Source: a virus | Direction: 5' to 3' (one strand) | Virus record (IMG/VR): IMGVR_UViG_3300014613_000001 | Span: 32,001 to 96,000 of that record | Length of the DNA: 64,000 bases | Shown here: one piece after another, positions 1 through 64,000 of the stretch | Numbering within the stretch: the stretch's first letter is position 1 | How the letters are laid out: the number at the start of each line of letters is the position of its first letter | Notes under the pieces: model-generated | The model's database searches: none | What the model was told of the DNA's origin: nothing | The model's input: the letters and a program-made list of their open reading frames with translations, nothing else | Made by a program: the position numbers and the translations under genes

Positions 1-3000
1 CCCTGTTCGAAGGATCCGATGAGGCTGTGACCTCTGATGAGACAGACGTGACTCTCGACCGCGGTCCTCAGAGCGCCGGCCCGACGACAACCCCCGAGCT
101 CACCGGACAAGAAGAGGACACGGACGAAGAGCCCTCTATTGCTGACTCGAGGTGGAAGCTCTTCTTCTGCGGCGAGATCATGGGCTACCAGTTCGTGAAG
201 AGTGTCGGCCAACGCGCCATCATCCTGACCTGCATGGACCTCAGCGTCATGTGGGACACCTGTTACCAGTACCAGGTCGATGTTGCGAGCTTGCATGGAA
301 ACGGGACGGCCAACTTTGTCGGCGCCGGCACGAACCTCTTCGATACGTTTTTTCAGAGCTCGACCTCGACGCTCGTCGACATCGTGATGCAGCGCTCTCG
401 CGCACGACCCGAGCTCACCGGGCTGTTGAGCGGTATCGTCCACCTGCTCGAGAGGGTCGGAGGGGTCTACAACAACCGGGGCTTCCGTGGGGTCAACGAC
501 TTTTTCACGATGGCCGAGCTGCGTTACCACCTGATCGACATGATCGGTGCGTCAGAGGACGACAACTCGAGCCAGCGGCTCTTCCCACGACAGGCCTTCA
601 ATCGGTGGACACGCGGATCAGGGGGCAGGCTGGGCAAGATCGCCTCCTTCCGTGACATCCTCGGGCTGCTCTGCAAGTTCATCTTCCACAACACGTTCCC
701 GTGCCCGATCGCGTACTACCAGCGGCCTGACACCATAGATCGAACGAGGACGGTGGCGTACTCGTCTACTCAGCAGTTCAGCTCAACCGCTGAGTGGAGG
801 GAGTTGAACGGTCGGATCGACACCCATTGGAGGTCGTTCAACTCGTACGTCGGATCCAATACGCCGATCAGCTCGGGTCGGGTGTCACGTCAGCTCGATT
901 CGTTGGCCACGCAGATCGTGGCAACGAAGGACGCGGTACAACAGCACAGTGCTAGGTACAGCTTGGCATCTGCGACAAATGCTCTCCATCATGCGGGGCA
1001 AGAAGTACGAGCGTTGGCATCCCATCTTAGCCGGGTTGAGGGTGATCCGGAGGGTGGGGACGTGACGTACAGTTCATGGGCTGCCGGCTCCACTCCTGCT
1101 CCCAGGATACAGAGGGCACGTGATGGCTTTCGCACCGCCATCCAGGCACTGCAGGGGGGAAGTCATAGCTCAAGTGGAAATCGGGAGCGCACCGATACGG
1201 TCGTTCGTCATGGCCGGCTCTATTCGCAGATCATCAGGCCGGACATCTTCATGTGCGCCCCTCCATGCTGCAACGTGCTCTTCCCCGAGCTCTACTCCAG
1301 CTTCCAGTTCTCTCGCCAGTACATGCGGGAGGTCACGAGGATGCGTCTGACGGTGTCAGACGAGATTTTCGGGCCTGACGTCTTGCTCAACAGTGTCTAC
1401 TTCGCTCCGGACGTCGAGGTATTGGGCGCGCGCGTCCAGCAGGGGCGCCATGCGCAGGACAATGCAGAGAACGCTACCTTGAGCAGGGCGGCGTACGGCC
1501 GGCGGCTGATGGAGCACGAGCTCTACACCGGACCGATCCCGGTGTTCGAGCGGATGAACGAAGTGAACATCATGGCTGCTCGTGGGGCTCAGACGAACTT
1601 TCGTGGAGCTCGTGTCCCCTACGCCATGCGCGCGGCCCACTTCCAGTTCTACAAAAATCGTTGGTCCTCCCGCTCGATGGCAGTGACGGGGAAGTTCAAC
1701 CCATGGGCGGTCTGTGGTTTCCCGGCAGTGGTCGTCGACCGATACATGAACGAAGAGCAGCTCATCCTCTCCGGTCTCCGAGGCCAGCGATTTCTTGAAG
1801 AGGCGTTCGAGCGGGACTACCCAGGGATCGTGCAGAACGCCGACGACGAGTTCACCTACGACTCCGAGTGGGGTGCTCTCGATGCTTGGGATATCCTGAA
1901 GAACACAGTGCCTACACAGTTCGTAGGTCTGATCATGGGGTTGACCCACCAGATCTCACAGAATTCGGCCAGCACCTCGTACCAGTTCACCGCCTCTCGG
2001 GTCCATCGGGACAACGACGTGCTGCTCGGCGCCAACAGGATCAGGGCCAGTGCCCCTCCGGTACGCAGGGAGCACGTCGGCACGGTTTCCTACACGGCTA
2101 CCGGAACGGGCTCCCGGGCTCAGTCTGATATCCAAGGTCATCTCAACGCGCTCAACCAGTATGCCGGTGCGGAACCGGGGTCGATCGCTGATCTATCGAC
2201 ACGGCTGTCCGTGCTTGCGAGCGGTATTGAGCGAACGAAACGTGCGTTGGAGGGATCGGGAGATCGGGAGCGAAACAATTTGCAGAGTGCGTTCCAGGAT
2301 TTGCACCAGGCCGGCAGATCTGTTCTGACCATGGCGCGTCTTTCTCGAATGAACGATTCTGGCGGCGGTACTTCCTTTGCCTATGAGGTGGATCAGTTTG
2401 ACCGCGCTACGAGCACGGCTCGTAATCGTCTTCAGTCAGCTCTCGATATAGTCCAGGGTGCTTCGAGCAGGAGGAGGAGCGTTGCTGCTGAAGTAGAGGA
2501 GCCGGACGAGATAGACGTCCCTCTCGAAGATTTCATCCGTCCACCGTGGATGGCCGACATCTGGGCTAATGATCGTATCGGCGGGGTGTACCAGCAGTTC
2601 TTCGGGACTGGGGCGATCACTGATCCATCAGTCATTAGCACCGGATATGAGACCGCGGTCGATACAATGGACGCTGCGGCTCAGGATGCCGATGAGGATC
2701 GCCCACTTGAGCCGATTCCATCTGAACTCGGTCTCGGAACTGAGGGTGAGGATCCGGCGCTTCGCCCTTTACCCTCGGATCTCGAGGACCCAGGGTCTCT
2801 GGATCCGATTCGTCAAGATGGTCGTGCAGTCCAGAACGCAGAGATGGGGATCTCTGTTCAGCGCGCCATCGATTTGCTCATCCGCTCTTACAGTGCGATC
2901 AAGGCTCAGGAGGGCATGGACATCAACGAGTTCGTCCGCGCCTACACCTGGAGACCGGTGGCGAACATGACTGACATCCTCGGGGGTCGTGATCTCACGA

Positions 3001-3311
3001 TAGATTCGGACACCGGGGTGGCTACTGGGCAAGAGGGCTTCCACAGTCGAGCTTTCGGCAGCGGCCCCAATGGTAGGAACCTACGGAATCTGCTTCCACC
3101 TGATTCAGAGGGACGTCCTGTGAGACGTATCCTTGGGATCAGTACCGAGAGCAGCTCACGTCTCGAGGACGGCCGAGAGGCAGCTCTATCCGAAGAGGAG
3201 AAGCAGCAGGTCAGTGACGCTCTGGTGCGGCTGGACACGCGCGCGGACAAAGCCGACCGTGTTCTGGACTACGTGTCCGATCTCTGGGCCTCGAGGGGTC
3301 TGCTCGGGTAG
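1..3311 (+). CDS. Large virion structural protein, possibly baseplate hub-like (5' partial; frame is open to the window edge)
   Basis: 1094+ aa ORF, same frame open upstream of position 27; heads the + strand virion module. Product inferred from context only. Confidence 0.45.
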   Translation, partial: LFEGSDEAVTSDETDVTLDRGPQSAGPTTTPELTGQEEDTDEEPSIADSRWKLFFCGEIMGYQFVKSVGQRAIILTCMDLSVMWDTCYQYQVDVASLHGNGTANFVGAGTNLFDTFFQSSTSTLVDIVMQRSRARPELTGLLSGIVHLLERVGGVYNNRGFRGVNDFFTMAELRYHLIDMIGASEDDNSSQRLFPRQAFNRWTRGSGGRLGKIASFRDILGLLCKFIFHNTFPCPIAYYQRPDTIDRTRTVAYSSTQQFSSTAEWRELNGRIDTHWRSFNSYVGSNTPISSGRVSRQLDSLATQIVATKDAVQQHSARYSLASATNALHHAGQEVRALASHLSRVEGDPEGGDVTYSSWAAGSTPAPRIQRARDGFRTAIQALQGGSHSSSGNRERTDTVVRHGRLYSQIIRPDIFMCAPPCCNVLFPELYSSFQFSRQYMREVTRMRLTVSDEIFGPDVLLNSVYFAPDVEVLGARVQQGRHAQDNAENATLSRAAYGRRLMEHELYTGPIPVFERMNEVNIMAARGAQTNFRGARVPYAMRAAHFQFYKNRWSSRSMAVTGKFNPWAVCGFPAVVVDRYMNEEQLILSGLRGQRFLEEAFERDYPGIVQNADDEFTYDSEWGALDAWDILKNTVPTQFVGLIMGLTHQISQNSASTSYQFTASRVHRDNDVLLGANRIRASAPPVRREHVGTVSYTATGTGSRAQSDIQGHLNALNQYAGAEPGSIADLSTRLSVLASGIERTKRALEGSGDRERNNLQSAFQDLHQAGRSVLTMARLSRMNDSGGGTSFAYEVDQFDRATSTARNRLQSALDIVQGASSRRRSVAAEVEEPDEIDVPLEDFIRPPWMADIWANDRIGGVYQQFFGTGAITDPSVISTGYETAVDTMDAAAQDADEDRPLEPIPSELGLGTEGEDPALRPLPSDLEDPGSLDPIRQDGRAVQNAEMGISVQRAIDLLIRSYSAIKAQEGMDINEFVRAYTWRPVANMTDILGGRDLTIDSDTGVATGQEGFHSRAFGSGPNGRNLRNLLPPDSEGRPVRRILGISTESSSRLEDGREAALSEEEKQQVSDALVRLDTRADKADRVLDYVSDLWASRGLLG

Positions 3312-3321
3312 GATGTAGGGG

Positions 3322-6300
3322 ATGGACAAGCCGGCGGCAGGAAAGCAGACGAGCGGTTTCATGAAGTCCCGATCAGGGACCAGGCCCTACCGCGTCGAGA
3401 CGCTGCTCAAGAGAGAGCCCTCCAAGAAGCCGAGTGAGGTGCTCAATCCTCTCAGCAGCGCTGAGAAGAAGTACGCCAAGGCCATGGTGCAAGACGAGGG
3501 TGGCGGGGAGTTCGTCAAGAAGGGGGAAGCCGACCTCAAGAATCAGTGCTTCTTTCGCTCTGCGACGATGGCTGCGCTGAATCCGGAGCTTCGTCTTTTC
3601 AAGGGTCAGCACTCCGGCCAGTCGGCAGGGGACACCGGTCATTTCTATCTGCAGGATCCGGCGGGGAAGGTCATCGACCCGACGGCATCACAGTTCAAGA
3701 CGGGCAGGCTCGTGGATCGCGGGTATGAGGTGTCCGTCGCAAAGAACTTGGATTATGTGATCTCAGATCCACTGTTCAGGACCATGTCGAAGACAGATCA
3801 GACGGCCATTCGATCTCTGCAGAAGAAGGGGGAAGCTGCGGAAGGTAGGGATGCAGTACGTCACGTTCTCATCACCGGACTGCCAGCGGCCGGTAAGACG
3901 ACAGAGGGGAAGAGGCTATCCAAAGAGACGGGAATGCCACTCATCTCGTTGGACGGCTTGCCGAAGTCCTACCAGGGCCCAGGTAAATGGGTACGGACGG
4001 ATGGCGCACGACGTTTGATGTCGGAGCTCGATGAGCCACATATCATCGAGGGAACGCAGCTCTTGGGTCTAAGACCTGATGAGATCAAAGGTCATGACTT
4101 CCATGTGCTCGAACAACCGAAGAACGTCATTATTGATCGCTTGGTCGATCGTGGATGGAAGGATGATCAGGGCAAGCTCCATAAGGGTGAGTCACAGAGG
4201 GGGGCGGCAGGAAAGTTCTACTATGAGCATGAGCGCTGGCTGAAAAACCCAATGAAGAAAACGGCTGCCGTAGACCTCGTTCACCTCCAAGGCGAGGAGG
4301 CACAGAAGTTCGGGCAGCAGTATCCCGATGCCAAGGTGCGGCAACGTGATGTCATCGCCGCGGTCAAGGGCGGCAAGTATATCGGGGGCATAGCTGTGAA
4401 ACCCGGTCCTGATGACTTCACGAAGAAGATCTTTGGCGAGGTCGCGCCTAACCGTCCGTCTTCCGGGCACGTCTCGTACCTCCATGTCGATGACGATCAG
4501 CGGAAGCAGGGGATCGGGCGAGCTCTGCTCAACGAGGCGCTCAAGGGTCGGCCAAACCTGACGCTCGGAACGGATAATCGGGGGGTAAACACCGATGAAT
4601 CTGCGGTTAGGCTATACGAGAAAGCGGGATTTGAGCCACTGAAGAAGGAGACGAGAAGCACCTATTGGATGAAGAAGGAGGGCGAGAATCTTCTTCCCCG
4701 TCCCAACGAGTTCGCTCCCGGCATCCGCAAGGAGCGCCGTATTGAGCCTATTCCCGGGGTCAAAGAGTCAGGGCCAAACACGGCGTGGACCGCCAGCCTC
4801 TCCAAGCATCCGGCCGCTCGGCGGGGTGATCATCTCGATCTGAGGCTCGTCGACGAAAAGGGTCGTGCACACTCATGGGCGCTCAAGGCAATACCCGAGC
4901 CCGGGAAGAGCACCTACGCGGCTCAGATGCCCACGCACTCCGGGAAGTACGCCAAGAAGACGAAGCCCTTTACCATCCCTCTCGGCGTGTATGGAGGCAC
5001 AAGGCCGGGTGCTCAGGTCGAATCGGTGTACGTTCAGCCGGCAGAGGTCATCTCGGCCAATTCGAACAGGGTTCACATTCTTCGTCATCATGGTCAAGAG
5101 ACCGAAGAGCTGGTCATGCGCCGGCTGTCTGCTCCTCAGTTGCCTGGATCTCGGCCCCAAGCTCCGCTGTGGGCCCTCCATAACGCGACGAGGACGCGGG
5201 AGACGAAGGACGGAGGTCTTCTTCCGGATAGCAAGCCCAAGTACCGGGAGCAGACCGTAGACGTGGTCGACTTGGGTGACACCTCCACGATCATGACCCC
5301 GAAGCTCGATGGGGCACACGTCTTGGTGCAGTTTCCAAAGAGCGGGAAGATGCAGCGCGTCTTCTCCTACCGTCCGACCGAGAGAAATGGTGGCCTGATC
5401 GAGCACACCTTCAAGTTCCCCGGCTTCCAAAACAGGAAGACGCCCGAGGGCCTTCAGGGTACAGTGATCAGAGCCGAGGCTTGGGGGACCGGTCCGGACG
5501 GCAAGGCTATCCCGGCTTCCGAGCTCGGAGGTTTGCTCAACTCATCGGTGCCGAGGTCCCGTCGTGATCAAGAGTCTAGAGGTGTGACGTTGCGCCTGAC
5601 AGGACATGATGTAATCCGTCACGGTGGCATGGATTACAGCGCCAAGGGGTTCGAAGATAAGCTCCGCGTCCTCGAGAAGGTTCGCAAGCAGACCAAGGGG
5701 ACGGTGGAAGCTCCCATCACTGCCCGCACCCCAGAAGAAAAGATGAAACTGTTCGAGAGCATAAAAAGTGGAGTGTTTCCGGACACTAAGGAGGGCGTGG
5801 TGCTTCACTCCATGCTCCCTGCCGTTCCCCCCACGAAGGTCAAAATCAAGCAGGACGACGATGTGTACGTCCGAGGTGTCTACAACAAATCGTCGAAGGA
5901 CAGTGCCGCGGGCTTTACCTACTCCCTCGATCCTACGGGGCCGATCGTGGGGCGCGTCGGTACTGGCCTCTCCTCTCAGATGCGACGCGAGATGTCCGAG
6001 GCTCCGGAGAAGTTCGTAGGCAGAGTGGCGAAGGTACAGTCAGCCGGTCGGCACCAACCCCGTGGAGGTGAGCCCGGAGCTCTCGTCGGGTCCCCCGCGT
6101 TCAAGGAGTGGCACATCGACAAGACACCTCCTAAGTTGTTGAAGGAGAGTGCGGTCCGTATCAGCGTGCCGTTGGGGCTCGGGTTCATTTCTGCAGGGAC
6201 GGCTGCCACTCTTCAGTACAAGAAAAAACAGAAGGAGCTCCAGGAGCTGAAGGATCGAAGTCCGATACAGCGTACGGGGGCTGTTTTGGCGAATCGTCTT

Positions 6301-6657
6301 CGACAGGATGTCAGGGGGACGACGGGGGGATTCTCAGAACAGCGTGTGGGGGCTGCTATGGCGGCGCGTCTTCGTGATGAGATCAGAAATACGGTTCGCG
6401 GAGATTTCGCACGTCGTAATCCTGGTCTCTCGAAGAAGGGATCGGAGTTTGAGAAGAATCTCGATCCTATGAACTACCTTCCGTTCGACAGCAAGTACAT
6501 GCAGGTCGCGCTCGACATCGCCGAGACCCGGCCAACTGTGAAATTGCTTGGCAGGACGGTTCGTGGGGTCAGGAGCCAAGCCGGGAATATCAAGGAGTTC
6601 ACGAAGGATAGAGCTGGTGATCTCCAGAGATTCGTCAAGGAGAGGAAAACGAACTGA
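3322..6657 (+). CDS. Multidomain protein: Cys-His-Asp (transglutaminase/papain-like) domain + P-loop kinase + GNAT acetyltransferase + LigD-type 3'-phosphoesterase + ATP-dependent DNA ligase with OB fold + hydrophobic C-terminal tail
   Basis: Motifs: QCFF..GHFYL..VIDPTASQF; ITGLPAAGKTT..SLDG..RLVDR; LHVDDDQRKQGIGRALL..AVRLYEKAGF; H..RRGDHLDLRL..HSWALK..QMPTHSGKY; TPKLDG, EGVVL, KVK, GRVGTGLS. Confidence 0.85.
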   Translation: MDKPAAGKQTSGFMKSRSGTRPYRVETLLKREPSKKPSEVLNPLSSAEKKYAKAMVQDEGGGEFVKKGEADLKNQCFFRSATMAALNPELRLFKGQHSGQSAGDTGHFYLQDPAGKVIDPTASQFKTGRLVDRGYEVSVAKNLDYVISDPLFRTMSKTDQTAIRSLQKKGEAAEGRDAVRHVLITGLPAAGKTTEGKRLSKETGMPLISLDGLPKSYQGPGKWVRTDGARRLMSELDEPHIIEGTQLLGLRPDEIKGHDFHVLEQPKNVIIDRLVDRGWKDDQGKLHKGESQRGAAGKFYYEHERWLKNPMKKTAAVDLVHLQGEEAQKFGQQYPDAKVRQRDVIAAVKGGKYIGGIAVKPGPDDFTKKIFGEVAPNRPSSGHVSYLHVDDDQRKQGIGRALLNEALKGRPNLTLGTDNRGVNTDESAVRLYEKAGFEPLKKETRSTYWMKKEGENLLPRPNEFAPGIRKERRIEPIPGVKESGPNTAWTASLSKHPAARRGDHLDLRLVDEKGRAHSWALKAIPEPGKSTYAAQMPTHSGKYAKKTKPFTIPLGVYGGTRPGAQVESVYVQPAEVISANSNRVHILRHHGQETEELVMRRLSAPQLPGSRPQAPLWALHNATRTRETKDGGLLPDSKPKYREQTVDVVDLGDTSTIMTPKLDGAHVLVQFPKSGKMQRVFSYRPTERNGGLIEHTFKFPGFQNRKTPEGLQGTVIRAEAWGTGPDGKAIPASELGGLLNSSVPRSRRDQESRGVTLRLTGHDVIRHGGMDYSAKGFEDKLRVLEKVRKQTKGTVEAPITARTPEEKMKLFESIKSGVFPDTKEGVVLHSMLPAVPPTKVKIKQDDDVYVRGVYNKSSKDSAAGFTYSLDPTGPIVGRVGTGLSSQMRREMSEAPEKFVGRVAKVQSAGRHQPRGGEPGALVGSPAFKEWHIDKTPPKLLKESAVRISVPLGLGFISAGTAATLQYKKKQKELQELKDRSPIQRTGAVLANRLRQDVRGTTGGFSEQRVGAAMAARLRDEIRNTVRGDFARRNPGLSKKGSEFEKNLDPMNYLPFDSKYMQVALDIAETRPTVKLLGRTVRGVRSQAGNIKEFTKDRAGDLQRFVKERKTN

Positions 6658-7412
6658 TGAACGCTGTCCTCGACTTTCTGCAGGACGAAAAAGACCGAAT
6701 CGAGAAAGAGGCCACTTCTCGTTCGGAGAAGGATCTTGAGCTCTGGCAGCGATGGGATCAGAATGGCCGGCAGGCGGAAGATCTTGATCCGTTGATGAAA
6801 CAGCTCACGCCACTCATACGGAAGCAGACGAACATCTACTCCGGGCACGTGAACATTCCGAAGCCTGCTGTCGAGGCTGAATTCCAGATCCAGGCGATCA
6901 ATGCGTTGCACAAGTACGATCCTAAGAAGGCGGCGCTGAATACCTTCCTCACCCATCAGCTCAAGAAGGGGAAGCGCTTTATCTCGACCTACCAAAACAT
7001 CGGAAGGATCTCTGAGACTCGTATCTACAAGATCAACGAGTTCCAGAACACTCGTGATCTTCTCGCGGACAAGCTCCGTCGTGATCCATCCGCACACGAG
7101 ATCGCCGACGAGATGAAGTGGCCCGTTCGTCAAGTCACGGCCATGGAGCAGGAGATCCGGCGAGATGTCCCGACGTCGACCTTGATCACAGGTGGGATGG
7201 AGGAGATCCGTCCTTCGAAAGAGGGCGAAGTGCTTCGCTTGCTCCAGTATGATTTGGATCCGGAAGAGAAGCTCGTGTACGAGTATCTTCTCGGAGAGAA
7301 CGGCAAGCCGCAGTTGAAGCCCGGGGCGATCGCCACGAAGATGAACATCAACCCCTCGAAGGTTTCTCGTATCAAGGCCAGTATCGCGGCAAAGGCTAGG
7401 AGGTACTCGTGA
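6657..7412 (+). CDS. RNA polymerase sigma-70 family factor (FliA/SigF-like architecture)
   Basis: Region 2-like ALHKYDPKK..FLTH, region 3-like LRRDPSAHEIADEMKWPVRQV, region 4 HTH-like GAIATKMNINPSKVSRIK; start overlaps the upstream stop (TGATG). Confidence 0.85.
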   Translation: MNAVLDFLQDEKDRIEKEATSRSEKDLELWQRWDQNGRQAEDLDPLMKQLTPLIRKQTNIYSGHVNIPKPAVEAEFQIQAINALHKYDPKKAALNTFLTHQLKKGKRFISTYQNIGRISETRIYKINEFQNTRDLLADKLRRDPSAHEIADEMKWPVRQVTAMEQEIRRDVPTSTLITGGMEEIRPSKEGEVLRLLQYDLDPEEKLVYEYLLGENGKPQLKPGAIATKMNINPSKVSRIKASIAAKARRYS

Positions 7413-7615
7413 CAACCCGGGATGAGAGACTCACTGCGCTTCGCGAGGCCGTGACCGAGTGGTCTGATCGGCGTATCGGAGAGCTCGAGGATCAGGCTGC
7501 GTTTCTTCGTTCCGTTCTTGAAGGTCGAACGAACGGCGGGCAATTGGCCGACTTTGTGACCGGACAGGCTTCGGCGCTGCTCGAAGACGAGATCAACGCC
7601 TTTTTGGTGGAGTGA
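7409..7615 (+). CDS. Hypothetical protein (68 aa)
   Basis: Overlap-coupled ORF filling the operon gap. Confidence 0.65.
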   Translation: MTTRDERLTALREAVTEWSDRRIGELEDQAAFLRSVLEGRTNGGQLADFVTGQASALLEDEINAFLVE

Positions 7616-7618
7616 GCC

Positions 7619-8077
7619 ATGTTTTATGTAGACGTCCTGATGGACAAGCTGGCGGCGGCAAAGCAAGAGGGGAACAGGTTTGAGCGGGGCGCTGCGAGTT
7701 CTGCTCGGGTGGTGGGCAAAGTGAAGCGCTTCTTTACCGGTCTTGGGTCCGGGCATGTAAGCCGCAAAGAGATGGGGGTGCTCCAAAAGCAGATCAAGTC
7801 CACCGAGCCGAAGAGCAAAAAGCAGCAGTTGCTTGAGCGTCTGTCCGGACGGGCATGGACCTCTAAGCAGTATATTCGTAACGCGGGCATCGGAGCTGGT
7901 GCGCAGATAATTGGAAGCGCTATAGGAAATGTCATAGAAAAAAAACCGGTGTTTGCGCCTAAGAACGCCATCAGAACGCTGGCTCGTCAAGCGGTCCTTG
8001 GATCCATTTATGCGTCGGCGATTCCAGCCGGAAGAAGGTTGGCCGACATCGAAGCGGCCAAGCGCGGCAAGTACTGA
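7619..8077 (+). CDS. Basic Gly/Ala-rich protein with hydrophobic segments, putative internal virion protein
   Basis: N-terminal FYVDVLMDKLAA motif; glycine-zipper-like AGIGAGAQIIGSAIG. Confidence 0.6.
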   Translation: MFYVDVLMDKLAAAKQEGNRFERGAASSARVVGKVKRFFTGLGSGHVSRKEMGVLQKQIKSTEPKSKKQQLLERLSGRAWTSKQYIRNAGIGAGAQIIGSAIGNVIEKKPVFAPKNAIRTLARQAVLGSIYASAIPAGRRLADIEAAKRGKY

Positions 8078-8090
8078 CAGGAGGTCTCCT

Positions 8091-8810
8091 ATGGCTGGAA
8101 GTGAGACACACAGCATACAGGGTATCGGAGAGGCTCTGGCCGTCATTCACAGCGACCTGAGTTCGATGAAGCCCGATGTCCGCTCCGTCAGCATGGGAGT
8201 CGTGGCGCTCACGACCCAGATGGCGGATGTCAAAGAGAGCATCGTCGAGGTAAAGGATCGGATCTCGAAGGTCGAAACACGTGCGCACCAGTGCGACCAG
8301 GTGGAGACCATCGCACAGCACAAAACTGATATGGGGGCGCTCGCTGAAAAAATCGACAGCGATGTGGTCTACGGGGTCGAGACGCGTGGACAACTCGTGG
8401 CCACTACGGACCGAGTAAAGGACATGGAGCAGGAGGAGATCTCAAACAAGTCGTTCCGCCGATCCACAGCTATCTGGATCATCGGTCTTGTACTCGGGGT
8501 TTCTGGATCAGTGTTCGGGGGAGTGTGGTGGTTCGCCCAGTATAAGGCCGAGTCTTCTTATCGTGCGACAACGAACAGTGTCAGTACGGATCGAAATACT
8601 CAGCGGATCATGGATGTCGAACGAGAGATCAAGCTGGGGAACAGGACGGTGATCCAGGAAATCGGGGCTCTTCGGGAAGAGGTGCTGGAGCGTAATGAGG
8701 CGGACAAGCTCCGGGCGGTCTCCTTCGACGAGTGGTACCGAGGTCTTTCCAAGATTGAGCAGGCACGGTTACGGCGCACCATCAAAGGTGTTCCACCAGT
8801 TCCCATGTGA
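8091..8810 (+). CDS. Coiled-coil membrane protein
   Basis: AGGAGG RBS before ATG 8091 (preferred over 7953); heptad-rich N-terminus; TM segment AIWIIGLVLGVSGSVFGGVWWF. Confidence 0.65.
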   Translation: MAGSETHSIQGIGEALAVIHSDLSSMKPDVRSVSMGVVALTTQMADVKESIVEVKDRISKVETRAHQCDQVETIAQHKTDMGALAEKIDSDVVYGVETRGQLVATTDRVKDMEQEEISNKSFRRSTAIWIIGLVLGVSGSVFGGVWWFAQYKAESSYRATTNSVSTDRNTQRIMDVEREIKLGNRTVIQEIGALREEVLERNEADKLRAVSFDEWYRGLSKIEQARLRRTIKGVPPVPM

Positions 8811-8842
8811 GCACACCTGAGATAGCGTAGAATCGAGGTGAC

Positions 8843-9781
8843 ATGTCGTACATTCTCACCATAGAGGTCGCGGACATCACGGACGTGGCGGCACAGTTCG
8901 ATGAGATCCAGGTGTGGCGCTCGGATGATGGCGAGGACGGAACATACCAGGAGATCACTGGAGCTCTTCTTGCGGGTGCCTCGATCACTAGCGCGGAAGA
9001 GGGCCCATTCACGGTTGACGGCCTGACATTCGAGGTGGACATCAATGACCTCGGTACCCAGAGTCTCACCTTCGACACGACTGATCCAATAACGGCTGCG
9101 GATCTGGCGACTCTGTTGTCCACGCTTCTGGTAGGGGCGACTGTCGTAGACGACAGGAACACGCTGGTCATCACGAACGACGAGACGGGCACGGACTCCT
9201 CGCTCGAGATCATTGGCGGGACTGCGCTGGATGAGCTTGGTTTCACTGAAGGGGACAAAGACATCGGTTCGGCTGTGCGCATCCCACTGGTTCTCGGGAC
9301 GAGTGAGTATAGCTTCACCGATGAGAGTGGGCTCTCGGCGTCGTACTACCGAGTGCGATACTTCGATAGCGGAACCGACGCTGTCTCGGCGTTCCAACCG
9401 CCATTCCAGGCTACAGCGGAGACTTTGGTACCTTCGGCATCCCTCATCCTCGGGTATGTTGATCTGGCTGATCTCGATGGATCACCACTCGTGGCAAGAG
9501 AGATCACCGTGTACTTCAAGTACGTTCCCCCGCTGGTCATAGGCGCCATCGGGATCATGGGACGGACGGTCCTGTTGGAGACGAACAGCTCCGGTCATGC
9601 GGAGTCACTGCTGGTCAAAGGTTCGGTCGTGGACGTAGCGATAGTTGGAACGAACATGGTTCGTGAGATCACTGTTCCGTCATCCGGGACGTCGTTCGAC
9701 ATCATGGCAGCGGTAGCGTCTGCGGATGACGTGTTCCAGATTCAGACACCCGATATCCCGACGGCGGTGAGGAGATCCTAA
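8843..9781 (+). CDS. Acidic beta-rich virion structural protein
   Basis: 312 aa, Thr/Asp/Gly-rich; GAGG RBS; structural operon context. Confidence 0.6.
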   Translation: MSYILTIEVADITDVAAQFDEIQVWRSDDGEDGTYQEITGALLAGASITSAEEGPFTVDGLTFEVDINDLGTQSLTFDTTDPITAADLATLLSTLLVGATVVDDRNTLVITNDETGTDSSLEIIGGTALDELGFTEGDKDIGSAVRIPLVLGTSEYSFTDESGLSASYYRVRYFDSGTDAVSAFQPPFQATAETLVPSASLILGYVDLADLDGSPLVAREITVYFKYVPPLVIGAIGIMGRTVLLETNSSGHAESLLVKGSVVDVAIVGTNMVREITVPSSGTSFDIMAAVASADDVFQIQTPDIPTAVRRS

Positions 9782-10062
9782 TGATCCCAGTAGCAGCGTT
9801 CTTTCTCATGGCGAGGCAAGTTGTCCGAGGGGCGCAGATGGAAAAGATCCGTAATGCGACACTGGCCCGGGCTGCGGCGACAGCTGTACCTGATGAACAG
9901 GGTGCTCGGATCTCAGGTCTTCAGAGGATGCGTGCCAACAGCCGTGCTCAGATGAATGTGGAGCTCGCGAGTCGAGGATTGGCGATGCCGGGTATGGACG
10001 GATCACCAAGTGCGGCGCACATTCAGGCTGCCGCCGCGAAGTCGAATTCTGTCGGCATGTGA
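9781..10062 (+). CDS. Hypothetical Ala-rich protein
   Basis: Coupled to the upstream stop (TAATG); 93 aa. Confidence 0.55.
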   Translation: MIPVAAFFLMARQVVRGAQMEKIRNATLARAAATAVPDEQGARISGLQRMRANSRAQMNVELASRGLAMPGMDGSPSAAHIQAAAAKSNSVGM

Positions 10063-10077
10063 TCTCACCAGGAGTGG

Positions 10078-11040
10078 ATGATGGCTCTCGAGACAGTTCG
10101 TGTGTACGCCGTTGATGAGGTCGGTGATGCTTTGTCTGGTGTTCTGGTTCGAGCCTACGACGATCTCGGTGCGCTCGTAACCCAAAACACGACGGCCCTC
10201 GTGGGCGTTGAGGCCTATTGCGAGCTCGCGCTCGACGGTAACAACCCACCGGAGGAGTACACAATTCGGTTGAGCAAGACCGGTGTGGCGTTTGATGGGA
10301 CGTTGGGAGACGACAGCAAGACCCCGCAGTCCATCAGCGTCTACAGTCCTGAGGCTCTCGCGCCTGTGACAGGGACGAACAATTTCCAGGTACAGGGGCA
10401 GACGTTCACGCTTTCGGCCGCCACAGATCCGCGGCTGTGTCGTTGTTCGGGCTTCTTCGTGGATGCGTCGGGTAGACCCCTGGAGAACCTCGACATCCAC
10501 TTCATCCCGGTTTGTTACAACGAAGATCAGTCTGATTTTTTTCCGTTGATCGTGGATGGCTATGCCGTGATGGGGGACAAGATCCTGACACGGACGGACG
10601 AAGATGGCTATCTCGAAGTCGATCTCTTCAGAACTGCTGAGGTTTCGGCGCTCGTACAGGGTCTCGAGCATTCGAGGAGGATCATCAAAGTCCCGGACTC
10701 GGCCTCTGTGAGCTTGATCAATCTTCTCTTCCCGGTTGTGACGGAGGTGACGTTCGGTACGAACCCGGTGACGATCGCGGTCGACGCCTACGTGGATATC
10801 GTTCTTACGATTCTGTCTTCGGACGGGCAGACGCTCGATGCTACCGATCTTGACGTCACATTCACCAGCAGTGATACGGGTGTTGCGACTGTTCAGCTCC
10901 AGACTGACACTGGGTTGCTGCGTGTCATGGGCGTAGCATCCGGTGCCACGACGATCACAGCTGCACGAGCCGATGACACCATCGTCACACTCCCGGAAGA
11001 ACCGGTTACATACACACCATTGGTGGTAACGGTGACTTGA
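10078..11040 (+). CDS. Virion protein with C-terminal Ig-like (Big_2) domain
   Basis: C-terminal VTFTSSDTGVATV..G..GATTITA matches the Big_2 pattern; AGGAG RBS. Confidence 0.7.
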   Translation: MMALETVRVYAVDEVGDALSGVLVRAYDDLGALVTQNTTALVGVEAYCELALDGNNPPEEYTIRLSKTGVAFDGTLGDDSKTPQSISVYSPEALAPVTGTNNFQVQGQTFTLSAATDPRLCRCSGFFVDASGRPLENLDIHFIPVCYNEDQSDFFPLIVDGYAVMGDKILTRTDEDGYLEVDLFRTAEVSALVQGLEHSRRIIKVPDSASVSLINLLFPVVTEVTFGTNPVTIAVDAYVDIVLTILSSDGQTLDATDLDVTFTSSDTGVATVQLQTDTGLLRVMGVASGATTITAARADDTIVTLPEEPVTYTPLVVTVT

Positions 11041-11378
11041 TGGTGGTGCTGCAGCAGCCGGATGAGAACTACTGGGAGACGAGGAAAGAACTCGAGGCAT
11101 CTCAGGCGATCTGGCGCAGCATCTTTGAACGGGCTGTGCGGGACATCGTCACGTATCGTGATCAGCGGACACCTTACCGGAAAAAGGTGCACGAGACGGC
11201 ACTCAACTGGGCCCTGTGTTGGGACGATTCTGATCGGGATCAGCTCTTCACCTTTCCGTGGATCTGCGACACCTTGGGCTGGGACCCCGACAAGGCAGCT
11301 CGTCTCATCTGGGAAGCGCGGAGGACGAATTTTGAGTCTCTGGCAGACGCTCTGAAGGAGCACGACAATGGCGTATGA
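11037..11378 (+). CDS. Hypothetical phage protein
   Basis: 113 aa, overlap-coupled on both sides; Trp-rich, FPWICDTLGWDP. Confidence 0.6.
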   Translation: MMVVLQQPDENYWETRKELEASQAIWRSIFERAVRDIVTYRDQRTPYRKKVHETALNWALCWDDSDRDQLFTFPWICDTLGWDPDKAARLIWEARRTNFESLADALKEHDNGV

Positions 11379-14300
11379 GGATGATGAGCGATCCGCGGCC
11401 GTGCAAGAGCTCGTTCAAGGGACTCTCACATTTCCGATGACTGGACTCGGGACTCGGGATCTCGGCGAATCCTACGCCGAGGTCATTGAGCTCGTTCATT
11501 CAGCCTTGATCTATGATCCGGACACCGTTTTCTACCTGCTCTACCTTGCTTCTCGGCGTCTTCGAGCTGCTGTTGCTGCGGAAATCGCGTTGTGCACGAG
11601 CTTGATGGCGGCCGTTGACGACCTCTCGATGCCAAACAGGCCTGTTGAGGATGTGAGCGCGCTGGTGAGCGCTCGGCAGAGCGTCTTGGCGCTTGGTGGG
11701 GCCTTGAGTAGGCGCGGGCGTGTGGGCGGCCCTGAGTACGAACGATACCGGGGAGCTCTTTCTCGTGTGCGGAAGCAGTTGCAGCGAGTGGTCCGCGCTG
11801 ATTACGTGCCTCGAGGGGCGACGAGCAGCGTTCGAGATGTCGTTCGTCCGTGGGCAGAGGCCCGTCTCGCTTCTTCCAACGGTTTTGCAGCTCTTGTCGA
11901 GCAGCACTCCACCGTTCTTCAGCAGATCGATTGGTTTCTCGTGGCCTTCCAGGAGTTTCAGGACGCCGGCGTTGCATCTTCGGCTACAAGTCGTCAGCTT
12001 GTGCGGGCCTCTGCTCAGCTCAACGACGTGTACGAGACGCTCGAGCCCCTGAGTCCTTTCGAAAGGACGGCTGTGGCACGCGATGCGTTGCTTCGTGTCT
12101 TGAGCAACGAGACCGTGGTCAAGATGCTCGCTACTGGAATGCGCCCGGGGGACTACAGGATCAGCCAGAGTCCGAGCGCAGCTCCCATGTATCGGATGTC
12201 GGCGTATGGGACTGGAACGCCGGCTTCTGTGATCGGATCAACGTGCGCTCCCTACCCGCTTTACGACAGCGGGGCGGTTGCTCCGACCAACATCCTGTCG
12301 TTCTCCTCTTTGAACGGGTCTGTCGTCGTGGTTGATCTTACTCCAGCCGGTCTTTCGACTGTGCCAGGCATCCAGGCTGCGGAGCTGATCGGATGTGCGG
12401 AGGGACCTTTCCACATTGGTATTGATCTTGATACGCCGCCGCCGATGTTGTCCGCGAAAGGACCCTACGACACCCGCCCGCCGTTACTCGGCGGTAACGG
12501 CGGCATGTTTCATGTCATGGTCGACGGGGAAGTCTACGAGTTTCCGCTTCCATCGAATATCGCTCTGACAGCAGCCGCAACCGCAGCCGCACTCGATGCG
12601 GCAGGAGCTCCGTGGTTCAAGTTCTCGGACGGGACCGCCACGAAGCCTCCGCTGACCTTCACGGCTCCGGGTGGTACGAACGTGTTGGTGGAGTACACTA
12701 ACGCGACGCCTCCGCAGCGCTATCGAGATCGGTGTATTGAGATCACTCCGGGATTTCAATACTGCATGGGGCTCTTTCCATGGACCGGTGGCACGGTTCC
12801 GCCAAGATCTTCGGGCTGGGACGACAACACCAAACTCTGGATCAAGCCCAACGATATGCCGACCTACGTCGAGGTTCCGCTCACTGTTGGAGATGCGCGG
12901 ACAGCAGCGAACATCGTGGCGGACATCGATGCGGCGGCGGCTATCGCTGTCGAGGACTTTGAGGGCGACACGGACGGTAACCGGGTCGTGGTCCGTTCGA
13001 CCATCGAAGGAGAGGGTTCCATCGTCACGATCTTGTCCGGGGGCCTTTATGTTGCGGGCGTGAAGATCGGTTTGTGCACTCCGTCGCATCTCGGGGCGCT
13101 CACTCTTGGTCTCATACCAAGCATGGAGGACCGCGAAGTCGACGTGGACATCCGGGCCCTCATGAATGTCCTGAACATGGATGCTGCGTTCAACGTCGAG
13201 GCGATAGCGACGAACGAAAGGAATGAGTACCTCGAGTCACGAAGGGCGACCAGGACCGGTGCGTCGTCTCTTGCCATAGACATCGCCACAGATCCGACGG
13301 CGTTGTGGCCGGCGTATACGGAGATCAAGCTGGAGATCCGCAACGGAGACAACCGCGGCGTCTACGGTCTGACGGCTGCTCCAGTCCATGCAGTGGGGGT
13401 TCTGACGTTCGCGCTCGATCGTCGATTGCGGGATACGACGGCAGGTCTCCAGCACATCATCATGGTCTACAGGGAGCGCCTCCGGGTCACGTCGCTTGAT
13501 ACGTCGTTGGCGAGTGAGATTCAGTGCGATGATCCGGCCAATACTGCACGTCTGATCTTCGGATTCGATCTCCTGGTTCATGTCGGAGACGCGGGATACG
13601 TGCTCGTGGAGCGTGACGACCCGGTGTACGGGTGGATCGCGCAGAATCTGCAGGCACGTTTCATTCGTGTCGGGGACACGATCTACAATGGTACCGGCAC
13701 GTATCAGACTACGGTGTCGGGGATCGGGGAGCTCAGTGACGGCGTGATTGAGGTGAGCCCGAATGTCGTTCCCTCCTTCTCTCTTACGGTAGCTGGGTTT
13801 TCGGTCAGGTCGTTACCGCAGGATCAGTACGAGACCATCTTGGCCGGTGTCGAGACGTGGTTGGATGTCACGCTCAGTCCGTACGAAGAGGGTCTGCCGA
13901 GCATAGACCGAGCTCTGGCTCCTTTGCTGTTGAGCACACCATCTCGATCGCGCGTGGACTCGGCGTACAATCTCGTGTCGGGTCTGAGCACTCGGCTTAC
14001 CGCTCTTCAGACAACTTTGGATGCGGTGTCGATGGCCGCGGTCAAAGCCGCTACCGTAGCGTTGTCGACACTGCTCGAGCAGGGTTTTGATCGTGCTCGG
14101 AGGCTCTTGCTTGACGGCAGGTACAGTGAGTTCTTCGCGCTTACAGCCAGTGACGCGTCGTTCAGTCGGCGCTTTCAGACAGCTGTGAACGAGGTCATCG
14201 TATCGGACGCCAATGTTTCGAGTTACGCGACAAGCCGTGGGAGCTCGGACGCCACCCGTCTCGTGAGCTCCTGGTCATCTGAGATAGATCCTCAATACGA

Positions 14301-14382
14301 CTTCTCTGACATGGAAGCTGAACTTCCGGCCAGCCCCGTGGTAGATTATTACCCAGGGTCCCGGGGCGGAGAAGAGATATGA
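11368..14382 (+). CDS. Large tail/baseplate structural protein
   Basis: 1004 aa, helical termini with a beta-rich centre; AAGGAG RBS; directly upstream of baseplate genes. Confidence 0.55.
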   Translation: MAYEDDERSAAVQELVQGTLTFPMTGLGTRDLGESYAEVIELVHSALIYDPDTVFYLLYLASRRLRAAVAAEIALCTSLMAAVDDLSMPNRPVEDVSALVSARQSVLALGGALSRRGRVGGPEYERYRGALSRVRKQLQRVVRADYVPRGATSSVRDVVRPWAEARLASSNGFAALVEQHSTVLQQIDWFLVAFQEFQDAGVASSATSRQLVRASAQLNDVYETLEPLSPFERTAVARDALLRVLSNETVVKMLATGMRPGDYRISQSPSAAPMYRMSAYGTGTPASVIGSTCAPYPLYDSGAVAPTNILSFSSLNGSVVVVDLTPAGLSTVPGIQAAELIGCAEGPFHIGIDLDTPPPMLSAKGPYDTRPPLLGGNGGMFHVMVDGEVYEFPLPSNIALTAAATAAALDAAGAPWFKFSDGTATKPPLTFTAPGGTNVLVEYTNATPPQRYRDRCIEITPGFQYCMGLFPWTGGTVPPRSSGWDDNTKLWIKPNDMPTYVEVPLTVGDARTAANIVADIDAAAAIAVEDFEGDTDGNRVVVRSTIEGEGSIVTILSGGLYVAGVKIGLCTPSHLGALTLGLIPSMEDREVDVDIRALMNVLNMDAAFNVEAIATNERNEYLESRRATRTGASSLAIDIATDPTALWPAYTEIKLEIRNGDNRGVYGLTAAPVHAVGVLTFALDRRLRDTTAGLQHIIMVYRERLRVTSLDTSLASEIQCDDPANTARLIFGFDLLVHVGDAGYVLVERDDPVYGWIAQNLQARFIRVGDTIYNGTGTYQTTVSGIGELSDGVIEVSPNVVPSFSLTVAGFSVRSLPQDQYETILAGVETWLDVTLSPYEEGLPSIDRALAPLLLSTPSRSRVDSAYNLVSGLSTRLTALQTTLDAVSMAAVKAATVALSTLLEQGFDRARRLLLDGRYSEFFALTASDASFSRRFQTAVNEVIVSDANVSSYATSRGSSDATRLVSSWSSEIDPQYDFSDMEAELPASPVVDYYPGSRGGEEI

Positions 14383-14708
14383 CGGAGGCGGAGAACAGCA
14401 CCGCGCAGAGCACTGATGAGATCCGCAGGGTTCTTGCTGAGGGCTTTGCGTTCGTTCGGGGCAACGAGGCCACCGAGTCCGTGTCCGCGGCCTCCTTCGA
14501 GGAGTGTCTGGCCCAGGCCATTCAGGAGATAGAGGGTGATGAGAGCTCGATACGTCCCGGGAGATTGACAGCCGTCAGGAGCATGAAGCAGCGCGTCATC
14601 GACACCATAGATCGCGCGCTCGAGATGTCTCCGGACCTATTTGTCATGGTTGACTCCTCGGCCAACACCCGTGCCGATGGCAGTGGTCAAGCCGGAGATG
14701 AGTCGTGA
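14379..14708 (+). CDS. Hypothetical protein
   Basis: 109 aa, overlap-coupled. Confidence 0.6.
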   Translation: MTEAENSTAQSTDEIRRVLAEGFAFVRGNEATESVSAASFEECLAQAIQEIEGDESSIRPGRLTAVRSMKQRVIDTIDRALEMSPDLFVMVDSSANTRADGSGQAGDES

Positions 14709-15358
14709 CGGACCTACAAGTCATCGAGATCAGAGATCTGTTGAAGGTGACGAGCTACGCCTACGTGGCGAATTCGAATCCTCCGTCGATGCTCATCCGT
14801 GGCGTGGACTTCTCCAGCGCTCAAGAGGTTTTCATCAACGAGGCGAAGTCACCGGACGTCGTCGTCACCTCTATGAATGTTCTCCTGGCTCAAATACCTG
14901 AGACGCAGATCAATTCCCCCATTCGTTCTCTGATCATTAGCAGCAGCAGGCTGACACGAACTGATCGGAGTCACATCGTCTTCAGGATTGGAGACACGCC
15001 GAGCACAGTAGACGGCCTCACCCGACTGATCCAGATGTTCCTGAAGCTGATGTTGCAGAGTCCAGGTACCGATATCTTCTCGAAGCTGAGTGGGGGCGGG
15101 ATGCTCGGGGCACTCGGGAAGCTGATGACCAACCCCTCTTCGTCATCTTTGGTGGCGGACTTCAATCTTTCAGTGAGTAGGGCGCGGCAGCAGATTCTCG
15201 CGTTGCAAGCTCGCAACCCTAAGCTGAGTATGTCTGAACGCCTTCTATACGCGAGAGTGATCAGCGCGAAATACAACCCTTCGGAGCTCGCGCTTTACGG
15301 CCAGATCGCCATCGGCAATCAGGTCGGAAAAGGCTCTGTGGTTGGTCTGGGGCTGTAA
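14705..15358 (+). CDS. Baseplate wedge gp25-like protein with N-terminal IPT-like domain
   Basis: GLTRLIQMFLKLMLQSPGTDIFSKLSGGG resembles the gp25/W family; immediately precedes the baseplate J-like gene. Confidence 0.55.
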   Translation: MTDLQVIEIRDLLKVTSYAYVANSNPPSMLIRGVDFSSAQEVFINEAKSPDVVVTSMNVLLAQIPETQINSPIRSLIISSSRLTRTDRSHIVFRIGDTPSTVDGLTRLIQMFLKLMLQSPGTDIFSKLSGGGMLGALGKLMTNPSSSSLVADFNLSVSRARQQILALQARNPKLSMSERLLYARVISAKYNPSELALYGQIAIGNQVGKGSVVGLGL

Positions 15359-18300
15359 ATGAGCATCGTGAACTGGAGACTTTTCATTCAAGAGCGCCTA
15401 CGGGCCATGGACCCTTCCATCAATCTGGATGTAGGTTCATCTGCCTCGATTCAGGTCGTGGAGCCCATTGTCGCGCGGCTTACCCCAGATCCGATCGACG
15501 CCAACATCGAGCTGTTCATCCTCACTCGTCTTCGGCAGGAGTTCCCTGAGATGTTCGCCGAAGAGGGCGGGGCGATGTCAGACATGCTCGTCAAGCCGGC
15601 TCGGGTTCTGCTTGAGCCCTTTCGACGTGAGATCAGATCAGTACGGATGCAGCTCTCGCTGAGTGATCCGAATCAGTTGGCGAATGATGAAGCCGACAAG
15701 CTCATGTCGAACTTCTTCTTCGAAAGGAACGCTGGAGGATACGCCAAGGTTCGGGTCAGGATTTTTTACCAGAACGCGGTGAGTCAGACGGTGGGGAGTT
15801 CGAACATCGCCTTCACCGGAACTGGACTTCGGTTTTTCCCGACGCACGCACAGGCGATCACATCTGAGGGGATGCTGTTCAACGTCGATACTTCGGGGCT
15901 CTACTACTTTGACGTTTCATATCAGGCTGAGCGACCTGGGGCGGCGTATAACGTCGCCAAGAATGCCATCATCGGCGTCACAGGGATCTCGGCCGCGACG
16001 AGGGTCACGAACCTGGCCAAGGCCGTCCCAGGAAACAGCACGGAGAGCACGTCGGACTTTATCGCACGCTGCGAGACGTCCATGGGTGAGAAGTCGAACA
16101 ACACGCTCAACGGATTGATCGCGGTCCTAAGGGAGAACTTCTCCAGTCTTCGGGTTCTGCAGGCCATAGGTTTCAACGACGCTGAGATGCACCGTGATGT
16201 GATCGTGGGTGGGAGTTATGGTCCGATTCTCTTCTCGGACACGAAGGGGAATACAGTAGCGGATGGAGCAGCTCCTGTCGGGTACACGCCATATCTCGAC
16301 TTCGGGGGTACGATCAGCTTTACGACGGCGTTCGGGCCAGTCGGAACAGACATCTCGGGCTATGCGATAACGGTCTGGTATGACGATGGGACGGGGATGG
16401 CGCCGCACACGTGGCAGCTTGGCGAAGTCATCAGCGCCATACGGATCACGGTCCATTCGAGTTACACTCGGCTGGAACTTCCTTCGGACGCGATCGTCCA
16501 GGAGCTTTGGTCCATTCGAAAGCGGGATGTCATCACCCTGTCGGACATGCCCGGGGGTCTCCTCTTCCCAGACAACTTGACGTACGAGACTGTCGACGTT
16601 CCCTCTAACGAGATTCATGTAGGGGGTTGTGTAGACGTCTATGTCCGTGGCGGAGAGATCACGGACGCCGTTCTTCCGCTCACCCTGATTTCCGACGACG
16701 ATGTCATAGCGCGACGTGAAGATGCGCAGACGACCGCAGCTGACGATGAGGTTATCCTGAACGACCTCACGGCAGCCGAGTGGGCTCTGGTCGTGGAGGG
16801 TTCGACGACTCTCTATCTCGAGGAGGGCGGTGATGCCGGGCCGTACAGGGTTATCGAGAAGGTTGCTGGAGGCCCACCGTATGCTGTCCGTCTCGCATCC
16901 GCCATGACCGCCCCGGGGGTTGTGACGGACATCTCCTATCTCCTGGTGGACGACATCGACATCGATCTCGTGTCACCTCGGGAGATGCGCTACTCGGGCA
17001 GCGATCTTCAGACAGTGGCCGGACTCGCTACGATACAGACCGTCAGCGGCCTACCCAGCTTCACAGGAGTAGGAGTCGTCGACACCGACCTCGTTCGCAT
17101 CCTGAGCGGGGATGACGAAGGAGAGTACGGCATCTCTGCCGGAGGGGTTGCTGCCGGATCTATCATCCTCGCATCTGGTATGACGACGACTGCTTCTCCT
17201 CTTGCGTACGAGATCTACCGAAAGGAGGATGGCATCAAGCGCCCCCTTCTTCGGGTGAAGACGGTGGAGCTCCTGGACAGCAATCTCGATCCGACCGGCG
17301 CCTTTGTGCCGTACCGCCATCCTATCGACGTACGCAGCAACAGTTTTCAGAACCCCGGGAACGCACCGAAAGCCGGGACCGAAGTGTCGGTCACATCGGA
17401 TTCCTACCTGTCCAGCATAGCTGGCTCAGCTACGTTGACCGCCGTGGATTCCGCGGGTGGTGCCGTGGTTGAAATCGGAGGTCAGCTCTCGTGGTATGCG
17501 CTGGGTGTGCGCACCGGGGATATCATCAATCTGGATAGCTCGGACAATCAGGGGTACTACACGATCGTCGAGGTCGGCGGGAACCCTCTAGCGCTCATTG
17601 CTACTGATCTTCAGTTGATCGTAGACGCAACCATGGAGACTACAGAGACGGCCATCGCGTACACCCTCGGCCCGCCCTCCTATGGTTCTTTCAGGCTGTA
17701 CTTCTTGGATCCGCTGACCTTCGAGGCGACCTATGCTTCCACGCAGATCTCTGTTGAGGTCGGTCTGACTACGCGCGTCTTCCGCCCGGATTCTGGTGTG
17801 TGGTGTGAGTATCTGCCATCGGATACGCGTACCGCTGTGGCGTCAATGACGAGCGGAGGTGCAAGCGCATTCATCGTTCCTTATGATCTTGGGGGCGCGC
17901 CAAACCTCGATATGATGACCTATGGGATTGCGGTCGACGACCGTGTCGAGATCACGTATGCGCCTCTTGTAGGATCTATCGACATCGCCGTGGCCGGTCC
18001 TCTCAACCTGGATGGGCTGTCTGTGTTGATTGATGTTGGTAGCGGTAATGAGACGGTCACGTTCTCGGGGACGGCCTTGGATGCCGGGACCATTGTCTCA
18101 CAGCTGAACTCGGGCCTCAGTAAAGCGGTTGCCTTTGACTACAGCCCATCCGGTTTCCCTGCGGAGCACTATATTGGTTTGCGCGGGGACCATCAGATCA
18201 TTATCAGGAACAACGCGGTTGCTGGTGACGCTACGGCGACAATTTTCGGGCAGAAGGACACGCACAACCCGTGGCTTCCGGCCGCGGGGTTTGCTGGTGC

Positions 18301-19207
18301 TGATGTAGATAATGACTCTCCTGAGAAAGGGTTTTATCTCGTAAACTCGTGCGCGGCATTTCCAACGGGGGGCATCGAGCTGCTCATGATGAACGGAGGA
18401 CTGTGGGCTGCCGATAACCCCCCGACCTGGACAGGGAACGTTGTGGCCGAGCTCGGGCATTACTTCCACATCTCGAGGCCGGGGTTACAACGAATGAGCT
18501 CAACGGAGATGCTCGACCAGGGAGTTGACGAGCACGGGTTCTACTACTTCGATGTCGAGTGCATCTCTCAAGGTCACGGCAACGCTTGGAATATCGTTGG
18601 CGAAGTTCAGGGTGTGATCACTGGCTATGATTCTGAGGGGTGGGACATCACGACAGATGATGACGACACCTCTTACTCGACCGTTGAAGAGTGCACGCTA
18701 CACATCACTCCCCGGGTGCTCATAGCAGGTGTCGAAGACGACCCAGAAGAGAAGGAGGAGCTGACCGGCCGTAGCATTCAGATTGCATATGAGCATGATC
18801 CGATCACGGAGCAGATCCAGACTTTCTTGCTTGAGCCACAGTACAGGATCCTGGTCTCGAGTCCGCTTGTCCGGTCTCTGCTGCCAGTGTTCGTCCGGAC
18901 GCACATCGAGTACAGAGGTGGCGGCACCGAGTCTTCGGTGCGTAGTGAGCTGGCAGCCGAGATCGAGTCAATCCTCCCGAGCGCGATGCTCGAGGTCGAC
19001 ACCTTGGTGGGCCTGATCCGGGCTACCGGTTCAACGAAGATCACTCACCCAGTGACACTCGTCGGGATCTCACACCAGCGGGACAGGACGATCACAACAG
19101 AGAGGTCGGTCGATCAGATTTCGAATGCGCGCCTGTCGGCGCTTATCCCAGATGATGCGGACACACCCGAAGGCGCCAGCCATATTCAGCTCACCCGGAC
19201 TTCGTAG
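15359..19207 (+). CDS. Baseplate J-like wedge protein with large insertion
   Basis: VTNLAKAVPGNSTESTSDFIARC..N.NT..GL matches the baseplate J 'v.N..a..G...Esd..l..R' motif; 1282 aa. Confidence 0.7.
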   Translation: MSIVNWRLFIQERLRAMDPSINLDVGSSASIQVVEPIVARLTPDPIDANIELFILTRLRQEFPEMFAEEGGAMSDMLVKPARVLLEPFRREIRSVRMQLSLSDPNQLANDEADKLMSNFFFERNAGGYAKVRVRIFYQNAVSQTVGSSNIAFTGTGLRFFPTHAQAITSEGMLFNVDTSGLYYFDVSYQAERPGAAYNVAKNAIIGVTGISAATRVTNLAKAVPGNSTESTSDFIARCETSMGEKSNNTLNGLIAVLRENFSSLRVLQAIGFNDAEMHRDVIVGGSYGPILFSDTKGNTVADGAAPVGYTPYLDFGGTISFTTAFGPVGTDISGYAITVWYDDGTGMAPHTWQLGEVISAIRITVHSSYTRLELPSDAIVQELWSIRKRDVITLSDMPGGLLFPDNLTYETVDVPSNEIHVGGCVDVYVRGGEITDAVLPLTLISDDDVIARREDAQTTAADDEVILNDLTAAEWALVVEGSTTLYLEEGGDAGPYRVIEKVAGGPPYAVRLASAMTAPGVVTDISYLLVDDIDIDLVSPREMRYSGSDLQTVAGLATIQTVSGLPSFTGVGVVDTDLVRILSGDDEGEYGISAGGVAAGSIILASGMTTTASPLAYEIYRKEDGIKRPLLRVKTVELLDSNLDPTGAFVPYRHPIDVRSNSFQNPGNAPKAGTEVSVTSDSYLSSIAGSATLTAVDSAGGAVVEIGGQLSWYALGVRTGDIINLDSSDNQGYYTIVEVGGNPLALIATDLQLIVDATMETTETAIAYTLGPPSYGSFRLYFLDPLTFEATYASTQISVEVGLTTRVFRPDSGVWCEYLPSDTRTAVASMTSGGASAFIVPYDLGGAPNLDMMTYGIAVDDRVEITYAPLVGSIDIAVAGPLNLDGLSVLIDVGSGNETVTFSGTALDAGTIVSQLNSGLSKAVAFDYSPSGFPAEHYIGLRGDHQIIIRNNAVAGDATATIFGQKDTHNPWLPAAGFAGADVDNDSPEKGFYLVNSCAAFPTGGIELLMMNGGLWAADNPPTWTGNVVAELGHYFHISRPGLQRMSSTEMLDQGVDEHGFYYFDVECISQGHGNAWNIVGEVQGVITGYDSEGWDITTDDDDTSYSTVEECTLHITPRVLIAGVEDDPEEKEELTGRSIQIAYEHDPITEQIQTFLLEPQYRILVSSPLVRSLLPVFVRTHIEYRGGGTESSVRSELAAEIESILPSAMLEVDTLVGLIRATGSTKITHPVTLVGISHQRDRTITTERSVDQISNARLSALIPDDADTPEGASHIQLTRTS

Positions 19208-19511
19208 CATCAATATGGAACGGAATCTCAGGGACGAGGCGACCACGATTTCCCATTTCGATGATCATATCGTTGCAGAACGGATCATAGAGGCATTCGC
19301 ACTCGTTGCACCGGAGAAGGTATCGGGGAATCGGTCGATTGGTGGTGAGGATGCGCTGGATGTCGGCCTCTTTTCGAGGTATCCCCTCGCACCGTGGGCA
19401 GACAGAGGAGTCGTAGATCTCAGCGTCTGCCGCCACCAAGCCAGTCAGCACGTCCTTTTGACCCTCGATGAGCTTTGCGCGATCACTGGCCTTCATCTCC
19501 TTGAAGTACAT
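19191..19511 (-). CDS. Zinc-ribbon protein
   Basis: CPRC..RCNEC; fills the gap between two + strand genes. Confidence 0.6.
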   Translation of the reverse strand: MYFKEMKASDRAKLIEGQKDVLTGLVAADAEIYDSSVCPRCEGIPRKEADIQRILTTNRPIPRYLLRCNECECLYDPFCNDMIIEMGNRGRLVPEIPFHIDATKSG

Positions 19512-19518
19512 GAGGAGA

Positions 19519-19530
19519 GTATACTAGGAT
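19519..19530 (+). promoter_or_regulatory. Candidate late-promoter motif GTATACTAGGAT
   Basis: Identical 12-mer at 26182-26193; each copy lies shortly upstream of a structural gene start. Confidence 0.4.
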
Positions 19531-19545
19531 TCTGAGGAGGTTGCC

Positions 19546-21609
19546 GTGCCCTTTCCGACCACAGACTGGCCTGCCGCGCTAGACGGCGTTCAGATAAGGA
19601 CTGATTTCGTCGACCTCGTCGACGACGATGATTTCAACTATCCTGACGCACAGGTACGTCGCGTTCAGACGTGGCTTGGGATCACAGGGGAGCTCCTGGG
19701 CGATGGTATCGCGGGTGAGGGGCCTGGGGGGATGGTGAGCCCTGTTGCCGACGGTGGAGCGGCCATCGGATTCCAATTTGCCGTTCGTGCTCCATACGCG
19801 CTTGGAGATCTTCTGAGTGTCGGCGACGCCTACGATACCGCTTACACCGAAAAGATGCGGTTAGACAACGCCGGCGGGCTATGGGTTCTCGGAGGTCTGC
19901 AGCTCGGCGTCACGGTAGCCGTGACAGACATCCTTGACGAAGACCTCATGACGTCTGACTCAGCTGTCGCGCTCGCTACCCAGCAGTCCATCAAAGCGTA
20001 TGTGGATAATTCGGGATGGGTTGAGCAGGATGTCTACTACGTGGGGAAGCACGGTTCAGCCCTGAACACCGGGCTGTCAATTGACGAGGCGTTCCTGCTC
20101 ATCAACGACGCCATCGCGGCGGCCGCGGTGTCCGGTAACCCATCGACGGTTTTGGTCTATCCAGGGGTGTACGCGGAACAGGTGCTCATGGCGTCTCCTG
20201 ATATTTCGCTTGTCGGGATTGGATCACCAGGGGATGTGGTGGTCAGCCAGATAGCGAACCCCTCGTTGAGTTTAGGCGCGTCTGATATATCCATCAGAAA
20301 TATCACCTTTGAGAATACATCTGCCGGTGTCGCCAATGCGTGCGATATAACTGTATCACCGCTGGTTGGTGTTCGCATTGCGAACTGCCGATTCGTTTGC
20401 ACCAACGCCGTAGCTATTGCTTGTATGGACTTGTCAGCGGGGACTATCGAGGCTTGGATCGACTCGTGTGAGTTCCTGCAGACTACCACAACACAGAAAG
20501 CGTTCTCGGGTGCTGGTGCTGGATCTGACATTCGGTTTACCAATCCGATATTCCGTGGTCAGGTAGAGTTTGCAGCTGTCGACTTCGATATGGTCGGCGG
20601 AGATGTTATATCGGCGAATATGACGTCGGCGGTGTACATAGGTGCTCCGGGCGGTGCAACTCGTAACGAGTTCCGAGATTGTCGTATGCAATGTACCGGG
20701 GGTACTGGGACCGCGATTTATTACACTTCAGCAACGGCTCCTATCACAGTTCTTGGTGGTCACCTCCAGGGGGCGGCGGCGAGCTATGATATTGATGGCG
20801 GTGCTGTAAACAGTGTTATCAAAGTTTCCGGTGTCAAGATGGACGTTGGCATGTCAGCCAATGTCGATCTCGTGGGCCAAGATCGTCGTGTCGGAGCTTC
20901 CGGCGATATCGACATATACAAAAGTCTTCTCATCGCGATGACGTCGGTCCCTAGCGGATCAGAAGGCGTAGTTCGCCTCATACGGTCACAGACCGTGACG
21001 ACTCTCATGGCCCAGACAACCGGATCTACGGTGCGTGTAATTGGGGATGGGTATACCGTTACCCGGGTCGGTAGCCCGCCATTTTGCACGAACACCAACA
21101 GTTTTCTTGAGGTGCTCAATACAAAGATCGTGGGCGGGGTATTGATCGCGCACAACGGAGCTACGGGCCGTTTCATTGATTGTGATCTAACAGATGGATA
21201 TGTTCGCATAAGCGCGGGGTCGGCAACAACAAAATTGATCCTAATACGCGGAACGTACCAGGGCGGTGTCGGTCTCGCGGCGCTATCTATACAGGACGGT
21301 GACCCGACAATCATAATCAAAGACGCGTGGTTGCGTGGCTCGGCGGGAAATCCAGCGATAATATACACAGTCATCAATGATAATCTGAAGATGGAACGGT
21401 GTACGTTGGTACACGGAAACGGTGTTGGCAGTAACCCGATAACGGATAGCGGTGCTGCCACAGCGTACAGTAGCTACCTATGCGTGAGTCATGACGTGTT
21501 CGACTTGAATTCGGGAGCGTGGCCCTGTGCGTTGACGAACAATGCGGCAGTGAGTGGCAACATCATCACAGGCAATACTCTGTCGGTTGACTTCGGCACT
21601 CAGATGTAG
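19546..21609 (+). CDS. Tailspike-like protein with right-handed beta-helix (pectinesterase/pectate lyase-like)
   Basis: GAGG RBS + GTG; VYYVGKHG..I.DAI..TVLVYPGVYAEQV..ISLVG..IRNITFEN beta-helix entry motif. Confidence 0.7.
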   Translation: MPFPTTDWPAALDGVQIRTDFVDLVDDDDFNYPDAQVRRVQTWLGITGELLGDGIAGEGPGGMVSPVADGGAAIGFQFAVRAPYALGDLLSVGDAYDTAYTEKMRLDNAGGLWVLGGLQLGVTVAVTDILDEDLMTSDSAVALATQQSIKAYVDNSGWVEQDVYYVGKHGSALNTGLSIDEAFLLINDAIAAAAVSGNPSTVLVYPGVYAEQVLMASPDISLVGIGSPGDVVVSQIANPSLSLGASDISIRNITFENTSAGVANACDITVSPLVGVRIANCRFVCTNAVAIACMDLSAGTIEAWIDSCEFLQTTTTQKAFSGAGAGSDIRFTNPIFRGQVEFAAVDFDMVGGDVISANMTSAVYIGAPGGATRNEFRDCRMQCTGGTGTAIYYTSATAPITVLGGHLQGAAASYDIDGGAVNSVIKVSGVKMDVGMSANVDLVGQDRRVGASGDIDIYKSLLIAMTSVPSGSEGVVRLIRSQTVTTLMAQTTGSTVRVIGDGYTVTRVGSPPFCTNTNSFLEVLNTKIVGGVLIAHNGATGRFIDCDLTDGYVRISAGSATTKLILIRGTYQGGVGLAALSIQDGDPTIIIKDAWLRGSAGNPAIIYTVINDNLKMERCTLVHGNGVGSNPITDSGAATAYSSYLCVSHDVFDLNSGAWPCALTNNAAVSGNIITGNTLSVDFGTQM

Positions 21610-21626
21610 GCTCGGAGGATCCTCTA

Positions 21627-24600
21627 ATGGGTACATACGGACTGTTTCTTTACGGAGGGGGGCACTACGGTACTTCTACGCTTCCTGTGTCCGTTCCCTG
21701 GGATATCTTCGATTTTTGCGAACCAACCGACGCGACCATGTTGCTGCTTCTCAGCTTTCCGGAGGTCACGGCAGCTCGATTCGGAGGTGTGTTCTCCTGG
21801 TTCAACGTCTCGAACGACTACTGTATGTACAGCGACGACGGTGTGGATTCGGGGATCAGGATTGACTTGTCTATCCCGAGCAACACCTACAGCCTTCAGT
21901 TCTCGATCCTCCCGACCTCTCTTCCTGATGATTTCTCGGCGCTCGCAACGAATCGTGTGTTCTTCGGGCTCTTCAACCCGTTCGGCGGAACAATCGGTCT
22001 CTATCTTTCGGAGAATGGCGGTATCGCACTTGGCGATGGAAGCGGCACCTGTACGGCGTTTGTGGACTCTGCGGACATCTTCAATGAGGGGTTGGACTAC
22101 TACACCTTCCGTGTGACGGTAAGCGAGGCTGACGGGCGCGCGAACCTGTACGTGACACGGCAGGATGTGTTGGCTTCTACGGGTGTCCACGAGCTCCGAT
22201 ACACCTTCAACCCGCTCGCTACACCAGGGGGTGAATCCGACAACATCCGTATCGAGATCGTCGGTACAGTTGCTGATCCGGCTGAGATCTGCCTCGATTG
22301 CTTCCGCTTTTCCTCTGCTGAGGTCATTTCCGGCACACGCCGGCCGGTTGCAGTCATTGATGACGATCAGGCTCGAACTCTCAATCAGTACGGTTACTTT
22401 GATGGTCGGGGCAGCTATGATCCGGACACGCCGCCGCAGCCTCTCACCTACAACTGGACGCTCGAGGACGCCCCAGAGAGTTCGAGCCTGTGGCTCACTG
22501 GCGCCGGGACGACTCCAGTCGACGTAAGCGGTTACACGAACATCATCAACGGCGCCGCCGGTGTCTTCGATTCGGTGGTCGAGGGCGATCTTGCGGTGGG
22601 TGATGTCGGATCCTCACCTGTGATGCGCGTGGCCTCTGACGGGAGCTGGATAGCGCTGGTCAATGACGTCATGGCGGCTAACACCACCGTGACGTGGAGG
22701 ATCTTGCAGCAATCGTGCTGGGGCGGGGCTCGGATCACCGGTCTCGTGATGGAGGACGTGCTCGATAGGCTGAATGTTCCGCCCGGGATGCCGACGGCAG
22801 CGGATGCCTACCTTGTGATAGCGGTGGCGGCAGGTCTGTGGGCCGGACACGAGGGGGAGATCGCTACCTGGAGCGGGGCTGCGTGGGTGTTCACGACTCC
22901 TGCGGTCGGGCAGATGGTCTTCGTCATCTCCGAGCTCGAGTCCTACAGAACAGACGGTGGAGCTCCGGCTCTGTGGTACGTGTCGGACCCCTATCCGTGG
23001 GAGCTCGACTACTGGGAGGGCCGCAGTCTCTCCGTAGGCGTCATCCTCGGAGATATCATCGGTCTGTACACCGTGTCGTTGGTTGTCAGCGATTCTGTGC
23101 GGATCAGTATCCCAGCCGAAGCGCTGCTGAACCTCTACCAGAACAACATTCCGCTCGGTCTGACACCCGATCTGAGCTTCATTTGGGGCTATCTCTCGGA
23201 TTTTTGGCCGTTGGTGGAGAATCGAGAGCGGGTGACGACGGTGTGGTCGGCGATAGCTCAGCTGGGAGCGGATGAGCTCATGAAGCTGTGGCAGAACGAC
23301 TACAGCAAGAGCATCATGGACATCCAGCGCCTGTTCCAGCGCCGGTGGTTGAACTTCGATCCCTGGTACGAAGAGCCGGCGTACGATACTGACCCGGCTA
23401 CGATCGAGAATGCTGTCGTAGATGGTGGGTACGCGTCGATCCCGACACCTGTGCCTGTTGTTGGTGATCTCGCCGTAGATGCTGAACATACCTACGTGCT
23501 GGATGCCGGGGATATGCCGTCCGGAGTGACGAGTGTGCACTATCTCGTCCTTGACGGGATCGCGTACCGCATTGCACGAACGAGAGGCGACAGTGTCATC
23601 ACGTCGGATGTGTTGTCGACCACGGACCGCTCAAATCACTGGATGGTCAAGCCGTCTGTGACGTCGAAGACGCTGAATTTCAGCAGCCTTGGCGTGGCCG
23701 CTGGCGATTCCGCTGTTTTTGAGATCAGGTACGACGGAGACACGGTTGAGGAGATCCCGACGTATATCTGGGGCGTCCGTGGTTCGACGCTCATCTTTGA
23801 GGATCGACTCGTCTCGGCATACATCTCTGATGACGACTATGAGATTTATTTCAAGGGGGTACTGCGCCGAAGTGTGCTGGCTGTGGACGACCTCGTCGTG
23901 GGTGTCCCGCGACTCCAAGAGGTCATCAACATCAATGGCGTCGACGGCGCGCCGGCCGCTCTTATCGAAGGGAACGATTTTCGTGTTGAGGTGGTGACGA
24001 CGATCGAGGAGGTTGAGGTCAACACCATTCAGATGCTGGACACGTGGTTTCCAGTCGTGATGCGCGGATACGCGGGCGCCACGATCAACCCGAATCACGA
24101 GTACTTCGATGACGCGACGGTGGACTTCGAAGTCGAGTTCGGTGTCGGAGCTGATCTGCGCGGGTATGTCCTCGAGCTCTCCGGCGTGAGCTATCGGTTG
24201 TACCAGGTCGTCAGCGCTACTCGGATAGAGCTCGAGGATTCAGCGTTGCAGACGGTTCCGGCGCTGGCTGGTGAGCGGTGGAAGATCAGGAGTATCAGCG
24301 ATCCACCGGATGTTCTGTGGGCCGAGGTCACGTACCTGGATAACCGCCCAGCGATCGAGACTTTCGGGAAGCTGGTCGGCTTCACTCTCGATGATCTTGA
24401 GGCACGGACCGGCGATCTCGACTATCTCTCAGCAGTGCAGGGGCTCTGGTACTACGTGTGGGGTGCGAGGACCCTCTACAGGACCCGTGTGGGGAGCCAG
24501 ATCATCCTTGGTCTGCCGTTCGCAGAGTCGGCCGGCACCATCACAGAGATTCGTGATCCTTTTGACGCCACACGGTCTCGTATTGTGATCCAGGATACAG

Positions 24601-25919
24601 ACAATCTGGCCATCTATCGGACCTACCTGTACCCAACTGACCTGGGCATCGCGACGAACCCAGACACGAGCGCCGACTACACGACCGGAGATGTGGTTGA
24701 GCGCTTTGCCCCCCTTTCGGGTGGTGTGACGGTCACGGATTATGTGGACGATCCTGACTGGTTCTCGGTATTTGTAGGCTCTGGCGACTTCTATGAGCCC
24801 GAGAAGCTGCACAGGTGGGGTGTCATCGTCGACGCCGACGCTTTTGATCTCGTCAATTTGCTGTTCCTGATCAGCTATCTTCGCTTCTACAAGCCAAAGC
24901 ACACGGATCCGTTCTTCGCGGTGGTCAAAGAAGTCGCGGAGATCATAGATGTCGCTGATCCAGTTCTCATGGGCCCGATGCCCCCGGTGGGCTACACATA
25001 CCCCGATTCGTGGAACCCCTACACGTACCCTCCGTCGTGGGCAGATTCTCCTCATGAGGTCACACGCGCAGCCATCACGAGTCACTACCCGACGACGCCT
25101 CCTGTCCCAACCTACTCTGCCGAGTTCGGGGGTCTGCGGCTGAGTGATGCCCCCGCTCTATGCCCGGACGGGTGGGCACACCCCTGGGTCGGGCCCCCTG
25201 GACCTGCAGAGGCCTCGTGGCTCGACGGTCATCTTCATGCTGCTACGAGAAGCGAGGGCTCGTTCAGGTACGATGAGACCGATGAGAGCGGACATCCTAT
25301 CCATCGGTTTGACGATCATCTGGCATCAGTGAACTTGTGTCTGGATGATGACATGGAGGATGGTCTGGCGCCCGGGGCTCCTGGCAGCCCGTGGGCACTG
25401 AACGATGTCGGTGGGTTGGGGCTCGCCATCACCGCGATCAAGTCGAACGCCCAGAATCACACGGTGCTGGGGGCAGATTCCCTGTACATCACATCTCTCG
25501 GAACTCATACGGGTGTGGAGCAGGTGCTTGCAGGAGCTATCGACACAGGTTTTCAGGTCACGGCAAGGTTCTGGGTGTACCGCACCTGGGGTCAGGCGTA
25601 TTTCCGTCTACTTGATCAAGACAACCCGCAGACGGTGTTGGCGGAGTGGCGGCACGGAACACACTATGCTCAGTGGCATCAGATTACGCTGCATGCTTGG
25701 TCGGTCAGTGCCCAAGCCGTCAACAACATCACGATCCAGATGCTCACTGGTCCCGCGGGAGGGACTTTCTACGTGGACGACATCGAGATATGTGAGAAGC
25801 TGATGCCATGGAATCAGTGGGGTTACGATAAGCAGGTTTGCGGGCGTACAGGGAACTACACGTTCGGTGGATCACCTGACGAAGACCTCACTTTACAACT
25901 TGCGATACCGGTGCCCTGA
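21627..25919 (+). CDS. Large tail/baseplate protein with PKD-like and DUF2793-like segments
   Basis: FDGRGSYDPD..LTYNWTL (PKD); AYLVIAVAAGLWAGHEGEIATWSGAAWVF (DUF2793-like); C-terminal carbohydrate-binding-like sandwich. Confidence 0.6.
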   Translation: MGTYGLFLYGGGHYGTSTLPVSVPWDIFDFCEPTDATMLLLLSFPEVTAARFGGVFSWFNVSNDYCMYSDDGVDSGIRIDLSIPSNTYSLQFSILPTSLPDDFSALATNRVFFGLFNPFGGTIGLYLSENGGIALGDGSGTCTAFVDSADIFNEGLDYYTFRVTVSEADGRANLYVTRQDVLASTGVHELRYTFNPLATPGGESDNIRIEIVGTVADPAEICLDCFRFSSAEVISGTRRPVAVIDDDQARTLNQYGYFDGRGSYDPDTPPQPLTYNWTLEDAPESSSLWLTGAGTTPVDVSGYTNIINGAAGVFDSVVEGDLAVGDVGSSPVMRVASDGSWIALVNDVMAANTTVTWRILQQSCWGGARITGLVMEDVLDRLNVPPGMPTAADAYLVIAVAAGLWAGHEGEIATWSGAAWVFTTPAVGQMVFVISELESYRTDGGAPALWYVSDPYPWELDYWEGRSLSVGVILGDIIGLYTVSLVVSDSVRISIPAEALLNLYQNNIPLGLTPDLSFIWGYLSDFWPLVENRERVTTVWSAIAQLGADELMKLWQNDYSKSIMDIQRLFQRRWLNFDPWYEEPAYDTDPATIENAVVDGGYASIPTPVPVVGDLAVDAEHTYVLDAGDMPSGVTSVHYLVLDGIAYRIARTRGDSVITSDVLSTTDRSNHWMVKPSVTSKTLNFSSLGVAAGDSAVFEIRYDGDTVEEIPTYIWGVRGSTLIFEDRLVSAYISDDDYEIYFKGVLRRSVLAVDDLVVGVPRLQEVININGVDGAPAALIEGNDFRVEVVTTIEEVEVNTIQMLDTWFPVVMRGYAGATINPNHEYFDDATVDFEVEFGVGADLRGYVLELSGVSYRLYQVVSATRIELEDSALQTVPALAGERWKIRSISDPPDVLWAEVTYLDNRPAIETFGKLVGFTLDDLEARTGDLDYLSAVQGLWYYVWGARTLYRTRVGSQIILGLPFAESAGTITEIRDPFDATRSRIVIQDTDNLAIYRTYLYPTDLGIATNPDTSADYTTGDVVERFAPLSGGVTVTDYVDDPDWFSVFVGSGDFYEPEKLHRWGVIVDADAFDLVNLLFLISYLRFYKPKHTDPFFAVVKEVAEIIDVADPVLMGPMPPVGYTYPDSWNPYTYPPSWADSPHEVTRAAITSHYPTTPPVPTYSAEFGGLRLSDAPALCPDGWAHPWVGPPGPAEASWLDGHLHAATRSEGSFRYDETDESGHPIHRFDDHLASVNLCLDDDMEDGLAPGAPGSPWALNDVGGLGLAITAIKSNAQNHTVLGADSLYITSLGTHTGVEQVLAGAIDTGFQVTARFWVYRTWGQAYFRLLDQDNPQTVLAEWRHGTHYAQWHQITLHAWSVSAQAVNNITIQMLTGPAGGTFYVDDIEICEKLMPWNQWGYDKQVCGRTGNYTFGGSPDEDLTLQLAIPVP

Positions 25920-26227
25920 TGGCTGCGATACCGAAATACGACTCTGGTTGGTGCTTCGACGCAGCGAATGCGCCGGACCCACAACGGCTCGCCGGCCCAG
26001 CTCCGGGGCCGCTTCCACCTGCTGATTGGACGGCCCCGGGTGTGTCTATCACCCCGTGGTACGGCCCCTACGGCCCTACTGTGGACACGTGGAAGGCAGC
26101 TACGGGGCACGGAGCGGGCTACGGAGCGGTGGCGACACCTACGTTGAGCTGGAGATTTGACCAAGCTCTACCAACCGGGTGGTATACTAGGATCACACGG
26201 AGTAAGAAGTACTCGGGGTTGCAATGA
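25919..26227 (+). CDS. Hypothetical Pro/Gly/Trp-rich protein
   Basis: 102 aa, coupled by TGATG and ATGA overlaps. Confidence 0.55.
   Translation: MAAIPKYDSGWCFDAANAPDPQRLAGPAPGPLPPADWTAPGVSITPWYGPYGPTVDTWKAATGHGAGYGAVATPTLSWRFDQALPTGWYTRITRSKKYSGLQ
26182..26193 (+). promoter_or_regulatory. Candidate late-promoter motif GTATACTAGGAT (second copy)
   Basis: Exact match to 19519-19530; 30 nt upstream of ATG 26224. Confidence 0.4.
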
Positions 26228-26967
26228 ACTTTTCGGAAAAGATCAAAGTCGTAGAGCGAGCGCAGCTCAACAGAGGACCCCGTGGAGGTCGCCGGTCCCC
26301 AATCATGGGGCTGGATCCGACTGGCGAGTCCAATGTTCGCATCCGGCTGATCGACCCTAAGACGGGTCGTGTGGCTGAGGAGCGGACGAGTCACAACATC
26401 TTCGTCGACTACGGTCGGGATTGGCTGGCGCACCTTTGCTCCTATGACACGGGGTACACTCACTTTCGAGAAGATCGACCTCGGTACATGGCGTTCGGTA
26501 TCGGCGGAACCAGTCAGCTCATCGCACCCGCGGTCATCCGAGCAGCTCATGCTGCCTGGGCTGGGTTTACGGATGACTGGGCGATCCCAGCTCCCGGCGC
26601 TGGTACCACGGGCCCGCTGCAGACCGATGTCGATCCGACCATCACGGCCATGGAGTGGCCAGTTGAGGTGACGCTCGGCAACTACTACGACCCCATCTCG
26701 GCGCCTGCTACGTTTCCCGCAACAGGGATTGTGCGTTTTACTTCGGTCCTCGGTATCAACGAGGTGAGCTTCGGCGCCTATGCCAGCGTCCCGTTGTCAG
26801 AGATCGCGCTCATTACGTCGGGGATCGTGGGTTCGACCGCCAATCCTCCGGTGATCCATGGTGCGCTACCGGCAGAGAAGTTCATGGTGGCCTATAACAC
26901 CTTCGATACGATCTCGAAGACTTCAGCTTTCGTGCTCCAGGCGGACTGGGAGCTCAGATTCTCGTAG
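26224..26967 (+). CDS. Tail-collar/baseplate fibre attachment-like protein
   Basis: HNIFVDYGRDWLA..YMAFGIGG..LSEIALI..YNTFDTISKT..WELRF pattern typical of myophage tail-collar fibre N-terminal family proteins. Confidence 0.6.
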   Translation: MNFSEKIKVVERAQLNRGPRGGRRSPIMGLDPTGESNVRIRLIDPKTGRVAEERTSHNIFVDYGRDWLAHLCSYDTGYTHFREDRPRYMAFGIGGTSQLIAPAVIRAAHAAWAGFTDDWAIPAPGAGTTGPLQTDVDPTITAMEWPVEVTLGNYYDPISAPATFPATGIVRFTSVLGINEVSFGAYASVPLSEIALITSGIVGSTANPPVIHGALPAEKFMVAYNTFDTISKTSAFVLQADWELRFS

Positions 26968-26976
26968 GAGTGATCA

Positions 26977-29382
26977 ATGACGTTCAGAACTTCGGCCATT
27001 CTGCTTGACACGTGTGATGCGGATACCGGTGACACTCCGACCAAGAATGTGGGATGTCGATTCATTGGTCAGTTCGAGGAAGCCACGACCGCGATCGCAA
27101 ACAGAGGTCCGCTCGCGCTGTCACAGAACACGGATCACCTCTATGGGACGAGAGGGTGGGACGCCGTTTGCGGTCCGGCAGGGGATTTGAACTGCGACTA
27201 CGCCGGCGATGATTCGCTCATGACCGCATTAGCAGCACTCGGGGACGGATGTCGCATCTATGTAAAGCCGGGGACATACACTCCTACAGCATCAATAGTG
27301 ATCAATGGGAACGGTGTGACGATAGTCGGAGGCTCTCGATCTGACGGAGCTGTCGGTTCTGTCTTGTTCGATATGTCCGGAGGGGCGTTCGATTTTCAGT
27401 TCACAGGTGTGTGCATAGCAGTTCAGGGATTGGATATCGCCTTTGGGGGAGCTGGCGGGGATCTGCTTATCACTAGCGATCTAAATCGTCTGGTTCTGGT
27501 GTCGGTCACAGGAGAGACACTGAACACTATTGCTGGCAGTGAGAATCTCATTGAAAACTGTAGCTTGGGTATTTCGGCTGACATTACGTTGGCGGGAGAC
27601 GAGAATATCGTTCGTCGGAATCGTATCCACAATAGCATCGTTATGTCTGGGAACGACAACCACGTTCACGACAACGACATCAACGGGGCCGTGACGGTGA
27701 CCGGTGATCGGTCGATCGTTGAGATGTGTGATATCGACGGTGTTCTGGATTGTGACGGAGCGAATCGTTGTTCTTTCCGTAACTTGACCGTGGGAGTTGG
27801 TGCTCGGGGGATTCATATCCACAACGCATGTGAGTTCCTCAACTTCCAGAACATCCGTGTACTGCTCGAATCCGTGGATGATTCCAACCCCTCCATCGAG
27901 ATCTATTCAGGGACGGACTGTTCTTTCAGCAATATAGAGGTCGAGGCGGGTGCCGCTGGGCCGACTCAGGTGAGCCTGTACATCCGAGCTTCGGAGCGGA
28001 TCTCGTTCAAGGACAGTGTCATCGCGGCCTACGATACTTATGCGCTACATCTTGAGCGTGACAGCTCCCTCGTGGAATTCGACAACGTCAAGTTTTCAGG
28101 ACGTGGGCAGGTCATCGAAACTTATGATGGCGGCGCGGGTGTGGCCAATAACACCAATGCAGCATTTCGTAATTGTCATGTTTACAATACCGGTGTAGCG
28201 CATAATTCACATTTGGCGAGCTTTATCGCCAGGGATGACTACACTGGTCAAAATCCGATAGGGATTGTGCTTGATAACTGTCTCTTTGAAGATCAGAATT
28301 GCTCTTTCTCTAACGGCATCGCTGGTCCCATGGCTCTTCTGTATCTTATTGGGGTAAGTGCCAGAGATATTCAGATTGATTGTTCAACTTCGGTTATGAA
28401 CCAAGACGGTCCTGTTTTGTACATGAAGCAGTCTTGTGCCAGGAGCGTCCATATAGAGACGGGTGTCGGTGCTGGTTTGGCACTGGGTGTGGCTTGCAGT
28501 GAAGGTATCGTAGAGGTTATTGAATCGGAATTGTACGATCTTGTTCTTCAAACACATGGTAGCTGGAAAAAGCCTGCGCTCTATGTGCGCGGTGGAGTTC
28601 CAGTGGTTGATCGTCCGATAAAAACGGCTATCGTCGATGGGGCTACCTTTCCGAGGCAAAACGATTGGTGGAATATCAGCACTGGAGCTGGTGTAGACGG
28701 TAGCAAGGCGCTTCTCGCACAAGTGTTGGACAATGCAGTCGTTCGGCATGTCAAATGGACAGACGACAATGATACACACACGCCTGAGGTTACTGATTGC
28801 CTGTTCACTCTCGAGGGTGACAGTGCAGCGATGGAGGAGTGCTTTATTTATCATGTTGATGGGCAACTAGACTATGTTATCCGAGTCGGTAACACTGGAG
28901 TTCCGGCAGACAATATCCGGATTGCCAATAATTACATTAGGCTTACCGACCCGCGCGCGGGTGGTGTTGCTCTGAAGAATTGTATTCTCTGCGCAGATCC
29001 TACCGGTGCTGACATATCTGAGCATGGGACGATCGAAGGCAATTTCATCCGGTGGGAAGGGGACGGAAACGGCCCCGGGCCGCTTTTGACTGAAGCACCG
29101 ATTTATGTAGGTCTGAACAACTATTTTTGGAAGGTTATCAATAATCACATAGAAGTGAAGGACATCACAGCAGCCGCGGCGGGGCTGACAATGATCTACT
29201 TCGAGTCTCCCCTGTTTCCAGCTGGCGGTGCTGCTGCCGGAGGACAAGCTGGAGGTAGCGCGATCTGTATGGGGAATACCATCCGTAATCTCAATACACT
29301 CGGCGGGAACCTTCTGCCAGCCATCACTGCAACTGGCGGCGTGGTAATTGGAGCCGCACTCAATGTCCTCTGTAACGATTAG
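26977..29382 (+). CDS. Second tailspike-like beta-helix protein
   Basis: IYVKPGTY..IVINGNGVTIVG; NosD-like Asn-rich repeats (ENIVRRNRIHN, NDNHVHDN). Confidence 0.7.
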   Translation: MTFRTSAILLDTCDADTGDTPTKNVGCRFIGQFEEATTAIANRGPLALSQNTDHLYGTRGWDAVCGPAGDLNCDYAGDDSLMTALAALGDGCRIYVKPGTYTPTASIVINGNGVTIVGGSRSDGAVGSVLFDMSGGAFDFQFTGVCIAVQGLDIAFGGAGGDLLITSDLNRLVLVSVTGETLNTIAGSENLIENCSLGISADITLAGDENIVRRNRIHNSIVMSGNDNHVHDNDINGAVTVTGDRSIVEMCDIDGVLDCDGANRCSFRNLTVGVGARGIHIHNACEFLNFQNIRVLLESVDDSNPSIEIYSGTDCSFSNIEVEAGAAGPTQVSLYIRASERISFKDSVIAAYDTYALHLERDSSLVEFDNVKFSGRGQVIETYDGGAGVANNTNAAFRNCHVYNTGVAHNSHLASFIARDDYTGQNPIGIVLDNCLFEDQNCSFSNGIAGPMALLYLIGVSARDIQIDCSTSVMNQDGPVLYMKQSCARSVHIETGVGAGLALGVACSEGIVEVIESELYDLVLQTHGSWKKPALYVRGGVPVVDRPIKTAIVDGATFPRQNDWWNISTGAGVDGSKALLAQVLDNAVVRHVKWTDDNDTHTPEVTDCLFTLEGDSAAMEECFIYHVDGQLDYVIRVGNTGVPADNIRIANNYIRLTDPRAGGVALKNCILCADPTGADISEHGTIEGNFIRWEGDGNGPGPLLTEAPIYVGLNNYFWKVINNHIEVKDITAAAAGLTMIYFESPLFPAGGAAAGGQAGGSAICMGNTIRNLNTLGGNLLPAITATGGVVIGAALNVLCND

Positions 29383-29391
29383 GAGAGTGAG

Positions 29392-29790
29392 ATGGACGAA
29401 ATAGGAACGATCTTCCGTGCGTGGCCTGTGCTGCTTATCGGAGTGCTGGTCTACTTGATCATGTATGCCTTCACGAAGGCCGGGGAGCTGCTGTGGAAGG
29501 TGAAGAAGCTCCGCAAGACCCTGAAGGTGCTGGGCGCCGTCGCCCCGTGGCTTCCCTGGGCATTCGGTGGTGGTCTGGGAGCCATCCCGATCTGGCCGAG
29601 GCCCGGGTTGGTTCTGGAGCTTCCTGACAATCTTCAGGTCTGGGCGATGGTGCTGCTTGGTATCGTGGCCGGAGCTCTGTATGAGCGCATCTGGAAGTCG
29701 GTGAAGCAGGTCTTGGAGGCGCAGGGCATCGATGTCGATCTGGATATGCCACCGAAGGAGCAGACAAGGCTCAAGGAAGCGCTGAAATGA
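29392..29790 (+). CDS. Holin-like membrane protein
   Basis: Three hydrophobic segments and a charged C-terminus; AGGAG RBS. Confidence 0.5.
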   Translation: MDEIGTIFRAWPVLLIGVLVYLIMYAFTKAGELLWKVKKLRKTLKVLGAVAPWLPWAFGGGLGAIPIWPRPGLVLELPDNLQVWAMVLLGIVAGALYERIWKSVKQVLEAQGIDVDLDMPPKEQTRLKEALK

Positions 29791-30254
29791 TCTGGTGGCT
29801 CCCACTAGCGCTGGTGCTCCCGTTCTTTTTTCTGTGGTGCGCCGCCCACGAGGGGGCGCACGCTTTGGGAGCCAAACGCGAGGGGTTGGCTATCAGGGCC
29901 TTCAAGCCCTATCCGCATATGATCGGGACCAGGTTCAACTTCGCCGCGGTCTATTACAGCGGCCCGAGCTCCTCGACCTTCACGAAGATCGCACCCTTTG
30001 TTTTCGATCTGATTGCCTTTGCCCCCTTGGCTGTTCTACTCTTTTTCGTGGAGAACGCGTGGATCTGGACAGTGTTGGCGACGTTGGCTGCCTGTCCGGT
30101 GGTCAATTCAATCATCGCTGTCCAGGGTGCAGTCAGGAGGAACGAGCACGCTGATCTGAGCAAAGCTCCTGCAGGCTGGGCCGTGGTGGTAATGTACTTG
30201 ATCCTCTGCTACGCCGCGACGTTCTCCGTTATTGTGTTCTCGAGGTTCTCATGA
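29787..30254 (+). CDS. M50-like intramembrane zinc metalloprotease
   Basis: HEGAH (HExxH) following a TM helix; several TM segments; candidate third ligand D in NEHADL. Confidence 0.55.
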   Translation: MIWWLPLALVLPFFFLWCAAHEGAHALGAKREGLAIRAFKPYPHMIGTRFNFAAVYYSGPSSSTFTKIAPFVFDLIAFAPLAVLLFFVENAWIWTVLATLAACPVVNSIIAVQGAVRRNEHADLSKAPAGWAVVVMYLILCYAATFSVIVFSRFS

Positions 30255-30745
30255 TCAACTTCTTCTCCTTCTCTGACGAGCTGGTAAAGATCGCTAACTC
30301 GCGTCTGATAGCAGAGGGTGAGAAGAAGCTGTTGCTGCACGCCGGGATACCACTCGTTGGGAGACTTCCAAAGGACCCAGAGAAAGCCAGGGAACGTCTG
30401 GGGATGCTCGTGGAGAGTGAGAAGGCTCACCCGGTTTTGGGGTACAAGAACGTGGCGGTCCGCGAGTCAGCCATGCCAGATCTGGCCGCGATGGGGTTCA
30501 AGCCCACCAGGATTGCTACCCCGCTGCCCGGGGAGAAGGCGTTCACGACATCATGGCGTTCCGGGACGCTGCATACGCACAAGCTCGGTCCGCTCTACAT
30601 GGTGCACAAGGATAAAGCTGCTCCGAACGCGGGTCGATTTGGATACTTCAGTGTCGCTGGGGTCAAACACGGGATCACTGAGGGCATACCGTCTCTCGTC
30701 AAACGTCTTCGCGAGAAGGAGCTGCTTGTGAAGGAGTTTCTATGA
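30251..30745 (+). CDS. Hypothetical protein with N-terminal FSDELxKIA motif
   Basis: MINFFSFSDELVKIANS; overlap-coupled. Confidence 0.7.
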   Translation: MINFFSFSDELVKIANSRLIAEGEKKLLLHAGIPLVGRLPKDPEKARERLGMLVESEKAHPVLGYKNVAVRESAMPDLAAMGFKPTRIATPLPGEKAFTTSWRSGTLHTHKLGPLYMVHKDKAAPNAGRFGYFSVAGVKHGITEGIPSLVKRLREKELLVKEFL

Positions 30746-31074
30746 AGGCGTTGAAGAGAGCGTGGGAGTGGTTCAAGAGGAACTGGAAGTGGGTGGTCTT
30801 TCCCGTGGGTCTGCTGTCCACTATCATTACCATATTGGCGGCGGCCTGGGGTGCAGAACGTCATGTAACGCCAACACCTGATCTCGATGAGGAAGCTCGA
30901 AAGGCTCTTACACGGTTGAGGCAAGCTGAGCTGGATCGGGATGTGAAGGTCGCTGAGCTTGAGATCGCGCACAAGGAGCGGCTGGAGACGTTGTCCGAGG
31001 ATCAGAAAGAAGAGCTCAAGGAGCTCAAGGACAAACCGCTCGAGGAGGTCGTAGCGTGGTTCGATCAATTGTAA
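30742..31074 (+). CDS. N-terminally anchored coiled-coil protein (spanin-like)
   Basis: TM segment WVVFPVGLLSTIITILAAAW followed by charged heptads. Confidence 0.45.
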   Translation: MKALKRAWEWFKRNWKWVVFPVGLLSTIITILAAAWGAERHVTPTPDLDEEARKALTRLRQAELDRDVKVAELEIAHKERLETLSEDQKEELKELKDKPLEEVVAWFDQL

Positions 31075-31256
31075 ACTTCGGGTCATTCAGCGATGAGCTC
31101 CAGAAGATCGCTGCGATGCGCTACAGCTCCAAGCCCGCCATTAGCTTTCGGAAGGTGGGCTTGAAGGGTATCTGGGAGGCTCTGACGAAGGGCGATCCCA
31201 TCACAAAGAAGAAGGGCGTTTCCCGTATGATGGGCGGCGCGGGGTTCGGGGGATAG
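31056..31256 (+). CDS. Small basic protein with FSDELxKIA motif
   Basis: VNFGSFSDELQKIAAM closely matches the N-terminus of 30251; exact start uncertain. Confidence 0.55.
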   Translation: MVRSIVNFGSFSDELQKIAAMRYSSKPAISFRKVGLKGIWEALTKGDPITKKKGVSRMMGGAGFGG

Positions 31257-31292
31257 CCCCCATAAGCTCGGCAAGAGCAGGGAGATTCAGAA

Positions 31293-33422
31293 ATGGCATC
31301 AGACACTTTTTTCGCTCCGTATGAGCAAGCGAAGAATGCTCACCTGATCAGGCCGACGGGCGGGCTGAAGGGTGAGATTTTCGATCTCCGAGAGGATGTC
31401 TCGGACGGGTTTGCGCGCGTGGATGCCGTCGTCGGCGCTCGATCGCAGAAGAACCCCGTGCGTATGGCGACAGCCGCCGCACTGGGTGCCTACGTCCAGG
31501 CAGGAACAGGTCCCGGGGCGACGCTGACTCAGGTGGCCGCGGCCGTCGAGGCTATCGACGGGGTAACTCCTGTCGTCGGTGATCGAGTCCTGGTCAAGGA
31601 TGGGTCCGCCGGTGAGGACAACGGTATCTACACCGTGACCGTGGTTGGTACGGGTGTGATCAAGCAGGTGCTCACTCGAGCTGTGGACTTTGACGACGCC
31701 GCTGATGTGGTGAGCGGTGCCATCATCCCCGTGACCGAGGGCACGGCGCACGACAACACGATCTGGATGCTCACCACCAACAACCCGATCACGTTGGACA
31801 CCACCCCGCTCCTCTTCCAGGAGGTGCTGACAGACCTGGTTCCGACCAAGGATCCGGTTCGGTTGGCCACGGCTGCCGCGCTGGGTGCTTGTACCGCGGC
31901 GGGGACGGGTCCCGGCAAGACCCTGACTCAGGATGTGGCCGCCATCGAGAACATCGACGGTGTCGCACCTGTGGCCGGCGATCGTGTCTTGATCAAGGAT
32001 CAAGCTGCGCAGGATGACAACGGCATCTACGTCGTGACCACGGTGGGCACCGGTGTCATCTTCCAGGTTCTGACCCGGGCCACCGACTTCGACGACGATG
32101 CGGATGTGGTCTCCAACGTCACCTGCCGTGTCGAAGAGGGTGCCACCAACGCTCTCACCATGTGGTATCTCTCGACGGTCAACCCGATCGTCGTGGATAC
32201 CACCAACCTGGTCTTCCTGAGCTCCCACGCTGCCGATCATATCGATGGAGCCCGGGACGCGATCGACGGTGACAACCTCGGCATCACCTGGGTTCCGGCC
32301 ACCTACGCTCGTAACGCAGCTCCTGCTGAAGCAGCCAACGTCACTTCGTTGACCGCGCACCTTCGGGGTGTCGATGATCTGCTGACAACTCATGCGGCGA
32401 CTCTCGCTGCTCGAGATCGGAAGGACAACGTCCGGTTGGCCACAGCCGCGGCCCTGGGCGCCTGTACCCCCACCGGCACCGGAGTCGGCAAGATCCTGAC
32501 TCAAGATGCCGGAGCCGTTGAGGATATCGACGGCGTGGCGCTGGTGGTTGGCGACCGTATCTTGGTCAAAGATCAGGCGGCTCAGGATGACAACGGCATC
32601 TACACGGTCACGGTCGTGGGTGATGCCACTCCCACTCAGCAGGTTCTGACCCGCGCAGTCGACGCCGACACGGATGCGAAGGTCACCGCGGGGATGTTCA
32701 CCAGGGTCGAAGAGGGTACGGCCAACGCTGGTACCATCTGGTACCTCACCACGGTCAACCCGATCGTGTTGGATACGACCAACCTGGTTTTCTCCAACAT
32801 CCCCAACCTGCACATGGCCACGCACCTTCCCGGTGGTGGCGATGCTCTGACCACGGCGGCCCCGGTCGATATCAGCGGAGCCAACGCCGAGGGTGCCGCG
32901 GCCAGCTTCTCCCGGTCGAACCACGTCCATAAGCTGGCGCTCCTGAACTCCCACCTGGCTCACCAGATGATCGCGCCTTTCGGCGGCGTAGCGGCAGCGG
33001 CGGGCGCGATCAACGCGCGTCGGACCTTCGACTTCGATGATGGTCTCGGCGCCCCCGACGAGCAGATCTGCTGCGAAGGGATCATGCCAGAGCACTACAG
33101 CGGTGGGGACATCACCGTTGTGCTGACCTGGTATGGAACGGATGTGGCTCTCGGAGACGTCAAGTGGGATGTCTCCTGGGAGCGCATCGAGGCTGGGGTC
33201 CTGCTTCTCACTGGTGACAGCTTCGCCGGCGTGCAGACCTCGACTGTGACCCAGACGGCGATCAACGTGGCCCTGGAGACGCCGATCGTCTTCACGCAGG
33301 CTCAGGCTGACGGCATCGTCCCCGGCGACGCGTACCGGATTCTGATCATGCGTGATTCCAACGACGCCGGCGACACTTGCGTGGGCGATGTCGGTCTCCT
33401 TGCGGTCCACGTCTACCAGTAG
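31293..33422 (+). CDS. Fibre/decoration protein with three ~125-aa internal repeats
   Basis: K(N/D)(P/N)VR(M/L)ATAAALGA..GDR(V/I)L(V/I)KD..NGIY.VT..LTRA.D repeated at about 31449, 31848 and 32421. Confidence 0.75.
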   Translation: MASDTFFAPYEQAKNAHLIRPTGGLKGEIFDLREDVSDGFARVDAVVGARSQKNPVRMATAAALGAYVQAGTGPGATLTQVAAAVEAIDGVTPVVGDRVLVKDGSAGEDNGIYTVTVVGTGVIKQVLTRAVDFDDAADVVSGAIIPVTEGTAHDNTIWMLTTNNPITLDTTPLLFQEVLTDLVPTKDPVRLATAAALGACTAAGTGPGKTLTQDVAAIENIDGVAPVAGDRVLIKDQAAQDDNGIYVVTTVGTGVIFQVLTRATDFDDDADVVSNVTCRVEEGATNALTMWYLSTVNPIVVDTTNLVFLSSHAADHIDGARDAIDGDNLGITWVPATYARNAAPAEAANVTSLTAHLRGVDDLLTTHAATLAARDRKDNVRLATAAALGACTPTGTGVGKILTQDAGAVEDIDGVALVVGDRILVKDQAAQDDNGIYTVTVVGDATPTQQVLTRAVDADTDAKVTAGMFTRVEEGTANAGTIWYLTTVNPIVLDTTNLVFSNIPNLHMATHLPGGGDALTTAAPVDISGANAEGAAASFSRSNHVHKLALLNSHLAHQMIAPFGGVAAAAGAINARRTFDFDDGLGAPDEQICCEGIMPEHYSGGDITVVLTWYGTDVALGDVKWDVSWERIEAGVLLLTGDSFAGVQTSTVTQTAINVALETPIVFTQAQADGIVPGDAYRILIMRDSNDAGDTCVGDVGLLAVHVYQ
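31449..32795 (+). repeat. Three coding repeats within the fibre gene
   Basis: Unit starts are 399 and 573 nt apart and are similar at both DNA and protein level. Confidence 0.85.
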
Positions 33423-33437
33423 GACTGAGGTTCCACC

Positions 33438-33897
33438 ATGATCGTTCACGACCAGCCTGTCGATCACGAAGACAGCGGAAGATCTCGCCTTGGCGGGTTC
33501 TTCACGCGTCTGATCAATAAGACCGGAGCCCCCTCGGTTATCGGTACGGTCGTCCGAGCATCCAAACTGCACGCTGAAGCGTTTGAGCTCGCCGGTGCCC
33601 AAGAGTATGACATGATCGGCATCGTTGCGGAGCTCGGCAAGAAGGACGGTGAGATGTGTTCGGTGTGCGTGTCGGGCAAGGTCTACGTCCTGCTGAAGGA
33701 TGGCACTGGCGACGATGGGGAACTGGGTGCGCACCTCCAACAGCGTGGCAGCTCGAGCAGATGCTACGTCAGCCGGTGTTCCTCATGCCCACCGCAACTT
33801 TGCGCAGGTCGAGACACTGCAAGAACTCGGGTACGCACTGGAGACAGTGGCGCCTGGTGTAAATGTCGTCTGCAAGATTCTGATGCCCGGTAAATGA
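33438..33897 (+). pseudogene. Virion cement-like protein gene apparently split by a 1-nt insertion near 33708
   Basis: ORF 33438 reads VYVLLKDGT and then loses a protein-like pattern; the shifted frame continues ATMGNWVRTS..RADAT..GYALETV. Removing one G joins them. Confidence 0.5.
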
Positions 33898-33919
33898 CCA
33901 GGGGTGCTATCCTCGGTCT

Positions 33920-34438
33920 ATGATCCCACGTCTCTTGATCCTCATCCTGCTCTTTCTGCCTCAGACAGCCTCAGGCGAGTGTGCGCGCCAGGACTACGAC
34001 TCCAAGCAAGCTCCGGACTTCGACTGTCCTGGGCCGGAAGAGGAGGTGCTGACGCCAGATCTGCAGGCTCCACCGTCGATCCCTGTTCATCAGGATGAGG
34101 AGGTCGTGCCACAGTGGGATGGAGCTCTGGTGCACCGGGATCGTCTGGTGCTCATAGGATTGAAACTCCGGGCCGTACGCCAGATCCGCTGGGTTGAGCG
34201 GTTGAGGCTTTCTGAGCTCCATCAGATCGAGCTCGCCTATGTTCGAGAACAGAATGCCATCCGGGAAGAGCTGCTCGAGCGACAGGCTGTAGCTGCGAGG
34301 GAGAGAGCTCTTGCCGCCGAGTCGAGGACCGATCGGGCGCAGGCATGGTACCGATCTGTGTGGTTCGGTCTGATCTTGGGCTTTACGGCTGCGGCAGCCT
34401 TGGTCGTTGCTGCTGCGTACATTGTCACAGCGATTTGA
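33920..34438 (+). CDS. Secreted coiled-coil protein with C-terminal TM anchor (possibly spanin-like)
   Basis: N-terminal signal-like LLILILLFL; C-terminal VWFGLILGFTAAAALVVAAAYIV. Confidence 0.5.
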   Translation: MIPRLLILILLFLPQTASGECARQDYDSKQAPDFDCPGPEEEVLTPDLQAPPSIPVHQDEEVVPQWDGALVHRDRLVLIGLKLRAVRQIRWVERLRLSELHQIELAYVREQNAIREELLERQAVAARERALAAESRTDRAQAWYRSVWFGLILGFTAAAALVVAAAYIVTAI

Positions 34439-34459
34439 TAGGTAGGCACGGCAGGTTTG

Positions 34460-34846
34460 TTAGATCTTTTCCTCTACCGTGGGGGGAATGGGCCTCAAGC
34501 GTTCAATGGTGTCTCCGTGATCATTGAGGATGAAGCCGCCGGTATTGAAGATGATGTTGTGCCATGAATTCTCACGTTCGAAGAAAACTCTGTGAGCGAT
34601 GAGTGTTGATTCTTCGACCTTGACCCCTGGCCCATAGTTCTCGTGCAGACTTTTCCAGCTTGGGTTACCCATGGGCGTGGCCCGTGGAGCGTGCGCACGG
34701 CCAGACTTGTCGATCTTTTCATAGGTCTCGTATGGCGGCTCGTCACCTCCGGGGTGGAAGGTCACCCTTGCCTCTCCGAAGTCGAGGTGTTGGATGTTGT
34801 CCCAGAGATGCCATGTGCCGGATTCGTCTTGAACTTTCAGAATCAT
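34460..34846 (-). CDS. Hypothetical protein flanked by 12-bp inverted repeats
   Basis: 128 aa; C-terminal FILNDHGDTIERL; AGGTAG-rich upstream region. Confidence 0.65.
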   Translation of the reverse strand: MILKVQDESGTWHLWDNIQHLDFGEARVTFHPGGDEPPYETYEKIDKSGRAHAPRATPMGNPSWKSLHENYGPGVKVEESTLIAHRVFFERENSWHNIIFNTGGFILNDHGDTIERLRPIPPTVEEKI

Positions 34847-35014
34847 GTCTACCTACCTTTCTACCTACCGTGCCTACCTGTTTTGCAGTATACTTGATCA
34901 GCAGTGTGATAGACAGCTAAGATTTGGTGCCCGGGGTGTTGGGCCAAAAGACGAGGCCGGGAGAGGTTGATTCCTCTTCCGGCCTCGCCGTTTGGATGAG
35001 TCGAGGCGTTGGCG

Positions 35015-35146
35015 TCTGGGATCACTAAACCTCCCAGCTGGTGTTGTCGTCAGGATCGGCGTGTGGTCTGGGATCGCTAAACCTCCCAGCAGGTGTTGTC
35101 GCAGGATCTCAGAGTCTGAGATCAGTAAGCCTCTCAGCTGGCATTG
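35015..35146. repeat. Three direct repeats, each containing a hairpin CTGRGA-N10-TCYCAG
   Basis: Units start at 35015, 35067 and 35115; the third has compensatory changes (CTGAGA/TCTCAG). Confidence 0.8.
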
Positions 35147-35274
35147 ATAGGAGGTCGATGGCTGTACGGCATCTTCTCCCCTTCTTATCGTGTCGACGGC
35201 GCAGATGAAAGGAGCAAAATTCTCGCCGCGAAAAGGGAGCTGATGCCGTACAGACATCTTCCTCGTTCAGATCA

Positions 35275-35282
35275 CTTATACC
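35275..35282 (-). promoter_or_regulatory. Candidate promoter motif GGTATAAG
   Basis: Same 8-mer at 54049-54056 and 59682-59689; all are intergenic and on the - strand. Confidence 0.45.
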
Positions 35283-35479
35283 ACAGATTCTATGAATTTA
35301 GCGATCTCTGCAGCAGACATGAGGAGGGTGTGCCGATTTTTGATCGGGTCAGGCGTGACCAAGAGTCCTGCCTCGGTGCATAGGTCAGAGATCAACTTGT
35401 CGTCGAGGCCCTCGAGTTGGACCTTGAGCACTTGATCCAGTACCCCTATGCGCCGAACCCGCGGCGCGCTCTCGTTGGT

Positions 35480-36190
35480 TCACTTCGAACTCTTCGCGAC
35501 ATCGGGCCTGGCGAGTTTCTTGGCGATGGCCAGGATCTTCATGAACCCGGGAATCGGTGTCGTCTCGAAGAGGACGGCCCAGGCGCGTATCGCTGTCTCC
35601 TTGTGTTCCACGACGATGGCTTTGATGTCCTTGAGCTCGTCGTGGACGTCGAGGAGGAGACCAGCGACTTCAGTCATGAGATCGACAAGGCGGTCGATCT
35701 TCTCCTCGGCGCTGGAGATCTCGTCGCTCGAGGTCGGAGGGTCGCGGAACTGCATGCCGTCGGAGCGGTCTTCGGGCTCGAGATCGTGGCTGCTGAGAAT
35801 GTCCTCGAGACCCAGCTCTCTGGCAAGATCTTCGGTCTCGTCCCCATCCGTTTCCACTTCTGGCTCCGGATCTGGTTCTGGATCAGGCTCCGGATCGGGA
35901 TCGGGCTTGACCTTGTTTCGGTCGTTTTTCTTCGGGCGTGATCGCTTCTTGGTGGTCTCAGGAGCTTCGTCTGGGTTGACGGGAGCTCCGGCCGGCCGCC
36001 ATCCTGCGTCGTACTTCTCGAGGATGAGCTCGATCATCTTCTCGGGGCCGTCGACCTCGGCGGCTCGCATCACGGATACGTCGACCCCAGCCTTGGTGGT
36101 TCCTATCCAGGCGAGTCTTCTGGTACTCGAGGTGAGAAGCTGTTGTTTGTACACTTCACGCTCGACCTGATCATCAGTCTTTGTAGCCAT
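35480..36190 (-). CDS. Acidic hypothetical protein with (DPEP)n linker
   Basis: 236 aa; tandem PDPDPEPDPEPDPEPE at about 35860-35910. Confidence 0.7.
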   Translation of the reverse strand: MATKTDDQVEREVYKQQLLTSSTRRLAWIGTTKAGVDVSVMRAAEVDGPEKMIELILEKYDAGWRPAGAPVNPDEAPETTKKRSRPKKNDRNKVKPDPDPEPDPEPDPEPEVETDGDETEDLARELGLEDILSSHDLEPEDRSDGMQFRDPPTSSDEISSAEEKIDRLVDLMTEVAGLLLDVHDELKDIKAIVVEHKETAIRAWAVLFETTPIPGFMKILAIAKKLARPDVAKSSK

Positions 36191-36584
36191 CTTCTCTTAC
36201 TGCCTTTCCTACGATGGAGTTGTTGTTGTAACAACATAGTACTTCTGAGTCATGCTTGTTGTGACACTGGCAGTCACAACCCGCAAGTAGTTGGTCTCTA
36301 ATTGTGTGCCTGCGCGTTTCTATAAACCAGAGTAGTCGTCTTCGCAGGTAGTCGAGTGGGTGCCAGACATCAGGCGTTTCGCCCCGGATGTCGCTCTGAA
36401 GAAGGTCTACGAGTTCGTTGTAATCCTGCCCCCTGTGCGCTCTGACGCCACGAAGGTTGAGAATCTCGACGAGCTCTGAGGAGTTCATCAGTAGTAGATC
36501 TTCGTCATAGATCGGAAGCGTACGGTTACGTATTTGCTCGTCCCAGTCGACCTTGTTCCAGCCCCAGCGTTTTCGGTTGCCCAT
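36174..36584 (-). CDS. Hypothetical protein with Cys/His cluster
   Basis: CDCQCHNKH..CC near the C-terminus. Confidence 0.6.
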   Translation of the reverse strand: MGNRKRWGWNKVDWDEQIRNRTLPIYDEDLLLMNSSELVEILNLRGVRAHRGQDYNELVDLLQSDIRGETPDVWHPLDYLRRRLLWFIETRRHTIRDQLLAGCDCQCHNKHDSEVLCCYNNNSIVGKAVREDGYKD

Positions 36585-36591
36585 GCTGTCC

Positions 36592-37011
36592 TCAGAATGC
36601 GCATTCCATGATCCGGACTTCGATTCGTGGATTATCGGGGTCGCACAGCTTGGTCACTAGCTTCTCCATGATATGGCTGTCGTCGACGCCGATTGCACCC
36701 ATGAATGAGTCGATGGTCAGCTTTTCTCTGTTTTGTGCATCAACCTTCTTGAACCTCCTTTTCGTCTTCGTGGTCTCGTTGGGGTTCCAACTCTTGTTCT
36801 CTATGGCGGTGAAGAACACTGCGAGCTCAATTCGGTAGGCTACGTCTTGACGGAAGTGTAGGCCAGATTGCCTCAACGCGGCGGTGCTGACAATGTCACT
36901 CACCTTTTTTTGAAACTGGCTCGCTTCCTTCGACAGCTTCCGCACTCCGTTACTGAGCGTAACATAGATCTTGTTGTCGGAGGGTGCCATGGGTAGGTCA
37001 ACTGTGAACAT
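36592..37011 (-). CDS. rusA: RusA-family Holliday junction resolvase
   Basis: LPMAPSDN..; KKVDAQNREK..IDS..GVDDS (D-x-x-N-x-x-K..D..DD); C-terminal PRIEVRI. Confidence 0.8.
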   Translation of the reverse strand: MFTVDLPMAPSDNKIYVTLSNGVRKLSKEASQFQKKVSDIVSTAALRQSGLHFRQDVAYRIELAVFFTAIENKSWNPNETTKTKRRFKKVDAQNREKLTIDSFMGAIGVDDSHIMEKLVTKLCDPDNPRIEVRIMECAF

Positions 37012-37014
37012 TCT

Positions 37015-37653
37015 TTATCTTCCCCGCTCTCTTCTATCGCGGAATTCAGGGGGGTCGCTGTCTCGGAATTCGGGGGCTCCTCGACCCTTTCTCATGTTCT
37101 GGACGTTATGGGTTCGCCGAACACCGTCGATTTCTCGTGTACGGATTTCGATGTATCTCGAGACCACCTTTCGTTGATTGGTCAGCCCTTCGAGGGCTTG
37201 TTGAAGAGATCGTGCCGTCCCCTTCTGTACGAGGAACTCTTGGTGCGCTCGGACGTAGCGTGGATCTCCTTGGGCCTTGTCTGCTCTACCAGCAACGGGC
37301 CCTCCCGCTTCGTCTTTCAGTCGTGACATCAGGTGCTTGGATTCGGCTTCCATTGCCTGAGCTTGGGTCTCATGAAGAGCGAGCTGCTCCCCGATGAAGT
37401 CTTCCCACACAGAGAATTCACCCTGTATGTCGCCAAGCTCCGCGTCAGACATCTGGCTAACGGGTCCGCGGAGTCGTGGCCTTTCCATATTTGGTCGCCT
37501 CCTTGGGGTGATGCCGAGCTCCTGAAGATTGCGGACAACTTCGCTGCGGACAGAGCGGTAGAGGTCTCGGGCTCCTTCATAGTTTGTCAGGAGGGCGTCG
37601 AATCGGGCCAAGTTGACGCTGCTTCCGCGCCGTTCCTCGTCTTCTTCAGACAT
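37015..37653 (-). CDS. Coiled-coil protein, possibly UvsY-like recombination mediator
   Basis: Helical, with DPRY..R-rich C-terminus; located in the recombination cluster. Confidence 0.4.
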   Translation of the reverse strand: MSEEDEERRGSSVNLARFDALLTNYEGARDLYRSVRSEVVRNLQELGITPRRRPNMERPRLRGPVSQMSDAELGDIQGEFSVWEDFIGEQLALHETQAQAMEAESKHLMSRLKDEAGGPVAGRADKAQGDPRYVRAHQEFLVQKGTARSLQQALEGLTNQRKVVSRYIEIRTREIDGVRRTHNVQNMRKGRGAPEFRDSDPPEFRDRRERGR

Positions 37654-37654
37654 T

Positions 37655-38497
37655 TTACACCTTCAGTGCTCCGCGGCTATGCTGCCGCGGTTTGAGCGGA
37701 GGATCACATTCCTCAAAGAATTTACACCATCGGCATGACTTTCCAGGGCTACGCATCGGGATCTTGTACGTCTTCGCCACCTCGAGGATTTTTCTCAACC
37801 GTTGTTCGATCGGGGACCATGTGGCCTGACGGAATGGGACGAGGAAGTTCCTCATGAGCGAGGTGTCTTTGTTGTAGTACAGGATGCACGAGAGTGGAAC
37901 ATCAAGCGCCCACATGTAAGCCAGGGTCTGCTTGACGTAGGAGGAGTTGGGAGTTCGTCGGAGGGAGGAAAAGGCCGACGCCGACGCCGACTTGTAATCG
38001 AAGATCGCGCGAAGGTCGATTACAACCTTTTCTCCGTTGAACTGAAGACGGAGTAGCCGTTCGACATATCCGTCTGTACTTCCGCCAAGATGCAGATCTT
38101 GCGCGTGCTCGCTGTCCTTGGACACTGCGACCTCGTGGTCGTAGAAGAAGCCTTTCCGCTCGGCTAGTGTGTGTTGGTAGTACTGTAGCTGTTCATGGAT
38201 GACCGTCCCTGTGTCAAAGATCAACAGCTTCTGCGCGTTGAGCTTCTCCGTTTCGGGAGCCCCAACCAGTTCGTAGAAGAGAAATCGGTCGCAGGGGTTG
38301 GTCAGCGACGACGGGTGAAACACACAGCTCGTTCGCTGAACACCCCAATCGAGCACCGTTGTGTGGCGCATCGGGTTGTTTCCCAAGTGCCCGACGTGTT
38401 CCTCGATTTCGCTGCACACGTTCCAGCTCAGGAGGATGTCCAGTACACCTGGGTTTGCTTCCAGATCAGCCCGAGTTCGTAGCTTGATTTTTTTCAT
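37655..38497 (-). CDS. Cas4/RecB-like PD-(D/E)xK nuclease with Fe-S cysteines
   Basis: HPSS..PCDR, GTVIHE, GSTDG, FDYKS, QTLAYM, CRWCKFFEEC; GAGGGA RBS before ATG 38497. Confidence 0.8.
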   Translation of the reverse strand: MKKIKLRTRADLEANPGVLDILLSWNVCSEIEEHVGHLGNNPMRHTTVLDWGVQRTSCVFHPSSLTNPCDRFLFYELVGAPETEKLNAQKLLIFDTGTVIHEQLQYYQHTLAERKGFFYDHEVAVSKDSEHAQDLHLGGSTDGYVERLLRLQFNGEKVVIDLRAIFDYKSASASAFSSLRRTPNSSYVKQTLAYMWALDVPLSCILYYNKDTSLMRNFLVPFRQATWSPIEQRLRKILEVAKTYKIPMRSPGKSCRWCKFFEECDPPLKPRQHSRGALKV

Positions 38498-39041
38498 GTA
38501 CTCCCTCGATGAAGTCGCTCCACAGCATGACTGCGAGTTCGGTACCGTCGGATAGGCCAACCTTGATCACGGCTTTGCGCCCCGTCTGTGCTGCCTGGCC
38601 GACTGCTTTTCCAACCGTGGCTCGACTGAGCTTGTATTCCTTTCCTGTTGATCCTTTGTCCTCCACCATCCAGTGCTCGTCTCGAGCATCACCTTTTTCG
38701 GTCCCTGATCCAGAGCCTGGGGTTCGTTTTCCGCAGATCTGTTCTGCGGCAGTACGCTCCCGCTGTTGAGACACTCGTACCTTGCGGCGCCCGGCGCTGG
38801 AGGGTTCGACGTCGATGACATCTCGGATGCGGATGTCGGTTCGGAGCTCGACGTGTGGGTGACCAACGCTCGTATTTCCACGCATCAGGAAGAGACAGAA
38901 CAGACAGCCCACCGCAGTCTTGCGCCTTTTGTCATCCAGTCCGTTGACGGCGACTGTGAGGCTGTACACGTAGCCAGCTCGAGCGCAGACCGGACAGACG
39001 TCAACGGTCTGAACGACCAGGGCTACAGCTTGTGTAGGCAT
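38466..39041 (-). CDS. Zn-ribbon + Hjc-like PD-(D/E)xK endonuclease
   Basis: CPVC..CLFC; QRERTAA..RTPGSG..KGD..VEDK; GGAGG RBS before ATG 39041. Confidence 0.65.
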   Translation of the reverse strand: MPTQAVALVVQTVDVCPVCARAGYVYSLTVAVNGLDDKRRKTAVGCLFCLFLMRGNTSVGHPHVELRTDIRIRDVIDVEPSSAGRRKVRVSQQRERTAAEQICGKRTPGSGSGTEKGDARDEHWMVEDKGSTGKEYKLSRATVGKAVGQAAQTGRKAVIKVGLSDGTELAVMLWSDFIEGVHEKNQATNSG

Positions 39042-40279
39042 GAGACCTCCGCATGCTTCAGGCACGCATAGTACAGCTTCCAGAAGAGCTCTACGTCTGT
39101 GTGAAGCAGGTCTACGAGGGCGGATCCGTAGGGACCCCACGGCGCGTCATCCAAGAGCACTTCGCCCACGTCATCCACGAGTGTTGAGACTTTCGCCTTG
39201 TCTTCGTGGAGGATGAGCCCAAATCGCTTTGCGGTGATGAACAGATCAGAAGCGTGGTCAAAGCCGGTGTCAAAGTAGTACTTCAGCTCGCCGCGGCCTC
39301 CTTCATGGCATCCGGCCTTGCCCTTGCTGATGTGGTACTTGGCGACCTTACCGAGTTGCGGAAGACCCTCTGCCGGGATGTGATCACCTGACGTGAGCGT
39401 GATATCCAGGAGCTTTCCGTGTCGGATTGCATGTGGAGAGGCGTCTCCCCACTCGCGCATCTTCCGCGTTCGGTTCATACGCGATCGGACCTGATTCGTC
39501 ATGATCAATGTGGTGAGGTTCAGCGTACCCCGTTTTGGACTTGTGAGATACGGATACGCTTTGCGCATGAACTCGCTGAGCATGAAGGCAGTAGCGGCCT
39601 GCTTCGGCTCCTTGTCGAGCATGGTCTTCATGCGGTACTCAGTCGACGCCGCACCGAGGCTGTCGATGACGATGACCTGACAGTAGTTCTGCGCGAGCAG
39701 CTCGAGGACGCCCTCGAGACGTTGCTCATGGGTCCCGTCTCCGAAGACGAAGAATTCTCCGAGCTCGACCTTTCGTCTTTCGATCTCGAGCTCTGCCAGC
39801 GGGGGGAGCCCCCGCCTTTCAAGAAGTGCATCCTCGAACCTGAGATCCAGATCGGAGGAGGGCACGATGACACCTTGGATGCGAAGATGTTGCTTGTCGA
39901 TGGGGTGCTCGAGGCAGCACCATCCGATGCGCGAGTCTTGACCGTAGATCTCCTGGCAGGTAGAGACAACCTGCGCAGCCAGTGCATCCTTTCCAGCTCC
40001 AGCAGGGCCGTCAATCTGAGTGATACCACCGGCCGGCAGTCCCCCTCCGATGTCGCAGTCGATAGACGCAAGGCCGGTCGGGCGACGAAGGAGGAACGGG
40101 TTGGCCGCGTCGCGACCGAATCTGATAACGTCTCTCTTGTTTTTGTACCCCTCGTTGATCTTCTTGTTGATATAGGCTACGACCTCTTTGGCGGACAGAG
40201 GCGGAACCTCTTCATCAAAGAATCCGAGATCACTTGGGTCTCGGGGCTTTGAGTCTGTCGTGTCTTTCTTTTTTGCCAT
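39023..40279 (-). CDS. recA: RecA/UvsX-like recombinase
   Basis: PTGLASIDCDIGGGLPAGGITQIDGPAGAGKD, IVIDSLGA, LIMTNQVR. Confidence 0.9.
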   Translation of the reverse strand: MAKKKDTTDSKPRDPSDLGFFDEEVPPLSAKEVVAYINKKINEGYKNKRDVIRFGRDAANPFLLRRPTGLASIDCDIGGGLPAGGITQIDGPAGAGKDALAAQVVSTCQEIYGQDSRIGWCCLEHPIDKQHLRIQGVIVPSSDLDLRFEDALLERRGLPPLAELEIERRKVELGEFFVFGDGTHEQRLEGVLELLAQNYCQVIVIDSLGAASTEYRMKTMLDKEPKQAATAFMLSEFMRKAYPYLTSPKRGTLNLTTLIMTNQVRSRMNRTRKMREWGDASPHAIRHGKLLDITLTSGDHIPAEGLPQLGKVAKYHISKGKAGCHEGGRGELKYYFDTGFDHASDLFITAKRFGLILHEDKAKVSTLVDDVGEVLLDDAPWGPYGSALVDLLHTDVELFWKLYYACLKHAEVSCLHKL

Positions 40280-40280
40280 G

Positions 40281-40622
40281 TCAGCCCCGTTTGTCGCAGC
40301 GGCTTGGATTTTTGTGATAGTGCAGCTTGACCGACACCTGCAGGTCAACCTTCGCGAGGGCCGGCAGGGGCCAGCCGGCGATAGGTTTTCCGGGGAGAGC
40401 GAGACCCATGTTGATACTTCGTAAGATCATCTTGCAGGCCGCTGTCAGTAGTTGCTCGAGGATCGTCTCGGCTTCAGCACGGTCCATGGCCATATGAAGG
40501 ACCATATCCCGAGGCCCCCATGATGGGCCGGTATCCGCTTCGATCAGCACCGGGTCATCGTCAAGAAGAGGAGCGGCCCACTTCTTATCGTGTGGCCAGT
40601 TACCTTTGTAGATTATGCTCAT
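40281..40622 (-). CDS. Hypothetical protein
   Basis: 113 aa in-operon ORF. Confidence 0.55.
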   Translation of the reverse strand: MSIIYKGNWPHDKKWAAPLLDDDPVLIEADTGPSWGPRDMVLHMAMDRAEAETILEQLLTAACKMILRSINMGLALPGKPIAGWPLPALAKVDLQVSVKLHYHKNPSRCDKRG

Positions 40623-41086
40623 TTCTTTGTCTCCTCGAAGGGCTCAGATCCGCACTTCGAGCATACCGGGGGTTTACCAGAGAGCTCACCGCCGCACTTC
40701 GGACACTTGCCAGATTCGGAGGCATTCTTGATGAACGCCCCATTCTCGTCTGTTTCGTAGCCGTACTTTTCCATCTTCTTCCTCTTCATCTCTTCCTTGC
40801 TGATCGCCTCGGTCTTGAGCTTTCCCCGTCTCCGCCACCCGTAACATCGCTGCATAGAGACGTCCATCAGGCTGACTCGGACACCTCTTCTGGGCAGCGT
40901 GAAGACCCGTATGGCTGGGCGGAAGTTCGCGAATCCACGTATTCGCACCATCTCACCAGTGATCGTGGCGTCCATGATCTTGTGGAATGCGATCGTCAGC
41001 ACCTTTGTGATGATAGCCCGGTTGATATGTAGCCCGGACTTCTTCAGTTCGATCTGAACGTCTTTTACGAGACTTACCTTGTCCAC
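40619..41086 (-). CDS. HU/IHF-like DNA-binding protein with C-terminal Zn ribbon
   Basis: MDKVSLVKDV..GEMVRIRGFANF (HU); CPKCGG..CSKCG. Confidence 0.7.
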   Translation of the reverse strand: MDKVSLVKDVQIELKKSGLHINRAIITKVLTIAFHKIMDATITGEMVRIRGFANFRPAIRVFTLPRRGVRVSLMDVSMQRCYGWRRRGKLKTEAISKEEMKRKKMEKYGYETDENGAFIKNASESGKCPKCGGELSGKPPVCSKCGSEPFEETKK

Positions 41087-41089
41087 CAG

Positions 41090-41323
41090 CTACTCCTTCT
41101 CCGCCCAATCCTTGAGCATTTCTTCAGGCAGGGGCATCGTCTCGATGAGTGGTACCTCCTCGATACAGAATGCCACGAAGTCGTGTTCATCCGGAGGGAT
41201 GTGCCTCTTGTAGTTTTCGAGGAGCTCTGGGTCGTATGCAGCGGCGACGGTTTCTCGGTACCGTTCATAGTAGTCGCCGTAATCTCCTTCCTGCTCTCCG
41301 ACCAACACGTACATAGCCCTCAT
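41090..41323 (-). CDS. Small acidic hypothetical protein
   Basis: 77 aa in-operon ORF. Confidence 0.6.
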   Translation of the reverse strand: MRAMYVLVGEQEGDYGDYYERYRETVAAAYDPELLENYKRHIPPDEHDFVAFCIEEVPLIETMPLPEEMLKDWAEKE

Positions 41324-41338
41324 TGAATTTTCCTCGCT

Positions 41339-41962
41339 TTACGCTTTTGCTGCATCCCAGTTGTCGCCGACTCCAGGAGGGGCCCGTAGTGGAACGCGAA
41401 GCGGCAGCCCGGGGTGCTCCATGTGATATCGGATGATCGGGCATGCCTCCTCTACGTTCTCGTCTGGTGCTTCGAACACCAGCTCGTCGTGAATCTGCAG
41501 GAGCAGGTGTACACCGAGTCGTCTGAGCTCTGGATCCTGAGAGCACCGGACCATAGCTATCATCACGATATCAGCGGCGGTGCCTTGTATTTTATGGTTC
41601 CTACCAGCTCTTTCGCCGTCGCGGGAGAGCTTACACTTAGGGCACCAACAGAGCTTCCTCCGTTTGGCCCGAGCTCTTTCGAGGTGTTCTTCACTGTCGT
41701 CCAAACTCATGGTGTCATAGAACCAACGCCGACGTCCGAGGATTGTAGCTACGAATTTGTTCCGCGCGAGTTGCTGGGTCATGTCGGTGATGAACGTTTC
41801 TGCTTCCGGGATGCCGGCGAAGAATTCTTTGATCTTGTCCTGCGCCATGAGCGTTGATTCGCGCATGACGGAGTCGTCACTCCAGTTCGGGTATTCTGCG
41901 CGGACCTGAGCTGGGTATCCGAGGTCAATCCCTAATGACCGTGCCGCTTTACCGTAAATCAG
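41339..41962 (-). CDS. polA: DNA polymerase family A, exon 2
   Basis: Begins LIYG (end of motif B); TILGRRR, IQGTAADI, LLQIHDELVFE (motif C). Confidence 0.9.
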   Translation of the reverse strand: MIYGKAARSLGIDLGYPAQVRAEYPNWSDDSVMRESTLMAQDKIKEFFAGIPEAETFITDMTQQLARNKFVATILGRRRWFYDTMSLDDSEEHLERARAKRRKLCWCPKCKLSRDGERAGRNHKIQGTAADIVMIAMVRCSQDPELRRLGVHLLLQIHDELVFEAPDENVEEACPIIRYHMEHPGLPLRVPLRAPPGVGDNWDAAKA

Positions 41963-42239
41963 CAATTTCGTACACTTAGAACGTGCACTGTTCCCTTGTT
42001 TCCAAGGGCTCTGACTATCCCTTGACTCGTGGTTTGTGGCCTCCGCGAGTCCCCTCCGTGTCAACACTGCTTGCGGCATGACTAGCCCAGCCAATGAACA
42101 TGGCCACAGCGTTGAGTGGGCCCAGGATGGGCTACCACAAGTCGATACACCCTGGCTGGCGCCAGGACACGGGATTGCCTTATGCCGCAGCACTTAGGTT
42201 TCCCCGTTGAGAGGAGGGTTTCTCTTCGGCCTGATGTTG
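41963..42239 (-). mobile_element. Group I self-splicing intron (IA-like, no homing endonuclease ORF), 277 nt
   Basis: Exon ends in U and intron ends in G. Pairings: P1 CUUCGGU/GCCGAAG, P10 AUCAG/CUGAU, P3 CCCUCC/GGAGGG, P4 ACGGG/CCCGU, P6a CCUGGC/GCCAGG, P7 GACU/AGUC, P8 GACUCG/CGAGUC, P9 CCCUUG-GAAA-CAAGGG. Removal restores KNIGFG-LIYG in frame. Confidence 0.93.
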
Positions 42240-43649
42240 ACCGAAGCCAATGTTCTTGATCGCGTCCCGGAGAGCCTTCAGGTATTTCTGCCGAGGTGTC
42301 CGCTGATCCCCCGGCGTCTTTTTGGCAGCTGCAACCTCGTCATATGGCTCGAGGTAGACCAGTTCGACGTTCGCGGTGTGGATGTCTCTGCCGCTTTTGG
42401 CAGCTTCGATGAGACCCTCGGCTCCGCTGAAATGCCCGAGGACGTACATCTCGAGCTGATCATAGTCGGCGACGATCAGCTTGTATCCTGGGGTGGCAAT
42501 GAACGCTTTTCGGATATCAAAAAGTGCAGAACCAGAACGAGTCTGATTTTGCAAATTCGGATCCGATGAGCTCAAACGTGCCGTGTCCGCGACATGCTGA
42601 TTGAAGGTTGTGTGGACGCGCCCGTTGACGGCCCGTGCCATCAGGCCGTCGATGTAGGTGCCAATGAGCTTGGACAAACCACGATGTTGAAGAATGAGGT
42701 CCGCGGCTTCGACGCCCTCGTCTCGAAGCTGCTTCAGCACCGACTTTTGTGTCGATGGCTTCTTTACGCCCGTCGAGCCTCCGGAGGTTTTCTTGATGGG
42801 TTCAATCTCGAGCTGATCAAACAAGAGACGAGCTAGCTGCGGGCCCGAGTTTGGGTTGATCTCCCAGCCGGCGATCTTGTTCAGCTTTGCCCCGATCTCG
42901 TTGATCTTTTGTTGCACACCGGGACGGATTTCAGAGAGGTAGTTCGTGTCCAGGAGAATCCCGCGCCGCTCCATCTCGAAGAGGACGCGTGTCATCGGTA
43001 CTTCCCAGCGTAGGAATACGTCCCAGAGCGTGTCTCCATACTCAGTCTCGATGAGCTGAAGGTGTCCAGCAAGTCGGTAGAAGAGTCGGAAGACGGCCCA
43101 GGCGTCCAGGCTCGCATAGTCGATAACGCGGTTAGGATCGCTCTCAAACCGCTCTAGAAGGATCTCGTACATCTCTTTGTTTTTTGGCTTGATCAACTTC
43201 CCCGTGGTTCCCTGCGGGTAGAATGTCTCCTTGAAGCCCATCATGATTTCGTTGAACTCTCTTGTGTATGCCTCTTTCAGTCCGTGCCCACGACCCGGGT
43301 CGATCAGTCGATCCATGGTCAGCGTGCACATGAGATCACCGCGAAGTTCGATACCGCAGTTCGCTAAGATGTTGGCGTCGTACTTGATCTGGCTTCCGAT
43401 CCATGCCTTTGTGGGGTCCTCGAGCACGGCTTTGAAGTTCCAAAGTCGATCTCGCTTCAAAAAGTAGCGGTCCTCGCCCGTAGAGAGCGACCAGAAGACG
43501 ACTCGGTCTCGAGCAATGTCGAGGCCTGTCGTCTCTGTGTCAACAGCGAGCAGGTCATGGTGTACCAAGAGCTCCTTCAGCCTGCTCTCTGCCCTGTCCG
43601 TATTGACGTATACTGGCACTGGCCTGTCTAATGTCCACTCTGCGTGCAC
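42240..43649 (-). CDS. polA: DNA polymerase family A, exon 1 (3'-5' exonuclease + polymerase; no 5'-3' exonuclease domain)
   Basis: AVDTETTGL, YASLDA, TARLSSSDPNLQN, ADYDQLE (motif A), DIH, KNIGFG; GGAGG RBS + GTG. Confidence 0.92.
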
Positions 43650-43668
43650 AGCTCCTCCGAGGGGGGTG

Positions 43669-43694
43669 CCCCACCCCGCCGAAACGGGGTGGGG
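43669..43694. promoter_or_regulatory. 10-bp GC hairpin just upstream of the polA RBS
   Basis: CCCCACCCCG-ccgaaa-CGGGGTGGGG; no U-tract. Confidence 0.55.
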
Positions 43695-43712
43695 GCTTTG
43701 AGTCAGGTTGGT

Positions 43713-44795
43713 CTATCGCTCTTCGTGTCCTTGATCACTGCGACGTGCGCTGGTGTCGTTTTTGTTGAAGGGGTTTGGGATCTTGAACTTTTCCGCCTGC
43801 TCCTTGATGGAGACGATAGGGTAGATTCGTTCGATGTCCGCGGGGTCCATCAGGTGACGGACCCGCTCGAGCTCTGCTTTGGTCACGGGGCGGGACTTGG
43901 AGAATCCCAGTGAGGTGTTGACGCCTTCGCCGGAGCGGAACATCTCCATGACCGTGTTCCACATAGTGAGCGGACGCGGTTCACTGCAACTGTTGCACTC
44001 CGGTATCTCGTCCAGGTAGTCCGTCGTGTTGCACTTCGTGCAGGTGATCTCTCGATCTCTGAGATCGGCCAACCTCTCGTCGCTGATCTCTTCGTCTTCG
44101 AGGTTCACAAAGGTCTCGTGGCAGTGATGGCATTCGAAGCAGAACGGTTCGAGATCACCACCGCACTCGCACTGGGACGCGAGGGTCACGATGTCGTGAT
44201 TGGCGAGCTGCTCGACGAAGCTGGTACCGATCGGCCAATACACCGTCCGCCCGAACGTGATCTCTTTGCCGCTTCGGCAGTATGAGCAGCGACGTCCTTT
44301 GCACTGGATCAGCGACTTGTACGGCTTGCCGGTCTTCTCGCTCACCTTTTCGGACTCCACTTCGTGGAAGTCAGCGAGGAGCACGGCGTTGAAGATGTGC
44401 AGCTTTCGGGCGAAGCTGATCCCACCCTCTTTTCCGTTCTCGTTCGCAGAATGGCAGGGGACGCATGCTCCGTCACCGACGTCGATGACCTCTTCTCCGT
44501 TCTCGTAGTAGATAGCGAGGCCGGCCGAGCAGGTGAGGAACGTGTTGGCGGGCTTGGAGAAGTGTTGGAAAACCAGGCCGTATGGCCGCTCGATGACCTC
44601 ATCCCGGTTGTGCTCCGTGTCCAGGAGTGGGATGCGGTATTTCCCCTTGAAGAGGAGGATGGGGACCATGTGCTCCCCGGCCTTCGGTGGAGTCCACCGA
44701 TCACCAAAATTGGTACCACTACGCTTTCGCCCGCGTACTGATCCCTTTAGCTGACGTCCAGCTCGAACAGTTTTTCGTACTCTGTCCTCGTCCAT
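43713..44795 (-). CDS. Putative single-stranded DNA-binding protein (gp32-like) with Zn ribbons
   Basis: Lies between primase and polA; multiple CxxC pairs; OB-like strands (HIFNAV, VYWPIG, EMFRSGEG). Start uncertain. Confidence 0.5.
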   Translation of the reverse strand: MDEDRVRKTVRAGRQLKGSVRGRKRSGTNFGDRWTPPKAGEHMVPILLFKGKYRIPLLDTEHNRDEVIERPYGLVFQHFSKPANTFLTCSAGLAIYYENGEEVIDVGDGACVPCHSANENGKEGGISFARKLHIFNAVLLADFHEVESEKVSEKTGKPYKSLIQCKGRRCSYCRSGKEITFGRTVYWPIGTSFVEQLANHDIVTLASQCECGGDLEPFCFECHHCHETFVNLEDEEISDERLADLRDREITCTKCNTTDYLDEIPECNSCSEPRPLTMWNTVMEMFRSGEGVNTSLGFSKSRPVTKAELERVRHLMDPADIERIYPIVSIKEQAEKFKIPNPFNKNDTSARRSDQGHEER

Positions 44796-45811
44796 TGCAC
44801 ATACCTTACTTTCGACTCGATGATGTTTCTGAGTCCTGTGCGGTTCAAGTCTTCGAGCTCTTCTGCCCACGAGGGGTACTGTCCTACGTACACCTCGCGG
44901 GATTTGGAGAGCCACTTACCAATCTTCTCTGTCGCCGACACCCCGGCCGGATCGTTATCCAAAAGCAGGATGACGCACGAGGACGGGATGACGTGCAGCA
45001 CGCGGTGCTGCTCCTTCGTCATGTGGGACCCCATGAGGGCAACTGTGTTGGTGCAGCTGTTCTGGATCATCCAGATGCAGCCCTTGAACCCCTCCACGAT
45101 GATGAGGGGCTGTCGCCGTTTCCTGTGTTGAGCTTCCGCATAGACGCGGTAGCCGTTCCAGAGGTGGTGGTTCCCCAAGATGCTGTACTTAGGGTGGGCC
45201 TCGTCGAATTCTGGCCCATAATCCCCGGGGACGAACTCCCCTTTGTAGTCTCGATACCCTCCTGTGTACACCTTGTATCTCGGCGCATCTCCGCGAACCG
45301 TAGCCCGCCCAGAGTATCCGACGAGGTTCCCGTAGGTGTCTCGAATCGGGAACATGATTCTTTCATTACGACGGTCATAGCCGATATCGAGCTCGTGCAG
45401 CAGCTTTCGATCAAACCCCGCGCGCACAAGATCAAGCGGCGTCCAATCGAATATCCCAGTGATGGATTCCGGCAGGATGACCTCGCTGAGTCTGGGATCC
45501 TTGTGTGCATCAACGCGTTTTCGTCGTTGCCTTTTCCTTTCATAATTTTGCAGCTCGAGACGGACAGGCGCGGTCAACCTGTCGATGGTCTGTCGTCGAA
45601 GTCCGATCAGCCGTAGGAGTGTGGCAAGGTTACCGGACCTGTGACACCCATGACACATCCAGAGCCCGTTACGAACGTTGATGGCGAAGCTGGGGTCTCG
45701 GTCGTTATGGTCCGGTAGCGGGCAGCACGCGTAGACGTTGTCGCTGCCGCCAAGCCGCGCCTTCTCGAGGTATGGCTCGACCACGCTGAATACCGGGCCA
45801 AAGTCTCTCAT
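44747..45811 (-). CDS. dnaG: DNA primase (CHC2 Zn finger + TOPRIM)
   Basis: CCPLPDHNDRDPSF..CHGC; IMFPI; IVEG; LLDND. Confidence 0.88.
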   Translation of the reverse strand: MRDFGPVFSVVEPYLEKARLGGSDNVYACCPLPDHNDRDPSFAINVRNGLWMCHGCHRSGNLATLLRLIGLRRQTIDRLTAPVRLELQNYERKRQRRKRVDAHKDPRLSEVILPESITGIFDWTPLDLVRAGFDRKLLHELDIGYDRRNERIMFPIRDTYGNLVGYSGRATVRGDAPRYKVYTGGYRDYKGEFVPGDYGPEFDEAHPKYSILGNHHLWNGYRVYAEAQHRKRRQPLIIVEGFKGCIWMIQNSCTNTVALMGSHMTKEQHRVLHVIPSSCVILLLDNDPAGVSATEKIGKWLSKSREVYVGQYPSWAEELEDLNRTGLRNIIESKVRYVQWTRTEYEKLFELDVS

Positions 45812-48498
45812 TTGATCCTTTCCGGTGCGCTGATTTCTTCAGTTTGCACTTTGGCTGCTCTCTTCGCAGGCAGCTGGCGATCGTCTGGTCTGACTGATCG
45901 TTCTTGCCGAATTGGATTTAGACTCGATCGTCGAGTCCTGGGCGGCCCTGGCGCTGCCGGATCGGCTATGTCCCCCTTCACGATCTTTCCCTCCTCATCG
46001 AGCCAGGCGCGGACTCTCCATTTTGTGGAGAGTGTGACTTCCAAGATGAAGCCCCCGACCTGTGTCTCTCTCGAGGCGGCCATGTTGATCTTGAGCCGGG
46101 TTGAGATCCCGTCCTCACCCTTGCCCGCCTTCTTCACACGGTAGACTACGTCGGCTTCCTGCCCGACGGCATCCGCGTAGGCGATGTCGGCGACCTGCTC
46201 ATCCTCAGCTTTGTCTTCGTCCTCCTTCTTTCCGGGTCTGCTTCGTTGCGTGACGCCAATGACCGGTACATGCAGCGACGAGGATACTCCGCTGAGGTCC
46301 TGTACAATGTTGTACTGCGGCTCCCAACGAACCGATCGCTTTCCGGTCCTGTCGTCCTTCATCTTGTAGAAGGCATCCACGATGACGAAGTCCGCGCTGA
46401 ACTCGTCCATCTTCGCCATCAGGTGCGCGACACCGCCACCGTTGGGGTCGTCGTAGGCCGAGCAGAATTTTATGGCCCGACGTCGACCCGCGGTGGCGTC
46501 CATCTCCTCGTCTTTGCCCAGACGTCGAAGCGCGGCCTTGTAGTACTTCCAGTCCAGCTCGGATAGGTTGCCCTCCTTCAGCTCCGTGTAGCTGAGATTG
46601 AGCAGAGCACACGCGACTCGGTCTTCGAATAGAGCTGTGCTCATCTCGCAGGAATAGACGAGCACCCGACGATTCGCGTGCATGTAGGCGTGAGCAGCGA
46701 TCTTCGCGGCTACCCAGCTCTTCATAGAGTTCTTCACGATGAAGTTACTCACCACGAACATTGGGTGCCGATCGTCGTCCATGGTGATGTCCCAGCACCG
46801 CTTCGGTCCGAGACTCTCGATCGACGTGATGGGTTCCCACCTGATGTCCGAATCGGCCCACTCCAGAAGTTGTGGTGCGTCGAGGTGGCCAGCTAGAAGG
46901 CGCAGTAGGTGACGACTGATCTTTCCTGTCCGTCGGAACAGCTTTCCAACGGAAAATCCAGACCACAGACGCTTCCAAGGCCGGCTACCCTTGGCGGTGA
47001 GAATGGCATTCATGAGCTCATCGCTGTAGGGGATGCCGTCGTCTTGTCGTTTCTGAGTGACCCTGCTGCCCGCGAGACGTTGCAGCTGTAGCGACTTGTG
47101 TTGGCAGGCGAGATGGAGAGCCGTGTTTAGGATACGATGTTGCTCCTGGGAGTAGACATTCACGTACCAGGCTCGGGTACCGAGGTTGGTTCGGACCCTC
47201 TGCAGTACCCCTGTGACGCCGAATCGAAGGAGCAAGTGTTTGATGTCGGTTGCCAGGCTATAGCTCGCGGTCGACCAATAGATCTTGTTCCGTGCGACAC
47301 AGCCGTCGGTGTCAGTATAGCCCGATAGAAACTCGGCCACGATCCGATTGCTGCTCGAGAAGATGATGTCTGGCACTCGCTTCGCCGTCGATTTTTGCCC
47401 GTGGCAGCCGATCCGGCGTAGCCAATCTAGCACGGGGTTTGATCGGCCATTCCCGACGATCCTGTAGTGCATGGGCCTGTTGGCGCGAACTTGCGCACCC
47501 ATCGTGGCCGCGCAGTGTCTGAGCGATTCGATTACATCTTGATCTCCTTTGGTGAATTGCACCTCGTTCCGGGTGTAGTTTCCGTCTCCGACGAGCAGCC
47601 CGAGCAATCGTGCGTGCTCCTCCGGTATGTCCTTGGGCTCGGATGGTTCTGGGAGTTTTCGCGCTACGGCGACATGGTTACCTACCTGTAGCTTTGCCGC
47701 GGGCATGTAGGATAGGTTGGAGATCATCATTGGATGATCTTCTCCGACTTCAACGACATGTCCGCTGCGTGTTGTGATCCTGACAGCTTCCTTTGTTCCA
47801 GCGTAGGAGCCAGAGCACCCGCCCCAGTCGAGTCGCTGACCGCCCTTCAGGTACGCCAGCCGATCGGGGGGAGTCTCTATCGGACACAGGATTCCGGTGT
47901 CGGCCAGCACCTCTTGGCCCTCTACCACGCACTTCGGCCTGCCAAAGATGATGATGAAGTCTTCGGTCTGGATGCCCTGAGTTACATCGTTCAGCTCTTC
48001 CCACGGATACGGGATGCCGAGGATGTGCTCCTTGTCCCTTCGCATCCGTGCGCGTTCGATGATGTCCTCGGCGTCTTCGGCTAAGATCTTGTCCGAGCTA
48101 TTCGGGGTCATCTTCTGGAGCTGAATCGTGGCGCTTCGGAGGGTGTCGAGTGCTTTTTCCGGCTCGTCGGCGTCATTGAGGTCTAGAGCTTCGTCAATGG
48201 AGTCGAAGAGCGCCTGCCTTAGCGCAGCTCGTCGTACCTGGACGCAGAGCTCTTGGATGGTCTCCTGAACCTTGTTGAGCACGAACCCGGGGAACCTGGC
48301 GGCCATCCATCGTGCGGAAGGCACGCGTCCGTAGTGCTCTCGATGGTGGTAGTACTGATGGATGTCCTGGAACATGTCCTTCGCGACGGGGTTTCGCAGG
48401 ACATTGTGCCCAACGCCGCTAGACAGGACGGTGCGAAGATCGCTGGTCTCGACAATCTTTGAGATCAGGTCCAGCTCGATCATGTCGTCAGGGGGCAT
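45808..48498 (-). CDS. dnaB: DnaB-like replicative helicase with intein
   Basis: After splicing: IFGRPK/SMKS Walker A, VYSCEM, VIVDAFY, VTQ, ADIAYADAVGQEAD. Confidence 0.85.
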   Translation of the reverse strand: MPPDDMIELDLISKIVETSDLRTVLSSGVGHNVLRNPVAKDMFQDIHQYYHHREHYGRVPSARWMAARFPGFVLNKVQETIQELCVQVRRAALRQALFDSIDEALDLNDADEPEKALDTLRSATIQLQKMTPNSSDKILAEDAEDIIERARMRRDKEHILGIPYPWEELNDVTQGIQTEDFIIIFGRPKCVVEGQEVLADTGILCPIETPPDRLAYLKGGQRLDWGGCSGSYAGTKEAVRITTRSGHVVEVGEDHPMMISNLSYMPAAKLQVGNHVAVARKLPEPSEPKDIPEEHARLLGLLVGDGNYTRNEVQFTKGDQDVIESLRHCAATMGAQVRANRPMHYRIVGNGRSNPVLDWLRRIGCHGQKSTAKRVPDIIFSSSNRIVAEFLSGYTDTDGCVARNKIYWSTASYSLATDIKHLLLRFGVTGVLQRVRTNLGTRAWYVNVYSQEQHRILNTALHLACQHKSLQLQRLAGSRVTQKRQDDGIPYSDELMNAILTAKGSRPWKRLWSGFSVGKLFRRTGKISRHLLRLLAGHLDAPQLLEWADSDIRWEPITSIESLGPKRCWDITMDDDRHPMFVVSNFIVKNSMKSWVAAKIAAHAYMHANRRVLVYSCEMSTALFEDRVACALLNLSYTELKEGNLSELDWKYYKAALRRLGKDEEMDATAGRRRAIKFCSAYDDPNGGGVAHLMAKMDEFSADFVIVDAFYKMKDDRTGKRSVRWEPQYNIVQDLSGVSSSLHVPVIGVTQRSRPGKKEDEDKAEDEQVADIAYADAVGQEADVVYRVKKAGKGEDGISTRLKINMAASRETQVGGFILEVTLSTKWRVRAWLDEEGKIVKGDIADPAAPGPPRTRRSSLNPIRQERSVRPDDRQLPAKRAAKVQTEEISAPERIK
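46729..47931 (-). mobile_element. Intein with LAGLIDADG homing endonuclease (401 aa)
   Basis: Starts CVVEGQEV and ends FIVKN followed by Ser; LLGLLVGDG and FLSGYTDTDG blocks. Confidence 0.92.
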
Positions 48499-48503
48499 GT
48501 ACC

Positions 48504-48779
48504 CTACCTCTCACAGAGTCTGGTCCTGATGATCTGTGACTTGTTGAGCAGGGACGCCTTTCCGTTGTTGTCTCTGATTTTCAGGGTGTACTTTGACACC
48601 TTGATGAGAACCCCGTAAACAGTCCAGCTCGGGTGCAGAACAATTTCGATCTCTTTTCCAATCCACTCTTTGTAGTCATCCTCGTTATCTTTTCCGTTGC
48701 TCTTGACCTTTCTGTTTTTCGGCGGACTCAATTGTCGCTTGATGCGCCGTAGTGTGTCATCATCTGTAGGCTCTGCCAT
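48504..48779 (-). CDS. Sm/Hfq-like fold protein
   Basis: WIGKEIEIVL..TVYGVLIKVSKYTLKIRD..SLLNKSQII resembles Sm1/Sm2 motifs; GAGG upstream. Confidence 0.55.
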   Translation of the reverse strand: MAEPTDDDTLRRIKRQLSPPKNRKVKSNGKDNEDDYKEWIGKEIEIVLHPSWTVYGVLIKVSKYTLKIRDNNGKASLLNKSQIIRTRLCER

Positions 48780-48878
48780 GTTACCTCGGGGAACAGCTAT
48801 GGTAACCCATCTCAATAGGGAACCCAATTGCACACCAGATGTAGTGTGTGCACTGGTCTTGGCCTACTACGAGGTGTG

Positions 48879-50048
48879 TTAGGCCGCCTGTTGGAACGCC
48901 TGTTGGAACGCATGCAGCATGTAGGATCCCCCGAGCTCTTCGAGGTCATGCTGCCGTTCGGGGTTATCTCGAAGTGCGACGCCTGTTCTGGTGATCGCTT
49001 GAAGGACACCGTAAGCCGTATTGACCGGCTCCTCGTCGAAGGCGCGGATCACAGCATTTTGGACGTACTTGGGTTGAGCGCGCAGGAACTGTCGAATTTC
49101 AGTGGCTGGATCAGCGATCATCACGTCGTGGATGAGCTCGGTTTGTCCGGCGATGATCTCTTCTCGGATAGGAAGCTCGAGCCACATTTGTCGAAGAAGC
49201 CTCTCGAGCTCCCCATCCTCCATCGGTGTGTGCTTGCGATAGAGCAGCCGGTCACCGGGGACGTCGATCACCATCCCATTGGTACAGACGAGTCGGTGCA
49301 GGAACATCGCGGCCCCGATGGATCGTGATCCGACTTCACTGTTCCAGCATTTGAACCCGCCGAGCACCTCATCTCCTTTTTCATGGAGGATGGGGAGGTT
49401 CGTTGGTTTGTTCTTGACGAAGGTGAGGAAGGTCGTCGCCTCTGTCCGGCGATTGTAAGTCACCGAGTACTCCTCCATGGCGGATCCACCGGTCTTTTGC
49501 ATCGCCTCGAGCAGCTCAACATCACGGATCTCGGCGTACTTCGGTCCGACGATTCCGCGAAGGATACCGTCGACACCGATTTGCGGCTTCTTCTTCTCCT
49601 GATCATTGAGCTGGCGGGCTACAATTTTGACGATGAGCTCCTCGTCGTCCTTTCGGGCGCGTAGGTGGGGGGTCAGAGTTTGTTGAATGAGCTTGGGATC
49701 GCTCATGATGGGGCCGAGGAACTTCGGGACCTTGATCCCGATTTTAGCTCCTACCTGCCCCATGGAGTGGCTGTTCATCTTGAGGTTGCCGAAGCCGGGC
49801 ACGTATACCGTGCCGTTGGCCCACCAGCGCCATGACGACATGTGAGAGCACGCCCACGGGTGGTCCGAGTGCGGAAGTCCACGATCTTTGGATGCGATAT
49901 GCTGTGGCGTAATACGCAGGCTGTCGAACTGATGCGCCGTCTCAAGCACTGTGTCAAAGCTGGTCAGCTTCGTCGTCGGCCAGTCTTCCCAGTTCATCTG
50001 TAGGCGTGATGAGTCCGATTGGGTGTTGCTCGTCGTTTGTTCGTCCAT
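48879..50048 (-). CDS. DUF932-family protein
   Basis: WNSEVGSRS..FLHRLVCTNGM..RKH. Confidence 0.75.
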   Translation of the reverse strand: MDEQTTSNTQSDSSRLQMNWEDWPTTKLTSFDTVLETAHQFDSLRITPQHIASKDRGLPHSDHPWACSHMSSWRWWANGTVYVPGFGNLKMNSHSMGQVGAKIGIKVPKFLGPIMSDPKLIQQTLTPHLRARKDDEELIVKIVARQLNDQEKKKPQIGVDGILRGIVGPKYAEIRDVELLEAMQKTGGSAMEEYSVTYNRRTEATTFLTFVKNKPTNLPILHEKGDEVLGGFKCWNSEVGSRSIGAAMFLHRLVCTNGMVIDVPGDRLLYRKHTPMEDGELERLLRQMWLELPIREEIIAGQTELIHDVMIADPATEIRQFLRAQPKYVQNAVIRAFDEEPVNTAYGVLQAITRTGVALRDNPERQHDLEELGGSYMLHAFQQAFQQAA

Positions 50049-50304
50049 CTGTCGATTCCTCTTCGTTGAAGAGAACACCTGCTACGTGATCTTCTACGGC
50101 AGATATGAACTCCTCAAGTGTGTCTCGCACGTTTTGGGGCCAGCCCCCGGCTGCTTGCATAACTCCGTATTTGATCTTGTTTTTCTTTTTCTCCCCTATG
50201 AGATCACATTGTACATCAATGATCGAGCCTGTGTCCTCGATTGTTATGAGCGCCTTCGCCAGAGAGACCGCGGTGACTCGGCACGTGGCGTCGCTACGTC
50301 GCAC
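49954..50304 (-). CDS. Hypothetical protein
   Basis: AGGAGG RBS + GTG; its 3' end overlaps the start of the DUF932 gene. Confidence 0.5.
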   Translation of the reverse strand: MRRSDATCRVTAVSLAKALITIEDTGSIIDVQCDLIGEKKKNKIKYGVMQAAGGWPQNVRDTLEEFISAVEDHVAGVLFNEEESTDGRTNDEQHPIGLITPTDELGRLADDEADQL

Positions 50305-50638
50305 TCAGCTCCTCCTTTACCGCCTGAAGCAGCGCGAGCATCGTGATTTCATCGCGTTCCATCTCTGCATCTGCGATCTCCTGGCACGCCCTCAGTGCTG
50401 CCCCTATGGTTTTCTCATCCTGGTTGCATTTGATCTCAACGTAGCAGGATCCGCTGATCCCGAACTCCCCGTACCCAATACCGTGTGAGATGCGCCGTTC
50501 TCTGCCGACCTTGGCGAGTCCATCGCCGATGAGCACGTTTACGGGAACGCTCTTGGAGGATCCAGTGTATGCTCGCCCAGGTTCCCCCTTTTTCTTGGTT
50601 ACCAGCTTTCGCAGTACATCGGCCTTGTTGTTGGTCAT
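50294..50638 (-). CDS. Hypothetical protein
   Basis: 114 aa in-operon ORF. Confidence 0.65.
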   Translation of the reverse strand: MTNNKADVLRKLVTKKKGEPGRAYTGSSKSVPVNVLIGDGLAKVGRERRISHGIGYGEFGISGSCYVEIKCNQDEKTIGAALRACQEIADAEMERDEITMLALLQAVKEELSAT

Positions 50639-50642
50639 CTGT

Positions 50643-51071
50643 TCACCCTAAGAAGTTGATCTCTTTTGGCTTGTTCTTGATCTGAAGCCCACGAGCTATG
50701 TCCGTTATCGTTCGGCTGGCGACGGATTTGTCGAGCCGTCCGGTTCTCACAGCTTCGTCAAACTTCTTTGACTTGACCTGGTAGACAACCTCAACGAGCT
50801 CGTCCCGTAGGTCTTTGTCCTCCTCGAGCATGTAGTGGAGGTAGTTGCCGTCGAAGGTACGTTTGTTGGTTGGGACTGGGTTCATGCCGCCGCCAGCGAT
50901 CCCGGTCTCGGTCACGGCAATGATGAGCTGCTCGCGCGCGACCTCTCGCCGCATGACGTGCTCTTTGTACAGCTTCATCGTCTCCCAATTGTCGTCCTCA
51001 AAGGTCCGGAGTTTTTCTTCGGCCGCTTCAAATTCTTCTTCGGCGCGCTTTACCCTGTCAGCTGCTTTCAT
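50643..51071 (-). CDS. Hypothetical coiled-coil protein
   Basis: GAAGGA RBS before ATG 51071. Confidence 0.6.
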   Translation of the reverse strand: MKAADRVKRAEEEFEAAEEKLRTFEDDNWETMKLYKEHVMRREVAREQLIIAVTETGIAGGGMNPVPTNKRTFDGNYLHYMLEEDKDLRDELVEVVYQVKSKKFDEAVRTGRLDKSVASRTITDIARGLQIKNKPKEINFLG

Positions 51072-51081
51072 TTCCTTCTCC

Positions 51082-51711
51082 TTATTGTCGGTACAGTTCG
51101 CGGAGCATCGCAACATGCCTGTTGATGAAGGCGAAATCTCTCTTTGCCGTTTCATACGGCGTGGTCGGTCTTGGGTCCACTCCTTGTTTTAGGATATCAG
51201 CCGGATGATACGTTGTGAACATGGGGTACTTTACAAATTTCAGCTGCCCCGGCACCGACAGAAATTCCTGGGTGCTCCTGGCGTTACCTAAGCGAATCTT
51301 CTGCCCGAACAGCCCCTGTACGGCGTCGATCCCAAGAACTACGATGATGAGCGGGTCGACGTCATAGATGGTTCGCATGATACGAGTCCGGCACATCCTG
51401 ATGGATTCGGCATCCGCTTTTCCAGTGCTCAGGTATTTACCATCATCCTTAGGCGGCCAACAGGCGACGACGTTGTCGAGGAAGAGCTCCTCGCGTGCCC
51501 ATCCGACATCCCCAAGGAGCAGATCCAGCGCCTCACCCTCCATCCCCTGGAACGGAACGCCACACAGATCGTCCTGACTCACTGGCCAGCTACCTATGAT
51601 CATTATGTCGGCATCTGGATTCCCGTGTCCCAGAACGACATGTGACCGATACTGATGTAGCTCACATCTCGTGCAGTCGTACCAGTGCTCGTATCCCGGT
51701 AGCGGGCTCAC
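51082..51711 (-). CDS. Uracil-DNA glycosylase family 4-like protein
   Basis: CTRCEL..VVLGHGN..PF.G..G, NVVACWP, C..I..V.P..IV.LG, YHPA. Confidence 0.8.
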   Translation of the reverse strand: MSPLPGYEHWYDCTRCELHQYRSHVVLGHGNPDADIMIIGSWPVSQDDLCGVPFQGMEGEALDLLLGDVGWAREELFLDNVVACWPPKDDGKYLSTGKADAESIRMCRTRIMRTIYDVDPLIIVVLGIDAVQGLFGQKIRLGNARSTQEFLSVPGQLKFVKYPMFTTYHPADILKQGVDPRPTTPYETAKRDFAFINRHVAMLRELYRQ

Positions 51712-52259
51712 TTCAGCCCCCCTCCTATGATGAGTTTTCTGAGCGGGTTGTTTGGATCTTCGAGCTCTTTATTGATCTCGTCGTGGAGCTGCTCCAGTGA
51801 CTTCAGATCTTGTGAGGTCGCGGTTTGCACGAGGTTCTGCTCCTGTGCGATCATTTGCTCCATGGCGTATCCGATTCCTACATATTCAGTGAAGAAGGCA
51901 TCCTGCGTTGCCTGAGATTGTGATTTGATCTCATAGAGGTAATCGGGCTTGATGAGTAGCCTGCGGATAGGCTCGAGCGCGCACCAGTGTAAGGTCCCGA
52001 GTCTTGGTACGGTGGTCGGCACGCTGTTTCCAGTGAGTGGGTCCTTCGCAAGATCCTGAGCCATTCCAATAGGATATGCGTCTCGAAGAAGCACGTATCC
52101 GTGTCCGGCCGGCGGGCTCCGCATCATGCCGAGAAACGCTTTTTGTCCAACGCCGCAGACGACGAGCATCGCGACGATACTGTCGTATTTACCGACAAGA
52201 TCTGGTGGGAGCTTTGCAATAAACTCACGGTGTGTCCTGGAGAACTTATCATGTGACAT
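51708..52259 (-). CDS. Hypothetical protein
   Basis: 183 aa in-operon ORF. Confidence 0.6.
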   Translation of the reverse strand: MSHDKFSRTHREFIAKLPPDLVGKYDSIVAMLVVCGVGQKAFLGMMRSPPAGHGYVLLRDAYPIGMAQDLAKDPLTGNSVPTTVPRLGTLHWCALEPIRRLLIKPDYLYEIKSQSQATQDAFFTEYVGIGYAMEQMIAQEQNLVQTATSQDLKSLEQLHDEINKELEDPNNPLRKLIIGGGLK

Positions 52260-53640
52260 GCGTGACTCCTATTCCTCTTTTCTTGAGGTGCCCTATCAGC
52301 TTTTCCCCCATGCTCTTCATTGGAGGAATTTTCGTGTGGTGTATGACCACGACTCTCGGCGTCTCTTTACCTGCACAAAATCGCTGTATCCTCCCGATGG
52401 CTTGCTGTAGATTATTGGATGAGCTGAATTCGGTCAGGATGATCAATGAATCCAAGCTCTTCTTGTTTAGCGCCTCCCGCGCCATGTCGACAGTCGCAAA
52501 CGTGAGTGTGTTCTCCCTCAGAACGGCTAACCTCTTGCTCTCAGCGACATCTGCGTCCAACACTCCCGACTCGGGGTATAGCGTGTGAAGCTGACGAGAG
52601 TGGTCCTTCGACACTGCGAGGACGAGAATATCTCGTCCCGCCTGGACCTCATAGTCGATCACAGACTGCGCGAACTTGATCTCTTCTGGGCGCTGGCCGA
52701 CGTAGGCACAGATCCTTTTGTGGTGTACGTCGTGCAGTGACGTTTCGATGTGGTTCCGCACCTCGTCGCTTTGGAGGTCGATATGCGTCGGTGACGCCCT
52801 GAAGAACACGTTTGGGATCATGTCTTGTTCGAGGTTCTGATAGAAGACGGGCCCAATGTGCCAGAGATAGACGAGCTCCATGCCATCAGGCCTGTTGATC
52901 GTGGCGGAAGCCCCGATCCGGTCCCCCAAGAATAGGTCGGCGGTTTGCGCGTACCAGCTTGCGGCGAGATGGTGCACTTCATCCCAGATGATCGTCTGAA
53001 AGTAGGCGGCCATCTCTGGGGTCACAGCCTCCGGGTAAAGGGAAAGGGTCTTCAACGACGCAAACGTGATCGGGCACCCCCGCCACTTCCACTTCTTGGG
53101 GTTTCCTTGTATCCACCCGATGTCGCCATCTACACGCAGCTTGGGCAGCTCGGTGTCATTTCCGAGCACCTCCTCCTTCCATTGGAGGAGGATGTTGGCT
53201 TTGTCGTTGATAACAAGTACCGGTCCACCCTTTTGCGCCGCCGCGTGTAAGAGGATCACGGTTTTTCCGGATCCGCATCCCATATTCAGAATGCCTTCTC
53301 CTCCAGCTAGGAGAAGATCTTCATGGGCGTCCCGTTGGACTGTGCTGTCCGGGTCGAGGAAATCAAGTGTGATGAGACTTTCGAGACCCACTTGTGGGTA
53401 GGTGTGCGGCCGGAGGTCAACCGCGTCGCACCCGAACTCGGTCGGCTGCATCTTCCCTCGAGGGATGCCTATGTGGTGTTTAGATTCCCGCCACAGGTCC
53501 AGGTAGACGCCTTTTTCACTGGTCTCGAGGTGCAGACTGTGCCGAAGTATGCGCGGGCTTACGCGCTTTTTCGGCACCCATAACCAGTTGTCGATATACA
53601 CAGTGTCAGGATCACGTACCGGAATCGTGAGTGTTGTCAT
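52249..53640 (-). CDS. Superfamily 2 helicase (UvsW/ResIII-like)
   Basis: GCGSGKT, DEVH, GASAT, QAIGRIQR. Confidence 0.88.
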   Translation of the reverse strand: MTTLTIPVRDPDTVYIDNWLWVPKKRVSPRILRHSLHLETSEKGVYLDLWRESKHHIGIPRGKMQPTEFGCDAVDLRPHTYPQVGLESLITLDFLDPDSTVQRDAHEDLLLAGGEGILNMGCGSGKTVILLHAAAQKGGPVLVINDKANILLQWKEEVLGNDTELPKLRVDGDIGWIQGNPKKWKWRGCPITFASLKTLSLYPEAVTPEMAAYFQTIIWDEVHHLAASWYAQTADLFLGDRIGASATINRPDGMELVYLWHIGPVFYQNLEQDMIPNVFFRASPTHIDLQSDEVRNHIETSLHDVHHKRICAYVGQRPEEIKFAQSVIDYEVQAGRDILVLAVSKDHSRQLHTLYPESGVLDADVAESKRLAVLRENTLTFATVDMAREALNKKSLDSLIILTEFSSSNNLQQAIGRIQRFCAGKETPRVVVIHHTKIPPMKSMGEKLIGHLKKRGIGVTHVT

Positions 53641-53996
53641 GATTTCTCCTTCTTGGGGGCGGCGAAGTCGTGGTTGTCGAAGAAGTCTCCGAACTCGTGC
53701 CCACCAGCAGCGAGTGAGGATGCTAGGATGTTCAACACGAGCCGTCCAGCCATGGATTCGTTATCGGCCGGGCTCGGCCGTCGTGACTTGATGCGAGCTG
53801 GTGTGTACCCCTCTCGGGGTGCTACTCGAAGCCCGCTTTGTACTCGATCTCGGCTGTGGCGTGATTGCCGCAGGTCGTTCATTCCTGTTTCTTCTTGGCA
53901 GGCCGCCTCGTTGGAGCAGAGCATGCAGTCCCGTTTTCCGGCCTTCCAGTTTCCGAGACCACCGCGGGCACATTCGTAAAAATCGTACTCGCCCAT
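53637..53996 (-). CDS. Hypothetical Cys-containing protein
   Basis: First gene of the - strand operon; C..CMLC..C pattern. Confidence 0.55.
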   Translation of the reverse strand: MGEYDFYECARGGLGNWKAGKRDCMLCSNEAACQEETGMNDLRQSRHSRDRVQSGLRVAPREGYTPARIKSRRPSPADNESMAGRLVLNILASSLAAGGHEFGDFFDNHDFAAPKKEKS

Positions 53997-54048
53997 GTAC
54001 TGATACTGTCCCTTTCATGTTTGGCTAGATTCGATCTCGTGGGATGTC

Positions 54049-54057
54049 CTTATACCT
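54049..54057 (-). promoter_or_regulatory. Candidate promoter AGGTATAAG heading the replication operon
   Basis: Located in the divergent intergenic region; repeated at 59682-59690 and, as the 8-mer, at 35275. Confidence 0.5.
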
Positions 54058-54151
54058 TTCCTGTGTCGGCCTTTGCCCAGCTCCTCCAGGGTGATAGACT
54101 TGATGCAGAAACCCCCGATGCTTGTTCGTTCGGGGTCCAACGAGGAGTCAC

Positions 54152-55354
54152 ATGCTACTTTCAGCCGGTTCCGTGATTGATCCGTATGACGATGGGTTCC
54201 GATCCCTCAAGAACTTCTTCGGCTCTGGGCGCGAGATGCCGGATTTCATCAAGACCGCTTCCATCCTTGATCAAGATCAGCTTTCCAAGCTGCCGGATCA
54301 TGCGTTCGCTGTGGTCATGGTCGGGCCTGATCGGATGCTGCGGAAGTACGCCTGTGTCGACAAGGCGCACACCGCCGTGAACGTCATGTACTTCCTGAAG
54401 TCAGAAGCTGATCTTCCGCCGTCGGCCCGTGTGAAGGTGGCGGAGAACCTCATCCGGGCTTGTCGGCACTTCAGTGTTCAGCCGCCGGCGCAGTTGAGCA
54501 AGATCGCTTCCTTGAACAAGAAGCGCCTGATCAAGACGGATGGCCCAGATATCATGGTGCCGGTTCAGGGCCGAGAGAAAGAATCAGATGTCCCGGTGAA
54601 CAGGAACGCGTACCCCACAGAAACCGGGCGTACAAAGCTGGCGTACGTCATGACGTCGCCGTACGTGGATCTCGATGAACCGTACCGCCCCGAGCGTAAC
54701 ATCGAAAAGACGGCGTCGAGCTCGGTCTCCGCACTTCCTGACGGGCGTTTTCCTCTCGATACTTTTTCTCAGGTGAAAGAGGCTGTTGAGTTCTTTCGGG
54801 AGACGGCGCGTACGATACACCCAAGAGTCCGTCGAGAGATGTGTGTGAAGATCGCATCGCGGGCCGAGGATCTGGGGGTGCAGATCCCGGATGTGATCCG
54901 GAAATACGGATCAACAGAGTGGGCCGCGAAAGGAGAGCGTGAAGCGACGTTGGTGTCCAGGCGTCAGGTGTGGGCTTCTTCAGGAAATGAAGAGGGTCCG
55001 GGAATGCTCGATCTGCTGATGGAGAAGCAGGCCAGCACGGATCCGGATGTCTTCGCCAATGTGTTGGCCGAGATCGACGCTCAGACTGGCATCGACCATC
55101 TGTGGGATCGTCATCTCGCTGATCCGTGGTTGTCGACTTTCGGCATTCGAAAGACAGCGGCCTGGAAATGGTCGGACAACGGGACGGAGGTCACCGAGCA
55201 GCAGTTGAAACGACTGGTCGGATCACGGATGGAGAAGGTCGCGGAAACCTTTGGGAGTCATCTTGCTGACGGGCTCGCGAGAGAAACCACTGTGGTTTTT
55301 GATTCGCTTCCTTTGGACACCAAGCGTATCTTGGCCAGGATGGCACAAGAGTAG
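54152..55354 (+). CDS. Putative head scaffold/assembly protein with six K-x-A motifs
   Basis: GAGGAG RBS before ATG 54152; KTAS, KIAS, KLAY, KTAS, KQAS, KTAA; two similar F.(C/L)D/V..(T/V)...V.YF modules. Confidence 0.55.
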
Positions 55355-55378
55355 GACGGGCAAGGATGAGGTATCGCC

Positions 55379-55712
55379 GTTTTCCCCACACGCGTGGGGA
55401 TGGACCGGTGGGAGTGGCTCGGAACCCCATGGGACCCAAGTTTTCCCCACACGCGTGGGGATGGACCGTCGGCGACGAGGGTGAGACCCGCCAGGGTCGA
55501 GTTTTCCCCACACGCGTGGGGATGGACCGCCGGGGCTGCTACCAGAGCTTCATTGTGCGAGGTTTTCCCCACACGCGTGGGGATGGACCGAAGATGGCCG
55601 AGCTCGAGAAGCTCTTCGGATTGTTTTCCCCACACGCGTGGGGATGGACCGTCGGACACCCAAGCCGACGAAGGTCGGTGCCCGTTTTCCCCACACGCGT
55701 GGGGCTGGATCT
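55379..55712 (+). CRISPR. Type I-E-like CRISPR mini-array: 6 repeats (29 bp) and 5 spacers (32 bp); no adjacent cas genes
   Basis: Repeat GTTTTCCCCACACGCGTGGGGATGGACCG at 55379, 55440, 55501, 55562 and 55623; degenerate copy at 55684 (..GGGGCTGGATCT); 61-bp period; CCCCAC/GTGGGG stem. Confidence 0.97.
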
Positions 55713-55718
55713 AAGAGG

Positions 55719-56603
55719 ATGACACGCCAAGGTGAAGAGCGTCTTTGGCAGCAACTTCAGGACGCCGAAGAGGAGAAGCCGATCGAGGAGGTCGAACCAC
55801 CGGCTGATCCGAAACCCGATAACGTCGAGAACGACAAGTCGGGAGATATGACGGTTTCGAATTTCTTGGCACACCACGATACCCATCCACTCGTGCTCGA
55901 CGCAGCTTGCCTGAAGGCGTTTCAGACGGACTGGTTGTGGTGGGAGCCTGAGATTATACACTCTGAGCTGCGGCGTGTGTTTGGGCAGTCAACGATCAGC
56001 ACCCTGAACTGGCAGCAGATCCAGGCGTGCAAGACCTGCCATGTTGTCCCGACCCCGTGGAAGGAGTGGGAGGTGTTCAACACTGTGATCATGGCGTTGA
56101 ACAACAACATCCCTGACTTTCACACCATGCAGAAGCCGAGCATCGCGCAGGTCATGGTGGGCCTGGATATCATGAGTCGGATCGACAGCCGACAGATGTT
56201 TTCGGAGGAAGTAGAGAAGTTCATTGCCGCCGTATTCTTGGAGGATGGCGTTTACTTCATGCCGCCTCCGGCAGATTTCGCGCAGGAGTGGGCGTCGAGG
56301 CCCGAGTACCGGTGCCGAAGGTGTGGACGCATTGATCGCGATGACATGAACGACATGTGCGATAGCTGCGGAGCGCCGGACAGTGAGTTGGAGCGGCAGT
56401 TGGCTTTCGACCCCGCCCCCGTCATGGCCAGGTACAATGAGTGTGTTCGTCTCGGAAACGATCGCGAGGACATGCTCGAGGAGACGATCATCGACGTTCA
56501 AACAGCGAAGCTCCTCCTCGCTCGAGAGTACATGCTGTTTCGGCGTCAGCAGTTGGAAGATCAGCTCAAGGTGGTGAACGATGCCAAGCCCATACGTGAT
56601 TGA
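55719..56603 (+). CDS. Hypothetical protein with Zn ribbon
   Basis: Starts 6 nt after the last repeat; CRRC..CDSC. Confidence 0.7.
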   Translation: MTRQGEERLWQQLQDAEEEKPIEEVEPPADPKPDNVENDKSGDMTVSNFLAHHDTHPLVLDAACLKAFQTDWLWWEPEIIHSELRRVFGQSTISTLNWQQIQACKTCHVVPTPWKEWEVFNTVIMALNNNIPDFHTMQKPSIAQVMVGLDIMSRIDSRQMFSEEVEKFIAAVFLEDGVYFMPPPADFAQEWASRPEYRCRRCGRIDRDDMNDMCDSCGAPDSELERQLAFDPAPVMARYNECVRLGNDREDMLEETIIDVQTAKLLLAREYMLFRRQQLEDQLKVVNDAKPIRD

Positions 56604-57489
56604 TCTGGCCTTCATCGACGCACAAGTTGACGAGATGGAGAAGATCGCCTTCCTCGGTAGCGCCTGGAAGGGTCTCCAGGCATCGAAACCTTTTGTGGGG
56701 CATCTTCTGGGAGCAGGTGCTGGAGCTGTAGCCGGTGGAGCAGCCGGAGCTGCGACAGCAGCTCCAGAGAATCGTGTTCGGCATGCTATCGGTGGTGCGG
56801 TGCTAGGTGGTATTGCTGGTCTGGTTCCAGGTCAGCTCGCTACGAAGGCTGGAAGGGCGGCTGTGGGGCGTCTTGGTCAACGTCAGCTCCACGGTCTGAC
56901 GGGCAAGCTGCCCGGGCACAGCTTCAAGAAGTCGCACGCGGTCGTAGGAGATGCTCGAACTGCTGCACTCGCCAAGATGAAATTCGACAACCCTGCTGTG
57001 CAAAGTGCCTCCGAGTTGAAAAAGGACATGTGGGGGCCCTTCAAGAATTTGCGCTCTAAGGCACAGTTTCGTGCACAGGAACATCAACGGTTTCTGGCAG
57101 CGAATGATCTGACGAACCTCCCCGGGTTGGTGAGGGGGTACGTGAAACCGGCTGCTGGTATTACACGTCGACAGATTCTGAAGTCCAATCTCCTGGCGCC
57201 TGGGATCGGTTTCGGCGTAGGTCTTCCGCTGGCCCTCACGGCTCCCTCCGCAGTGGAGTCTGTTCAGCAGCGGAGTATCAAGCCGCTGGCGCGCGGGGTG
57301 GTGGAGAACGCCAGCTTTGCGCTTGGCGGTGGCCTTCCGATTGGAGCCGCCATGGCTGCTGGGTATGGTGGATCTCGGCTCGCAGGGTTGATCGGTAAGG
57401 CTCCGCCAGTAACACAGCCAATCGCGCCCAACCGTACAACCAATCGTGCCCAACCGGCTATGCAGGGTCAAGTGATACCTGCGAGGTGA
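56581..57489 (+). CDS. Basic Gly/Ala-rich protein with glycine zippers, putative ejected internal protein
   Basis: N-terminal FIDAQVDEMEKIA; GAGAGAVAGGAAG and GGAVLGGIAG segments. Confidence 0.6.
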   Translation: MPSPYVIDLAFIDAQVDEMEKIAFLGSAWKGLQASKPFVGHLLGAGAGAVAGGAAGAATAAPENRVRHAIGGAVLGGIAGLVPGQLATKAGRAAVGRLGQRQLHGLTGKLPGHSFKKSHAVVGDARTAALAKMKFDNPAVQSASELKKDMWGPFKNLRSKAQFRAQEHQRFLAANDLTNLPGLVRGYVKPAAGITRRQILKSNLLAPGIGFGVGLPLALTAPSAVESVQQRSIKPLARGVVENASFALGGGLPIGAAMAAGYGGSRLAGLIGKAPPVTQPIAPNRTTNRAQPAMQGQVIPAR

Positions 57490-57493
57490 TCTG

Positions 57494-59359
57494 ATGTTTG
57501 GATATGGAGAACCGGTTGGTGCACAGCAGTCCCAGACCTCGGGCCGTATTCGGGGCTCGGGGAGGATCGAGGGGGTCAAGTACCCCTCGCCATTTTTTGA
57601 TCTGGCGCACACGTACCTGCCGAGCTCGGTCAAGCAGCTGTTTCAGTGGTGTCGGTATTTCTATCTGACAAACCCGCTGATCGCGACCGTCGTCAACAAA
57701 TTGGCCGAGTACCCGATCACCGATCTCGTGATCGACACTAATAATAAAGGGCTCAAGGACAAGTGGCAGGGGTTTTTTGATGACGACATCTTTTTGCAGC
57801 CGAGTCTGATCGACATCGGTCTGTTCTACACATGCTACGGGAACGCGTTGATATCCCTGAGCTTCCCGTTCGTCAAGTGGCTCAAGTGCGAGAAGTGCAA
57901 ACATGAGGTTCAGGCGAAGGAGGCGACGTACCAGTTTCGGGGGTGTAAGTTCCGCCTCACTTGCAAGAAGTGTGATCATCAAGGTGTAGCCGAGGTTCGT
58001 GATCAGTCGCTCTCCACAACATTCGGATCGCGTTTGATCCTCTGGAACCCAGAGGACATTGACATTCAGTACAACGATCTCACCGGAGAGACCGTGTACT
58101 ACTACACGCTCCCTGCGCATCTGAAGAGCGCCATTCGGGTCGGACGACGAGAAGTAGTCGACCGTTCTCCGCAGGTGTACATCGATGCGGTTCGTCTCAA
58201 TAAGTCGGTCGTCCTCGATGCTGACAACGTCTACCATCTCCGAAGGCCTTCGATCTTCACAGGTCGTTTGAACCGAGGATGGGGCACACCGCTTCTCATG
58301 CCGGTGCTGAAGGACACCTTCTATCTTCAGCTCATGAAGAAGGCGCAAGAGGCTGTGCTGCTCGAGCGCATGCTTCCTCTGAACGTCATATCCCCCGCCT
58401 CCGCAGCTCCAGGAGTGAATCCTTACGAGCTCACTAACCTGGATGATTGGCGAACTCACGTCATGGGGGAGATCATGAAGTGGCGGCGTGATCCTCTCTA
58501 CATCCCGGTCATGCCTCTGCCGCTCAATCACCAGGTCATCGGAGGGGATGGTCGAGCGTTGTTGCTCAACAACGAGATGCGTCAGATCTCGGATGTCATT
58601 GTGGCCGGGATCGGGTGCCCACCAGAGCTTGTCTACGGCGGGCTCTCTTGGTCGGGCTCCAACGTCAGTCTCCGGATCCTCGAGAACCAGTTTCTTAGGT
58701 ACCTGTCCGGCATGCTGCGCTTTATCAAGGTCTTCCTCATTCGACGAACCGCGGCGCACCTCGGTTGGCCGGCGGTGGATGCGCGGTTCAAGCCGTTCAA
58801 GATGGCTGACGATATCCAGCGCAAAGCGTTCATGCTGCAGGCCAATCAAGCGAAGTTGGTCAGCGACACGACTATGCGTGAAGAGATGGATCTCAGCCCG
58901 GATGGGGAAGATTCGCTCTTGAAGAGTGAGGTCAAGCGCCGTCTCGAGAGTATGGAAGAGCAGCAAATGGCCGAGGCCCAGATCGCCGGCAAAGCCAGTG
59001 TGCTCTCTGCGAAGTACGAGGCTCGTGCTCAGATGGCTCTGGCCGAAGAGCAGCAACAGATGAGTCAGGGAAGTTACGGTTCGGCTCAGGGCGAACCAGG
59101 CGCCGGCACAGCCGAGGCTCCGGTGTCTCCGGCACAGCCGGATGCAGCTCAGGGCGGATTCGCGCAGATGCTGCAGCGCCTACAACAGGTTTCTCCAGAC
59201 AGCCAGCAGGCGATCATCCAGCGCATCGCACAACAGAACCCACAGCTCGCCGAGACACTCTCCAAGCAGCTTCAGCCGGCCGCACCTTCCACAGACTCCT
59301 CTGCGGGTAAGCCCCTGCCAGAACAGCTTCCACCGCGGCGTGCAGCCAGCCCCGTGTGA
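57494..59359 (+). CDS. Portal-like protein
   Basis: NPLIATVVNKLAEYP, YTCYGNAL, GWGTPLL..VL, Q/A-rich C-terminal tail; size and architecture are typical of portals. Confidence 0.6.
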   Translation: MFGYGEPVGAQQSQTSGRIRGSGRIEGVKYPSPFFDLAHTYLPSSVKQLFQWCRYFYLTNPLIATVVNKLAEYPITDLVIDTNNKGLKDKWQGFFDDDIFLQPSLIDIGLFYTCYGNALISLSFPFVKWLKCEKCKHEVQAKEATYQFRGCKFRLTCKKCDHQGVAEVRDQSLSTTFGSRLILWNPEDIDIQYNDLTGETVYYYTLPAHLKSAIRVGRREVVDRSPQVYIDAVRLNKSVVLDADNVYHLRRPSIFTGRLNRGWGTPLLMPVLKDTFYLQLMKKAQEAVLLERMLPLNVISPASAAPGVNPYELTNLDDWRTHVMGEIMKWRRDPLYIPVMPLPLNHQVIGGDGRALLLNNEMRQISDVIVAGIGCPPELVYGGLSWSGSNVSLRILENQFLRYLSGMLRFIKVFLIRRTAAHLGWPAVDARFKPFKMADDIQRKAFMLQANQAKLVSDTTMREEMDLSPDGEDSLLKSEVKRRLESMEEQQMAEAQIAGKASVLSAKYEARAQMALAEEQQQMSQGSYGSAQGEPGAGTAEAPVSPAQPDAAQGGFAQMLQRLQQVSPDSQQAIIQRIAQQNPQLAETLSKQLQPAAPSTDSSAGKPLPEQLPPRRAASPV

Positions 59360-59368
59360 TAACCAGCT

Positions 59369-59406
59369 AAAAAGAAGGGGTGGGGAGGTCCGAAGACGTC
59401 CCCACC
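59369..59406 (-). terminator. Intrinsic terminator-like hairpin (- strand)
   Basis: GGTGGGGA..TCCCCACC stem with an A-tract on its left side (U-tract on the - strand). Confidence 0.55.
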
Positions 59407-59513
59407 TCTGGCTGCACCGAGGACTTAGTCCCGGTACAACCACTGTTCAGGCCGGCTCGTCAGCACCCTGAGAAAGGTAACGAGAAAAGCCAGCGCGAAC
59501 AGTGCCCACACAG

Positions 59514-59636
59514 CTACTCGTCCTCGCCCGAGTAGCCCAGGGATTCATCCACGCTGTCTTCGAGATCCCCGCAGGGATCGTCGAAGACCTCCTCATCGTC
59601 GTCACCCCAGCGGGCGGCTCCTTTGTGCTCTTCCAT
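59514..59636 (-). CDS. Small highly acidic peptide (40 aa)
   Basis: MEEHKGAARWGDDDEEVFDDPCGDLEDSVDESLGYSGEDE; GAGG RBS; lies between the GGTATAAG motif and the terminator. Confidence 0.45.
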   Translation of the reverse strand: MEEHKGAARWGDDDEEVFDDPCGDLEDSVDESLGYSGEDE

Positions 59637-59681
59637 TTTGACCTCTGATCTGGGCCGCTAGATAGGCCCGGTTCCATTGCT

Positions 59682-59690
59682 CTTATACCT
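59682..59690 (-). promoter_or_regulatory. Candidate promoter AGGTATAAG
   Basis: Identical to 54049-54057. Confidence 0.45.
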
Positions 59691-59845
59691 GTTGGCTTGT
59701 TCCATTTGCGTGGGGCTGGTAGAGTGAGATCAGGTTAGACAAGGAGCCGACATGGCCAGATTTGACCCCGAAGGCGGACGTAGCTCTGCCAATGACGGGG
59801 ACGAGGGCGCGAGGTCGGAGAGCCGGAAGCACATGGGGGCACGTC

Positions 59846-62800
59846 ATGTCACGGCTTGACCCGAAAGACAGCTTTGCGGCACTGAAGGAAGGGGTGAAGA
59901 CGTCGATCAGTAGCACCTTCCCACAGGTTGGCGAAAAGAACACTCTTGATCTCGAGGACATCGAGATCACCGATGACATAAACGAGGCTGACTACACCGG
60001 GCAGAAGGACGCCAAGATCAACGGGCGAACTTGGGGCGTTCCTGTACACGCCACGATGGTGCTCAAGGACAATAAGACCGGGAAGGTTCTTGATCGGAGG
60101 CGACAGAAGATCGCCACGCTCCCAAAGGTGACCAATCGTTACTCCTACGTCGTCCAAGGATCAGAGTATCAGATCGACGGACAGTGGCGCCTTCGTCCAG
60201 GTGTCTACACGAAGGTCAAAGAGAACGGGGAGCTTGACTCGTTCTTCAACATCAAAGGGCGCCCGCTTCACGTAGGATTTGATCCTAAAGAGCGGAAGTT
60301 CAACATTCAGCATGGGGGCGCGAAGCCCCCACTCTATCCCGTCATGAAAGCTCTTGGTATCAGTGACGATACGCTGGAGAAGAAGTGGGGGAAGGATATC
60401 CTGGCTGCGAACCGGACAGATGCTCGAGGTCGGCCGCTCAAGGTCGACAAGGTGGCCATCGACTTTGCTCGTCGCATTGACCCTCGTGCAGAGGTAGAGA
60501 CCTTTGAAGACGCCTCTAGGGTCATCCAGACCAACTTTGAGCAGTCGGAGCTCCACCCCGAATCGACAAAGCGCACACTTGGAAAAAAGATCGATCGCGT
60601 CACTCCCGAAGCAGTGCTTCTCTCGTCGGGAAGACTCCTGGGGGTGGCTCGAGGAACTGAGAAGCCTGATGTTCGGGATTCGCTGGTGTTCAAGGACTTC
60701 CACGGTGTGGAGGATTTCGTCGCGGAGAGGATCACTGGACACGCTCCGACGATCGCAAGGCGGGTTGGGAATAACCTGGATAAGACCGACAAGATCAAGG
60801 ACATCGTCGGGCCCGACATGTACGATCGTCCGATCAAAGAATTCTTTGGGAAGGTGTCCCTGGCCAGTACACCTCCTCAGACAAATCCACTTCGAATGAT
60901 CTCTGGTCAGATGAAGACCACCATTGCTGGCGAGGGTGGTGTATCTGATGCGAATCGGATCACTGATGACGCAAAGCTCGTTGACCCATCGCACTTCGGA
61001 GTCCTCGATCCTCTGCACACACCTGAGTCTGTGAGCACGGGCGTTACCCTCCAGCTCACGCTAGGAGCTCGAAAGAAGGGAACTCAGATCGTAGTACCCC
61101 TGTACGATGTCAAGTCTGGGAAGACGAAGTTGGTCGATACCGCAGAGGTTCACGACTCGATCGTCGCGCTCCCGGATGAGGTACAGAAAGTAGGGGGTGT
61201 GTACGTTCCGAAGAAGGGTAACCGGGTGTTGGCGAGCATCGCCGGAAACGACATGCGGCCCACGGCCATGAAAGATGTGAAGTACATCGTTCCCCACTCG
61301 AGTCAAATGTTCTCGCTGGCGACCAACATGGTGCCCTTCATCAACAGTGATTCTCCAAACCGCGCCACGATGGCTGGGCGCCATATGGAGCAGACGATAC
61401 CCGTCGTCGACGGCGAGGTCCCGCTTGTTCAGTCCACGATCGGGGGGAAATCGTTCGACGAAATTATCGGTCGTTTTGCTTCCAGCAACGCGCCGGTGGG
61501 CGGAAAGGTAACGAAGATCACTGAAGATGCCGTCATGATGAAGTCGGATGACGGCAAGTCACATAAAATCCCGATCTACAACCACTACCCGCTCAATGAC
61601 AAGAAGGGATTTATGCACAGCACACCGACGGTCCAGGTCGGTGAACAGATCAAGAAGGGTCAGCTGCTCGCAGATACGAACTTCACGAAAGGCGGAGTGT
61701 ACGCCCCCGGGAAAAATCTGACCGTGGCGTACATGCCGTGGAAGGGTCTGAACTTCGAAGACGGTGTTATCGTGAGCGAAGAGGCCGCGGCGAAGATGAC
61801 CTCGATGCACATGCACAAGAAGGGGCTCTCGACGCGGGATGCGACTCTTGATGGGAAGAAGAAGTACCAAGCCCACTACCCGAATCAGCTGACGAAGGAA
61901 CGGGCCGAGAAGCTCGACGATGATGGCATCGTCCGTATCGGGCAGAAGGTCAAGCCGGGGGATGTGCTGATCGCAGCTCTTGGCGAGCAGGTGCTGACGA
62001 CTGAGCAGCAGAAGATGCGGCTCCTCCATCGCAGTCTTGTACAACCGAAGAAGGACAAGGCTGTGACCTGGCAGGAGGACTTCGAGGGCGAGGTCGTGGG
62101 GGTGAACCGACGTGGGAAGCACGTCGATGTCCATGTAAAGACTATCGAGCCCATGGAGATCGGAGACAAGCTCGTAGGCCGCCACGGAAACAAGGCGATC
62201 GTCACTGGTATCCTCGCCAAGGGTGAGATGCCTCAGACTCAGGATGGCCGACCTGTCGAGATCCTCATGAATCCGATTGGTACTCCGGGCCGCATGAACG
62301 TCGGACAGGTACTCGAGACAGCGGCTGGGAAGCTGGCGGAACACCGGGGTTCTCCTTACAAGGTCGAGAACTTCTCCGAGGAGGACAACCTCGAATCCGT
62401 TCGTAGTCAGCTTGCGGCAGCTGGCCTCGACGATAAGGAGGATCTGATCGACCCCGGCACGGGGAAGAAGATCCCCGGGGTACAAGTCGGGAAACAGTAC
62501 ATCCTGAAGATGGAGCACCAGGTCGGGAAGAAAATGGCGTCTCGTGAGCGTGATGCTTATGACCAGAACATGGTCCCTCGAGGTGGTGGGAAGCACGGAG
62601 CCCAAGCTCTTGGTGGGCTCGGCGTGTACGCCATGCTGGCTCACGGCGCGCGTGAGAACCTGCGTGAGATGCAGGTGAGCAAGACCGACAAGGATCAGAC
62701 GGACGAGCTGTGGACTGCCATCCAGACCGGAGAGCTCCTCCCGCCACCGAAGACGACCTTCGCCTACAATAAATTCAACGGGTACCTCAATGGAATGGGG

Positions 62801-64000
62801 GTGAACGTACACAAGGACGGCAACAGTCTGAACCTGATGCCGATGACGGACGCCGACGTGCTCAAGCTCTCGAACGGGGAGTTGAAGGACGCTGGGCGTG
62901 CCCTGAAGGCCAAGACGCTGAAGCCGGAAAAGGGTGGTCTCTTCGACGAGAAGATCACAGGTGGGATGGACGGGAAGAAGTGGGGCCACATCAGGCTCGC
63001 TGTACCTGTTCCGAACCCACTGTTTGAAAAGGCCGTCATGAGTCTGACAGGCCTCCGAGGACCGCAGTTCAATCGCATCATCGACGGCGACGCTGGTGTC
63101 ACGGAAGATGGGAAGATTGTTGACGAGGTTGGCGTGAAGGGGGCGGTCTACGGTCCCCCGGCTGTTGGCCGTCTCCTTGATAAAGTTGATGTCACGGCAA
63201 GTCTTGCCGAGGAAGAGAGTCGTCTGCCCAAGCTGAAGGGCCAACTCTTGAACGAGTCGGCCAAGAAGGTCAAGTACCTTCGAGCGTTGAAGAAGCTGGA
63301 TATGACGCCGACCGCGGCGTACATGACGCAGAACGTCCCTGTGTTGCCGCCTTCGATGCGTCCGATCTCTGTGATGGAGGACGGAAGCCTTCAGACGGAC
63401 GACCTCAACGAGCTCTACAAGGGCCTAGCGATCGTGAACGCGAAGCAGAGAGAGTTTCCAGCCGGGACTCCTGAGTCGCTCAAGGCTCCTATCGCTGCGA
63501 GTGTGTACGATCATATGAAGGCGTTGACGGGTAATGGCGGGACGCTCAACGCGAAGCACCCTGGCCTTCTGGAGATAATTGCCGGGAAGAACGGGCCCAA
63601 GACGGGCTTCGTCCAGAAGACGTTGATCAAGCGAAAGCAGGATCTCTCGGCGCGCTCGACCATTGTTCCTGATCCGACTCTCGGGCTTGACGAGGCGGCC
63701 ATTCCGCGGAAGGCCGCAAAGGAGATCTACAAGCCATTCATCGTCAAGGAGCTTCGAGCTATGGCCGGTACCTCACCGAACGAAGCCCGGAGGATGATTG
63801 ACGAGGATGACCCTCTTGCTCGAAGAGCGCTCGAACGTGTGGTAGAGAAGCGTCCGATCATTTTGAAGAGGGATCCGGTTTTGCACCGATACGGCGTCCA
63901 GGCGTTTAAGCCCAAACTTGTGGACGGTAAGGCGATCAAAATTCACCCTCTGGTGTGCTCGGGCTACAACGCGGACTTCGATGGGGACACCATGAGCGCC
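59846..64000 (+). CDS. Fused multisubunit RNA polymerase beta-beta' (3' partial)
   Basis: One frame with no stop: YVVQGSEY..LRPGVY, GDKLVGRHGNK, YILKMEH, GLFDEKI, WGHIRL, VPVLPPSMRP, DDLNELY, RKQDLSARSTI, RDPVLH, HPLVCSGYNADFDGD. Confidence 0.93.
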   Translation, partial: MSRLDPKDSFAALKEGVKTSISSTFPQVGEKNTLDLEDIEITDDINEADYTGQKDAKINGRTWGVPVHATMVLKDNKTGKVLDRRRQKIATLPKVTNRYSYVVQGSEYQIDGQWRLRPGVYTKVKENGELDSFFNIKGRPLHVGFDPKERKFNIQHGGAKPPLYPVMKALGISDDTLEKKWGKDILAANRTDARGRPLKVDKVAIDFARRIDPRAEVETFEDASRVIQTNFEQSELHPESTKRTLGKKIDRVTPEAVLLSSGRLLGVARGTEKPDVRDSLVFKDFHGVEDFVAERITGHAPTIARRVGNNLDKTDKIKDIVGPDMYDRPIKEFFGKVSLASTPPQTNPLRMISGQMKTTIAGEGGVSDANRITDDAKLVDPSHFGVLDPLHTPESVSTGVTLQLTLGARKKGTQIVVPLYDVKSGKTKLVDTAEVHDSIVALPDEVQKVGGVYVPKKGNRVLASIAGNDMRPTAMKDVKYIVPHSSQMFSLATNMVPFINSDSPNRATMAGRHMEQTIPVVDGEVPLVQSTIGGKSFDEIIGRFASSNAPVGGKVTKITEDAVMMKSDDGKSHKIPIYNHYPLNDKKGFMHSTPTVQVGEQIKKGQLLADTNFTKGGVYAPGKNLTVAYMPWKGLNFEDGVIVSEEAAAKMTSMHMHKKGLSTRDATLDGKKKYQAHYPNQLTKERAEKLDDDGIVRIGQKVKPGDVLIAALGEQVLTTEQQKMRLLHRSLVQPKKDKAVTWQEDFEGEVVGVNRRGKHVDVHVKTIEPMEIGDKLVGRHGNKAIVTGILAKGEMPQTQDGRPVEILMNPIGTPGRMNVGQVLETAAGKLAEHRGSPYKVENFSEEDNLESVRSQLAAAGLDDKEDLIDPGTGKKIPGVQVGKQYILKMEHQVGKKMASRERDAYDQNMVPRGGGKHGAQALGGLGVYAMLAHGARENLREMQVSKTDKDQTDELWTAIQTGELLPPPKTTFAYNKFNGYLNGMGVNVHKDGNSLNLMPMTDADVLKLSNGELKDAGRALKAKTLKPEKGGLFDEKITGGMDGKKWGHIRLAVPVPNPLFEKAVMSLTGLRGPQFNRIIDGDAGVTEDGKIVDEVGVKGAVYGPPAVGRLLDKVDVTASLAEEESRLPKLKGQLLNESAKKVKYLRALKKLDMTPTAAYMTQNVPVLPPSMRPISVMEDGSLQTDDLNELYKGLAIVNAKQREFPAGTPESLKAPIAASVYDHMKALTGNGGTLNAKHPGLLEIIAGKNGPKTGFVQKTLIKRKQDLSARSTIVPDPTLGLDEAAIPRKAAKEIYKPFIVKELRAMAGTSPNEARRMIDEDDPLARRALERVVEKRPIILKRDPVLHRYGVQAFKPKLVDGKAIKIHPLVCSGYNADFDGDTMSA

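Follow-up and report, generated by a model that had tools for sequence, protein, structure and literature searches.

A phage protein fusing a LigD-type phosphoesterase and an ATP-dependent ligase to exchangeable effector domains, a candidate packaged repair kit

Gene organization of the locus

The window analyzed here is a 64,000-nt stretch of a complete 177,773-bp IMG/VR genome, with direct terminal repeats, of an uncultured tailed phage. Near its start, a single uninterrupted ORF of 3,336 nt encodes a 1,111-aa protein in which a leader is followed by a Cys-His-Asp domain, a P-loop kinase, a GNAT acetyltransferase, a LigD-type 3′-phosphoesterase (PE), an ATP-dependent ligase (adenylation plus OB domains), and a basic tail (Table 1). 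A first-pass annotation, made from the sequence alone, had placed the kinase, PE, ligase, GNAT, and Cys-His-Asp domains in one ORF, and all of them proved to be real. We refer to this gene as the polyvalent gene.

Table 1. Features of the polyvalent gene and its neighbors (positions in the window)
Feature	Position	Strand	Residues	Remarks
Upstream conserved gene	1..3311	+	1,212 aa	start before window, genome position 31673; function not recognizable
Polyvalent gene	3322..6657	+	1-1111	
N-terminal leader	3322..3525	+	1-68	block GFMKSRSGTRPYRVETLL, then ..GGGEF-VKKG
Junction motif 1, FVKKG	3511..3525	+	64-68	leader/Cys-His-Asp linker
Cys-His-Asp domain	3526..3831	+	69-170	C76, H107, D119; papain/transglutaminase-like
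Junction motif 2, LQKKG	3817..3831	+	166-170	Cys-His-Asp/kinase linker
P-loop kinase	3832..4266	+	171-315	GLPAAGKTT 186-194, D211, E243, R274/R278
Junction motif 3, MKKTA	4252..4266	+	311-315	kinase/GNAT linker
GNAT acetyltransferase	4267..4683	+	316-454	Pfam PF13673/PF13508/PF00583; PHROG acetyltransferase
Junction motif 4, MKKEG	4669..4683	+	450-454	GNAT/core linker
LigD-type 3′-PE	4684..5205	+	455-628	includes conserved EFAPGI N-peptide
Ligase adenylation (nucleotidyltransferase) domain	5206..5856	+	629-845	K661 in KLDG; ATP-dependent
Ligase OB domain	5857..6135	+	846-938	ends in motif-VI-like WHIDK
Junction motif 5, LLKES	6136..6150	+	939-943	core/tail linker
C-terminal tail	6136..6657	+	939-1111	LLKES; Gly-zipper-like hydrophobic stretch 944-962; basic region, net +16
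Sigma-70-like factor	6657..7412	+		directly downstream; Sigma70_r3 E 2.8e-7, PHROG 351

The upstream gene product gave no Pfam or PHROG match; its homologues, ~50% identical, precede the polyvalent gene in three related loci (L002, L004, and L007). Downstream, the start of the sigma-70-like gene overlaps the polyvalent stop codon (TGATG), and this gene follows the polyvalent gene in 4/4 syntenic relatives. The locus order of upstream gene, polyvalent gene, sigma factor, orf68, and orf152 is kept in the four relatives, whose difference is confined to the leader-to-core stretch and whose proteins range from 788 to 1,560 aa.

The gene had also been assigned to the virion module rather than the replication operon. 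It does lie outside the replication module (DnaB-primase, PolA, UvsX, helicase, and Cas4-like exonuclease; minus strand, 37-54 kb) and on the opposite strand, in a block running into Big_2, Baseplate_J-like, and tail-fiber-like genes. The immediate upstream genes have no recognizable function, so the virion module here means adjoining tail and baseplate genes, not a place among head genes.

The phosphoesterase-ligase core and its family

Pfam did not directly detect the PE or the ligase in the 1,111-aa protein. When a profile built from 32 family members was compared with the PDB, it matched solved PE structures (3p4h, E 2e-26; 3p43, 8e-22; the Pseudomonas aeruginosa LigD PE 3n9b, 5e-15) and ATP-dependent DNA ligases (4eq5, 3e-9; 2cfm, 5e-9; the Chlorella virus ligase OB domain, 2e-5). 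Homologues carry PF01068 (adenylation) and PF14743 (OB), and residues 839-940 match PHROG 114, an ATP-dependent DNA ligase. In the PE, residues H496, H504, D506, R508, H539, and Y543 are present and family-invariant, and they are the counterparts of the residues that CkoPE requires (PMC3258152). The ligase has the family-invariant K661, R717/E719, E824-G825, and K839, as well as D847 and H931/K934. The first-pass claim of a PE and an adenylation/OB ligase sharing one ORF is thus borne out, with catalytic residues intact in both, and the sequence supports end-cleaning and sealing domains that are catalytically intact.

LigD (for example, the PE-LIG-POL enzyme of P. aeruginosa, which acts in NHEJ) likewise has a PE with the same six essential residues directly N-terminal to an ATP-dependent ligase, and by analogy the chemistry of the phage core should be 3′-end healing followed by sealing. 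Unlike LigD, the ORF has no polymerase/primase domain and Ku was not found in the phage; the ligase is a minimal nucleotidyltransferase plus OB enzyme of the Chlorella-virus/PF14743 type, and the gene is phage-borne, with fused unrelated effectors, a leader, and junction motifs.

It is very unlikely, in our view, that the core repairs RNA and not DNA, mending for instance tRNAs cut by host anticodon nucleases in the way of T4 Pnkp/Rnl1 or bacterial Pnkp/Hen1. Metal-independent RNases typically leave 3′-phosphate and 5′-OH ends, which speaks for such a role, as does the weak match of some family members to RNA_ligase (PF09414; E 8.5e-5). PE enzymes also accept 3′-ribonucleotide ends as substrates (PMC3258152). 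Against this, the OB domain and motif-VI-like end place the ligase with the DNA ligases, which its profile also matches (E 3e-9); the homologues fit PF01068/PF14743 far better than RNA-ligase families; and the characterized PE enzymes work in DNA double-strand-break end healing (PMC3258152). T4 Pnkp with Rnl1/Rnl2, bacterial Pnkp-Hen1, and fungal/plant Trl1 do share with the phage protein the logic of 5′-kinase, 3′-phosphoesterase, and ligase joined for the repair of nucleic acid broken by nucleases, in a counter-defense setting. Those systems are produced after infection and not packaged. They also differ from the phage protein in their enzyme families: its phosphoesterase is a LigD-type PE where theirs are HAD, calcineurin, or 2H enzymes, its ligase resembles DNA ligases and not Rnl, and its kinase is not demonstrably Pnk-type.

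The core (residues 462-942) defines a large metagenomic phage family, with 529 clusters sharing it at E ≤ 1e-30 (1,097 at E ≤ 1e-3) in proteins of 440 to 1,680 aa. A tblastn search of 50,697 GenBank phage records, with two family members as queries, returned no such fusion, and we found no description of the family in the searchable literature. The domains flanking the core across the family include SNF2, NUDIX, HD, UDG, SET, GNAT, InPase, kinases, 2H-SAK, C92/NlpC/M15 peptidases, and Hint, and both the kinase and the GNAT occur on either side of it. The exact domain order of the 1,111-aa protein recurs at high full-length identity in no other database protein. This speaks for an assembly chimera, which had been named as a refuting possibility, or for separate genes read through as one. 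We regard such an artifact as barely conceivable: the frame stays open for 3,336 nt, the genome that holds it is complete and has terminal repeats, synteny is kept on both sides, and the family linker motif stands at all junctions. The junctions, moreover, are each seen independently, GNAT-core in P0002 (collinear over residues 302-942, 62%), leader-kinase-core in P0012, and Cys-His-Asp-kinase-GNAT in P0076.

The P-loop kinase and accessory domains

The kinase had been called T4 Pnk-type from its motifs. The protein does have the P-loop, the Asp that follows strand 2, and the RxxxR lid, but all three are general features of this kinase fold and not specific to T4 Pnk. The AAA_18 hit from Pfam (E 1.8e-6) scored 28.9 bits, just under the 29.4-bit cut-off, and the best PDB sequence match was AK6/hCINAP (E 3.5e-4 with the single protein, 1e-4 with the profile), with no Pnk among the sequence matches at E ≤ 1. 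An AlphaFold2 model (pLDDT 87), the check that had been suggested, gave an NMP-kinase fold without singling out the T4 Pnk type. The nicotinamide riboside kinase NRK1 scored highest (Z 9.7), shikimate and gluconate kinases reached 8.7-8.9, and uridine kinases also matched; the healing enzymes scored 8.2/7.8 (T4 Pnk), 8.0 (Pnkp1), and 7.1 (the Trl1 kinase). On the modeled fold, many small-molecule kinases and Pnk tie, and a T4-Pnk-type call is not possible.

There is a chance only just short of even that, rather than acting as a polynucleotide 5′-kinase, the domain is an NTPase like AK6 or phosphorylates nucleotides or small molecules, and that it forms a separate effector cassette with the Cys-His-Asp and GNAT domains, acting, for example, on a host protein, a nucleotide signal, or an antibiotic-like small molecule. 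In that case, a PE and ligase would be joined to unrelated effectors, and the heal-and-seal triad would be incomplete. Besides the sequence and fold rankings, this is favored by the GNAT that intervenes between kinase and core and by the rarity of kinases in the family (about 15/185 members, ~8%; absent from ~92%). The kinase also recurs with these domains elsewhere, in the same Cys-His-Asp-kinase-GNAT order in P0076 and with a GNAT, without the core, in P0195, and may therefore belong to a separate effector cassette. Pulling the other way, T4 Pnk, Pnkp1, and the Trl1 kinase trail the top score by no more than about 1.5-2.6 Z and stay within about 1 Z of the tied group at Z 8-9, and Asp211 with the RxxxR lid is compatible with a Pnk-like active site. 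In six other family members, a P-loop kinase abuts the core directly, N-terminally in some and C-terminally in others, and these kinases are of two types, AAA_18-like and AAA_33-like with "HSDxYA". That pattern would be difficult to account for if kinase, PE, and ligase had no functional connection, and it lends some support to one.

In the Cys-His-Asp domain, the Cys and the DTxHF[YW] and GKVxDPT motifs are conserved with three other family members (P0049, P0060, and P0076). Its AlphaFold2 model (pLDDT 78; helix, then sheet) had no Foldseek match and weak fold matches to PeiP/PeiW (Z 4.5/4.4), LapG (3.6), and other Cys peptidases (about 3). The GNAT matches (Acetyltransf_10/7/1, residues 340-445; E 7e-11 to 6e-8) exceed the curated cut-offs, and the acetyl-CoA motif RKQGIG begins at residue 394. 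The C-terminal tail gave no family or atlas match as a whole; residues 1047-1097 are shared with P0057 only. No other 19-aa window of the protein is as hydrophobic as the Gly-zipper-like stretch of the tail, and in 13/75 homologues (3% background) the core is followed by a comparable small-xxx-small run.

Leader, junction motif, and possible packaging

The leader, which has no paralogue in the same phage, is exclusively N-terminal and occurs in more than 30 family proteins with differing cargo domains; in about half of the leader-bearing proteins, it ends in EF-x-K-x-[S/A/G]. The motif hydrophobic-x-K-x-[A/G/S] stands in 5/5 linkers of the 1,111-aa protein. The total of 10 sites in this protein is not significant (6.1 in shuffles, P 0.08), but five of the ten fall within 7% of the residues (P 4e-4, the linker windows having been chosen post hoc). 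In the family-wide tests, whose statistics overstate independence given that the sequences are related, the 20 aa preceding EFAPGIP contained the motif in 69/109 members (63%) and the 20 aa following WHxDK did so in 80/139 (58%), compared with 8-9% of background windows; within-window shuffles gave expectations of 12.2 ± 3.2 against 62/109 on the N-side (slightly narrower window) and 14.1 ± 3.3 against 80/139 on the C-side; distant 50%-cluster representatives gave 37/70 (7.5 expected) and 40/96 (10.1 expected); and in seven annotated multi-domain homologues, 32/41 sites lay in the linker or unannotated 29% of the sequence (P 1.5e-10). The reversed motif was not enriched at core boundaries in the family. 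Where the core is N-terminal, a short tag of the LEKIA, LVKIA, or LRKLA type directly precedes it in 32/49 members.

Across the phage, motif excess by ORF is highest at 86-112 kb of the genome, and the 1,111-aa protein ranks 5th of 217; the neighboring tail-block proteins have few sites. The polyvalent gene itself adjoins tail genes, far from those high-motif ORFs, and this counts against a packaging role.

In T4, the internal proteins and Alt carry a capsid targeting sequence that is cut by the gp21 head protease (background in PMC5512222). The phage protein would resemble them in its N-terminal signal, head loading, protease trimming, and injection with the DNA. It differs in having hydrophobic-x-K-x-[A/G/S] instead of L/I-x-E, a leader of about 65 aa, and a negative search for the protease gene (Peptidase_S78 and S77 were not found in the phage). 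Its motif sites also lie between domains, unlike those of the T4 proteins, which implies polyprotein processing. Taken together, the motif at domain boundaries and the conserved leader fit a protein that is loaded into the capsid and processed by a protease.

Searches of the complete genome, the replication module included, detected no second ATP- or NAD-dependent DNA ligase and no RNA ligase, so the 1,111-aa protein could simply be a replicative or repair ligase. As the phage's only DNA ligase, it would act unprocessed in the cytoplasm in Okazaki-fragment joining, recombination, and repair as replication proceeds, with accessory domains fused to it, and K-x-A/G/S would have nothing to do with capsid loading, being either a linker feature or a binding site. 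The negative search for a head protease and the nonsignificant motif total agree with this account, which we nevertheless consider rather unlikely. The replication module is encoded elsewhere, on the other strand; the locus is fixed but the middle cassette of the protein is hypervariable; and the host-directed or cell-wall domains of family members (SET, GNAT, NlpC/C92/M15, InPase) make little sense in a replisome ligase. In addition, the motif is ordered, boundary-specific, and not composition-driven, and stand-alone family members bear the N-terminal tag.

Polyvalent proteins as described by Iyer, Burroughs, Anand, de Souza, and Aravind (2017; PMC5512222) also combine many conflict-related enzymatic domains in one polypeptide, are shuffled, are phage-encoded near virion genes, and are predicted to be packaged and injected; their signature InPase, SNF2, GNAT, 2H, and peptidase domains recur in PE-ligase family members. 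The text of that study does not mention LigD or 3′-phosphoesterase, and mentions ligases only as ATP-grasp RNA ligases, for which it found no association. Unlike those proteins, this family has a constant core of PE and DNA ligase, a dedicated leader, and K-x-A/G/S between modules. The sequence comparisons support an architecture like that of a delivered multi-effector protein, and the first-pass inference of an injected counter-defense is partly supported.

We give an even chance to the reading that the protein is a capsid-loaded, protease-cut, and co-injected repair kit with swappable effectors, in which packaging, cleavage, and substrates are all inferred. The leader would direct the polyprotein into the assembling head, cleavage at K-x-A/G/S by a head-maturation protease would release the enzymes from one another, and these would exit the capsid together with the DNA. 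In the cell, the PE would strip 3′-phosphates or 3′-ribonucleotides, and the ligase, possibly pre-adenylated, would close nicks or breaks in the phage DNA as it enters. The most uncertain step is a supply of 5′-phosphates, which may come from the kinase. The host would be the target of an exchangeable effector cassette made up of the Cys-His-Asp, kinase, and GNAT domains.

Domain composition and active sites of the polyvalent protein

The polyvalent protein is encoded by a single unbroken ORF of 1,111 codons (Table) in an IMG/VR phage record that is complete at 177,773 bp, with direct repeats at its termini; the window covers bases 32,001 to 96,000 of this record. We rejected an assembly chimera as the origin of this ORF. 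Pfam and a family profile identified at least five catalytic domains. All of the domains named in the first-pass annotation exist, as supported by Pfam, the family profile, conserved residues, and structural models.

A direct Pfam scan of this protein alone detected neither the LigD-type 3′-phosphoesterase (PE) nor the ligase, and a family profile was required. We therefore aligned residues 455 to 950 with 31 stand-alone relatives (32 sequences) and ran the resulting profile against the PDB. The matches included PE structures (3p4h, E 2e-26; 3p43, 8e-22; and the Pseudomonas aeruginosa LigD PE 3n9b, 5e-15) and ATP-dependent DNA ligases (4eq5, E 3e-9; 2cfm, 5e-9; and the OB domain of the Chlorella virus ligase, 2e-5). 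Among homologs, Pfam detected PF13298, PF01068, and PF14743, the last corresponding to the OB domain, with PF13298 matched directly by 28 of 50 sampled family members; in this protein, the OB domain matched PHROG 114 at residues 839 to 940.

Six residues are essential in CkoPE: His9, His15, and Asp17, which serve the metal, and Arg19, His51, and Tyr55, which serve the phosphate (PMC3258152). Their counterparts here are H496, H504, D506, R508, H539, and Y543; five are invariant across the 32 aligned members, and Y543 is found in at least 90% of them. The ligase carries K661 in KLDG (motif I), R717/E719, E824-G825, K839/K841, and D847, and across motifs I, III, IV, and V most residues are invariant in the family, the others being at least 90% conserved. 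The OB domain ends in WHIDK, a motif-VI-like element resembling RxDK, and the protein has LVGSPAF where most family members have LRAPxF. Judged by these residues, both active sites are intact. The PE domain is predicted to have the Mn-dependent 3′-phosphomonoesterase and 3′-ribonucleoside-resecting activity of the PE superfamily, and the ligase module, of the ATP-dependent DNA ligase type (NTase and OB), is predicted to seal nicks. Unlike in the bacterial LigD/NHEJ system, no POL domain was detected in a whole-protein Pfam scan (E ≤ 1), and PF02735, representing the Ku partner, had no match in the complete phage genome (E ≤ 1).

The P-loop kinase domain had been described in the first pass as T4 Pnk-type. 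Its P-loop (GLPAAGKT, residues 186 to 193), an aspartate just past strand 2 of the model (D211), and an arginine lid (R274-x3-R278) are all present and conserved in eight homologs, but these elements are common to the entire NMP-kinase fold and so neither support nor exclude that label. Pfam matched AAA_18 at residues 182 to 284 (E 1.8e-6, slightly below the cut-off), and the AlphaFold2 model (pLDDT 87) adopts an NMP-kinase fold. By sequence, the best match was AK6/hCINAP (E 3.5e-4 with the single protein, 1e-4 with a profile), with no polynucleotide kinase among the matches at E ≤ 1. Fold comparison of the model placed nicotinamide riboside kinase NRK1 at the top (Z 9.7), followed by shikimate, gluconate, and uridine kinases (8.7–8.9), hCINAP (8.3), T4 Pnk (8.2/7.8), Pnkp1 (8.0), and the Trl1 kinase (7.1), a ranking that is effectively a tie. 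Neighbors in the protein atlas were generic P-loop kinases only, and the region spanning the kinase and the Cys-His-Asp domain, used as a query against viral contigs, returned no related loci.

The context of the kinase gives mixed signals. In several family members (P0004, P0012, P0158, P0084, P0116, and P0177), a kinase directly abuts the PE-ligase core, in some on the N-terminal and in others on the C-terminal side; in the present protein, the GNAT domain intervenes. The kinases next to the core are of two types, one AAA_18-like, as here, and one AAA_33-like with an ‘HSDxYA’ element, and about 15 of 185 family members carry any such kinase. The order Cys-His-Asp, kinase, GNAT is seen again in P0076, and P0195 combines GNAT and kinase without the core. 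That the domain is not a polynucleotide kinase at all, which would be compatible with either a packaged or a cytoplasmic protein, is a strong alternative that we place only just short of an even chance.

The GNAT domain (residues 340 to 445, E 7e-11) scored above the curated Pfam cut-off (PF13673, 42.6 bits against a cut-off of 23.6; PF13508, 39.0; PF00583, 33.4) and contains the acetyl-CoA motif R/Q-x-x-G-x-G/A as RKQGIG (residues 394 to 399). In the Cys-His-Asp domain (residues 69 to 170), C76, H107, and D119 are kept in the family members P0049, P0060, and P0076, which also share the elements DTGHF(Y/W) and GKVxDPT. Its AlphaFold2 model, built from four sequences only (pLDDT 78), consists of a helix followed by a sheet, with the cysteine at the start of helix 1 and the histidine and aspartate on the sheet. 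Foldseek returned no match to this model at E ≤ 0.001. With VIA-align, the same four-sequence model gave weak matches, mostly to papain/transglutaminase-type cysteine peptidases: the pseudomurein endoisopeptidases PeiP/PeiW (Z 4.5/4.4), LapG (3.6), arylamine N-acetyltransferase (3.5), and C39, staphopain, and NlpC/P60 (about 3). The C-terminal tail had no match in the protein atlas.

A large family with shuffled architectures at a fixed locus

An exhaustive, profile-free search, with clustering at 50% identity, yielded 1,097 family clusters at E ≤ 1e-3 and 529 at E ≤ 1e-30. Only residues 462 to 942 are common to all of them, and members range from 440 to 1,680 aa. Both boundaries of the core could be defined in 120 proteins; of these, 28 consist of little more than the core, 50 carry N-terminal and 73 C-terminal extensions of more than 60 aa. 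These extensions carry SNF2 helicases, NUDIX, HD, UDG, SET, GNAT, InPase, and 2H-SAK domains as well as C92/NlpC/M15 peptidases, Hint domains, and inteins, in sets and orders that vary across the family. Polyvalent proteins of phages and plasmids have been defined as combining 2 to 15 conflict-type domains that are shuffled among homologs, and have been predicted to be packaged and injected (Iyer et al. 2017, PMC5512222). The present protein and its family fit the multi-domain, shuffled-architecture definition; LigD and its phosphoesterase are not mentioned in that study and are also absent from the jumbo-phage survey.

Further observations concern individual members. Hint/intein splicing and LAGLIDADG endonuclease domains lie within or beside the core in P0035, P0043, P0177, and others (2 of 50 sampled); in P0035, the core is split, query residues 464 to 668 and 675 to 936 mapping about 270 residues apart. 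Precomputed Pfam annotation places an RNA polymerase Rpb1 domain 2 (PF00623) and a LigD PE in a single 953-aa protein (P0045) on a 212,835-bp contig of a related large phage, a pairing that could link the PE module to phage RNA polymerase.

When the whole protein and its core were compared by tblastn with 50,697 GenBank phage records, no match was found, and a stand-alone member (P0091) gave only remote matches to ordinary phage ligases in the same records, with no PE fusion. As tblastn with these three queries detected no fusion among GenBank phages, this large family marks a phage lineage that is still unexplored. The sole ‘genome’ match was a 174-kb phage-sized contig inside a Desulfatibacillum MAG. 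This contig (L007, CAZNAX010000001.1, 173,992 bp), deposited within a MAG labeled uncultured Desulfatibacillum sp., has a core 63% identical to ours and the same synteny; the probable explanation is that a phage genome was swept into a bacterial MAG during binning, and the label should not be taken to assign a host.

We examined the gene neighborhoods of five relatives. An upstream gene of about 1,140 aa, the polyvalent gene, a sigma factor, and two small ORFs follow one another in the related contigs L002, L004, L005, and L007, except that the upstream gene was not seen in L005. Across relatives, alignment of the polyvalent gene is confined to the leader (residues 1 to 70) and the core (residues 450 to 945); the middle is wholly different, giving proteins of 788, 1,461, and 1,546/1,560 aa. 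The locus of the gene is fixed, and the cassette in its middle is swappable. Its stop codon overlaps the start of the sigma-70-like gene (TGATG). The sigma-70-like factor, translationally coupled to the polyvalent gene in this way, follows it in each of the four syntenic relatives (about 61 to 63% identity), and its N terminus carries RIEKEA, which repeats the junction motif described below.

As the upstream genes (1,223, 431, and 1,212 aa, and others), including those for three large proteins, and several downstream genes had no match in Pfam or PHROG, the earlier placement of the gene in the virion module rests on Big_2, Baseplate_J-like, and tail-fiber-like proteins further downstream. Its placement outside the replication operon was borne out: the replication module is separate, on the minus strand at 37 to 54 kb, and encodes a DnaB-primase, PolA, UvsX, a helicase, and a Cas4-like exonuclease (Table) but no ligase.

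Coordinates of the polyvalent gene, its motif sites, and other features of the phage
Feature	Position	Strand	Details
Polyvalent protein ORF	window 3322–6657	+	
Leader start, M-[D/E/K]-K-x-[A/G]	window 3322–3336		residues 1–5
Junction sites in the polyvalent protein	FVKKG 64, LQKKG 166, MKKTA 311, MKKEG 450, LLKES 939	+	all five junctions
Sigma-70-like factor	window 6657–7412		
Small proteins starting with F-x-DEL-x-K-I-A	window 30251 and 31056		
Cas4-domain/PD-(D/E)xK exonuclease	window 37655–38560	-	PHROG 1706/1990, E 1e-22; beside UvsX-like recombinase
Family-A DNA polymerase (PolA) split in two ORFs	window 41339–43649	-	489 aa + 284 aa; consecutive parts of PHROG 17 (658–1071, 1082–1230)

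The leader and a boundary-specific junction motif

The leader consists of two blocks, GGFMQxRxGTRPYRVETLL and FExSLA..GEEF-x-K-x-S/A, and is present on more than 30 proteins, invariably at the N terminus; no leader paralog was found within this phage. The start of the leader, here and in more than 20 leader-bearing homologs (MDKPA, MEKLA, MKKQA, and so on), itself fits the junction motif, hydrophobic-x-K-x-[A/G/S].

In the polyvalent protein, five of ten motif sites fall within 7% of the residues (P 4e-4, for windows drawn after seeing the sequence), and the total motif count is not significant (P 0.08). To test the motif on data independent of this phage, we turned to family members encoded by other phages. 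There, the motif occurs within 20 aa before the EFAPGIP of the core in 69 of 109 proteins and within 20 aa after WHxDK in 80 of 139, compared with 8 to 9% of background windows in the same proteins. Within-window residue shuffles gave expectations of 12.2 ± 3.2 on the N-terminal side, against 62/109 observed in a slightly narrower window, and of 14.1 ± 3.3 on the C-terminal side, against 80/139. The reversed motif and variants with R or E showed no enrichment or far less. These controls indicate that the signal is not due to composition. Among distant 50%-cluster representatives, none of them more than 44% identical to the query, the motif was still found in 37 of 70 proteins on the N-terminal side (7.5 expected) and 40 of 96 on the C-terminal side (10.1 expected). 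Boundary enrichment corresponds to z values of about 10 to 20, in statistics drawn from related sequences. In seven annotated multi-domain homologs, 32 of 41 sites lie in linkers or unannotated stretches, which make up 29% of the sequence (P 1.5e-10), and where the core is N-terminal, 32 of 49 members start with a short tag (LEKIA, LVKIA, LRKLA, FKLA, and so on) immediately before it. At the sequence level, the motif is ordered and boundary-specific.

Many distant members (P0121, P0124, P0133, P0141, P0148, P0159, and others) have one or more internal copies of F-x-DEL-x-K-I-A past the core, the strict pattern being found in 19 of 120; the same peptide begins two small proteins of our phage (Table). 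Across the genome, the polyvalent protein ranks fifth of 217 for motif excess. The most motif-rich proteins are encoded by ORFs at 86 to 112 kb of the genome, and the tail-block neighbors of the polyvalent gene have almost no motif sites. Self-processing, with the Cys-His-Asp domain as the general cutter, was rejected, as most motif-bearing family members do not have that domain.

A possible packaged repair kit and its implications

Internal proteins of T4 share an N-terminal targeting peptide (CTS type) and a protease-site motif, and the leader and boundary motif fit this pattern from sequence alone. Together with the position of the gene, they suggest that the protein may be delivered in the capsid with the DNA, as proposed for the polyvalent class. 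In such a scheme, the leader or tag would direct the polyvalent protein into the head, a head protease would cut at K-x-A/G/S, and the pieces would be ejected along with the DNA; in the cell, the PE and ligase would mend breaks in the entering genome by end healing and sealing, and the kinase might supply 5′-phosphates. Two features of the phage weigh against packaging: the gene lies beside tail rather than head genes, and no head-maturation protease of the S78 (PF04586) or S77 (PF03420) type was found in the genome of this phage, whose divergence puts it beyond the reach of most Pfam and PHROG models. On balance, we give a packaged, protease-processed repair kit even chances.

The alternative that the protein is a purely cytoplasmic ligase draws on the phage genome itself, in which no second ligase (PF01068, PF01653) and no RNA ligase (PF09414) was found. 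Because the phage has no other ligase, a replicative role may be envisaged; we nevertheless regard a purely cytoplasmic enzyme as unlikely.

Polyvalent injected proteins and LigD-type end healing and sealing are already known. Three features appear to be undescribed: the presence of a PE-DNA ligase core as the constant module throughout a very large family of phage proteins, the joining of this core to kinases in occasional members, and the system formed by the leader and the junction motif. Literature searches for a LigD-PE in virions or phages came back empty. The first-pass annotation had inferred an injected counter-defense. We tentatively propose, as a possibility somewhat less likely than its opposite, that a lineage of uncultured large phages loads its capsids with a LigD-type PE and ligase, accompanied in some cases by a kinase, the leader or tag being clipped by a head protease of new K-x-A/G/S specificity, and that this enzyme would enter with the genome and mend nuclease damage before phage gene expression, as an injected ‘first-aid’ counter-defense beside a hypervariable effector cassette at a fixed locus.

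The boundary motif predicts, in a concrete form open to testing, a head protease of new specificity, and it offers a simple sequence rule to find packaged proteins in these phages. The compact core of about 480 aa and its kinase-bearing versions are possible end-repair reagents. If the inference holds, DNA repair enzymes would join RNA polymerases, ADP-ribosyltransferases, and anti-restriction proteins as injected phage cargo, and the resealing of restriction or CRISPR cuts on entry would be a route of defense evasion without prior description.

Follow-up and report, generated by a model that had tools for sequence, protein, structure and literature searches.

Compact CRISPR arrays that lack cas genes and whose repeats match those of the host are known from huge phages, where they have a median of six repeats and are often found together with a small type V effector (PMC7162821). 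The array analysed here resembles these arrays (Al-Shayeb et al. 2020, PMC7162821) in that it is located in a large phage from an environmental metagenome, consists of six repeats, has a repeat that matches a host repeat, shares its genome with a small type V effector and is accompanied by neither acquisition nor interference genes. It differs from them in that some of the huge-phage arrays matched phages or host genes, whereas none does here, and in that the phage genome, having 178 kb, lies below the 200-kb cut-off of that set and the link is to a type I-E system of Chloroflexota. Virus-borne mini-arrays have also been described in SPV1 and SPV2, where they take part in interviral conflict (Medvedeva et al. 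2019, PMC6858448; for a model and a review see PMC7099407 and PMC11656645, respectively). Here, too, a cas-less array with host-type repeats is found in a virus genome, and in both cases the use of host Cas proteins has been proposed. However, the SPV arrays contain one or two spacers and a host-like leader with a promoter, whereas the phage array has five spacers and no leader. Moreover, the SPV arrays occupy the same position in sister viruses, carry different spacers and match a sister virus, whereas none of the examined relatives of the present phage has an array and its spacers do not match these relatives. Finally, mini-arrays without leaders occur in bacteriophages, and their spacers may be obtained by recombination with host arrays (PMC6858448). 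Lacking a leader and having a degenerate last repeat, the phage array fits this proposed capture by recombination.

Phage-encoded, cas-less repeats of host type are further known as Cracr and Racr RNAs, and the type I-E examples are processed by host Cas6e (bioRxiv 10.1101/2024.10.29.618823; PMC10651486). Published I-E Cracr arrays have pseudo-spacers of 21-24 nt, altered repeats and at least nine PAM-proximal matches to a cas promoter or a toxin locus (bioRxiv 10.1101/2024.10.29.618823). In contrast to Cracrs and Racrs, in which the spacers are shortened or absent and the repeats are altered, the phage array combines full-length spacers with perfect repeats, and no match to a cas promoter was found in the cas regions of two candidate hosts. 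As for cellular arrays, the I-E arrays of Thermus thermophilus and of Deinococcus megaplasmids have the same period and ~68-71% identity over repeat-spacer stretches, but they are cellular and accompanied by cas operons, and they differ from the phage array at several repeat positions and have no spacer in common with it. The principle of cas-less phage arrays in host format is already published, and the present locus adds no new principle to it.

The stretch of DNA that we analysed, in the following referred to as the window, comprises 64,000 nucleotides and corresponds to bases 32001-96000 of a single IMG/VR virus record of 177,773 bp from groundwater. The genome is complete: CheckV rates it at 100%, and its ends carry a direct repeat of 123 bp. 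It contains virion genes, i.e. genes for a portal protein, tail-type proteins and Ig-repeat proteins, as well as a minus-strand replication module with an intein-bearing DnaB and a helicase; a tyrosine integrase was not found in the phage genome. Two groundwater metagenome runs from 2018 carry the stretch at ~36x and ~88x, respectively, and in both of them the array unitigs and the flanks have equal depth and no array-less junction was seen. Two runs from 2019 that belong to another study contain identical pieces at ~2x, including the unchanged array-to-gene junction. All of these are DNA runs, and no RNA run containing the stretch was listed. The groundwater runs also show five other spacers between copies of the same repeat at 2-3x depth, indicating that a cellular-type array co-occurs with the phage.

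The array and the genes around it are arranged as follows (window coordinates).

54024-54056, plus strand: bipartite motif of 7 and 8 nt, separated by 18 nt; candidate promoter for the array-bearing block (from its recurrence and conservation)
54122-55354, plus strand: upstream gene, 400-410 aa, clade-conserved (72 homologues)
55355-55378, plus strand: 24-nt junction from the upstream stop codon to repeat 1, without a leader (sequence reading)
55379-55683, plus strand: five identical 29-nt repeats, each followed by a 32-nt spacer (sequence reading)
55408-55439, spacer 1
55469-55500, spacer 2
55530-55561, spacer 3
55591-55622, spacer 4
55652-55683, spacer 5
55684-55712, plus strand: degenerate terminal repeat with three changes in its final 8 nt
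55719-56603, plus strand: downstream gene, 294 aa, clade-conserved (44 homologues, many on contigs of 107-191 kb)
56581-57489, plus strand: 302-aa gene of the same block (synteny in relatives)
57494-59359, plus strand: portal protein gene, 621 aa (ESM Atlas and a weak PHROG portal match)

Direct reading of positions 55379-55712 yields six 29-nt repeats and five unique 32-nt spacers, the latter being letter for letter those of the original prediction, which had been made from the window alone. The repeats start at 55379, 55440, 55501, 55562, 55623 and 55684, i.e. with an exact period of 61 nt. Copies 1-5 are identical, with zero substitutions over 145 nt, whereas copy 6 has three substitutions, all of them within the last 8 nt. 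Five identical 29-mers at a fixed period are beyond what chance can give, and this is the sole such array in the 177,773-bp genome, with no solitary copy of the repeat elsewhere. A single repeat folds at -14.1 kcal/mol into a G+C-rich hairpin that is located where it is expected and leaves a tail of 8 nt, which we take to be the 5' handle of the crRNA on the basis of the known Cas6e cleavage site. The geometry of 29 + 32 nt with hairpin and 8-nt tail is the format of type I-E, so that the type originally assigned to the array is borne out by its architecture as well as by the identical repeats next to host cas genes described below. With the tail at the 3' end of the repeat the array is oriented along the plus strand, as are the neighbouring genes, and the degenerate copy is located at the 3' end of the array, where cellular arrays also have a worn terminal repeat. 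No CRISPR direct-repeat family of Rfam scored above threshold for the array; Rfam covers few repeat variants, and in practice a match to it is not a defining feature. A tRNA scan found none.

All five spacers have a perfect handle upstream and an intact hairpin downstream. This includes spacer 5, as the changes in copy 6 leave untouched the hairpin, which according to the Cas6e cleavage site would provide the 3' handle for the crRNA of this spacer. The substitutions are thus confined to the only part of the array that no crRNA would need, a pattern that favours competence over decay.

That no cas operon is present in the window, as stated originally, was confirmed, and the designation of the array as Cas-less can be extended to the whole genome as far as type I-E is concerned: six-frame Pfam searches for Cas7e, Cas6e, the HD domain of Cas3, Cas1, Cse1 and Cas5 revealed no type I-E cas genes in the complete genome. 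Since the E. coli control was not detected for several of these families, the eight Cas proteins of the best candidate host (G001, see below) were also used as tblastn queries, which gave nothing genuine in the phage genome. A tblastn match of 'cas2' on the array itself turned out to be an artefact, as the host cas2 reading frame runs into the host array, and the Cas2 domain alone gave no match. These searches found no complete type I-E cas operon elsewhere in the genome. The designation has to be qualified in one point, because the phage does encode a Cas12m-like effector associated with a different repeat, although this gene is not such an operon. The 658-aa protein is encoded at genome positions 3329-5305, 28.7 kb before the start of the window and 84 kb from the array, and it matches Cas12m chains of the PDB with E-values of 3.6e-40 and 1.3e-14 and Cas12u1 of PADLOC with an E-value of 4.4e-78. 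The gene is flanked by its own repeat, which bears no relation to that of the I-E array; of its 32 genomic copies the one nearest to the I-E array is 20 kb away. Three copies of this repeat, at ~35013, 35065 and 35113, constitute a mini-array on the minus strand (window 35013-35139). The phage combines a type V layer of its own with an orphan array of a different type.

The repeat links the phage to a group of hosts. When one genome per prokaryotic species was scanned for exact matches, the repeat was found in only three records, all of which are Chloroflexota.

G001, Ardenticatenaceae MAG: 64-repeat array directly downstream, on the same strand, of a complete cas3-cse1-cse2-cas7-cas5-cas6e-cas1-cas2 operon
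G002, unclassified Chloroflexota MAG: 18-repeat array and cas7e on one 10-kb contig
G003, Longilinea MAG: five-repeat array only; Cas7e was not found in this incomplete MAG

Repeats with 1-5 mismatches are present in ~10% of 401 genomes sampled from the class, among the matches listed, and the nearest plasmid-borne repeats in PLSDB are those of the Thermus and Deinococcus I-E arrays. As the original prediction proposed, the repeat is able to identify the host group, since in Chloroflexota MAGs the identical repeat is found next to I-E cas genes, which in one case form a complete operon. Likewise, the proposal that the host has a I-E system is well supported by the identity of the repeat to those of cas-adjacent Chloroflexota arrays. 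The assignment of the host to Chloroflexota bacteria having this variant of I-E, which is based on repeat identity, is also well supported. We also compared 1,058 host-type spacers, i.e. 85 from G001-G003 and the viral contig L004 plus 973 from 20 related arrays of the class, with the phage and with eight loci (seven relatives and L004) and obtained no match; the spacers of the phage do not resemble any of them either.

Some features of the host loci are worth recording. The G001 array is interrupted by a 2.86-kb insertion (G001:C1:10250026-10252886), and the G001 Cas3 has 1,219 aa, including an N-terminal HTH plus WCX extension (L007:6813-10472, minus strand). In G003 the five-repeat I-E array directly follows units of a different CRISPR repeat type and is itself followed by an A+T-rich stretch (L003 ~2700-2876 and 3151-3250). 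L004, an unrelated viral contig of 38.7 kb, carries a five-repeat array of the same repeat with three mutated copies (L004:5494-5768), located between a gene for an HTH repressor-like protein and a tyrosine integrase gene, and this array could lie at the edge of a prophage. The decaying array of L004 shows that elements of these hosts picked up this array type more than once.

Within the phage genome the array is embedded in a run of genes on the same strand. The upstream protein is modelled by AlphaFold2 with a mean pLDDT of 85 and consists mostly of helices, but despite the good model there is no fold match in the PDB, and no Pfam, PHROG or PADLOC family was assigned. The array ends 6 nt before the start codon of the 294-aa gene, which was set by comparison of the N-terminus with the relatives; the ESM Atlas gave nothing usable for this protein. 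The 302-aa protein has a weak PHROG match to an internal virion protein (E-value 0.003), and the 621-aa protein is assigned as portal by the ESM Atlas, where its structure matches a portal cluster with a TM score of 0.69 and Mu-type portal clusters with 0.61-0.64, and the feature scores to portal families are 0.93-0.94. The description of the surroundings as a head operon therefore holds in so far as the portal gene is located 1.8 kb downstream of the array in the same strand block, but it does not extend to the upstream protein, which is helical, lacks a fold match and is not recognisable as a capsid protein.

The bipartite motif upstream of this block is found at the following sites, with spacers of 17-19 nt.

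window 54024-54056
window 59657-59689
genome 104744-104776
genome 131050-131082, minus strand
genome 172842-172875, minus strand

Three of the copies are exact and two near-exact, all of them are intergenic and point at the downstream gene, and ~3e-4 copies would be expected by chance. The motif precedes the portal block, the RNA polymerase gene (motif at 59657-59689), a gene for a 619-aa protein outside the window and two others, and it is kept at equivalent positions in the relatives L029, L030, L010 and L011. Based on this recurrence and conservation we regard it as a candidate for a phage-specific promoter. It is 1.3 kb away from the array, with no terminator-like site in between. Being located inside a same-strand run that extends from the conserved promoter-like motif to the portal gene, the array is most likely transcribed as a part of the portal gene block.

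Relatives of the phage, on contigs of up to 191 kb, have the same gene order. In six of the relatives for which DNA is available the slot of the array is taken by a gene for a protein of ~250 aa (451 aa in one case).

L010:5256-5999, slot gene
L011:4633-5988, slot gene
L028:2751-3491, slot gene
L029:2740-3492, slot gene
L030:2739-3497, slot gene
L031:2753-3499, slot gene

A seventh relative, L009, probably carries the slot gene, too, as its contig ends just past the start of a gene at this position. In the closest relative (66-68% protein identity) the gene coordinates place the two flanking genes directly next to each other, i.e. the slot is empty. CRISPR-like repeats are absent from the loci of all seven relatives with DNA. 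The slot proteins have an N-terminus of ~45 aa in common with a 709-aa Ig-repeat virion protein of the phage (gene at window 31293-33422, the shared N-terminus being encoded at 31293-31436), whereas their bodies differ, which suggests that the slot product is an exchangeable virion accessory protein with a common anchor. The array is thus specific to this lineage, inserted where the virion gene block has a variable slot.

As to its origin, the array was probably captured by the phage lineage from the array of a Chloroflexota host, and a capture as a trailer-end piece is probable because the last repeat is degenerate and there is no leader. Over the 150 nt preceding the array there is no similarity to the regions that precede the arrays of G001, G002, G003 and L004, and no fragment of host cas2 was carried along with the array. 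The mean G+C content of the spacers is 64%, as compared to 63-65% for G001 DNA and spacers and 57% for the phage, so that the spacers are closer to G001 than to the phage, although with five spacers this is only a hint. As the array has no leader, it can probably not be updated by Cas1-Cas2.

Based on these findings we propose, with a probability of roughly one half, that the captured array is used by Cas6e, Cascade and Cas3 of the host against rival elements, as has been published for arrays of this kind (PMC7162821, PMC6858448). According to this proposal a pre-crRNA would be transcribed from the phage DNA as part of the portal block and, provided that the I-E system of the host matches, its Cas6e would cleave every repeat at the hairpin base, releasing five crRNAs of 61 nt, each composed of the 8-nt handle, the 32-nt spacer and a 21-nt hairpin. 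These may then be loaded by host Cascade, which would recruit host Cas3 to DNA that contains the respective protospacers, resulting in the degradation of this DNA. Among possible targets, competing phages and other mobile elements that share the host would be the most plausible.

Several observations argue against a use of the array on rivals. No protospacer was found for any of the spacers. The original prediction held that the spacers define the targets of the phage and can be traced via protospacers with an AAG-type PAM; our searches do not substantiate this, as no spacer has a match in IMG/VR, INPHARED, PLSDB, the 401 Chloroflexota genomes with a full list of matches or the candidate cas regions, the phage does not match itself and the hits in Chloroflexota have no PAM in common. 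In detail, the phage genome contains no self-match at up to nine mismatches, and IMG/VR gave nothing for all five spacers (queried with N at every sixth position, spacer 4 also being codon-degenerate). By blastn no spacer matched the phages of INPHARED, and the PLSDB plasmids yielded only the Thermus and Deinococcus I-E arrays and no protospacer. A scan of JGI metagenome contigs for two of the five spacers, spacer 4 (codon-degenerate) and spacer 3, also gave nothing. The best matches outside of arrays in 401 Chloroflexota genomes have 6-12 mismatches, their seeds are broken and they do not share a PAM, so that we attribute them to chance; this search included a weak match in the unpublished genome G149. 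In another search, covering 401 genomes of the class, arrays predominate among the matches listed, and it informs on arrays only. Over its first 12 nt spacer 4 agrees with the portal genes of two relatives, at the same codon in both (L010:8067-8078 and L011:8153-8164), but this was rejected as a target, since the other 20 nt are unmatched (16-17 identities out of 32) and chance would give ~0.3 such matches. PAM-proximal matches to the cas regions of G001 and G002 remain at chance level, none of them in a promoter, and in L007 two PAM-proximal partial matches were seen vs. 0.6 expected. As few mismatches were tolerated and the source samples were outside the searches, the empty target result is weak evidence. 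Apart from the targets, the array is absent from every relative examined, with no sign of long-term retention or of spacer turnover. Moreover, the block looks like one for virion morphogenesis, and if it is expressed late, the crRNAs would come late for superinfection exclusion. Finally, without a tyrosine integrase there is no obvious long-lived carrier state, in which guides would pay most.

Another view is that the array is a neutral passenger, i.e. a piece of a host array that was gained recently by recombination during an infection, has not yet decayed and is of no use to the phage. This view would readily account for an array that is unique to this phage among its relatives (seven with DNA and the closest one with its gene coordinates), lacks a leader, finds no target in the searches and sits in a variable accessory position. 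We nevertheless consider it unlikely, if certainly to be reckoned with: repeats 1-5 have accumulated zero substitutions in 145 nt and changes occur only where they would affect no crRNA, and the array fits tightly between its neighbours, with flanks of 24 nt and 6 nt and without host leader, cas2 fragment or trailer. In addition, its depth equals that of the flanks, an array-less junction was seen in neither of the two runs and the junction recurs in another year. A recent capture is compatible with all of these observations. Alternatively, the RNA rather than the interference might be what matters, with array transcripts soaking up host Cas6e and Cascade or reprogramming Cascade to repress host cas genes. 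The candidate host G001 with its I-E array of 64 repeats indicates that the phage is confronted with a system of this kind. During infection the array would exist in many copies and might be transcribed strongly, and both Cracr arrays directed against I-E systems (bioRxiv 10.1101/2024.10.29.618823) and Racrs (PMC10651486) do exist in phages. However, unlike published I-E Cracr arrays the phage array has canonical 32-nt spacers and perfect repeats, unlike Racrs it is not a solitary repeat devoid of real spacers, and in the cas regions of the two candidate hosts G001 and G002 matches remain at chance level, with none in the promoter. Moreover, none of the 1,058 host-type spacers (0/1,058) matches the phage, so that heavy I-E pressure is not apparent. 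An anti-CRISPR role of this kind is therefore improbable.

Use of the array by the Cas12m-type effector of the phage instead of host I-E proteins can be regarded as extremely improbable. The two are encoded in the same genome, but the effector gene comes with its own unrelated repeat, of whose 32 copies the nearest is 20 kb from the array, while the repeat of the array is identical to repeats beside I-E cas operons; furthermore, coding genes abut the array on both sides, leaving no adjoining scaffold-like non-coding region. A composite scheme, which we judge to be quite improbable, would have the phage operate two CRISPR layers at once, one consisting of the DNA-binding effector Cas12m with dispersed guides and one of the borrowed I-E array inside the portal gene block, the latter acting, beyond the targeting of rivals, as I-E-sensing expression switch and as anti-CRISPR. 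In this scheme host Cas6e would cut at the six repeats and thereby split the mRNA of the block, detaching the upstream gene from those on the portal side, and a flood of phage crRNAs might displace the host guides from Cascade.

Whichever role the array has, it ties an uncultivated 178-kb groundwater phage to Chloroflexota hosts with a particular I-E system, and few such pairs are known. The locus is a clean case, in a complete genome, of a phage having both a type V effector of its own and an orphan array in host format, and it shows the point of entry of an array, which here replaces an accessory gene within a conserved block of virion genes. Should processing and interference take place as proposed for the use of host Cas proteins against rivals, the phage would constitute a tractable case of a virulent-looking phage that makes use of host Cascade-Cas3.

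Two further genes of the window have unusual architectures. The gene for the DnaB-type helicase (window 45808-48498, minus strand) is split by an intein with a LAGLIDADG endonuclease domain. At the end of the window (59762-64000+, corresponding to genome positions 91762-97992) a fused beta/beta' RNA polymerase is encoded in one frame of ~2,076 aa with Rpb2 and Rpb1 domains; the RNA polymerases of the relatives have 2,462-3,966 aa, some of them containing inteins or LAGLIDADG inserts.
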